Positions 1 through 36,414 of a stretch of 36,414 bases of DNA are shown here, piece after piece. The notes under the pieces were generated by a model. That model was not told where the DNA came from and did not search any database. It saw nothing but the letters and a program-made list of their open reading frames with translations. The first letter of the stretch is position 1, and each line of letters opens with the position of its first letter. The stretch is from the sequence record SRR22947725_396; one strand, given 5' to 3'. The translations under genes and the position numbers were made by a program.

Positions 1-2
1 GC

Positions 3-965
3 ATCTATTACATTTATACTTTTTGTTCTACCTTTTTGTCTTGTTCCAATATTTACTACTGGGATTTTGTATGTTGCAGCCTCATGAATTCCAGAACTTG
101 AATTTCCAATAAGCCCTCTTGAATTTTTTAAAAGAGTTTTGTACTCCCTTAAAGATAGAGTTTGACAATGATTAAATTTATATTTTTTTATCAAATTAAT
201 GATTTTAAGTGACCCAGCATCATTATTTGGGAAAACAAATAATTTTTGTATTTTAATTTTATTTAAAGCTTCAATAGTTTCAATAAATTGTTTTTGTACA
301 TTTTTTAATTCTGAAGTTACCGGGTGTTGAATAATTAAGATATAATCTTGAAAAAGATCAATTTTAAATTTTTTTTTAATTAGATTATGATCTTCCTCTT
401 TTTCTTGTTTTAACGCATCTATTGATGGGCACCCCACTACAAATATATTTTCTTTTAACTCTCCCATCCTAATTAATCTTTTTTTAGTTTCCTCAGTTGC
501 TGTAAAATGAAAATTAGAAAATTTTGACATAGCATGCCTTAACGATTCATCAATAGTTCCAGACACCTCTCCTCCTTGGATGTGAGCAACTGGAATATTC
601 ATATGAGCACCACAAACTGCTATCGCAAAATTTGCAGCAATATCAAAGCCTGATAAAATCAAATTTGGTCTAGATTTTGCAATAATTTTAGGCAAATTTA
701 AAAATGCTTTGCCTAGTGCCTCAGACATTGATGATCCATCATTTTTTATATAATAATTTTTGTCGAACATTTTAAATTCATCAAAAATATTAAAATTTTC
801 TTCCAAAATTTCTTTTTTTGTATATCCAAAATTTCGATTAAGATGAATTCCAGTGACAATTAAATCATAACTTAAAAGTCTTGATTTTTGAATTAATTTT
901 ATAATTGGTTTAAATCTGCTAAAATCTGCTCTTCTTTCAGTAACTATAAGAATTTTTTTTTTCAT
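3..965 (-). CDS. neuC: UDP-N-acetylglucosamine 2-epimerase (hydrolysing), NeuC family; 3' end runs off the window
   Basis: Not in the ORF track. Manual translation from the ATG at 965 gives MKKKILIVTERRADFSRFKP...VTGIHL...AHIQGGEVSGTIDESLRHAMSK...GNSSSGIHEA...VNIGTRQ. It lies directly downstream of neuB. Confidence 0.93.
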   Translation of the reverse strand, partial: MKKKILIVTERRADFSRFKPIIKLIQKSRLLSYDLIVTGIHLNRNFGYTKKEILEENFNIFDEFKMFDKNYYIKNDGSSMSEALGKAFLNLPKIIAKSRPNLILSGFDIAANFAIAVCGAHMNIPVAHIQGGEVSGTIDESLRHAMSKFSNFHFTATEETKKRLIRMGELKENIFVVGCPSIDALKQEKEEDHNLIKKKFKIDLFQDYILIIQHPVTSELKNVQKQFIETIEALNKIKIQKLFVFPNNDAGSLKIINLIKKYKFNHCQTLSLREYKTLLKNSRGLIGNSSSGIHEAATYKIPVVNIGTRQKGRTKSINVID

Positions 966-973
966 AAACAATT

Positions 974-2023
974 TTAGTGAATATCTTTTTTCTTAATCAA
1001 AGTATTGCATTTTATAAAGTTTTTTGCTTTTTTACCTAAAATTTTATAGTACGATTTTGCATCAAAATCTCCAATGCCAGGTCTTTTTGGAAAAATATTT
1101 TTTTTTGTAATTCTATCTCCTTTTTTGATATCTTTTGTTGAAACTAGTGATGCGAATGCAAAATTTATTGTCGATTTTTCCTCTTTTACTGGACCTTTGT
1201 AGTTTCCTTTAGCTAAATGTATCTCATTTGTAGCAGCTAACAAAGACCTCAATTCATTACCATCCATTGAAGCAGAAATATCTGGACCAGCTCTGCTTTT
1301 TTTATCTACAAAATGTTTTTCAACAATAGATGCTCCTAAAGCAATAGCTCCTACACATGGATAAATTGTTCTAGAATGATCTGATAATCCTAATATTGCA
1401 TTTGGAAAAGACTCTTTTAATTTTAAAATTGCCTGTAATCTAATTAATTTTGTTGGAGTTGGATAAATGTTAGTACAATGCATTAAAGCGAATGGGATTT
1501 TATATTTTTCAAAAATTTTTACTGATGGTTTAATACTTTTTATTGTATTCATTCCGGTACTTAAAATTACTGGTTTTTTAAAGCTAGCAATATATTCAAT
1601 TAAAGGATAATTGTTGCATTCTCCAGAACCTATTTTAAATGCTGGGACATTAAATTTAACAAGTCTATCAACTGCTGCTCTAGAAAATGGTGTGCTTATA
1701 AATATCATCTTCTTACTTTTAACATATTTCATTAATTTAAATTCATCATGCTCAGAAAGTGATGATTTTTTAATAATATCAAAAATGTTTTCTTTTGTGT
1801 GTGAAGGTATAATTTTTTTGGCCTCAACTGACATCTCGTCATCGACAATATGTGTTTGATGTTTAATAATTTCAGCGCCAAATTTATGCGCTTGATCAAC
1901 AAGTTTTATTGCATTTTTTAAATTACCACCATGATTAATACCCAGTTCAACAATTATAAGTGGTTTATGATTTGGTCCTATCTTTCTTTTATCTATTTTC
2001 ATTAATAATTTATTTTTTTTCAT
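974..2023 (-). CDS. neuB: N-acetylneuraminate synthase (SiaC/NeuB1-like) with C-terminal SAF/antifreeze-like domain
   Basis: Motifs ELGINHGG, KHQTH, STPFS, KIGSGE, HCTNIYP, SDH, EKHF and KRPG. Adjacent to neuC. Confidence 0.96.
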   Translation of the reverse strand: MKKNKLLMKIDKRKIGPNHKPLIIVELGINHGGNLKNAIKLVDQAHKFGAEIIKHQTHIVDDEMSVEAKKIIPSHTKENIFDIIKKSSLSEHDEFKLMKYVKSKKMIFISTPFSRAAVDRLVKFNVPAFKIGSGECNNYPLIEYIASFKKPVILSTGMNTIKSIKPSVKIFEKYKIPFALMHCTNIYPTPTKLIRLQAILKLKESFPNAILGLSDHSRTIYPCVGAIALGASIVEKHFVDKKSRAGPDISASMDGNELRSLLAATNEIHLAKGNYKGPVKEEKSTINFAFASLVSTKDIKKGDRITKKNIFPKRPGIGDFDAKSYYKILGKKAKNFIKCNTLIKKKDIH

Positions 2024-3809
2024 TTTTCTTTAGATTTTCAATAAATGACAAAAGCTCGATATTTTTATTAATATCAGCAACCTTAGTATAACTATATAAT
2101 TTTTTTTGGTCAAAAATGATTAAATAATCAAATTTTTCTATTAACTCAAGTTTATGTAAAGATATGATAATCGTTTTATCTTTATAAGCTTGGAAGATAT
2201 TATTTATAATCTCTAATTCTAATTTTTTATCTAACGAACTTGTTGGCTCATCCATTAATAGAATTTCAAAATTCTTATATAAAGATCTTGCTATACAAAT
2301 TCTTTGCATTTGACCACCTGATAAACGGAAACCTTCTTCGCCAATAAATGTATTTTCTTTTTGGGGTAGCTTAAGTATAAATTCATCACAACAACTTAAT
2401 TTTATTGCATTCTTAAGACATTTAGAATTAACTTTATCTACGTCAATGCCTAGAGCTATATTTTCAATTAAAGTTCCATTAATTAATTCATTTTCTTGAG
2501 GCATATAAGATACTAAATTTTGCCATGCTCTTTTTTTATTAAATGTATCCATTCCATCACTTATAATTGTATTTTTGAAAGGCTCATATAATTGAGAAAC
2601 ATGATTTAAAAAAGTAGTTTTTCCACTGCCAGATGTGCCAATCAAAGCAATTTTAGAGCCTTTTGCAATATCTAAATTTATATTTTTTAAAATATCTTTA
2701 TTTAAAAGATTACTATTGAGATTTTTAATATTAATTTTATTATCAAATTTAATTTGACTATTTTTTTCTAAGTTATTGGCTTCAATAAAATCATCTTTGT
2801 CTATTTTTTTTGGATTACTTAAAACTTGATTAACAGTCTTAACTGATCCATATCTAAATTGAAGCTTATTGGCTTCACTCAAAACTGTATTAAACAATGG
2901 TAGCATTCGAATTACTGCAACAGATACTACAGATAAATAGGCAAATAATTCATCTGTATTACTACCTGACTCTAAATTTAAATAAATTAGCAGACACAAT
3001 AAAAGTACTGCAAATGTCTCAAAAAATAGTTTAGTGGACGAAAAAACAATGTTAGAAAAAAAATCAATTCTTTCAGTACTTTTTAAATTTTTAGAAAATA
3101 AATTAAAAAAGTAATATTCTAAATTGTTTAATGTAATATCTTTTATAAGAGTAAAAATATCAGTAATATTTTTTAAATAAAGACCTCTGCCTTTTACAGA
3201 CTGCTCTCCATAATATTTTAATTTTTTTTTCAAAATATAAAATAAAATAACACTTAATAATGCAAATGTTGCAAATACCAACAAAAACTCTAAGTTAGAA
3301 ATATAAAATACAAAAACTAAAAAAATTAATATCATTATCGAGTCATTTGCAATTTTGATTAAACTTGTAAGAGCTGCTGAAAAATGAACAACTTCTATTG
3401 AAATGTTACGAATTATTAAAGATAAATTGTTCTTAATTATATCAAGATAACTTAATGTTAAATAGTGGTTTAGTATATCCAAACGAAATTTTACATTTAT
3501 TTTATAATTAAAGTTTTGCTCATAAATATTAATAATAAAAAAAAATAAATTTTTAAGTAAAAAAACTAAAACTACTATTACTAATACATCTGTTAAATTT
3601 AAACTGATAACAATTTCAGAAAAAAAATCTAAATTATTTTGATCGAAAAAATTAACTATTTTATTTGGATTAAGTAAATATAAAATTAAAAATGGTATAG
3701 AGCTAATACTAACAAGTTCTGCTAATCCTTTAACAAACATAAACAAGACCAAAAATAGAAGATGAATTTTTAGTCTGAATGTCAACAAATTTATAATTTG
3801 CTTAATCAT
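2010..3809 (-). CDS. ABC transporter with fused permease and ATPase (MsbA/PglK-like), putative glycan flippase
   Basis: Hydrophobic N-terminal half; Walker A GTSGSGKT, Q-loop YMPQ, signature LSGGQ, Walker B ILLMDE, H-loop SLH. Confidence 0.9.
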   Translation of the reverse strand: MIKQIINLLTFRLKIHLLFLVLFMFVKGLAELVSISSIPFLILYLLNPNKIVNFFDQNNLDFFSEIVISLNLTDVLVIVVLVFLLKNLFFFIINIYEQNFNYKINVKFRLDILNHYLTLSYLDIIKNNLSLIIRNISIEVVHFSAALTSLIKIANDSIMILIFLVFVFYISNLEFLLVFATFALLSVILFYILKKKLKYYGEQSVKGRGLYLKNITDIFTLIKDITLNNLEYYFFNLFSKNLKSTERIDFFSNIVFSSTKLFFETFAVLLLCLLIYLNLESGSNTDELFAYLSVVSVAVIRMLPLFNTVLSEANKLQFRYGSVKTVNQVLSNPKKIDKDDFIEANNLEKNSQIKFDNKINIKNLNSNLLNKDILKNINLDIAKGSKIALIGTSGSGKTTFLNHVSQLYEPFKNTIISDGMDTFNKKRAWQNLVSYMPQENELINGTLIENIALGIDVDKVNSKCLKNAIKLSCCDEFILKLPQKENTFIGEEGFRLSGGQMQRICIARSLYKNFEILLMDEPTSSLDKKLELEIINNIFQAYKDKTIIISLHKLELIEKFDYLIIFDQKKLYSYTKVADINKNIELLSFIENLKKNEKK

Positions 3810-3835
3810 ATTATTTTTTTGGTAATCCAGTTAAA

Positions 3836-3858
3836 AATTGTATAAACTTTATAAAATT
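3836..3858. promoter_or_regulatory. Imperfect 23-bp palindrome in the divergent promoter region
   Basis: AATTGTATAAA-C-TTTATAAAATT has 11-bp arms with one mismatch and a TATAAA hexamer on each strand. It sits in the 64-bp gap between divergent starts at 3809 and 3874. Confidence 0.35.
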
Positions 3859-3873
3859 ATAGTCAAAAAAAAT

Positions 3874-4737
3874 ATGAATAATGTAGTTGTTATTGGTGGA
3901 TCGGGTTTTCTTGGAACAGAAGTTGCTAAAGAATTACTTGATAGAGGCCATAAAGTAAGAATATTTGATAAAAATGAACCTAAAATTTTTCACAAAAATT
4001 TAAAATTTATTAAAGGCAATATTTTAGATAATAAAAAACTTGAAAGTTCTATAAAAAATAGTTCTCATGTTTATAACTTTGCTGGTATAGCGGATTTAGA
4101 TTATGGGATTTCACAACCAATTAAAAGTATAGAGCAAAATATTTTAGCAACAGTAAATATGTTAAACTTTTGTAAAAAATACAAAGTCAAAAGATATATA
4201 TATGCCTCAACAATTTATGTTTACAGTGATAAAGGTGGTTTTTACAGATGTAGCAAACAAGCTGCAGAAAATTACATAGAAGAATTTTTTAAAAAGTTTA
4301 AACTTAATTACACAATTTTAAGATATGGTTCCTTATATGGTCCAGGGGCTGGAAATAACAATGGATTATCAAGAATTATTTCAAATTCAATTAAGAAGAA
4401 AAAAATAATTTATGAAGGTGGGCCAAACACTATACGGGAGTATATACATGTTTATGATGCAGCAAAATCAAGTGTAGATGTGTTAAATAAAAAATTTGCT
4501 AATAAAAGTATAATTCTTAAAGGTGAATATCCAATTCATATGAAAGATCTTTTAAAAACTATTTCTGAAATTCTTGGATTTAAAAAAATATTATTTAAAA
4601 AAGTTAAAAATGAAAATCATTACGAACAGACTCCATACAGCTATATACCAAAACTTGGGATAAAATATAAGCCTGATACATATGTAGATTTTGGTCAAGG
4701 AATTTTACAGCTTATTGATTCATTAAAAAAAAACTAA
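3874..4737 (+). CDS. NAD-dependent nucleotide-sugar epimerase/dehydratase (extended SDR)
   Basis: GGSGFLG, YASTIYVY, YRCSK (YxxxK), RYGSLYGP and REYIHV. Start moved from the TTG at 3838 to the ATG at 3874, just before the Rossmann strand. Confidence 0.9.
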   Translation: MNNVVVIGGSGFLGTEVAKELLDRGHKVRIFDKNEPKIFHKNLKFIKGNILDNKKLESSIKNSSHVYNFAGIADLDYGISQPIKSIEQNILATVNMLNFCKKYKVKRYIYASTIYVYSDKGGFYRCSKQAAENYIEEFFKKFKLNYTILRYGSLYGPGAGNNNGLSRIISNSIKKKKIIYEGGPNTIREYIHVYDAAKSSVDVLNKKFANKSIILKGEYPIHMKDLLKTISEILGFKKILFKKVKNENHYEQTPYSYIPKLGIKYKPDTYVDFGQGILQLIDSLKKN

Positions 4738-4741
4738 TTTT

Positions 4742-5671
4742 ATGAAAGTTCTTATATCAAGTTATCACATGAACTTAGTTTTAAAAAAATACATAAAAGT
4801 TCTGAAACAAAACAAAATCAAAATTGATAAGATAATCAGAAATCCTTCTGTTAAAGAAAATGAGTTAATAAAGATTATACACAAATATGATGGAGTTATT
4901 TGCAGTGATGATGAATTTTCAAAAAAAGTACTTATAAAAGCTAAAAAATTAAAAGTTATTTCAAAATGGGGAACTGGAATAGACTCAATCGATTCTAGTT
5001 TTGCAAAAAAAAAAGGTATAAAAGTATTCAATACGCCAGGAGCTTTCACCAGTGGTGTTGCTCAATATGCGCTGGGAATGATATTGAACCTATCAAGAAA
5101 ACTTTTACAGAGTGATAAATCATTAAAAAAAGGATATTGGGAAAAATTTCAAGGAATAAATCTTGATAATAAGAAAATAGGTGTAATCGGCTTAGGAAAA
5201 ATAGGTTCACAAATTATAAAATATTTAAGAAGTTTCGATGTAGTAATTTTTGGAAATGATACAAATAAAACTAAAAATAGATTATTTAAACAAAGAGGCA
5301 TTAAAATTCTAAGCTTAAATAAAATTTTTAACTATTGCGATATAATCGTAGTCTGTGTTGACTTAAATAAATCGTCTCATCATTTAATTGGTTTAAAACA
5401 AATGATGCAACTTGATGAAAACAAAATATTAATTAATATTTCAAGAGGACCTGTCGTTGATAATAAATCTTTATTAAAGGCAATTAATAAAAAGAACTTT
5501 CAAATAGGATTTGACGTTTTTGAAGAAGAGCCAATAACTAAAAAAGCTCTGGGCATATTAAAGAAAAAAAATTCAATTTTATCTAGTCATAATGCATTTA
5601 ATACTCAGGAAGATGTAAATTTTGTTCACAATAATACAGTAAAAAATCTCTTAAAAGGATTGAAAAATTGA
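4742..5671 (+). CDS. D-isomer-specific 2-hydroxyacid dehydrogenase (phosphoglycerate dehydrogenase-like)
   Basis: KWGTGIDSID and GLGKIG; the catalytic R-E-H triad is in NISRG, DVFEEEP and SHNA. Confidence 0.9.
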   Translation: MKVLISSYHMNLVLKKYIKVLKQNKIKIDKIIRNPSVKENELIKIIHKYDGVICSDDEFSKKVLIKAKKLKVISKWGTGIDSIDSSFAKKKGIKVFNTPGAFTSGVAQYALGMILNLSRKLLQSDKSLKKGYWEKFQGINLDNKKIGVIGLGKIGSQIIKYLRSFDVVIFGNDTNKTKNRLFKQRGIKILSLNKIFNYCDIIVVCVDLNKSSHHLIGLKQMMQLDENKILINISRGPVVDNKSLLKAINKKNFQIGFDVFEEEPITKKALGILKKKNSILSSHNAFNTQEDVNFVHNNTVKNLLKGLKN

Positions 5672-6627
5672 AATTAAACAAAAAATTTTATCTAAATTTT
5701 TCATCGATTCCTGAACTTGCAAAAAAAGCAAGGAATAAAAAAGAAAATTATAAAAACGCAGAATTAAATAAACTAATTAAATTATCTTCATCAAAAAATT
5801 TTATTGGTGTTGAATTTCCTTACTTTAGATTTTTTGCAAATTCAAAATCAATAAATTATTTAAAAAATTATTTAGATTATAATAATCAAAGTTACATCAT
5901 AGATTGTGAAAAAAAAATTTCGAAAAAGGAATTAAAAAAATTAATTCTAATATCAAATCAAATAGGAGCTAAATTTATTAGAATAAAATGTAGTAATATT
6001 TTATCTTGTGAAAGATATAGATATAAAAAGAAATGGAGTGTAAAAATTCAATCAATTGTTAAAAAGATTAAACAAATTAAACCCTTATTAAAAAAATATA
6101 AAATTAAATTAGCTATTGAAAATCATCAAGATTTAGACTCTTGTGATTTAATTGATATTATAAATATAGTAGGAAAAAATTATGTTGGTATAAACTTTGA
6201 TGTTGGAAATGCATTTGCAACTTGTGAAATACCTATAGAATTTTTAAAAAAAACTAGAAAGTATATTATAAACATACATTTAAAAGACTATATTATACTA
6301 CCAACAAATAAAGGATATGCATTACACAAATGTCCAATAATGGATGGAGATAGCCAAATAAATAAAATTTTAAATTTAATGAAAAAATATAGATTAAAAG
6401 CTCCAGTGAGTATGGAATTAGGTGCAAAAACTCCACGTGAAATAAAAGTAAGATCAAAAAAATTTTTTCAAAATTTTATAAAAGAAAGAGATAATAAACT
6501 TAAGAATACTAATTATATAATGGAAACTGCAAATAATAATTTTAAGAATATTGATAAATTAAAAAAACTAATTTCTTTAAATGAAATAAATATGTTAAAT
6601 AAAAGTCTTAAAAATTTAAATCAATAA
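5668..6627 (+). CDS. Sugar phosphate isomerase/epimerase, xylose-isomerase-like (AP_endonuc_2) TIM barrel
   Basis: Metal-ligand pattern AIENH, NFDVGN, IHLKD, SMELG. The TTG start overlaps the upstream TGA. Confidence 0.8.
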   Translation: MKLNKKFYLNFSSIPELAKKARNKKENYKNAELNKLIKLSSSKNFIGVEFPYFRFFANSKSINYLKNYLDYNNQSYIIDCEKKISKKELKKLILISNQIGAKFIRIKCSNILSCERYRYKKKWSVKIQSIVKKIKQIKPLLKKYKIKLAIENHQDLDSCDLIDIINIVGKNYVGINFDVGNAFATCEIPIEFLKKTRKYIINIHLKDYIILPTNKGYALHKCPIMDGDSQINKILNLMKKYRLKAPVSMELGAKTPREIKVRSKKFFQNFIKERDNKLKNTNYIMETANNNFKNIDKLKKLISLNEINMLNKSLKNLNQ

Positions 6628-6631
6628 AAAT

Positions 6632-7684
6632 ATGAAGGCATTAGTTCGATACTCACATTTACCAAAGAAACTTAAGATAAAAGAAATTCCATTTCCAAAT
6701 ATTGGAAATTCAAGTGAACAAGCCATAATAGAAGTAAAATTTGCTGGTATTTGTGGCAGAGACTTGGAGCACTATAAAACAAAAATTTCAAAAAAAAAAA
6801 TACCCACAGTTTTAGGTCATGAATTTTCAGGGGTGGTTAAAAAAATAAATAAAAATAATTTTAATGTGAAAATTGGAGATAGAGTAACATGTGAAACTGT
6901 TAAAAGTGTCTGTAAAAAATGTACTTTATGTAAAAGTGGTTTCTATAATTTATGTAAAAAAAGAAAAAATATTGGCGGAAGTACATCTGGAGCCTTTGCA
7001 TCACATATAAAGGTTCCCATTGAATATATTCATAAACTGCCTAATAGTGTTTCTTTAGACGAAGCAGCTCTTATAGAGCCTTTAGCAGTGTGTTATAATG
7101 CATTAATATTGAATTCTAATATCAAAAAAAATTCGACAGTTCTAATTTTTGGTGCTGGAACAATCGGACTATTATCATTAAAATTAGCAAAGTATAAAAA
7201 AGCAAGAATATTTTTAGTGTGTACACCTGAAGATAAAATGCAAAAAGAAATTGCTAAAAAAAATAAAGTTTCAAAAATATATTTGAGTAATGTTGATTAT
7301 GTAAAAAAAATTCTCAAAGATACAAATCAACAGGGAGTGGATTTAGTTGTGGATACAGTTGGAGGTGTAGACAAAACATTTGAAGATGCAATAAGTTTAA
7401 CAAAACCTGGTGGTCAAATTACTAAAATTGGATGGTTTATGAAAAAGGATGTAAATGCAAATTTTGACAATATCGTTAGAAAAAACTTAAAAATCCAAGG
7501 TAGTTTTAGTCATAATTTTAAAATATGGGAAGAATGCATTGAACTTTTATCAAAAAAAAACATTTATATTAAAGATTTGATTTCAAAAAAATGTGAAATT
7601 TCAGATTGGAAAAGTGCATTTAATTTGCTAACAGACAGAAAAGCTGTAAAAATATTAATGTCTTCAAATGAAAAATTATCTTAA
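6632..7684 (+). CDS. Zinc-dependent alcohol/polyol dehydrogenase (MDR family)
   Basis: GICGRD, GHEFSG, structural Zn site CKKCTLC...C, IEPLA and GAGTIG. Confidence 0.93.
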   Translation: MKALVRYSHLPKKLKIKEIPFPNIGNSSEQAIIEVKFAGICGRDLEHYKTKISKKKIPTVLGHEFSGVVKKINKNNFNVKIGDRVTCETVKSVCKKCTLCKSGFYNLCKKRKNIGGSTSGAFASHIKVPIEYIHKLPNSVSLDEAALIEPLAVCYNALILNSNIKKNSTVLIFGAGTIGLLSLKLAKYKKARIFLVCTPEDKMQKEIAKKNKVSKIYLSNVDYVKKILKDTNQQGVDLVVDTVGGVDKTFEDAISLTKPGGQITKIGWFMKKDVNANFDNIVRKNLKIQGSFSHNFKIWEECIELLSKKNIYIKDLISKKCEISDWKSAFNLLTDRKAVKILMSSNEKLS

Positions 7685-8414
7685 TTTTAAAAATAAGGTT
7701 TCGGTTGTAACTGGAGCTGGTTCTGGAATTGGTAGAGAGGTTTCTATTAAACTTTCAGATTTAGGCTCAACAGTAATTTTGGTTGGTCGAAGTAAAAAAG
7801 TATTAGAGTTAGAAAAAAAGATAAGAAAAAAAAATGTTACTGGGTATTTATGTGACTTATCTAATGAAGACTCCGTAAAAGATCTTTATACAAAAATTAT
7901 CAAAAAATATAAGAAAGTTGATATATTAATAAATTCAGCGGGTGTAACAGCATCAGGAAATATTAATAATACTTCATCAAAAGATTGGCAAATGATAAAT
8001 GATAATAATGGTTTAAATACTTTTTTGTGTTGTAAATATTTTTCAAAAAGTATGAAGAAAAGTAAAAAAGGTAAAATAGTTAATGTTTCATCTATAGCTG
8101 GAAGATTTAGAGGTAGAACTTCTGGATTACATTACGCTTATGCAAAATCAGGACTACTTGGATTTACGCGACAACTTGGAGCAGAACTTGCAAAATGGAA
8201 TATCAATGTAAATTGCTTTTGCCCATCTCAAACAATGACCGATATGTTAAGGAGTTTAATTACACCAGCAATAAAAAAAGAGCTTGAAAAAACAATTCCA
8301 ATTAGAAGAATTGCTACACCACAAGAGCAAGCTGAAGTAATACTTTTTCTAGTTTCTGAAATGTCTAATTATGTTGCTGGTGCATCAATTGACTCCAATG
8401 GGGGTCAATTTTAA
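7668..8414 (+). CDS. Classical short-chain dehydrogenase/reductase (FabG-like)
   Basis: TGAGSGIG, NSAG, NVSS, YAYAK and a C-terminal DSNGG. Confidence 0.93.
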   Translation: MKNYLNFKNKVSVVTGAGSGIGREVSIKLSDLGSTVILVGRSKKVLELEKKIRKKNVTGYLCDLSNEDSVKDLYTKIIKKYKKVDILINSAGVTASGNINNTSSKDWQMINDNNGLNTFLCCKYFSKSMKKSKKGKIVNVSSIAGRFRGRTSGLHYAYAKSGLLGFTRQLGAELAKWNINVNCFCPSQTMTDMLRSLITPAIKKELEKTIPIRRIATPQEQAEVILFLVSEMSNYVAGASIDSNGGQF

Positions 8415-9164
8415 ATGAAGATTAATGCATTTATACCTGTGAGAATGAGCTCATCAAGGTTCCCTGGGAAACCTTTAACAAAACTTTTAAATTTAACAAT
8501 GTTAGAGCATGTGTGGAGACGTACTAAAATGTCAGCAGTTGACGAAACATATGTGGCTCTATGTGATAAAGAAACTATCGATATATGTAAAAAAATAGGT
8601 GCAAAATATATTGTAACCAGCAAAAAACATGAGATGTGTATGGATAGAATAGCCGAAGCAGCAAATAAGAAAAAATCTGATATTATAGTTACCGTCCAAG
8701 GAGATGAACCTTTGATAAAACCTGAAATGATAAACCTAACTATAAAAAATATTATAAATAAAAAAGATAATTTGTTTTGTACTACTTTAGCTCAAAAAAT
8801 TTCTTCAAAAAGTGAAATTAATAATACGAATAGAGTAAAAATTATTTGGAACAAAAAAAAAGAAGTAATATATATTTCTAGAGAAGCAATTCCATCAGTT
8901 TCAAAATTTAAAAATAAAATTGATTATTACAAAATGGTATGTGTCTACACTATGACGCGAAAAAATTTAAATAAATTTCAAAAATTTGGGATATCGAGAA
9001 ATGAAAAAATAGAGTCTATCGATATGTTAAGAATACTAGATAATGGACTAAAACTTGGAATAGATACTATAGATGGTGAAGTAGAGAATATAGATGTAAA
9101 ATCAGATATTCCAAAAGTGATAAAAATTTTAAAAAAAGATCAGCTAATAAAACAATATTTATAG
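8415..9164 (+). CDS. kdsB: KdsB-like (CMP-Kdo synthetase family) cytidylyltransferase, variant subfamily
   Basis: IPVRMSSSRFPGKPL, QGDEP, YISREAIP and IDVKSD. The sugar-contact motifs diverge (KMVCVY, ESIDMLR). Confidence 0.85.
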   Translation: MKINAFIPVRMSSSRFPGKPLTKLLNLTMLEHVWRRTKMSAVDETYVALCDKETIDICKKIGAKYIVTSKKHEMCMDRIAEAANKKKSDIIVTVQGDEPLIKPEMINLTIKNIINKKDNLFCTTLAQKISSKSEINNTNRVKIIWNKKKEVIYISREAIPSVSKFKNKIDYYKMVCVYTMTRKNLNKFQKFGISRNEKIESIDMLRILDNGLKLGIDTIDGEVENIDVKSDIPKVIKILKKDQLIKQYL

Positions 9165-9179
9165 ATTTTAGATTAAATA

Positions 9180-10928
9180 ATGAATCTGCATATTTTTGAT
9201 GATAGTTTGAATCAGAAATATAATGAAAATAAAATTCTTATTTGGAATGGTGAAAAGATAAATAGAGTATTAGAGAATAACAAAAAAATTATTAGAACAA
9301 AATATTTAAATATAATTCACAATATTATTGAAAGTTACTCACTTAATTACAAATATTTTAGAATAAGAGATTTAAACTTATTTAAGATGAGTTTAATTAA
9401 TGAAAAAAACCCATTTAAATCTTCAGCTATTTTTGAATGTTTAAAATTATTAGCTCTAGAAATAATTATCAAAAAAAAAAAAATCAATAAGATTATCTAT
9501 CATGGAAAAATAGATAACTTACATAAATCTCTTAAAGATTTTTGTATTAATCAAAATATCAATTATGAAAGAGAAAAAATTACCTTAACAAATTCTAATT
9601 TTAAGCTAATTTTTTTTTTAACAGGAATTTTTTTTTTTTTAAAACAGCTGTATAAAAATTTTAATCTTGAAAAAAAATCAAAAAAAAATTTTGATGCAAG
9701 TATTATCTCATATTTTGTTCATTTTGATCGCCATCAAAAAAAAAAATTCCAATCTAATTTATGGGGTGATCTTATAAAATATTTAAATACCAAAAAAATA
9801 AGTATAAATTGGTTCCACTTTTATATTCCATCAGGTCAAGTTAAAAAAAGTTATTTAGCTAATTCTATGATCAAAAATTTTAATTTGAACAAATACGAAA
9901 ATCATAATTTTGTTAATTCAGTTTTAAATTTAGGAGATTTGCTAAATTGTTTTCTAATTTACTTTATTTTATTTGTTAGGAATATTTTTTTTTTGAAAAA
10001 TAATTTAAATTTTTTTTTAAATAAATATTCTAAAACAAATTTTTATTATTTCTTAGAAAAAGATTTAATGTCTTCATTTTTTGGATCAACGCTGATTTAT
10101 AACATAATGCATATTGTAACATTTGATAATTTGTTAAAAAATATTCCAAAACAAAAATTTGGGATATACATAATTGAAAATCAAAGTTGGGAATATAGTT
10201 TCATCAAACTTTGGAAAAAATATAACCATGGAAAACTCTTTGCTTATTTTAATTCTTCAATAAGATTTTGGGATCTTAGATATCTTAAGAAAAAAAATGA
10301 ACTAAGGAATTCAAATGAAAATCCAGATGTCTTTTTAATAAATAGCAATATATTTAAATCTGAGATAAAAAAATTAGGCTACCCAATGAGTAAGGTTTTT
10401 GTTGTAGAAGCTTTACGATACAAAAATTTAAAACCTATAAAAAAAATAAAAAAGAATAAAAAAATATTAATAGTGGGAGATATATTGTTTAAAGAAAGTG
10501 ATATTTTACTAAAATTTGTGGGTAAGACAATTGACTCTTTGAAAAATTACAAATTTTATTTTAAGCCACATCCAACTATGACACTAAAATCAATAAACTT
10601 AATTAAACAAAAATATAAATATATCAAGGTTTTGAACTTAAACACCAATGAATTCAAAAAATTTGAATTTGTTATTTGTTCTAATGGTACGTCTGCAAAC
10701 TTAGATTGTTTAATACAAAAATTGAATTTTTGTTCAGTAAATATAAATAACACTCTTAATCTCTATCCTATAGGCAAGTATCAAAAATTATTTCAAGCAA
10801 AAGGACATACGGACCTAATTAATAGAATTAAATATCCAAAAAACATAAAATTTAATAGAATTTTTAATCAGGAAAAAAATTGTCGTAAATTTCTGTCTAA
10901 AATTAACGAAGTCGAAATATCTAAATAA
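9180..10928 (+). CDS. Surface carbohydrate biosynthesis protein (resembles TIGR04326/LIC13510 family), putative ulosonate transferase
   Basis: Motifs ENQSWE, IRFWDLRY, VEALRY, FKPHP and SNGTSA. It is the last gene of the kdsB-like cassette. The family assignment is from memory of these motifs. Confidence 0.6.
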   Translation: MNLHIFDDSLNQKYNENKILIWNGEKINRVLENNKKIIRTKYLNIIHNIIESYSLNYKYFRIRDLNLFKMSLINEKNPFKSSAIFECLKLLALEIIIKKKKINKIIYHGKIDNLHKSLKDFCINQNINYEREKITLTNSNFKLIFFLTGIFFFLKQLYKNFNLEKKSKKNFDASIISYFVHFDRHQKKKFQSNLWGDLIKYLNTKKISINWFHFYIPSGQVKKSYLANSMIKNFNLNKYENHNFVNSVLNLGDLLNCFLIYFILFVRNIFFLKNNLNFFLNKYSKTNFYYFLEKDLMSSFFGSTLIYNIMHIVTFDNLLKNIPKQKFGIYIIENQSWEYSFIKLWKKYNHGKLFAYFNSSIRFWDLRYLKKKNELRNSNENPDVFLINSNIFKSEIKKLGYPMSKVFVVEALRYKNLKPIKKIKKNKKILIVGDILFKESDILLKFVGKTIDSLKNYKFYFKPHPTMTLKSINLIKQKYKYIKVLNLNTNEFKKFEFVICSNGTSANLDCLIQKLNFCSVNINNTLNLYPIGKYQKLFQAKGHTDLINRIKYPKNIKFNRIFNQEKNCRKFLSKINEVEISK

Positions 10929-10933
10929 ATACC

Positions 10934-11956
10934 TTAATAACGTCTTAGTGACCACCCATTCAATTCGAACTCATCATTTTTTTTTTCAGTTTCTGTATTA
11001 GGGCTCAATAGTGGATAACCATATTTAGATAAATTTAAATTGAACATTACTTGAAGACGGTGGTTTGATTGACCAAAAAATTTATAAATAACATTTTCAA
11101 TCTCTTTAGAAATAAACAATTTTTTATTCTTTTTAAAAAATAATTTATCAAATAAATATTTGATATTTTCACCATTAATAAAAGGTAAATAATTTGAAAC
11201 ACGTTTTACATTATATCTTTTTCTGTATCTTTCGTATTTTAAAGAATATTTTCTAAATAAAATATTTTGTGAATCTGCACGTTGATTTTCTTTAAATTTT
11301 AAGATTCTATCAATTAATTGATTATCGATTGGTTCATTTATAAATTCACAAACTTCTTTGTAGTATTCTTTTGGATTATTATTTAATAGTTCGAAGGGAA
11401 TAACTTTTATATTATTTTTTCCAAATAATTTTATATAATGATTACAAATCTTATCATAACGAAGCCCATGCATCATGCCATTAAGTTGATTTTTTAAATG
11501 TAATTCAATTGTTTCTTCAAAATCTCTCTGACTTATAAATTCTGGAGATACAAATTGTGTATATATAGATGGAAGCATCGTTATTTGAGATCGAATAACA
11601 TATAGTATTTTAATATCTCCAAATAAATCTTTAATTCTATTAGCTATAAGCCCTGGATCTGCTGTCATCTTTCCGCCTATACATGGTGTTACTAAACTTT
11701 CATCAGAAATCAATACTGGATTATTTTTTGTATCAAGCATCTCAGAATTTTTTAAATTATTAAAAAGCTCTTTTACTCGCTGAGTATTATAAGATACAAG
11801 ATCTTGATATTTAATTCTTTCGAATAATTCCTCTATGTCTGATCCGGGCATATACGGATCGCCTAAAAATTTTCTATACTTTAAATTTTGAAACAAATGC
11901 TTTTGTAATGTTTTTGAACCTGTTTTATGATTACCAATGTGAATAACAATATCCAT
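10934..11956 (-). CDS. Sulfotransferase-family protein
   Basis: N-terminal IHIGNHKTGSKTLQ (5'-PSB-like loop), ISDESL, and VIRSQ...SIY (3'-PB-like R...S). Confidence 0.75.
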   Translation of the reverse strand: MDIVIHIGNHKTGSKTLQKHLFQNLKYRKFLGDPYMPGSDIEELFERIKYQDLVSYNTQRVKELFNNLKNSEMLDTKNNPVLISDESLVTPCIGGKMTADPGLIANRIKDLFGDIKILYVIRSQITMLPSIYTQFVSPEFISQRDFEETIELHLKNQLNGMMHGLRYDKICNHYIKLFGKNNIKVIPFELLNNNPKEYYKEVCEFINEPIDNQLIDRILKFKENQRADSQNILFRKYSLKYERYRKRYNVKRVSNYLPFINGENIKYLFDKLFFKKNKKLFISKEIENVIYKFFGQSNHRLQVMFNLNLSKYGYPLLSPNTETEKKNDEFELNGWSLRRY

Positions 11957-12053
11957 TTTATGAGAATTTATTTAATACTAGTTTTTTTAATTTAAATTAA
12001 ATTATTTTATGAATATCCTATATTATAATTAAGTATTTATATATACATAAAAC

Positions 12054-12082
12054 TTGGACTATTATATATTAATATTTATTCT
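12054..12082 (+). promoter_or_regulatory. Possible sigma70 promoter for the asnB-like gene
   Basis: TTGGAC-N17-TATTCT ends 32 nt upstream of the ATG at 12115. The signal is weak given the AT-rich background. Confidence 0.25.
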
Positions 12083-12114
12083 TTAAAAAACTTTTCTTTT
12101 TAAAATTATATAAA

Positions 12115-13824
12115 ATGTGTGGAATCTTTATTGTCAAAACTGAAAATAATGTAAATAAGTATATAAATAAATTTAAGTCATCTTTAAGCGATATATACTC
12201 AAGAGGTCCTGACAGAAAACAATTTATAAAAAAAAATAATTATTTGATTGGTTTTACAAGATTAAGTATAAATGATTTAGAAGAAGCCAATCAGCCTTAT
12301 GAAAGTGAGGATAAAAGGTTTACCTTGTTGTTTAATGGAGAAATTCTTAATTATAAGAGCTTAATAAATTATCTTTCTAGCAAACAAATATTTTTAAAAA
12401 GATATACTGAGACCGAGGTTATCCTTAAGTTATATATTTTACATAAAGAGAAGTTTTTAAATTATCTTAAGGGTTTTTTTTCAATAGTTATAATTGACCA
12501 CAAAATTGATAAAATTTTTGCTTGTGTAGATCAGTTTTCAATCAAACCACTATATTATTATCATAGTAAAGATTTAATGATTTTTTCTTCAAATCCTAGT
12601 CCGATATTGAATAATCAATTTATAAATAAGGACTATGATCATTTAGAATTAATAAATTATGTTAGCTTAGGTAGAGAGCTTAATAATAAAACTATTTTTA
12701 AAAAAATTAATAAGTTAAATGCTTCAACTTATACAATCTTTTATAAAAATAAAGTTAACATACATAAATATTGGGCACCGTTTAATAAATACAAAGAAAA
12801 TTATTTTTCAAAAAAAGATTGCATGAATATGCTTTCAAATAAATTTGATAATGTTGTTAATTTATGGAAAACTTCTGATGTTAAGCTTGCACATACTAGA
12901 AGTAGTGGAGTTGACTCGAATATTTTGAATTTATATTTTAAAAAAAATAATATTGAGACTAAAAATTTTTCAATAAAAGAGAATAAATCACAAATTTTAG
13001 ATAAGAATGAAATTAATATAAAGTTTGATAATATCAATTTAGAGAAAGAACTTGATAAATATTTAAAAAATAATTTAGATCCAATTTCAGTTGGTGTATC
13101 AAGTAATTTAACACTATTTAATTTATATAAAAATATAAGTAATAAGAAATTTAAAGTATGTTTTAATGGAGAAGGCGCAGATGAAATTTTTGGAGGATAT
13201 CATAGGTACTTAAAACATTTAGATTTAATTAACAAAGAAAATGGTGATGTTTACAAATCTTTTCTAAATCTGTATCAAAAAGAAATTAATCATACTAATT
13301 ATTCTCTAAATATAGATAATTTTAATGTTAAAGATCATCTACTTAATCAGATTAAAAAAATTAAATTAAACTCAAAATTAAATTTGAATAAGATATTAGA
13401 ATTTGATCAAATAACATGGATACCTACGCTGATGAAGAGCCACGATTCTATAGGAATGTTTTATTCATTAGAGGTCAGACCTCCTTTCTTAGATACAGAA
13501 CTAGTTAATACAGTTAACAGTATCCCTGCAAATTTAAAATTACATAAAAATAAACAAAAAATTATAGCTCATGACATTCTATCAAAAATATTTAGATTCA
13601 AGGTCGATAAAACTAAATTAGGGACGCCAACTTTTTTTTATTCAATAATAAATAAAAAAAGAAATAAAGATATTTTAAAAGAAAAAATTTTTTATGGTAA
13701 ATTATCAAAATATTTTAATCCTAAAAAAACATGGGAAATTTGCAATAGACAATCTAAAGAAAAAAGTGATCATATATTTTTATGGAGAATTTTTATTCTA
13801 TCTAAAATTTTAGAACAGGATTAA
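12115..13824 (+). CDS. asnB: Asparagine synthase (glutamine-hydrolysing)-like amidotransferase, probably glycan-amidating
   Basis: N-terminal MCGI (Ntn Cys), RGPD, RLSI, FNGEI, GEGADEIFGGY and EVRPPFLD. Confidence 0.92.
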   Translation: MCGIFIVKTENNVNKYINKFKSSLSDIYSRGPDRKQFIKKNNYLIGFTRLSINDLEEANQPYESEDKRFTLLFNGEILNYKSLINYLSSKQIFLKRYTETEVILKLYILHKEKFLNYLKGFFSIVIIDHKIDKIFACVDQFSIKPLYYYHSKDLMIFSSNPSPILNNQFINKDYDHLELINYVSLGRELNNKTIFKKINKLNASTYTIFYKNKVNIHKYWAPFNKYKENYFSKKDCMNMLSNKFDNVVNLWKTSDVKLAHTRSSGVDSNILNLYFKKNNIETKNFSIKENKSQILDKNEINIKFDNINLEKELDKYLKNNLDPISVGVSSNLTLFNLYKNISNKKFKVCFNGEGADEIFGGYHRYLKHLDLINKENGDVYKSFLNLYQKEINHTNYSLNIDNFNVKDHLLNQIKKIKLNSKLNLNKILEFDQITWIPTLMKSHDSIGMFYSLEVRPPFLDTELVNTVNSIPANLKLHKNKQKIIAHDILSKIFRFKVDKTKLGTPTFFYSIINKKRNKDILKEKIFYGKLSKYFNPKKTWEICNRQSKEKSDHIFLWRIFILSKILEQD

Positions 13825-13844
13825 AATAATTTGTAGAAAAATTT

Positions 13845-14984
13845 TTAAATAATTTTTTTTAGTATTTGTTTAAAATTTTTATTTTTATTTAACACTATAA
13901 AATCTTTAATGTATTTATCATACATTTTTTTATTAATTTTAAGATATTCTGATTTGTCAAAATTAAAATCATCATAATTAATTTCTGAAACATTAATTTT
14001 TTTTTTTTCAAAATATTTTCTATAACTATTTATAGTTTCAAACATATCACTATTTTCTAATTGATTAGTTGTCAAAAATATTAAAGGTTTATAATTTAAA
14101 ACAGCATAATTTATTGATGCAGAATTATGTGCAATCACTGCTGTAGAATTAGCAACAAGTTCCGCAGTTTTACTTTTAGTAATTTTCCAATTTTTAGTTA
14201 AGATTGACTTTTTACTTAAGTTTCTTTTTGGATGAGAAGCAATAACTATATCAATATTTAATTTTTTTTTTAATGAAAGAAGAAAATTATTAATCTCTTT
14301 CTCAAAAGTATCATATTCATATTTATGATGAGTTAATTTAATATCATGCGAAAATTGATAATCCTGATCTAAATAAACAAAAAATTTTTTTTTTGAATTA
14401 ATTTTTTTATAATTTAAACTATTAATTATAAAGTCAAAGTGTGGAAAAAAAAGAATTTTAATATTATTTTTAAAAATTTCATATTTGCCTTTTTGACCAG
14501 TTATACAATAATAATCTGTATTTGGAAATTTGTAATACTTTTGTAAAAAAAAATTTTGATAAAATTTATATAAAAATCTAAGAGGACGTAAATAAATCCA
14601 AGGTATAACATCCCACTTAGTTAATAATGGATAATTAAATCTTAAACTTTTAATATTAAATTTTTTTATTAATTTTCTTATTTCATAAAAAAATTTAATA
14701 TTTTCTAAATACATAGGATTTTTAATATTTAAATCTGCTAGGATTGTAAGATCTATAAAAAGAGAAATCTGATTTAAATTCAGTATTTTAGCTAACTTTT
14801 TGATAAATAACTTTTTATTATTCTTCAATAAGAATTGATCGTAACTTAAATAAATAATATCAAAATCTGTATCGCAATCTTTTAAAAAGAACCACTTGTA
14901 ATCTTTTTTATTTTTAATTCTATATCTAGAAATAATTAATATTTTTTTTTTAAGACAAGATTGTTTTTTTTTGGAATTCTTCAC
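13845..14984 (-). CDS. Hypothetical protein, putative nonulosonate (sialyl-like) transferase
   Basis: C-terminal YLDQ, ASHPK and HNSAS pattern recalls the HP/S motifs of CMP-sugar GT-B transferases. It is the terminal gene of the Leg-type operon. The start is uncertain. Confidence 0.5.
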   Translation of the reverse strand: MKNSKKKQSCLKKKILIISRYRIKNKKDYKWFFLKDCDTDFDIIYLSYDQFLLKNNKKLFIKKLAKILNLNQISLFIDLTILADLNIKNPMYLENIKFFYEIRKLIKKFNIKSLRFNYPLLTKWDVIPWIYLRPLRFLYKFYQNFFLQKYYKFPNTDYYCITGQKGKYEIFKNNIKILFFPHFDFIINSLNYKKINSKKKFFVYLDQDYQFSHDIKLTHHKYEYDTFEKEINNFLLSLKKKLNIDIVIASHPKRNLSKKSILTKNWKITKSKTAELVANSTAVIAHNSASINYAVLNYKPLIFLTTNQLENSDMFETINSYRKYFEKKKINVSEINYDDFNFDKSEYLKINKKMYDKYIKDFIVLNKNKNFKQILKKII

Positions 14985-16119
14985 CTTTTTTTAGAACCTT
15001 TTCATTTTTCTTTATCCAAATTGACTCATTTCGCCACTTATTTGCTATTTTCCAAAAATCATCTTCACCTATTCCTGTAAAATCTAAGAATTCATTAAAA
15101 TACTTGATTGGAAACTCATTATCATATTTCTTAACTAGCGCTATAGCTTCCTCTCTGGTAATAAAACCTTCTCGTACTTCTCTAGCTGCATTTGAAGTGC
15201 ATCTACCATGGCCAAATTTTATTAGTGCAAACCAATGATGAAATGTATCTAGCTTATCATCTATTGATGAATATTTGGTATAAGTCCCCTCCGTTCTTAC
15301 AGTATTTGGTTTGAATCCAGTATTTTTTGAAGCATAATAAAAGTTGCTGTGATTAGACCAGTTTCTGAAGTACCCATAAAAAAATCTCTTAACATTTTTT
15401 TTTTTTACTTCCTCTATTTCTGGACCCTCAAATAAATTTAAGTCATTTCTTGAGTAACCCTTATCCATCCAATACTTTAAAGAATATTTTGAAAACCAAA
15501 TTTTTTCATACTCTTCAACATCTAGTCCTCTTTTATTCCAGCTATCAATATTTCCACCATATTCAGCTTCTGCATTTTCACCTGAAAAAACTAATTTAAT
15601 ATTAAATTTTGTTGCTATTTTAATAGGAAAAAGCACCTGGCCATAAATAAAAGGCTGGAAAGGATCTCCCATTTCAATCATTGCATCTTTACACAATCTT
15701 CTTACTGTTTGACCATTCGCCATTCCCAAAATAACATCAAATCCTGATTTATTAAAATTTACTAAATTTTCCCATCCAATGTCAGTATATTTCAAAGGTG
15801 ACCATGTTACAGTTAAAGGGTTCATTTTATATTTAGTTTTTAATTCATGGGCAACGAACGCACTATCTTTACCACCCGATGATGGCACAACACAGTCATA
15901 GCTTCCATCTTTGCTTCTATGGGCATCTAAAATTTCGATTAACTCTTTTTCTCTTTGTTCCCAATCAATTTTTCTTTTATATTCAAAATAATTACATGCA
16001 CTACATACACCATCTTTATCGAAGGTAATACGTGGCCTCTGGTTAGATATAACACATTGTTTGCAATATGTTATATCATCTGGCAAATTATATTTTTCTT
16101 TTATATTAATATTTTCCAT
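14950..16119 (-). CDS. N-acetyl sugar amidotransferase (WbuX/PseA/PtmG family)
   Basis: CKQC...CSAC, PP-loop SSGGKDS, GENAEAEYGG, KYSSIDD, KFGHGR and ITREEA. Confidence 0.92.
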   Translation of the reverse strand: MENINIKEKYNLPDDITYCKQCVISNQRPRITFDKDGVCSACNYFEYKRKIDWEQREKELIEILDAHRSKDGSYDCVVPSSGGKDSAFVAHELKTKYKMNPLTVTWSPLKYTDIGWENLVNFNKSGFDVILGMANGQTVRRLCKDAMIEMGDPFQPFIYGQVLFPIKIATKFNIKLVFSGENAEAEYGGNIDSWNKRGLDVEEYEKIWFSKYSLKYWMDKGYSRNDLNLFEGPEIEEVKKKNVKRFFYGYFRNWSNHSNFYYASKNTGFKPNTVRTEGTYTKYSSIDDKLDTFHHWFALIKFGHGRCTSNAAREVREGFITREEAIALVKKYDNEFPIKYFNEFLDFTGIGEDDFWKIANKWRNESIWIKKNEKVLKKGEEFQKKTILS

Positions 16120-16796
16120 TATTTTTTCACAGCTGATACAATAATTTCGCTCTCATGACTAGAAAAAACTTTAAAACTTGAGTGACCTATGTCTTTTACT
16201 ATAAAGTTATTTTTCTGTATTAAACCTTTAAACTCTTTAATATTTTTTGGAAAATACATTTCAAGATAATTTAAATTTTTAGGATTTGTTGTAAAATAAA
16301 TTTTATTATTACGCTTTATTTTTTTATAATTATGTTTATCTTTTAAGTTGCTATCTAAAACTATTTTACCATTTTTTTTTAAAATTAAGTTAAAATTTTT
16401 CAAAAATTTATCAGCAATTATTTTATTTGGAAAATTATTAAATACAGACATACAAATAATATAGTCAAATTTTTCTTTATAATTTTTAAAAAAACTTGGT
16501 TCATCAAGAACATTTATAATTCTATATTTTTTTTGAAACTTTAGATCTAGTTTAGATAATTTTTTTTTTAAGTTTTTTAATGCTGTTTTTGATATATCGC
16601 AAAAAATAACTTTATAACCATTTAATAAAAAATGAATTCCATTTGAACCAGGACCACATCCATAATCTAAGATAAGTCCTTTTTTTTTGAAAAAAATTTT
16701 TTCAATTCTTACAAGTTCTATACTGGGATATTTTTTATCATAACCTTGAAGATAAGTTTTTTCATAAGCTGAAATTGTGGAATTAGATATTTGCAT
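16119..16796 (-). CDS. Class I SAM-dependent methyltransferase
   Basis: Motif I LDYGCGPG, CDIS and FDYIIC. Coupled to the amidotransferase by a TAATG overlap. Confidence 0.88.
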   Translation of the reverse strand: MQISNSTISAYEKTYLQGYDKKYPSIELVRIEKIFFKKKGLILDYGCGPGSNGIHFLLNGYKVIFCDISKTALKNLKKKLSKLDLKFQKKYRIINVLDEPSFFKNYKEKFDYIICMSVFNNFPNKIIADKFLKNFNLILKKNGKIVLDSNLKDKHNYKKIKRNNKIYFTTNPKNLNYLEMYFPKNIKEFKGLIQKNNFIVKDIGHSSFKVFSSHESEIIVSAVKK

Positions 16797-17732
16797 TTAG
16801 TATTGTTTTTTTGGATCAACAGTATTTATTAAATGATCATTATTAATATAATTCTTTAAATTTTTTTTCAATAAATCAAATCTTCTTTTATTATCAGTGG
16901 TTATACCCGCCAAATGATTTGTAAAAATTACATTTTTAAATTTTTCAAATGGATTTTTTTTTGCAAAATCCTCAGAGCCAATAATATCCAATCCAACACC
17001 ACTAAACTTATTTTTATTCACATATTCTTTTAAATCAATTGTATTAACGATATCTCCTCGGCTAACATTTACAAAAAAGACACCCTGCTTCATATTTTTA
17101 AAGATTTTTTTATTAAAAAGATTATAAGTTTTTTTAGTTAATGGAGTAGTGTTAATAACTATATCAAAATTACCTACAATATCTTTTAAATCTGAAATCT
17201 CGTAGTAATTTTTAACAAATGAATAGTATGGTTTTAGGCCTGACTCAGCAGCACTTACATTTGCCCCAAACGCGTTTAACTTTTCTGCTACAGAAACCCC
17301 TATTCCACCAAGTCCAGTTATTAAAACGTCTTTTTTGTAAATTTCTGTTGGTCTAAATTTAGTTTTATCATAATCATACATTCCTCTGGTTAGATTTAAC
17401 AATAGAGCAATGCAATGCTCTGAAACATTGGGTCCTTGAATTGTCTTACCACACGTGAATTTAAATTTATACTTTGGAAGTATATTAATAAACTCATCTA
17501 TACCAGCTCTTGAAAGATGTACCCATTCAAGTTTTTTAAAAAAATCATATTCTTTGTTTAAAAATATTGATAAGTTTTTTTTAACTGCCCACTCTCCAAA
17601 AACCATTATTGCATTTATATTTTTGTTTTTAAAAAAATTATCATCATTAATATTTATCAATTTTATTAAATTATTTTTTTTTAAAAAAATAAATTTATCT
17701 TTACTTAATCCTGCAATACCTACTGTTTTCAT
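16797..17732 (-). CDS. D-isomer-specific 2-hydroxyacid dehydrogenase
   Basis: RAGID, VSEH, GLGGIG, PLT, NVSRG, GLD...E and NHLAG. Confidence 0.88.
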   Translation of the reverse strand: MKTVGIAGLSKDKFIFLKKNNLIKLININDDNFFKNKNINAIMVFGEWAVKKNLSIFLNKEYDFFKKLEWVHLSRAGIDEFINILPKYKFKFTCGKTIQGPNVSEHCIALLLNLTRGMYDYDKTKFRPTEIYKKDVLITGLGGIGVSVAEKLNAFGANVSAAESGLKPYYSFVKNYYEISDLKDIVGNFDIVINTTPLTKKTYNLFNKKIFKNMKQGVFFVNVSRGDIVNTIDLKEYVNKNKFSGVGLDIIGSEDFAKKNPFEKFKNVIFTNHLAGITTDNKRRFDLLKKNLKNYINNDHLINTVDPKKQY

Positions 17733-17734
17733 GA

Positions 17735-18742
17735 TTATTTGACCATTTTAGGTTTAATAACTTTATCGGGTTTTATATCTATTTTTGAAACTTTTCCTAA
17801 TACTTTCTTTATTTTTAAGGGTGAAATACCTGTACCAGGCCTTTTAAAAACAATATCATCTCTACCAATTTTAGTATTTTTATAAATAAACCGTGAAGAT
17901 ACAATGCTTTTTCTTGAAACCTTAATTATTTCTTTGGAACTAGTATTAAATTTTTTATTTTTTTTTATCTTAATTATTTTTTCTATTTCTCTTATGCTAG
18001 ATACTAAATCTTTAAATTTATTTATTGTTAAAGAAAATTTATGGTCGGGTCCTTTAAGTTTTCTATTAATAGTTACATGTTTTTCAATTACCTTTGCACC
18101 TAATGCGACGGCAACTAAAGAAGCATTTTGTGAAATTGTATGATCTGAAAACCCAACTGAATAGCCAAATTTTTTCAACTTAAACATATTATCAAAATTA
18201 ATTTGCTCAAGCTTTGCCGGATAACTTGATACACAATATAAAATGGTTATTTTTTTTTTAAAATTTTTATTTAAAATGTCAATAATATTCTTTAAATCCC
18301 TAATTGTAACCATGCCTGTTGATAAAAAAATTTCTTTTTTAATTTTTGATAAGTAATTCAAAGTATTTAAATCAAAGACTTCACCAGAAGGTATCTTTAT
18401 ATATTTAATGCCAACTTTTTGTACTAAAAATTTTAAACTTTGAATATCAAATGCAGAACATAAATAATCTATTCCTTTTTTTTTTGCATATTTTGAAAGT
18501 TTTAAATGATCATTGAATGAAAGTTGAATTTTTTTTGACATTTCAACAATTGATCTTCGTCCATCATTTTTTTTTTGATATTTGGCCTTAAAAGAGTCTA
18601 AAGAATATACTTTAGAAGGTTGTGCTAGCTGAAATTTTATGGCATCAGCACCTGAATTTGATATTAAGTCAATATATTTAAATGCCATAGATAAAGAACC
18701 ATTATGATTTGGCCCAACTTCTGCAATGACATAAGTTTTCAT
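17735..18742 (-). CDS. neuB: Nonulosonic acid synthase, LegI/NeuB2-type
   Basis: AEVGPNHNG, KFQ, KIPSGE, STGM, SDHT, IEKH, GPDH, RKS and KRPGTG. Lies in an operon with legB, legC and legG. Confidence 0.93.
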   Translation of the reverse strand: MKTYVIAEVGPNHNGSLSMAFKYIDLISNSGADAIKFQLAQPSKVYSLDSFKAKYQKKNDGRRSIVEMSKKIQLSFNDHLKLSKYAKKKGIDYLCSAFDIQSLKFLVQKVGIKYIKIPSGEVFDLNTLNYLSKIKKEIFLSTGMVTIRDLKNIIDILNKNFKKKITILYCVSSYPAKLEQINFDNMFKLKKFGYSVGFSDHTISQNASLVAVALGAKVIEKHVTINRKLKGPDHKFSLTINKFKDLVSSIREIEKIIKIKKNKKFNTSSKEIIKVSRKSIVSSRFIYKNTKIGRDDIVFKRPGTGISPLKIKKVLGKVSKIDIKPDKVIKPKMVK

Positions 18743-18745
18743 AAA

Positions 18746-19375
18746 TTATCCTAGATCTAAAAAATTTTTTATAATCTTCAGCCCATCAATTCCACTTTTT
18801 TCTGGATGAAATTGACATCCATAAATATTATCTTTTTTTACAATAGAAGTTAATTGATTTGAACCGTAATCTATATCTGCTAAACATTCATTTAGATTTT
18901 TTAGTTTCACATGATAAGAGTGGACAAAATAACAATTAAAATTTTTTTCTATATCATTAAAAATTTTAGACTTATTATTTATAATAATATTATGCCAGCC
19001 AATATTTGGTATCTTCAATTTATTTAATCTATCTTGTTTGCTTAATACTATTTTTTTTACATCACCTTTTATTAATCCTAAACCACTTTCTAAACCATTT
19101 TCTTCACTCGTATCAAATAATATTTGCATCCCAAGACAGATCCCCATTAAATTTATTTTTTTATAATTCAAATCTTTAAGTAGGTTTATTAAGTTTTTTT
19201 TTGCAAGTGTATCCATAGCTTTTTTAAAAGCACCTACACCTGGTAGAAATATATGAGTTGCATTTTTTATTTCATTCAAATCTGATGTAATTAAAAAATT
19301 TTTTTCAAATTTTTGAATAGCTCTGGTTAAACTTAATATATTTCCGCCGCAGTTAATTATAATTATTTTTTTCAA
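18746..19375 (-). CDS. hisH: HisH-like glutamine amidotransferase subunit (glycan-cluster paralogue, WbuY-like)
   Basis: LPGVGAF, GICLGMQ, YFVHSY and QFHPEKS; TTG start. Confidence 0.93.
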   Translation of the reverse strand: MKKIIIINCGGNILSLTRAIQKFEKNFLITSDLNEIKNATHIFLPGVGAFKKAMDTLAKKNLINLLKDLNYKKINLMGICLGMQILFDTSEENGLESGLGLIKGDVKKIVLSKQDRLNKLKIPNIGWHNIIINNKSKIFNDIEKNFNCYFVHSYHVKLKNLNECLADIDYGSNQLTSIVKKDNIYGCQFHPEKSGIDGLKIIKNFLDLG

Positions 19376-19378
19376 TTA

Positions 19379-20125
19379 CTAAACTCGAACTTTCAAACTA
19401 ATATCTTTTGCAAATTTTTTGATTTCTTTAATATTAGACTCATTATAATGAAGTATACTTGCCACAGCAAGAGCATCACATTCACTAAAATCTATAAATT
19501 GCTTTAGATCTACTTTTGATTTCATGCCACCACTGTAAATTACTGGAATTTTACATATTGAGTTGACCAATTCACATAACTCAATATCAAATCCGCTTTT
19601 TGTACCCTCTTTGTCTATAGATGTAATTAATATTTCTCCCGCACCTCTATCTTGCACTTCTTTAACCCAATCAATTACATCTTTTTCACTTTTTTCTCTT
19701 CCATTGTCATAATAAGCAATCCATTTATCATCTAATTTTTTTGCTTGTATTGAAGAAACAACTGCTTGGGAACCAAAGTTTTCAGCCAAAATATTCAAAA
19801 TTTCTGGACTAACTATAGCTTTTGAATTAATTGCTATTTTATCAGCTCCATTCATAAATAGTTTTTCGGCATCCTCAACGGATCTAATGCCTCCTCCAAC
19901 TGTAATAGGTATAAAAATCTCATTTGAAGCTTTTTTAATAATATCAAACAAATTGTTACGGCCATACAAGCTTGCAACACAGTCAATCAATATAAGTTCA
20001 TCAGCACCATCATCAAAATATTTTTTTGCATAAAAATTTGGATCACCTATAACTCTAAGGCCCTCAAGTTGTATTCCTTTAATTAAATTTGATCCTTTAA
20101 TATCAAGTCTTGAAATGATTCTCAT
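19379..20125 (-). CDS. hisF: HisF-like cyclase subunit (glycan-cluster paralogue, WbuZ-like)
   Basis: RLDIK, GADEL, VASLYGR, VGGGIRS, GAGEILITSID.EGT and SGG. Confidence 0.93.
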   Translation of the reverse strand: MRIISRLDIKGSNLIKGIQLEGLRVIGDPNFYAKKYFDDGADELILIDCVASLYGRNNLFDIIKKASNEIFIPITVGGGIRSVEDAEKLFMNGADKIAINSKAIVSPEILNILAENFGSQAVVSSIQAKKLDDKWIAYYDNGREKSEKDVIDWVKEVQDRGAGEILITSIDKEGTKSGFDIELCELVNSICKIPVIYSGGMKSKVDLKQFIDFSECDALAVASILHYNESNIKEIKKFAKDISLKVRV

Positions 20126-21051
20126 TTTTTTAAACTTTTTGAAAAAATTGAAATACCTTTTGACACAACTTGTTTAGTAGGTTTTTTAGGTAGCTTGATT
20201 TTTTTTTTTAATAAGTAATTTAAAAATTTGAAACCAGACTCATGACTTGCTGGATATCCACCACCAAATCTAGGGTTTAGATCGATTAAATAAATTTTAC
20301 CTTTTTTATCCTTAATTACATCACAATCTAAATTGCCATAAGGTTTAAAGTATTTTTTAATCTTTAAGCAGAAATCCTCAATTTTTCTATCTATAGTGAT
20401 TATACTCCTATCAGTTTCACCAGCTCTCATAAGTATTTTTTTTTTAACACATACTCTATATATGTTTTTTTTTTCTATTGAAAAAATATCTACACCATAC
20501 TCTGTACCTAAAATTTTCTTTTGAACAAAAAAATTATTAAAATCTATTTTTTTAATATCACTATATTCCTTTAAAAACTCCATTTGGTCACCGCCGCTTC
20601 CTGTTATTTTTTTTTTAATTAAATTCTTACTAAATTTTAAAATTTCTTTTTTAAAAAAAAAAGATTTGGGAGTGTTGATTTTATGTTTTACACAATGATC
20701 GTACATACTTTTTTTATTAATGCACCTTTCAATATCTTCAAAATTAGAGATGATTATTTCACAACCCTTTTTTAAAAAAAGTTCTTTATTTTTCGATAAG
20801 ATCAAAAGGTCATGGTCAGATAATGGAATTAGCTTTTGAATTTTTTCTTTAATAACAATTTTTAAAATTTGAGATAGATATTTTTTATAATTTTTATTTA
20901 CTTTTGTAGTAAAATGCTTTTTTACATTTTTGTAAAAAGTAACTGGCGCATATTTATCTGATTCTGAAACATGTATATTTATATTACTTATACGCAAGGC
21001 GTAATCAAGAATATAGGTTCTTCTTCCAGAATTTGTAAATAAAATATTCAT
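20122..21051 (-). CDS. ATP-grasp domain protein (short carbamoyl-phosphate-synthase-like), putative carboxylate-amine ligase
   Basis: ILFTNSGRR, GTEYGVD, RAGETD and DLNPRFGGGYP. Confidence 0.85.
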   Translation of the reverse strand: MNILFTNSGRRTYILDYALRISNINIHVSESDKYAPVTFYKNVKKHFTTKVNKNYKKYLSQILKIVIKEKIQKLIPLSDHDLLILSKNKELFLKKGCEIIISNFEDIERCINKKSMYDHCVKHKINTPKSFFFKKEILKFSKNLIKKKITGSGGDQMEFLKEYSDIKKIDFNNFFVQKKILGTEYGVDIFSIEKKNIYRVCVKKKILMRAGETDRSIITIDRKIEDFCLKIKKYFKPYGNLDCDVIKDKKGKIYLIDLNPRFGGGYPASHESGFKFLNYLLKKKIKLPKKPTKQVVSKGISIFSKSLKK

Positions 21052-21054
21052 TAT

Positions 21055-22215
21055 TTATTTAGAAGCTGTAAATTTATTTATTAAATCTATTGCATTTTTA
21101 AAAACTGAATATTTTTGTGATAAAGATATTCTTATATAGTTGTTAAAATTCTTTCCAAAATACTTTCCTGGTGTTACTGCAACATTATATTTTTTTAAAA
21201 GATTTGTGCAAAATATGTCTGAGGTCATTTTTCTTTTGTTTATTTTTAAAAAGATAAAAAAACCCCCATACGATTTTTTAAAATGAAAATAAGGGTTTTT
21301 TGATAAAACTTTATATGCATAAGTATGATTTTTGTTAATTAAATTATTAAATCGTTTCAAGTGATCGCTTTTTTTTGACAACGCTTTGAGTGCTGCCTTT
21401 TGAATAAAAAGAGGCACATTTGTCAATATATGTTGTTGAATTTTAATCATTTTTGAAGTGATTTTTTTATTAGCATGGGAATATCCTATTCTCCAGCCTG
21501 TCATTGAAAACGCTTTGGAAAAACCACTTATTGTTACAACCCTTCCTGCTATACTCTTTAAAGAAGCAGGCGATAAATGTTTATTTTGACTAAAAATATT
21601 ATCTTTATAAATTTCATCAGAGATTAAGAAACATTTTTTATTTTTTTTTAATATTTTTTCTAATTGCAATAAGTCATTTTTTTTTAATATCTGTCCTGTT
21701 GGATTATGTGGAAAATTTATTAATATTACCTTTGTATTTTTTTTTATTGTTTTTCTTAATTTTTCATAATCAATTTCAAAATCTTTGTTTAAATCAAAAC
21801 TACTTATTTTAATATTGCTTTCACTTAATAAAATTTGAGGAAGATAACTGGTGTAACAGGGTGAAATGTAAATCACATGATCTTTAGGTTGAATTAAAGC
21901 CAATAAAGTTAGATATAGTGACATTTTTGATCCTGCTGAAATTAAAATTTCCTCAGGATTAGCTTTTATTTTATTATCAATCTTAAGTTTATCTGCAATT
22001 TTTTTTCTAAGTGAATAGTCGCCTATTGGACTTGAATATTTTGTTAGTCCTTTTTTCATAGAATGATATGCTTCTTCCACTATAAACTTTGGTGTTAAAT
22101 AATTTGGCTCACCTAATCCTAAAGAATAATAAATTTGATTTTTTTGATTCATTATTTTTGCCAACTTACTAAATTTTAATTCTAGAGAATCGCTAATATT
22201 TTTTGACAATTTCAT
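21055..22215 (-). CDS. PLP-dependent aminotransferase class I/II (aspartate aminotransferase-like)
   Basis: GLGEP, NFPHNPTG, SDEIY, SGFSKAFSMTGWRIGY and RIS. Confidence 0.93.
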   Translation of the reverse strand: MKLSKNISDSLELKFSKLAKIMNQKNQIYYSLGLGEPNYLTPKFIVEEAYHSMKKGLTKYSSPIGDYSLRKKIADKLKIDNKIKANPEEILISAGSKMSLYLTLLALIQPKDHVIYISPCYTSYLPQILLSESNIKISSFDLNKDFEIDYEKLRKTIKKNTKVILINFPHNPTGQILKKNDLLQLEKILKKNKKCFLISDEIYKDNIFSQNKHLSPASLKSIAGRVVTISGFSKAFSMTGWRIGYSHANKKITSKMIKIQQHILTNVPLFIQKAALKALSKKSDHLKRFNNLINKNHTYAYKVLSKNPYFHFKKSYGGFFIFLKINKRKMTSDIFCTNLLKKYNVAVTPGKYFGKNFNNYIRISLSQKYSVFKNAIDLINKFTASK

Positions 22216-23354
22216 CAGAAAGAAACAAATCCTTTGTTAAAGTTTTTGCTGTCATTTAAATTAATATTATTTAAATGTTTTGCAATTCTTTGACTAGACT
22301 TTCCATCGCCATATGGGTTTTTTATTTTTTTAAAATTTTCTTTTTTAGAATATAAAGAAATTAATTTTTGTAATTTAGATTTATTAAACTCGCTATTTAT
22401 TACATTTTTGGGTATTAACTTACCCTCTTGTCTGTCTCCAATATTTATTGTTGGAATATTAAATGTTGCAGACTCCACAATTCCACTTGATGAATTACCA
22501 ATAAGCATTCTAGAATTTCTTAATAGATAATAAAAGTTAGACCCTGCATTTTTAAGTAACAAAATTTTTTTTGGATAATTTTTTTTTAAATTTTTAAATC
22601 TTTTTATTATTTTTAAACAACCTGGATCAGAGTTGGGGTATGTAATGACAAAATTTATTTTTGTTTTTTTGATTAAACTTGCTATACAATTTAGCTGAGT
22701 GTCTAAGCTTTTTAAATTATTAGTTTCTGAATGTAGACAAACAAGTATGTAATCCTCTTTTGTAAATTTTTTTATTTCTTCATTATTAATATGTTTACTG
22801 TATTTTTTTAGATAATCTAAACCAGGTGCACCAACTACTTTTACTCTAAAGTCTTCTTCTCCCATTTGTTTTATTCTTTTGGCATATTCTTTTATTGGAG
22901 TGTAATGAAAGTGAGAGAGTTTTGTCAGGGTATGTCTGATTGTGTCATCAAAAGAACCTTTGGTAACAGATCCGCCATGAATATGAACTAATAATATTTT
23001 TTTTCCAAAACAGGCTAGAGCTCCTGCGACCATTTCATACCTGTCACCAAATATCACAAAAATATCAGGTTTATTTTTTCTAATAATGTTATCTATTTTT
23101 TTTGTTGCTTTAAGAATATTATTGGTGATGCCTGAACTTTTAAATGAATAATCATCTATTGAACAATCATAAAATAGAGTTTTGCTTCTTTTAATATCTT
23201 TTATAGTTTGACCAAATTCTTTTAACTTATGGGACCCTGAAATTAATAATCTTAGATACAAATTTTTTTTTTTTATTTCATCTAAGATGGGTAGTTGTCT
23301 TAAAAAATCTGATCTTCCTACGGTCAAAAGAAAAATTTTTTTATTTTGTTTCAT
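22215..23354 (-). CDS. neuC: Hydrolysing NDP-sugar 2-epimerase, LegG/NeuC2-type
   Basis: TVGRSDF, SGSH, GDRYE, HIHGG, DDTIRH, GNSSSG and NPYGDG. Start moved to the ATG at 23354, giving a 14-nt overlap with the upstream gene. Confidence 0.92.
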   Translation of the reverse strand: MKQNKKIFLLTVGRSDFLRQLPILDEIKKKNLYLRLLISGSHKLKEFGQTIKDIKRSKTLFYDCSIDDYSFKSSGITNNILKATKKIDNIIRKNKPDIFVIFGDRYEMVAGALACFGKKILLVHIHGGSVTKGSFDDTIRHTLTKLSHFHYTPIKEYAKRIKQMGEEDFRVKVVGAPGLDYLKKYSKHINNEEIKKFTKEDYILVCLHSETNNLKSLDTQLNCIASLIKKTKINFVITYPNSDPGCLKIIKRFKNLKKNYPKKILLLKNAGSNFYYLLRNSRMLIGNSSSGIVESATFNIPTINIGDRQEGKLIPKNVINSEFNKSKLQKLISLYSKKENFKKIKNPYGDGKSSQRIAKHLNNINLNDSKNFNKGFVSF

Positions 23355-24411
23355 AATATAAGTTATTTGTTTTATAAAATTCGCTCCACTCGCCAACATC
23401 ATTCCAATTACTTTCATTTATAGGAAATAATCCAATTTTACTTTTTTGGCTTTGGGCTTTAGAAATTAAGTCAGTTATATGAAAAAATGTGTTTTGTTTA
23501 ATATATCTTAACAACTTTTTATTAACAATATAAAATCCAGTATTGATAATAATATTCTTTATAGGTTTTTCATCTATTTTATTAAGAATACCTTTTTTAT
23601 CTAACTCACAAATTCCATATGGTATCGAGTAAGATTTAAAAGACCCAACTACTGACATATCAAATTTGTTATAATGATGAAATTTTATAAAATCTTTGTA
23701 GTTAAAATCATGCAAAACATCACAATTAGTAAGAATAAAATTTTTTTTAATTTTATTTTTAATTAGTGAAAGTCCGCCTGCTGTGCCTAATTCTTTAGAC
23801 TCTTGAATAAAATTTAATTTTTTTCTATATTTTTTATCTTCAAAATAAGATTTGATAATGTTCGATTTATAGTTTGTTATTATAAATATTTTAGTTACAC
23901 CATAATCTAAAAATTGTTCGATTATTCTCTCTAGCACAGTTTTATCATTTAATGGTATCAAAGCTTTAGGTAAGATATCTGAGAATGGTTTTAACCTTGA
24001 TCCCTTGCCCCCAGACATAATCACGACTGGAATATTTATTTTAGGTAATTTTTTCTTTTTAAATTTTAATAAGTCCTCTTTAGTTTCTACGCCTAATATC
24101 TTGTTATTTTTATTAACAATGGGAATAATAATTACATTTTTATTTGAAAATATTGAACGTAAATTTTTTAAATTGCTTTTTTTATCTAAAACAGAAACTG
24201 GTTTTTTATTATAATGTGACTTAATTTGTGAATTAAGTTGTGCCCCTTGATACAAAGCAGATCTTAAGTCTCCCATAGAGAAAGTTCCTAGAAGAATATT
24301 ATTTTCATTAGAAACGATAAGAAAACTACTATTGTTTTTATTCATTTTTAATGAACAATTTGAAATAGTATCATTTTCCTTCACTAAAAAATTTTTAAAG
24401 TTCTTTTTCAT
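23341..24411 (-). CDS. CBS-domain nucleotidyltransferase (PtmE/LegX-like sugar-1-phosphate guanylyltransferase)
   Basis: N-terminal CBS-like pair (LLGT...GDLR), MSGGKGSRL, LPKAL, LGTAGGL, TNCD and EKP. Confidence 0.9.
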   Translation of the reverse strand: MKKNFKNFLVKENDTISNCSLKMNKNNSSFLIVSNENNILLGTFSMGDLRSALYQGAQLNSQIKSHYNKKPVSVLDKKSNLKNLRSIFSNKNVIIIPIVNKNNKILGVETKEDLLKFKKKKLPKINIPVVIMSGGKGSRLKPFSDILPKALIPLNDKTVLERIIEQFLDYGVTKIFIITNYKSNIIKSYFEDKKYRKKLNFIQESKELGTAGGLSLIKNKIKKNFILTNCDVLHDFNYKDFIKFHHYNKFDMSVVGSFKSYSIPYGICELDKKGILNKIDEKPIKNIIINTGFYIVNKKLLRYIKQNTFFHITDLISKAQSQKSKIGLFPINESNWNDVGEWSEFYKTNNLYYETK

Positions 24412-24422
24412 ATATTTAAGAT

Positions 24423-25601
24423 TTATAATTTTTTATAAATATCATATCCACTTGGTATATTTACTATCTTATTTTGAATAAAAATTGCATTTTCTAAATT
24501 CGAACATGGGCTATTTTTAAATGGTTTCAGCGTATTAAGTAACTTCCACACTGGTCTTGATTCAAAGCCTTTTTTATTGAGAGTTTTTATTAGATCATTT
24601 CTAAACTTATAATTCGAGTGTTTTAAAATAAGTGTATTCAGCCAAAAATTAGGGTAAGAATTTTTCTCTTTTTTCATAACATCCAAGTTATCATTTTTTG
24701 TCAAAAAATTGGATATTCTGTTATGAAGTTTTTTTTTTTTTAAAAGTATCATCTTCAATTTTTTTATTTGTGCTAACCCGAAAGCTGCGTTAATTCCTGG
24801 CATTATATAGTTCCATGCTACTTGATCATGAATATATTCGAAATTTTGAGTTTTTTTTGCTGTAGAGGCTATATGTTTTGAAATTTCAAATAACTTTTTA
24901 TTGTTAGTAATTATTGCTCCACCTCCTCCTGTGGTAATAATTTTATTTCCATTAAAACTTAATGTTCCCATATCCCCAAATGTTCCAAGATGTCTTTTTT
25001 TATAATAACTTCCGAAGCATTCTGTGGAGTCTTCTAAAATTTTTAATTTAAATTTTTTTTTAATTTTATTCATTTTTTCAATATCTATTGGAAAACCAAA
25101 AACATGGGTTGGAAGGATACATGATATTTTTCTTTTTGTTTTTTTATTAAATAAAGTGTTATTTTTGATAAATGATATTTCGTTTAAATATTTTTCCAAT
25201 TTAAAAAAATCAATTCCTAAATTTGTTAATTTAATATCTACGAAATGAGGTATTGCACCAACATGTTTTATCGCATTTGAAGTGGCAACAAAACTAAGTG
25301 GAGATGTAATAACTTCATCATTAGGATTTACTCCAAGGGTTCTTAAACTAATTCCAAGAGCAGCTGTTCCAGAATTAACTGCTATAATATATTTAGACTT
25401 AACAATTTTTTTTAATTCTTCCTCAAATTTTTTAACATAAATACTTTTATTTGACACAAATGTAGAATCAATACATTTTTTTACAGAAATTATTTCCTTA
25501 TTATCTATATTTGGATTGTGTAGAAACAGTTTTTTTTTTTTTGAAATTGACACTAAGCAACTAGTGATTTCTTTTACTATATTATTAATTTTATTATACA
25601 T
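24423..25601 (-). CDS. legC: LegC-family DegT/DnrJ/EryC1/StrS sugar aminotransferase
   Basis: STFVS, VNSGTAAL, SFVATSNA, HVFG and LSFNGNKIITTGGGG. Start moved to the ATG at 25601, 1 nt after the legB stop. Confidence 0.92.
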   Translation of the reverse strand: MYNKINNIVKEITSCLVSISKKKKLFLHNPNIDNKEIISVKKCIDSTFVSNKSIYVKKFEEELKKIVKSKYIIAVNSGTAALGISLRTLGVNPNDEVITSPLSFVATSNAIKHVGAIPHFVDIKLTNLGIDFFKLEKYLNEISFIKNNTLFNKKTKRKISCILPTHVFGFPIDIEKMNKIKKKFKLKILEDSTECFGSYYKKRHLGTFGDMGTLSFNGNKIITTGGGGAIITNNKKLFEISKHIASTAKKTQNFEYIHDQVAWNYIMPGINAAFGLAQIKKLKMILLKKKKLHNRISNFLTKNDNLDVMKKEKNSYPNFWLNTLILKHSNYKFRNDLIKTLNKKGFESRPVWKLLNTLKPFKNSPCSNLENAIFIQNKIVNIPSGYDIYKKL

Positions 25602-25602
25602 T

Positions 25603-26610
25603 CTAAAAAAAGTACTCTTGTTTATTAAAGTCTTTTTTTTTATTATTTTTTTTAAACCAATTAAATGTAATTTTAATTGCAATTTCAAAATTTTTCCTAC
25701 TGCTATATCTTGGATGCCAGTTCAATAATTTTAAAGCTTTTTTATTGTGAGCCAATAATCTTTGAACTTCACTTTTTTTTGGTCTTATTCTCTTGCTTTC
25801 TTGTAATACTTTTAGTTTTCTTCCACTAATTTTTTCAACAATTTTAATAATATCTTTTATTGAATATTCCTTTCCACTTCCAATATTTATAACTTCTCCT
25901 ATGATTGATTTTTTATTTATTGTTTTTATAAATCCGTCAATAATGTCGTCAATAAAATTAAAATCTCGCTTTGTATTAATAGACCCCAACTTTAAAAAAT
26001 TATTTTTTTCATCTAAAAACTGATCTATGATTGTTGGAATTATTGCTCTTAATGATTGTCTTGGCCCAAATGTATTAAATGGTCTGATGACAGTAACAGG
26101 TAAATCAAATGATAAGTAAAAAGATAAAGCTAATTGATCAGAAGCAATTTTGGTAGCTGCATAGGGAGACTGTGCATTTAGAGGGTGTGTTTCTTTAATT
26201 GGTACTGTCAATGGAGTGCCATATACCTCACTTGTAGATGTTTGAATAAATTTTTTTACCTTAAATTTTTTTGCACTATGTAGGATATTATTTGTTCCTA
26301 AAATATTAGTATCTATGTAGGATTTTGTTGAATTATAAGAGTAAGGAATCGATATTAAAGCTGCTAGATTAAAAATAATATCCACATTTTTGCATAATTG
26401 ATCAGTGCACTGCGGGTCTCTTATATCACCAAATACTATTTTTAATTGATTTCTATTTTTTATATCTTGGAGCCAGCCCAAGGAATTAAATGAATTATAT
26501 TGAACTAAAGCTATTACATTATAATTTAATTTTAATAATCTCTCGACTAAATGCGAACCTATAAAACCTTCAGATCCTGTTACTAAAATTTTTTTTTTTG
26601 GTAATTTCAT
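25603..26610 (-). CDS. legB: NDP-GlcNAc 4,6-dehydratase, LegB-like
   Basis: TGSEGFIGSHL, YNSFNSLGWL, LAALISIPYSY, TSTSEVYG, YAATK and RPFNTFGPRQS. Confidence 0.9.
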   Translation of the reverse strand: MKLPKKKILVTGSEGFIGSHLVERLLKLNYNVIALVQYNSFNSLGWLQDIKNRNQLKIVFGDIRDPQCTDQLCKNVDIIFNLAALISIPYSYNSTKSYIDTNILGTNNILHSAKKFKVKKFIQTSTSEVYGTPLTVPIKETHPLNAQSPYAATKIASDQLALSFYLSFDLPVTVIRPFNTFGPRQSLRAIIPTIIDQFLDEKNNFLKLGSINTKRDFNFIDDIIDGFIKTINKKSIIGEVINIGSGKEYSIKDIIKIVEKISGRKLKVLQESKRIRPKKSEVQRLLAHNKKALKLLNWHPRYSSRKNFEIAIKITFNWFKKNNKKKDFNKQEYFF

Positions 26611-26812
26611 TATTTCAAATTAAACATTTTTAAATATTAAACAATTTTTTTTCTTAATTTTTATAATTTTATTTAACCATTAATGTTATTTTGTATTATT
26701 TTCAAAAGTTATTTAATTTTAAAAACATATTTTTCATCATATAAACTCATCTTTTTAAATAACTTAAAATTATGAGTAAAAATTAAAATAATCTATCAAT
26801 GTTCTTTCTATA

Positions 26813-27748
26813 TTAAGTAACTGGTAAATTTCTAATTTTCTTTTTGTGTGTTTTTTCCCAATACAATTTTAAACTTTTAATTAATATATTATGATCATTA
26901 ACTACCTCTTCAATTCTTGGGAGATATGATTTTCCATATAGAAGAATTTCTGTTATTATTTTTTTCATTATTATGCTTACATGTGGTGGGGAAATTCTAA
27001 ATTTCTGACCATTGGAACAAACGATATTTCCTTTATTTTCATCAATATTATAATAAAAGTTTTTATTACCCACCGTAATATCGCCTGAGTTGGGATTTTT
27101 TGAAGATTTAATAATAATTTTTGAATTATTTTTTAAGAAAACAATTAATTCCCCCCCTATATCATAAAATCCTTTTCTTTTACTTTCAGTCCAAAATTTA
27201 TTAAGTTTTGATACATTAATCCCTTTTATGGAACTATTAGTTAACCAACACAAAAGATCGATTAAGTGAACTGAGCTAGTTATAATTCTACTACCAAATA
27301 TTTTAATCTTTAAATCAATATTTTTATGATTAAAAAATTGTTTTTTAATTAATTTATACTCCTTCATTCCTCTACGAGGAATATCAACCCAGCATTTAAA
27401 TTTTTTCATAGCATGATTTAGTTTATTTGTTGCTGCAATATTTTGCTCTATCATTTTTTCTATAATCCAATATTTACTTCTATTTTTTAGCAAACTGTTT
27501 ATTAAATTATATCTACCATTTGCTGTAGTAGAAATAATTGTAAGATCTATTTTTTTAGTGAAATTTTTAATATTTTTAATCATAAAATAATTTATATTAT
27601 TTGTATCTTTAAAGTGATAATTTTTTATTGAGTCTTTTTTGTCATAGTAATAAACATCAGCTCTAAGAGTTAATTTAGAAATTGCCTTCATATAATTCAG
27701 TCCTAAAGAACCCAATCCAACTACTAATATTACATATTTCTTTTTCAT
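26813..27748 (-). CDS. Gfo/Idh/MocA-family oxidoreductase
   Basis: VGLGSLG, IISTTA.GR, IEK and VHLIDL. Confidence 0.78.
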   Translation of the reverse strand: MKKKYVILVVGLGSLGLNYMKAISKLTLRADVYYYDKKDSIKNYHFKDTNNINYFMIKNIKNFTKKIDLTIISTTANGRYNLINSLLKNRSKYWIIEKMIEQNIAATNKLNHAMKKFKCWVDIPRRGMKEYKLIKKQFFNHKNIDLKIKIFGSRIITSSVHLIDLLCWLTNSSIKGINVSKLNKFWTESKRKGFYDIGGELIVFLKNNSKIIIKSSKNPNSGDITVGNKNFYYNIDENKGNIVCSNGQKFRISPPHVSIIMKKIITEILLYGKSYLPRIEEVVNDHNILIKSLKLYWEKTHKKKIRNLPVT

Positions 27749-27750
27749 TA

Positions 27751-28680
27751 CTAAAAATAAATTTTATTTATAAGATTCATTGTTGGTTCTAAGTCAAGTA
27801 AAGATGGTAAATGATTTTTTTTATTCGTATGGGCTCGAATCAAATCATCAACCTGTAATTTAAAACCTGTTTTAAATTTTATATCAATATCAGATATCTC
27901 AAAAATTTTATATTCTTTACTTTTATTGGATCTTACTCTTAAAATTTCTAATGGACTTAATTCATAATAAAACTTATTTGTACTAACTTTTATTTGCCAT
28001 GGCCCAGGTTTATTCCATCTTGAAATATAATTTACAATATCACCTGATGAAAATTGAATCATACAATTAATTTCTTTTTTAGTTTTTATTAAAAAATCAA
28101 TTTTTTTGATATTTCCCCTGGTTAAAAAAGTTGCATAATCAACGGTATGAATAGCGTTAGCATACATCCAATAATCAATAATTTTTTTTGGCCTTTTTTT
28201 TAATTTTTCAATAATCGTATCTTGCTGGTCAAAAATATGAATTACTCTTTTATCTTTTTGTCCTTTAATTTCATTTAATAGATTTAATGTTGAAGAAAAA
28301 TACCTTCTATTCATTCCTACATATATTTTTTTGTTTCTATTCAAAGCCAACTTTTTTAATTTAATAAATTCTTTTAAGTTTAATCCTGGAGGCTTTTCAA
28401 TAAAAATTGTCCATGGAAAATTTAATAAATTTTTAGAGGTTTCAAACATATTCTCTACTGAAACAGTAGAAATTATAATATCTGACTCGGTTTTATTATA
28501 TAAGTCAGTTATATTTGTTAAATTTTTTTTAATTCCATATTTTTTTTTTAAATTTTCAGCTTTAGCAAAAGTTCTACCACATATGCCTTCTAGACTTACT
28601 CCATTGTAGTGTCTTAAAATATCTAAATATTTTGAAGCTATTACACCACCCCCAAGTATAGCTACTTTGATTTTTTTCAT
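27751..28680 (-). CDS. Gfo/Idh/MocA-family oxidoreductase
   Basis: LGGGVIA, IEKPPG, GMNRRY and ANAIHTVD. Confidence 0.85.
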   Translation of the reverse strand: MKKIKVAILGGGVIASKYLDILRHYNGVSLEGICGRTFAKAENLKKKYGIKKNLTNITDLYNKTESDIIISTVSVENMFETSKNLLNFPWTIFIEKPPGLNLKEFIKLKKLALNRNKKIYVGMNRRYFSSTLNLLNEIKGQKDKRVIHIFDQQDTIIEKLKKRPKKIIDYWMYANAIHTVDYATFLTRGNIKKIDFLIKTKKEINCMIQFSSGDIVNYISRWNKPGPWQIKVSTNKFYYELSPLEILRVRSNKSKEYKIFEISDIDIKFKTGFKLQVDDLIRAHTNKKNHLPSLLDLEPTMNLINKIYF

Positions 28681-29829
28681 TTATAGGTATTTTTTTAACT
28701 TTGTATTGTCGTAGTCATAATGCATATTTCTATTTTTTTCTCTAATTGAAATTAACTTCCAGTCTGAATTTTTTATTTTTATCAAGTTGTCTAAAATTCT
28801 ATTTACTTCATTCAGAGATATTTCGTTAGAATAAAATAACCCTTTTTTTGAATAATTAAGTGGCCATCCAAATCTCCAATCATCATAAGGAGTGATTTTT
28901 TGACCAAAAAATGCTACTTTTTTATCTCTACCTAAAGCCTCATACCCCAAGGTACTTTCACAAGTTACAATAATATCAAATTTATCAATAATTTGATAAT
29001 TTGAAGAAGTTTTTTTTCTTTTTAAAAATTTCCAGTTACGATTTGGAAGGTTTTTTTTATAACTAAATTCTTCCTCTTTATGTTTATCGAGGAGTGCACC
29101 CAATATAAAAAGGTTATTATTAGTGTTAATACAAAATTTATTTACCAAATTTGATAACTTAATTTGATTATTGATAACATCCTTCCAATATATTTTTTTT
29201 CCATTAGACCATGTTTCAAAAATTTCATTTTTTTTTTTATTTCTAAAACTTGAAATAAACAATATTTTTGGTTTACTAAATGATCCTTTATATAATTGTC
29301 TTTTTTTTATTTGATTACTTTTGAAAGATCCAATCGGTATAACTTTCACATCAATATATTTTTTAATATAGCTAGATATATTTGTTCCAAATGAAAAATA
29401 ATAATCTGCAGATAATTTTTTATCATTTATTTCTTTGTGGTCAAACATATCATGAAATTTTGATCTAAGTCCATTCTGAAAAGCTAAAAACTTGACATTA
29501 TTTCTAAAATATTTTTTTAACTTGTAAAATCTTAAATCATTATCTGTGGCAGTCAAAACTCTCTTTGGTTTATATCTAAAAATTTGAGCACATATGAATG
29601 CTATAAAAAAACCATCATTAAAGATTACTTTAATAAGTTTTATGATGATTAAAAGTTCTCTATTGATAAAAAAAAAATAAAATAATTTAATTAATTCTAA
29701 AATAATTTTAGCTTTTTTATAACTTCGAAAATTAATTATTTTTGTAGTTTTTAAGTTAATTAATTTTTGAAAAATTTTTTTATCAATATTATCGTAAATT
29801 AAGTATTTATAATTCAGATTTTTAAACAT
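28681..29829 (-). CDS. Putative surface-polysaccharide biosynthesis protein / GT-B-like transferase
   Basis: FQNG.R, IGSFKSN, FISSF and ESTLGYEAL motifs typical of uncharacterised O-antigen-cluster proteins; operon context. Confidence 0.5.
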   Translation of the reverse strand: MFKNLNYKYLIYDNIDKKIFQKLINLKTTKIINFRSYKKAKIILELIKLFYFFFINRELLIIIKLIKVIFNDGFFIAFICAQIFRYKPKRVLTATDNDLRFYKLKKYFRNNVKFLAFQNGLRSKFHDMFDHKEINDKKLSADYYFSFGTNISSYIKKYIDVKVIPIGSFKSNQIKKRQLYKGSFSKPKILFISSFRNKKKNEIFETWSNGKKIYWKDVINNQIKLSNLVNKFCINTNNNLFILGALLDKHKEEEFSYKKNLPNRNWKFLKRKKTSSNYQIIDKFDIIVTCESTLGYEALGRDKKVAFFGQKITPYDDWRFGWPLNYSKKGLFYSNEISLNEVNRILDNLIKIKNSDWKLISIREKNRNMHYDYDNTKLKKYL

Positions 29830-29836
29830 CTAAATA

Positions 29837-30385
29837 CTAAAACTTTGCTTTAGCAATATAGTCTACAATAGATAAAAGCCATGTATGATGTATCATTTCA
29901 ATGAAATTATAATTTTTACTATTTAACCAAAGATTTACATGGCCAATTTTTTTTACTTTATTTAGTTCACTAAATCCTGTTAAAGTTACCACTTTACAAC
30001 CAAATTTTTTTGCAAATTTAGCTCCATTTATAATATTTTTTGACTCACCACTGCTACTTATTGCTATAAGTAAATCTCCTTTGTCTGCATGAAAATATAA
30101 TGCTTGTTTAACCCAATTTTCATAACCATAATCATTTGAAAAACAGGTCAAAAGATCAGGCTCATTAAAGTTAATGGCTCTTATTTCACACATTTTAGTC
30201 AAATCAACACTTACATGACTTGCCATAGCAGCACTTCCACCATTACCTACTAATATAATTTTTTTTTTATTTTTTTTAATTTCTCTTATTAATTTAACAA
30301 TTTTTAAAAATTTTTTTTGATCAATTTCTATCAAAAGTTTGGAAAGTTTAGTTAAATACTTTGTAAAATAATTAGGTTTATTCAT
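29837..30385 (-). CDS. gmhA: SIS-domain sugar-phosphate isomerase, GmhA-like
   Basis: GNGGSAAMASH, NDYGY, ISSSGES.N and LTGF; lies near hddA and hddC-gmhB. Confidence 0.82.
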   Translation of the reverse strand: MNKPNYFTKYLTKLSKLLIEIDQKKFLKIVKLIREIKKNKKKIILVGNGGSAAMASHVSVDLTKMCEIRAINFNEPDLLTCFSNDYGYENWVKQALYFHADKGDLLIAISSSGESKNIINGAKFAKKFGCKVVTLTGFSELNKVKKIGHVNLWLNSKNYNFIEMIHHTWLLSIVDYIAKAKF

Positions 30386-30416
30386 TATTTTCTATACCAT
30401 TGATTGATTTATAATG

Positions 30417-31505
30417 TCAATTTTTTAACAGATGTTTATTTAGTTCTTTTAATTCATTTTTAACAAAAACATAATCTACTTTGACATCTGACTTTATAAT
30501 ATCAATTAAGGCTGGTCCATTTAACCCGCAAAAAAATCTAATATTTTTCTTTATTCTAGATGGGACAAAAAACTTTAAAATATTTACTAAATTTGTATTC
30601 AATTTTTGTTTCTGTTTTTTTTTGACTGAAATTTCTATAGATCTTTTAAAAAGATCATTTATTTTATTAAATGAAGTAACGTCTTTTTTAATAGAGTTCA
30701 CCTCATCACTTAAAATTAAAAAAAAATTATCTAAATATCCTGATAAATACAATTTATATATCTTAAAATCATATGAGAATTGATAATTAGATGCTTTTCC
30801 AATCAATTGTTTTATTCCAATGAAATTTTTTCTTTTATTTACATCATCATCAGCTCTAATCCATGTAATTTGATTAAGATTTTTTACTTTTCCATGAATA
30901 CAACTAATAAATATAGAACAAAATTCAGCCATTAAATCAAATTTATTTCCATATTTTTTTTGACATATCTTTAAAACTTTAATTTGGCTTTTAAAAACAT
31001 TTGTACGCTGAACAGCATGGTATAGTGCGGGACTAAAAGACTTTAAATAACTATTCATTCTTAAATATAAATCATTTTGTTTGAGGCTTTCATTCTCTTT
31101 AAAAATCTCTTTGATATATATTTTTCTTTTATATCTTGAATGAAGTCCACATTTTCCAATAATTGCTGAATATTCTTTTTTATTATCTAAATAATTAATT
31201 GATGAAATTAAAGCTGATGGAATATAATAATCATTATCTGCTTCTAACTTCATATATTTTGTTTTAACAAATTTTTTTGCAAAAAAAATTCTTTCATATC
31301 GATTTTCAGTTGGTAAGTGAAAATATTTTATTTGTTTAAATTTTTTAATTTTTTCTATAAAATTTTTTTTTAAAGATTTTGGACTTCCATCAATAATCAA
31401 AACTTTAAATTGAAAATTTCTTAAATACTCAATTTTTTTTTTTAATTCTTTGTGTCTTTTATACGAGGGAATTATAATTGTGAGTTTTTTTGAAACATTT
31501 TTCAT
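30417..31505 (-). CDS. GT-A fold glycosyltransferase (GT2-like)
   Basis: IIIPSYKR, IIDGS, DxD-like ADNDY and YHAVQR. Confidence 0.75.
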   Translation of the reverse strand: MKNVSKKLTIIIPSYKRHKELKKKIEYLRNFQFKVLIIDGSPKSLKKNFIEKIKKFKQIKYFHLPTENRYERIFFAKKFVKTKYMKLEADNDYYIPSALISSINYLDNKKEYSAIIGKCGLHSRYKRKIYIKEIFKENESLKQNDLYLRMNSYLKSFSPALYHAVQRTNVFKSQIKVLKICQKKYGNKFDLMAEFCSIFISCIHGKVKNLNQITWIRADDDVNKRKNFIGIKQLIGKASNYQFSYDFKIYKLYLSGYLDNFFLILSDEVNSIKKDVTSFNKINDLFKRSIEISVKKKQKQKLNTNLVNILKFFVPSRIKKNIRFFCGLNGPALIDIIKSDVKVDYVFVKNELKELNKHLLKN

Positions 31506-31512
31506 AAAAAAT

Positions 31513-32703
31513 TTATTGATATATTTTGCTCACTATATCAAATAAAGACTTATCTTTTTGTAAATTGTAATAAGGTATACATGCTTTGTCTGCTGCTTCT
31601 TTATCGCTAATTTGATCACCAATAAAAGGTGTGGATGTTAAATCTATGTTGAAAAGTTTTTGTGCAGCATAAAACATTCCTGCTTCGGGTTTTCTGCACT
31701 TACAATTGTCATTCCAATGATGAGGACAAAAAATAATTATTTTTAAATTTAATCCAATTTTTTCAAATTCTTTTTTTATATAGTTATGAATTTTATTGAT
31801 TGACTCTAAACTTAATTTACCCCGTGAAATACCAGCCTGATTAGTGATAATAATAACATCAACTTTTTTTTTGCCCAAGAATTTAAGAGCTTTTTGAGTT
31901 CCAGCTTTAAATTTAAATTCACTCAAATCCTTTACATAATTTCCTTTTTTTGGTTTAGTGTTGATAACTCCATCTCGATCTAGAAATATATATTTCCTTC
32001 TTGTAGAAAAAAAATTAAATGTAATAAAGTACTTTGTTATATTCGTAAGACTATAATATCTATGTGATGTTGCGTATGCAGATAAGTTTTTTGTTTTAAT
32101 TAGTTTTTTTAATATATCTTTTTCAAATATTGAATTTTTGTTTTTGTCATTTATATAATTAACATATTTTTTTTTTAACAAAAAAAATCCAATATTTATA
32201 TAATCATAATTTTTTACCCTTTTTTCATCATAATCTAAAATTACATTGTTTTCACCCAATTTAATGTTTGATGACGAATAATTATCTGTATTTTTATAAA
32301 TTACAGCTTGATTTTCTTTTTTGTTTAAAATGTACGACTGCCAAATTTTTTTGAAGTCAAATGGCCAAAAATTATCTCCATAAAGCAAGAAGAAAAAATC
32401 ATTGAGGTAATTTTTTGCAGCTTTTAATCTTGCTCCAGTGTTAAAATTAGGAGGTGAATAACAAAAAGAAATCTTTATTTTTAAATTTGAACAATGCTTT
32501 AAAAGATCATTAAATTTTTGACTTTGGTAACCCACTAAAATTAAAACTTCTGAAAAGCTATTTTTTTCTAATTCTTTTATTATATAATAAATAAACGGAT
32601 ATCCATTTATATCGATCATTGGTTTGGGGCAATTTTCGGTTAAGGGGTGTAACCTTGTGCCCTTACCACCTGCTAAGATTACAGCTTGTTTGGGTCTTTG
32701 CAT
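31513..32703 (-). CDS. Fused heptose-1-phosphate guanylyltransferase (HddC-like) and heptose-1,7-bisphosphate phosphatase (GmhB, HAD-IIIA)
   Basis: N-terminal LAGGKGTRL, PKPM and LYGD; C-terminal FLDRDGVIN, TNQAG, CPH...CKCRKP and IGDQISD. Confidence 0.9.
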   Translation of the reverse strand: MQRPKQAVILAGGKGTRLHPLTENCPKPMIDINGYPFIYYIIKELEKNSFSEVLILVGYQSQKFNDLLKHCSNLKIKISFCYSPPNFNTGARLKAAKNYLNDFFFLLYGDNFWPFDFKKIWQSYILNKKENQAVIYKNTDNYSSSNIKLGENNVILDYDEKRVKNYDYINIGFFLLKKKYVNYINDKNKNSIFEKDILKKLIKTKNLSAYATSHRYYSLTNITKYFITFNFFSTRRKYIFLDRDGVINTKPKKGNYVKDLSEFKFKAGTQKALKFLGKKKVDVIIITNQAGISRGKLSLESINKIHNYIKKEFEKIGLNLKIIIFCPHHWNDNCKCRKPEAGMFYAAQKLFNIDLTSTPFIGDQISDKEAADKACIPYYNLQKDKSLFDIVSKIYQ

Positions 32704-32724
32704 AAAAATTATTTATTATGAAAA

Positions 32725-33750
32725 TTACTCTTTACCAGTATTTAGTTGAGTATTTTTTTCATTCTCTATTCTATCTCGCCAATAATTTAAAGTGTCTAGA
32801 AGTATCTTATCAATATTTATTTTAGGCTTCCAATTAGTTTTCTGCATAAATTTTTTCATGTCTCCAATTAAAAAAGGAACGTTTGTTGGTCTAACATATT
32901 CTTTAGCAGTTTTTATTATGACGTCACTTTTTTTTATTTTTGACATGTCTATTAATTTATAAAGAATTTCTTCAAAGGTATATACTGAGCTTTCATCACT
33001 ATTTCCTATTAAATATAACTCACCTGGATCGCACATATTTGCAGCTAGCCAATATGCTTCAACCATATCCTCTATATGGGTAAAATTTCTTTTATCTTTT
33101 AAATGTCCAGTTGAAATTATAGGTTCTTGTAAATTTTTCTCTATTCTTGCAATTTGATATGAAAACCAAGGAATACCAAAAACTTTTTCTCTTCTAGGAC
33201 CTTCGTGATTAAAAGCTCTAGTTCTTATAACTTTTAATCCATAAGATTGATTATAAACGTAGCCTATTAAATCTTGTGCAATTTTAGATACAGCATAAGG
33301 ATTTACAGGTCTTAAAACGCTTGTTTCAGAAATTGGCAATTCATTTTCATTTACTAGACCATACTCCTCTCCTGATCCAGGTATATGAAAAACTGTATTA
33401 AATTTTTTAAGTCTTTGTAATGCATCCAATAAATTTACTGTTCCAAGATAATTAACGTCCATGTATCTTCTTGGGTGCCTCCAAGAGGGTGAAACAAAAC
33501 TTTCTGCCGCACAATGAAATATTATTTTAGGATCGATCTCTTCAATAAGGTCAAGTGTTGCTCTTGCATCTGTTATATCACAATCAAACCAGTTAATTTT
33601 ATTAAAAATATGCTTAACATGTTCTAACCTTGACAAGTGGTATCTTTTAGTTCCATGAATTTCTATGTCATCATGGTTTTTTAAAATGTAGTCGGCCAAG
33701 TGTGATCCCACAAATCCAGTAATTCCAGTGATTAATATTTTTTTTTTCAT
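32725..33750 (-). CDS. GDP-mannose 4,6-dehydratase-family enzyme, probably acting on GDP-heptose
   Basis: TGITGFVGSHL, HCAAESFV, GSGEEYG, NPYAVSK and RAFNHEGPRR; lies between hddA and hddC-gmhB. Confidence 0.82.
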   Translation of the reverse strand: MKKKILITGITGFVGSHLADYILKNHDDIEIHGTKRYHLSRLEHVKHIFNKINWFDCDITDARATLDLIEEIDPKIIFHCAAESFVSPSWRHPRRYMDVNYLGTVNLLDALQRLKKFNTVFHIPGSGEEYGLVNENELPISETSVLRPVNPYAVSKIAQDLIGYVYNQSYGLKVIRTRAFNHEGPRREKVFGIPWFSYQIARIEKNLQEPIISTGHLKDKRNFTHIEDMVEAYWLAANMCDPGELYLIGNSDESSVYTFEEILYKLIDMSKIKKSDVIIKTAKEYVRPTNVPFLIGDMKKFMQKTNWKPKINIDKILLDTLNYWRDRIENEKNTQLNTGKE

Positions 33751-34763
33751 TATAAAAAAACTGACCCTTCACTATCACTATAAACATTTAAAGAAAATAC
33801 TTTTTTTTTAGATAGTTTTTTTTGAAATTGATCAACATTTTTAATACCAGTAACAAAAATAAATCCACCAGCACCTGCTCCTAAAAGTTTTAATCCAAGC
33901 TTATCTTTATTTATAGAGAATATTTTGGATATAATTTTTTCAATTTTGTTGTTTGAAATAGCATTATTTAATTTCTTTTTAATAAGCCAACTTTTGTTTA
34001 AACTATCTATAAAAGAATTATTTAATTTACTAAAGTTTTTACCATTATATTTAGACGCTTCCTTATAAAATTTATCACAAATAATCTTAATTTTTAATGT
34101 ATCGTCGTTAATCAAACCCTTTTTTAAATCTTTTACTTGTTTGCTCAAAATTACCTCGCTTGGTCGTAGAATTCCTGTCCATATTAATAAAGAATTTGAT
34201 AAAATCTTCTTTATAAATTTTTCAACCTTAACACTTTTTTTAATTATGACATTTTCATCAGGTTTAAACTTTAAATAATTTATACCTCCTACAGAGCAAG
34301 CGTATTGATCTTGTTTTCCTATAGGCTTTTTAATTCTATTAATTTCGATATGACAAGCTTCTTGAGCTAATTCTTTATTATTTTTTTTTATACCCATCAA
34401 ACAATATACTGCTTTAAGTAAACCGACTGTAAATGCGCTTGATGAACCAAGGCCTGAAGAAGATGGGAGGTCTGAAGTAGAATTAATATAGATTGGATCT
34501 TTAAATTTGCAGTGTTTAAGTGTTTCTCTTACAATGTCATTCTGAATACTCTTTATATTATTTCTTAATTCAGTAGTGGAATAAACAATTCTATATTTTT
34601 CATCAAATAATTTACTATGTCTTTTAACTCCAACATAAACATAATGGTTAATTGTAGTAGTTAATGTTGCACCACTATTATCTTTGTAAAAACTTTTAAT
34701 ATCAGATCCTCCTCCTAGAAATGATATTCTATGAGGTGTTTTAGTTATTACAAAATTTTTCAT
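33750..34763 (-). CDS. hddA: D-glycero-D-manno-heptose-7-phosphate kinase (GHMP family)
   Basis: PHRISFLGGGSD, PSSSGLGSSS, GKQDQY and KLLGAGAGGF. Confidence 0.9.
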   Translation of the reverse strand: MKNFVITKTPHRISFLGGGSDIKSFYKDNSGATLTTTINHYVYVGVKRHSKLFDEKYRIVYSTTELRNNIKSIQNDIVRETLKHCKFKDPIYINSTSDLPSSSGLGSSSAFTVGLLKAVYCLMGIKKNNKELAQEACHIEINRIKKPIGKQDQYACSVGGINYLKFKPDENVIIKKSVKVEKFIKKILSNSLLIWTGILRPSEVILSKQVKDLKKGLINDDTLKIKIICDKFYKEASKYNGKNFSKLNNSFIDSLNKSWLIKKKLNNAISNNKIEKIISKIFSINKDKLGLKLLGAGAGGFIFVTGIKNVDQFQKKLSKKKVFSLNVYSDSEGSVFL

Positions 34764-34785
34764 TCGATTTTTTAATTTACTCTAT

Positions 34786-35682
34786 TTATACTTTTTTTAA
34801 GCTTAATTTTATAAAATCTACAATAAATTTTTTAAGATTTAAACTAACATTAGATTTAAACTTTATTTTTTGAGTAATTTTAAATTTCTTAAATTTTTGT
34901 TTTTGTTTTTTATCAAAAGTAACTCTGGTTTTTTTTTTACTTAATTTTTTATATATAGCACTACATATTCTTGCAAAATCAAGAACAGTTATTATCAAAC
35001 CTTTTGCATTTGATATGACAAGTTTTTTTTTTGTGTTCTGATTTATCCAATTAGAAACTATTTTTCCTATATCCTCATTATATGAAAAATTTCTAAATTG
35101 TTTTCCAGATGATTTTAGTATTATCTCATTATTTTTTACAAGTGAGTTGGGAAATGAGTGTTGTATTAAATTAGGTCTAGAATTCTTATTTTTTTGTTTT
35201 GAAAATCCATAAACTACTCCAGGTCTAATAATTAAACCTTTACAACTTTTAATTTTGGAGAACTTTTTTATTATATTTTCACTTTCAAGGTGGCATTTTT
35301 CATAGATACTGGTTGCTTTTACTTTGGATTTATTCTCATCAAATACAGCTATCATTGGTTTATAGAAATTTGAATAAACTCTCTGTGAAGATATATAAAC
35401 AAAATTTGTACACTTGCTAATCAATAAATATCTGACTAATTTATTAAGCGCTTTATTTGATCTTTTAAGGGAAGATGCGTTTCCATACTTTTTGATTTCT
35501 TCGTCTGTTACACCTGCTGCGTGTATAAATAAATCAAATTTTATTTTTTTATTAATTAAATACTCATCATCTTTTCTATTATAGATCTTGCTGTTTAAGA
35601 TATAAACTTCGTGCTCTTTTGACAATACCGTATTGATACCATTGCCAATCACACCAGTACCTCCTAAGATTAATATTTTCAT
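34786..35682 (-). CDS. NAD(P)-dependent extended SDR, putative 4-keto-sugar reductase
   Basis: LGGTGVIG, IHAAG, YISS, YEKCH (YxxxH), RPGVVYG and SSGKQFRNF. Confidence 0.8.
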   Translation of the reverse strand: MKILILGGTGVIGNGINTVLSKEHEVYILNSKIYNRKDDEYLINKKIKFDLFIHAAGVTDEEIKKYGNASSLKRSNKALNKLVRYLLISKCTNFVYISSQRVYSNFYKPMIAVFDENKSKVKATSIYEKCHLESENIIKKFSKIKSCKGLIIRPGVVYGFSKQKNKNSRPNLIQHSFPNSLVKNNEIILKSSGKQFRNFSYNEDIGKIVSNWINQNTKKKLVISNAKGLIITVLDFARICSAIYKKLSKKKTRVTFDKKQKQKFKKFKITQKIKFKSNVSLNLKKFIVDFIKLSLKKV

Positions 35683-35693
35683 TAATTAAATTG

Positions 35694-36224
35694 TCAATCT
35701 ACAAAATTTTTATGATTTGTATCTTTATTTGAAATGATTTTAGGTTTAATTGGCCACTTAAATCTAAAAGTAGGATCATTATATCTAATACCTTTTTCAT
35801 TTTTTGGATTATAATATTGAGAACAATAATAATGTATAATTGTATTGTTCTTTAAAGTCATAAAAGAATTTGCACACCCTTTTGGAACATGAAGCATTTT
35901 TCTATTGTCTGAGCTAATTGTAACCGAAACCCATTTTTTATAAGTTTTTGAGTTTTTTCTTAAATCAACTACAACATCATAAAATTTACCCCTTATGCAA
36001 GATAAAGTTTTTGCTTCTTGAAAAGGATATTTTTGATAATGAAAACCTCTCAATGTTCCTAAGAATTTATTTTCAGATATGTTGCTTTGTCTAACTTTAA
36101 ATTCAATATTTTTTTTTTTAAATTCCTTAGCACAAAAATGTCTTCTGAAAAGACCTCTTTTATCCTTGTATGGTTCTGGAGATATTAAATAAACTCCTTT
36201 AATTTTTAATTCCTTAAATATCAT
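35694..36224 (-). CDS. rmlC: RmlC-family cupin 3,5-epimerase
   Basis: DKRG.F, GTLRGFHYQ, DVVVDLR..S.TY..W, VPKGCA, GIRYNDP and IS.KD. Confidence 0.9.
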   Translation of the reverse strand: MIFKELKIKGVYLISPEPYKDKRGLFRRHFCAKEFKKKNIEFKVRQSNISENKFLGTLRGFHYQKYPFQEAKTLSCIRGKFYDVVVDLRKNSKTYKKWVSVTISSDNRKMLHVPKGCANSFMTLKNNTIIHYYCSQYYNPKNEKGIRYNDPTFRFKWPIKPKIISNKDTNHKNFVD

Positions 36225-36414
36225 TTAAAATTTTTTTTATTAATCTTTAGAAATTTATATATAAATCAGTTTTTTACTAAATTAAACTTACAAATATATT
36301 TTAAAAAAAACTATTTTATTTAAAACAATTTAAGGGATTTAAATTAAAGATTTTTTGAAAGCTCTAATATTATCATTTACTATATTAAAAATTTTTTTCA
36401 GTGCATAAATCAAG

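Follow-up and report, generated by a model that had tools for sequence, protein, structure and literature searches.

Relation to described systems

Previous studies of the KdsB/KpsU cytidylyltransferases (PF02348; E. coli K-CKS 1GQ9 and L-CKS 3K8D) indicate that the C-terminal domain binds Kdo and that the catalytic Asp pair positions the C2 hydroxyl via Mg-A (in the accessible text of PMC3149649), and the Kdo site is described with His181, Q98, and Y185 (in the accessible text of PMC12199768). The NeuC/NeuB/NeuA pathways (Neu/Leg/Pse) share their end point with the route proposed here, namely an acidic sugar that is activated with CMP and destined for a surface glycan. In E. coli, YcjQ, YcjR, and YcjS form a catabolic guloside-glucoside relay, with a Zn-MDR dehydrogenase, a PF01261 TIM epimerase (YcjR; PDB 6wn6, "3-keto-D-glucoside 4-epimerase"), and a second dehydrogenase side by side. 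Ketoaldonate metabolism is also catabolic and draws on 2-ketogluconate reductase (2-HADH family), L-idonate 5-dehydrogenase (Zn-MDR), gluconate 5-dehydrogenase (SDR), and 6-phosphogluconolactonase, without a cytidylyltransferase or glycosyltransferase. The E. coli K3 capsule contains 4-deoxy-2-hexulosonic acid (Dengler et al. 1988, as cited in PMC10433991), and its locus is called genetically undetermined in the accessible text of that 2023 paper.

Organization of the cassette

The window, a stretch of 36,414 nucleotides (sequence record SRR22947725_396) from a marine bacterium of the SAR11 type, is a NulO/heptose glycan island. The ORF list and coordinates place seven genes, almost gapless, on the plus strand at 3874-10928:

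3-971, minus strand: NeuC, in the same divergent operon as the following NeuB
974-2023, minus strand: NeuB, divergent operon, 1.8 kb upstream of the cassette
2010-3809, minus strand: ABC exporter, upstream flank of the cassette
3810-3873: divergent intergenic region of 64 nt between the ABC-exporter/NeuB/NeuC operon (minus) and the cassette (plus), presumed promoter region
3874-4737, plus strand: g1, short extended SDR of the NAD-dependent epimerase/dehydratase family, 287 aa from ATG 3874
4742-5671, plus strand: g2, D-isomer 2-hydroxyacid dehydrogenase, PGDH-like, without ACT domain
5668-6627, plus strand: g3, metal-dependent TIM barrel of xylose-isomerase fold
6632-7684, plus strand: g4, Zn-dependent medium-chain dehydrogenase of polyol/threonine dehydrogenase type
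7668-8414, plus strand: g5, classical SDR, FabG-like ketoreductase/dehydrogenase
8415-9164, plus strand: g6, KdsB-like CTP:sugar-acid cytidylyltransferase
9180-10928, plus strand: g7, TIGR04326 family protein with a GT-B fold (residues 169-582)
10934-11956, minus strand: sulfotransferase-like gene, downstream flank of the cassette
17735-18742: second NeuB, elsewhere in the window

The spacings from g1/g2 to g6/g7 are +4, -4, +4, -17, 0, and +15 nt in order. With both flanks on the minus strand, they bear out the first-pass annotation, which had described seven tightly coupled genes opposite to their neighbors and had named families that the Pfam and NCBIfam searches return. The g1 frame is open from TTG 3838, but we place its start at ATG 3874 because this fits the GxxGxxG N-terminus and the point where homologue alignments begin. 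Family profile searches found no KdsA, NeuB, or HpcH inside the cassette. The same annotation's term "synthase-less" therefore suits the cassette itself but not its surroundings, where it had passed over the NeuB/NeuC operon and the second NeuB.

The variant KdsB

The g6 protein matches PF02348 at 136.2 bits, and its best NCBIfam matches are KdsB models throughout (PRK05450.1-5, 215.8 against a cut-off of 193; PRK13368, 237.2, under 255; TIGR00466, 128.8, under 155.2), whereas the PseF model TIGR03584 reaches only 19.5 bits; the enzyme is thus of KdsB rather than NeuA type. The best solved relative in the PDB is K-CKS 1GQ9 (110.9 bits), and every solved match at an E-value below 1e-17 is a CMP-Kdo synthetase. 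g6 shares with KdsB/KpsU the fold, the P-loop Arg/Lys, QGDEP, and the second Asp, and presumably also the chemistry, in which CTP and the C2-OH of a keto acid give a CMP-sugar. In contrast, the sugar-domain signature is altered: throughout the g6 clade, the E. coli His181 position is Met or Gln, SGTDR is replaced by MCMDR, MAMDR, or RA(S/T)DR, and LEQLR by IDMLR. Two cassette-bearing genomes, the SAR11 relative G001 and G005, encode a separate housekeeping KdsB that keeps the canonical motifs and is 31-32% identical to g6. Unlike KdsB/KpsU, g6 is invariably accompanied by a TIM barrel and four oxidoreductases, and occurs in genomes without a KdsA-family match.

The oxidoreductases and the TIM barrel

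The g1 protein matches PF01370 at 127.8 bits, carries GGSGFLG, YRCSK, and ASTIY (not TDE), and has UDP-glucose 4-epimerases and NDP-sugar SDRs as its best PDB sequence matches; its gene follows the KdsB-like gene in non-SAR11 loci. For g2, PF02826 (144.9 bits) and PF00389 are found, with TIGR01327 PGDH at 200.8 bits, under its cut-off of 454, and PDB matches to P. horikoshii PGDH (155.8 bits) and a "probable 2-ketogluconate reductase" of the same family (104.8 bits). g4 matches PF08240, PF00107, and PF16912 and has the Zn-MDR Cys/His/Glu ligands and a CxxCxxCx7C site; its NCBIfam matches, Tdh (184.9 bits), IolM (173.8), galactitol-1-P 5-DH (149.4), and L-idonate 5-DH (105.9), all stay under cut-offs. 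The same is true of g5 (PF00106, 163.8 bits; PF13561, 165.3 bits), with FabG-type, glucose 1-dehydrogenase subfamily (169 bits), and gluconate 5-dehydrogenase (152.5 bits) models. These are the families of ketoaldonate metabolism, at scores under the equivalog cut-offs except for a lactonase in locus L004.

The g3 protein matches PF01261 at 58.7 bits and, weakly, IolE at 20.3 bits, under cut-off; all 20 homologues compared keep E151, D178, and E250. The top fold match of its predicted structure (pLDDT 92) is "isomerase Art22" (Z 26.4), for whose function our literature search found no account, and SCO6571, YcjR (23.1), D-tagatose 3-epimerase (22.7), and xylose isomerases come next, within about 1 Z unit of one another. 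The nearest folds to the g3 model are keto-sugar isomerases and epimerases. The cassette repeats the side-by-side trio of YcjQRS, but g3 is 13% identical to YcjR and has Art22 as its nearest structure instead, and YcjQRS has no link to nucleotide activation.

The lineage-specific protein g7

The g7 protein matches TIGR04326 at 257 bits (cut-off 250), and a Pfam search gave no match. The model (pLDDT 90) shows an N-terminal domain and a GT-B fold at residues 169-582, closest in the fold search to UDP-GlcNAc 2-epimerase (Z 14.4, rmsd 3.7, 304 aligned), with NeuC (14.1), PglA (13.2), TarL (11.8), WaaA (11.8), and polysialyltransferase (10.4) as other matches. The KPHP motif noted earlier in this terminal, transferase-like protein lies at residues 462-465, where K462, H464, and P465 are conserved, H464 without exception among 32 homologues. 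We propose g7 as a candidate transferase of the cassette product.

Conservation across bacteria

We compared 42 loci with a close homologue of g3, from Pelagibacteraceae, Patescibacteria, unclassified bacteria, and metagenomes. Wherever the contig was long enough, g2 (36/36), g4 (35/35), g5 (32/32), and g6 (30/30) were present, and g1 was found in 28 of the 42, although many of these loci are close relatives and the counts overstate their independence. The order g2-g3-g4-g5-g6(-g1) is kept in Pelagibacteraceae (L001, L002), Patescibacteria (L003, L004), and unclassified bacteria (L005, L006), with cassette proteins at 33-94% amino acid identity. The genes g1-g6 are a conserved unit, and the arrangement is more than chance because other phyla have these genes in the same order. 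The co-occurrence check suggested for all seven families holds for these six but not for g7, whose family is present in 16/26 assessable loci, all of SAR11 type except L049. The flanks in L003 and L005 encode GT2/GT4 glycosyltransferases, a Wzx-type flippase, and methyltransferases.

Three of the cassette-bearing genomes, G002-G004, are Patescibacteria-type metagenome-assembled genomes of 0.6-0.9 Mb. Profile searches found no match there to KdsA/DAHPS (PF00793) or NeuB (PF03102), an absence that is not proof in small assemblies of unreported completeness, and the only PF02348 match in each is the g6-type cassette gene. HpcH (PF03328) and DHDPS-type aldolases (PF00701), the two aldolase families searched, had no match in G002-G005. 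Outside SAR11, a gene for a 6-phosphogluconolactonase homologue (PF01182) touches the cassette in 11/22 assessable loci; that of L004 scores 209 bits against TIGR01198 (cut-off 124), and G002-G005 have no strong PF01182 match besides the cassette-linked homologue. G6PD has no match in any of the five genomes, so one of the cassette dehydrogenases likely supplies the lactone for this enzyme. Two points count against the pathway proposed below: PF01182 has no match in G001, which is of the window's own lineage, SAR11, and the cassette encodes no phosphatase although enzymes of Pgl and PGDH type would point to intermediates that carry phosphate.

Proposed pathway

Our preferred but tentative reading, to which we give somewhat less than an even chance, is that the cassette may be a self-contained biosynthetic set that makes an acidic keto-sugar in CMP-activated form, distinct from both Kdo and the nonulosonic acids and intended for a surface glycan. 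The step order is our inference, since the enzyme matches all lie under equivalog cut-offs. The SDR g5 or the Zn-MDR g4 would oxidize C1 of an aldose or aldose-phosphate to a lactone, which would open to the aldonate through the cassette-linked lactonase homologue outside SAR11 and spontaneously in SAR11. g2 would then oxidize the C2-OH of the aldonate, possibly phosphorylated, to a 2-keto-aldonate, so that a 2-ulosonic acid would arise with no aldolase involved. The metal TIM barrel g3, proposed as an epimerase, isomerase, or dehydratase of keto-sugars, would epimerize or dehydrate next to a carbonyl, and the remaining dehydrogenase would reset a keto group, leaving edited stereochemistry or a deoxygenated position. 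The KdsB paralogue g6 would join CMP to the C2 hemiketal hydroxyl, g1 would epimerize or reduce the CMP-sugar as an epimerase or ketoreductase, and a lineage-specific GT-B protein (g7 in SAR11) would move the sugar onto the glycan. The families fit such steps: that of g2 includes 2-ketogluconate reductase, and g4 and g5 match idonate, gluconate, and glucose dehydrogenase models, under cut-offs. The K3 sugar is a precedent, in a bacterial capsule, for a hex-2-ulosonic acid distinct from both Kdo and the NulOs, the type of compound that the cassette would make.

Alternatively, the dehydrogenase/TIM-epimerase/dehydrogenase trio would invert stereocenters of a nonulosonic acid made by NeuB/NeuC, or of Kdo, via a keto intermediate as in YcjQRS, and g6 would yield the CMP-epimer. 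A divergent NeuB/NeuC pair does precede the cassette in the window and in L001, L002, L028, L029, L034, L035, and L039, which is every SAR11-type locus with enough upstream sequence, and in L047, of a different lineage, a NeuA-like gene, NeuB, and NeuC follow downstream on the same strand; YcjR is among the g3 fold neighbors, and enzyme pairs epimerizing pseudaminic acid are described in the accessible text of PMC12053666. We nevertheless consider this unlikely: the cassette persists in G002-G004 without a NeuB or KdsA-family match, the NulO operons have a PF02348 gene of their own (G001, C3:8224-8898, downstream of NeuC; L047, 15501-16187), and the lactonase homologue and 2-hydroxyacid dehydrogenase are left unexplained. 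Remodelling of housekeeping Kdo, one of two routes offered by the first-pass annotation, is disfavored because G002-G004 have no condensing-enzyme match and the cassette KdsB clade has lost His181. It is quite unlikely that g6 takes a 2-keto-3-deoxy sugar acid from a pyruvate aldolase encoded elsewhere, or an acid from central metabolism, since HpcH is absent in all 42 close-TIM loci and PF03328 and PF00701 are unmatched as above. The comparison with aldolase-containing versions did find them: in L100, an HpcH/HpaI aldolase (4636-5397; TIGR02311 173 bits, GarL 142 bits, both under cut-off) precedes a KdsB-like gene (5400-6173), a glycerate-2-kinase-like MOFRL protein, 2-HADH, TIM, SDR, and SDR, a layout repeated in L063, L089, and L095. 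The KdsB-likes directly after the aldolase in these four distant loci are 39-48% identical to g6, carry the ESIDMLR signature of its clade, and likewise lack His181, so the substrate class can be aldolase-made; their TIM proteins, however, are only about 31-33% identical to g3, and the chemistry may differ.

That g6 activates a non-2-ulosonic acid, such as a hydroxy-acid or cyclitol-derived acid, for a non-glycosidic glycan substituent is very unlikely. Its non-canonical sugar-domain motifs and the weak, sub-cut-off inositol-pathway matches (IolM for g4, IolE for g3) would suit such a product, but its close solved relatives are exclusively CMP-Kdo synthetases, and it keeps the Asp pair that positions the C2 hydroxyl. 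A redundant CMP-Kdo synthetase beside catabolic or unrelated dehydrogenases is strongly disfavored and extremely improbable. The NCBIfam name is indeed KdsB, through PRK05450.1-5, but the six-gene order is kept across phyla with overlaps or gaps of 0-17 nt, the cassette occurs in genomes without a KdsA-family match and has glycan genes as neighbors, and G001 and G005 have their own canonical KdsB.

The annotation's other option, in which redox steps without an aldolase would lead to a 2-ulosonic acid other than Kdo, is the one that the gene content favors, mainly because the cassette-linked lactonase homologue occurs in genomes without a G6PD match; our literature search, in keeping with what had been supposed, found no characterized pathway with this gene set. 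The comparison supports the cassette as a conserved, biosynthetic-looking unit around a variant KdsB, one that probably produces an acidic sugar for the cell surface and does so without the enzyme that usually joins the carbon skeleton.

Organization of the cassette and the surrounding glycan island

The cassette (3874-10928) lies in a window of 36.4 kb with a GC content of ~24%, and this stretch is contained in DNA runs from metagenomes of estuary, marine, and seawater origin; two metatranscriptome runs contain only small fractions of the sampled words (0.09 and 0.06). Seven + strand ORFs, with spacings of +4, -4, +4, -17, 0, and +15 nt from the ORF coordinates, are enclosed by - strand genes on both sides, in line with the tightly coupled block opposite to its neighbors that the first-pass annotation had described. 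The family scans likewise agree with its assignment of four NAD(P) enzyme classes, a TIM-barrel isomerase, a KdsB-like protein, and a terminal protein with a KPHP motif (g7 residues 462-465). The six-gene module covers ~5.3 kb.

Genes of the cassette and of the divergent operon upstream of it
3-971, - strand: NeuC, divergent operon
974-2023, - strand: NeuB, divergent operon
2010-3809, - strand: ABC exporter, divergent operon, 64 nt upstream of the cassette
3874-4737, + strand: g1, extended SDR (PF01370)
4742-5671, + strand: g2, D-2-hydroxyacid dehydrogenase, closest to short PGDHs (PF02826/PF00389)
5668-6627, + strand: g3, xylose-isomerase-like TIM barrel (PF01261)
6632-7684, + strand: g4, Zn-MDR dehydrogenase of the threonine/polyol type (family scan)
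7668-8414, + strand: g5, classical SDR (family scan)
8415-9164, + strand: g6, PF02348 cytidylyltransferase, best models all KdsB (family scan)
9180-10928, + strand: g7, TIGR04326, with no Pfam domain (family scan)

Outside the cassette and the upstream operon, the window forms a large glycan island with a second NeuB/NeuC pair, LegB/LegC, a PtmE-like nucleotidyltransferase, WbuX/HisH/HisF amidotransferase genes, and heptose-type genes. A second nonulosonic acid (NulO) cluster, of the legionaminic type, occupies 14950-26610 on the - strand and also holds an aminotransferase, an ATP-grasp protein, and the WbuX/HisH/HisF acetamidino genes. A second D-2-hydroxyacid dehydrogenase paralogue (16797-17732, - strand), with 88 bits on the g2 HMM, adjoins the second NeuB. 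The window showed no cytidylyltransferase of the NeuA/LegF type, and g6 was the only PF02348 protein among the scanned window ORFs.

Main genes of the legionaminic-type cluster
17735-18742, - strand: NeuB (second)
22215-23417, - strand: NeuC (second)
23341-24411, - strand: PtmE-like protein, CBS plus nucleotidyltransferase
24423-25688, - strand: LegC
25603-26610, - strand: LegB, 426.8 bits, slightly under the cut-off

Convergent with g7 across a gap of 5 nt, a sulfotransferase-domain protein (10934-11956, - strand; PF00685, E 2e-8) is kept in the SAR11-type locus L002 with 68.5% identity, which hints that the glycan is sulfated. Members of TIGR04441 (LA_1612 family, 203 bits) and of the TIGR04440 glycosyltransferase family (122 bits), at 28681-29829 and 30417-31505 (- strand), belong to families originally described from the O-antigen loci of Leptospira and here stand in a SAR11-type island beside TIGR04326. 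A promoter and terminator scan gave fewer promoter-like sites than the shuffled sequences and no terminator, and is uninformative at 24% GC.

Conservation and rarity of the unit

The closest loci, L001 and L002 from Pelagibacteraceae single-cell or metagenome genomes, carry all seven genes with 60-94% amino acid identity as well as the divergent ABC/NeuB/NeuC operon. In L002 (single-cell genome AG-349-G19), the g7 homologue (9843-11566) is split into two overlapping frames, 9843-10301 and 10274-11566, through a frameshift or an error in sequencing. The order g2-g3-g4-g5-g6-g1 recurs with 33-62% identity in L003 and L004 (Patescibacteria) and in L005 and L006 (unclassified bacteria).

A metagenome scan returned at least 409 relatives of the TIM-barrel protein, the best 80 of which were kept. 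With HMMs built from our own seeds, a g3 score of at least 270 defined a class of 42 loci with a close g3 homologue, the window included. Among these listed loci, g2 (36/36), g4 (35/35), g5 (32/32), and g6 (30/30) were present wherever the contig was long enough, and g1 turned up in 28, with no case of its absence where the contig extended far on both sides (in L027, 7 kb of upstream sequence lacks g1, and the downstream sequence is too short for a judgment); these counts inflate the independent support because many of the loci are closely related, and by identity they represent roughly six to eight distinct lineages. The seven families had been expected to co-occur elsewhere, which held for g1-g6; g7 was present in only 16 of the 26 assessable listed loci, namely the SAR11-type loci and L049.

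Outside SAR11, g1 mostly follows g6, a position compatible with an extended SDR working on a nucleotide-linked product. It has the motifs YRCSK and ASTIY, not the TDE of 4,6-dehydratases. FkbM-type methyltransferase genes lie in or beside non-SAR11 cassettes (L003 11915-12682, between g4 and g5; L005 6849-7727; L057 6694-7521), suggesting that the product or an intermediate is O-methylated. In another locus, L043, a GT2 glycosyltransferase fused with a partial PF02348 cytidylyltransferase domain (483-1838) lies directly upstream of the cassette.

With one genome taken per species, a g3 relative was encoded at 22 loci and the cassette at 6 of those. At 50% identity, the TIM-barrel family is a small one, with 116 clusters with E <= 1e-30 and 924 with E <= 1e-10 among 1.84 billion representatives. 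Sampling of 301 genomes from the family of G001, a cassette-bearing SAR11 relative, and of 401 genomes from the phylum of G002 (Patescibacteria) recovered the cassette in G001 and G002 themselves alone. The sampled genomes and the locus counts thus indicate a rare, patchy accessory module. A tblastn search of plasmids with a TIM-barrel homologue gave three matches, all weak and unrelated.

The cytidylyltransferase g6

The g6 protein matches PF02348 with 136.2 bits, and the alignment shows that PxRxxSxRxPGKPL, QGDEP, and (I/V)D(V/T) are kept, so that the fold, the P-loop, and the two Asp residues are present; a passage in PMC3149649 describes the P-loop, QGDEP, and the second Asp as CTP- and Mg-binding. 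It fits KdsB models rather than PseF (19.5 bits), but falls under the equivalog cut-off of TIGR00466 kdsB (128.8 vs 155.2 bits) and that of PRK13368 (237.2 vs 255), and passes only the subfamily model PRK05450.1-5 (215.8 vs 193). The homologues from CPR and from L100, a locus with an HpcH/HpaI aldolase, exceed the cut-offs of both PRK13368 and TIGR00466. PRK13368 proved unsuitable for marking the cassette clade, since a canonical SAR11 KdsB (219.5) and the cassette copy of G001 (231.3) score nearly equally and the clades are not separated.

We aligned 14 cassette-linked sequences with two housekeeping KdsBs. The Kdo-site residues of E. coli KdsB are Q98, H181, and Y185, according to a section of PMC12199768. 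Q98 and Y185 are retained in g6 and H181 is replaced by Met; the position is Met or Gln in 14/14 cassette-linked sequences and His in both housekeeping KdsBs. Accompanying this replacement, SGTDR becomes MCMDR, MAMDR, or RA(S/T)DR and LEQLR becomes IDMLR in the cassette clade. The housekeeping KdsBs are 31-32% identical to g6 and the cassette-linked sequences 39-94%. As judged from these alignments, g6 is a member of a distinct KdsB clade, which shares the PF02348 fold and catalytic motifs with the strict, Kdo-specific KdsB but differs from it in the lack of H181 and, for g6, in the score below the TIGR00466 cut-off.

The TIM barrel and the dehydrogenases

The g3 protein scores 58.7 bits on PF01261 (cut-off 31.1), and three of its Glu/Asp/His/Glu metal ligands, E151, D178, and E250, are invariant in 20 homologues; the fourth, H204 in g3, is replaced by Asn in 3 of them. 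A fold search with its model (pLDDT 92) ranks first the crystal structure entitled 'isomerase Art22' (Z 26.4, with an rmsd of 2.4 over 247 aligned residues), for which the literature search gave unrelated papers only, none with aurantinin, and no account of its function. The next folds are tied at Z 22-23.5 and include SCO6571, the 3-keto-D-glucoside 4-epimerase YcjR, D-tagatose 3-epimerase, xylose isomerases, and a 3-keto-glucal hydratase. All of these relatives work beside a sugar carbonyl, and g3 is predicted from its model to be a xylose-isomerase-like sugar epimerase, isomerase, or dehydratase.

The nearest relative of g2 is an archaeal short PGDH, and 2-ketogluconate reductase belongs to the same family. 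Threonine, inosose, galactitol-1-P, and idonate dehydrogenases are matched by g4, and FabG, glucose-1, and gluconate-5 dehydrogenases by g5, in all cases under the equivalog cut-offs.

A PF01182 gene abuts the cassette in 11 of 22 assessable loci (L003, L004, L005, L006, L050, L051, L053, L054, L056, L057, and L060). NCBIfam classes the copy in L004 as a 6-phosphogluconolactonase (TIGR01198, 209.3 bits vs a cut-off of 124.45), and the copies in L003, L005, and L057 stay under that cut-off with 71-78 bits. In the cassette-bearing genomes G002-G005, the cassette-linked gene is the only strong PF01182 match. No G6PD match was found in any of the five genomes searched; therefore, the lactone that it would hydrolyze would most simply come from one of the cassette's own dehydrogenases. 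The PF01182 gene is absent from the SAR11-type loci, and no copy was found in the window, an absence compatible with spontaneous lactone opening that also weakens the lactone inference for the window itself.

The terminal protein g7 and its counterpart in CPR loci

The g7 protein scores 257 bits on TIGR04326 (cut-off 250) over residues 27-554, and our search found no paper on this family. In its model (pLDDT 90), residues 169-582 adopt a GT-B fold with two Rossmann-like domains, matched by the fold search at Z 14.4 to 10 over 300-320 residues: UDP-GlcNAc 2-epimerase (14.4), NeuC (14.1), PglA (13.2), TarL and WaaA (both 11.8), a polysialyltransferase (10.4), and a CMP-bound capsule polymerase (10.2). 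The CMP-type enzymes, WaaA included, thus rank at or below the UDP-sugar enzymes. In CMP-sugar transferases of the sialyl and Kdo types, a conserved His-Pro contacts the CMP; in g7, K462, H464, and P465 are conserved across 32 homologues. The model establishes the GT-B fold, and a CMP-sugar is a candidate donor only.

In place of g7, the CPR loci carry a conserved protein of 600-633 aa with a weak match to the C-terminal half of g7. BLASTP of g7 against the 633-aa protein and against a CPR 582-aa membrane protein gave no match; a profile-profile comparison (hhalign) with the family of the 633-aa protein reached a probability of only 85.8% (E 5e-6), confined to 207 C-terminal columns in which the HP-motif His is not conserved. 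We therefore do not treat this family as orthologous to g7.

Condensing enzymes and the proposed route

To our knowledge, all textbook ulosonate routes make the skeleton by PEP or pyruvate condensation. The cassette had been described as free of a condensing enzyme, and indeed no PF03102 match exists among g1-g7; the description omitted the NeuB/NeuC operon 64 nt upstream, where the neighboring NeuB lies. A NeuB-type NulO pathway has NeuB and a NeuA-type cytidylyltransferase, whereas g1-g7 have neither. In the incomplete Patescibacteria-type assemblies G002, G003, and G004 (0.6-0.9 Mb), we found no match to PF00793 (KdsA/DAHPS), PF03102 (NeuB), PF03328 (HpcH), or PF00701 (DHDPS/NanA-type), and the cassette gene is the only PF02348 match. 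Three independent genomes thus agree in apparently lacking a condensing enzyme, which is not proof in incomplete assemblies.

Given the observed gene set, its conservation, its glycan context, the failure to detect condensing enzymes in three genomes, and the changed motifs of the KdsB, the best-supported reading, to which we give slightly less than an even chance, is a self-contained redox route to a CMP-activated 2-ulosonic acid. We infer all substrates, the order of steps, and the carbon number. An aldose or aldose-phosphate would be oxidized to a lactone, which would open to the aldonate, by the lactonase where that gene is present; g2 would oxidize the aldonate to a 2-keto-aldonate; g3 and a second dehydrogenase would perform a carbonyl-assisted epimerization or dehydration followed by re-reduction; g6 would add CMP; g1 would edit the CMP-sugar; and g7 or a lineage-specific transferase would transfer the product. 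A fuller version, possible but doubtful, is that this route to a CMP-activated 2-ulosonic acid would be the first to work independently of an aldolase, running from a hexose or heptose phosphate through lactone, aldonate, and 2-keto-aldonate, with stereo or deoxy editing by the TIM-barrel enzyme and ketoreductases and cytidylylation by the KdsB paralogue, and that the product would be a previously unrecognized hexulosonic-type acid on the surfaces of some SAR11 cells and of Patescibacteria in which no match to a Kdo or sialic-acid synthase was found.

The earlier proposal had left open the remodeling of an existing ulosonate such as Kdo. Such remodeling of a NulO or Kdo seems unlikely, as G002-G004 carry the cassette and gave no match to the KdsA or NeuB families. 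A KdsA-family match (PF00793) and a separate KdsB were found both in the SAR11 genome G001 and in G005. In G001, a NeuA-like PF02348 gene downstream of NeuC (C3:8224-8898, locus L105) has one TGA and one TAA within the match. The comparison with aldolase-containing versions that had been suggested did uncover such versions: in L063, L089, L095, and L100, the same KdsB clade stands directly after an HpcH/HpaI aldolase, with 39% identity to g6 and 45-48% to the L005 copy, and is followed by a 500-aa protein of unknown function, a glycerate-2-kinase-like MOFRL protein, a 2-HADH, a TIM barrel (~31-33% identical to the CPR g3 homologue of L005), and two SDRs. The KdsB clade can therefore be aldolase-fed, and the substrate of g6 may then be an aldolase-made 2-keto-3-deoxy acid; we consider this quite improbable for the cassette, and an HpcH aldolase was found in none of the 42 listed loci with a close g3 homologue. 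These four loci hold a larger, distant cluster, which in L100 (787-13539) opens with a CBS-NeuB fusion-like 749-aa protein and a GMC oxidoreductase before the aldolase and closes with a nucleotidyltransferase; a NeuB-domain protein lies upstream of the aldolase/KdsB pair in L089, L095, and L100, and the product may be a 2-keto-3-deoxy (di)acid sugar. An acceptor of g6 that is not an ulosonate is very unlikely. An ordinary KdsB among unrelated neighbors is scarcely credible beside the recurrence of g1-g6.

Relation to known systems and significance

No characterized pathway with this gene set had been known to the earlier proposal, and we likewise found no paper on it in main texts, including searches combining ketogluconate with cytidylyltransferase and the SAR11 HVR with cytidylyltransferase or nonulosonic acid. 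A portion of the SugarBase preprint states that ulosonic acids have so far been observed only as CMP-activated forms. As cited in part of PMC10433991, 4-deoxy-2-hexulosonic acid occurs in the E. coli K3 antigen, whose locus is there called still genetically undetermined; the main text of a 2026 capsule-typing paper gave no match to K3 or 4-deoxy. This capsule thus contains a chemically known hexulosonic acid, the kind of product proposed for the cassette, and a link between the two is speculation.

If the redox route is true, a six-enzyme, redox-only module would be a new entry point to CMP-sugar acids. It would also correct the name 'KdsB' that the NCBIfam cut-offs would automatically give to cassette homologues (L005, L100), some of them in genomes with no KdsA-family match. 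The cassette sits in a variable surface-glycan island of a Pelagibacteraceae-type genome; this position and its rarity give it the look of a surface marker at the strain level, which may be relevant to phage and grazer recognition.
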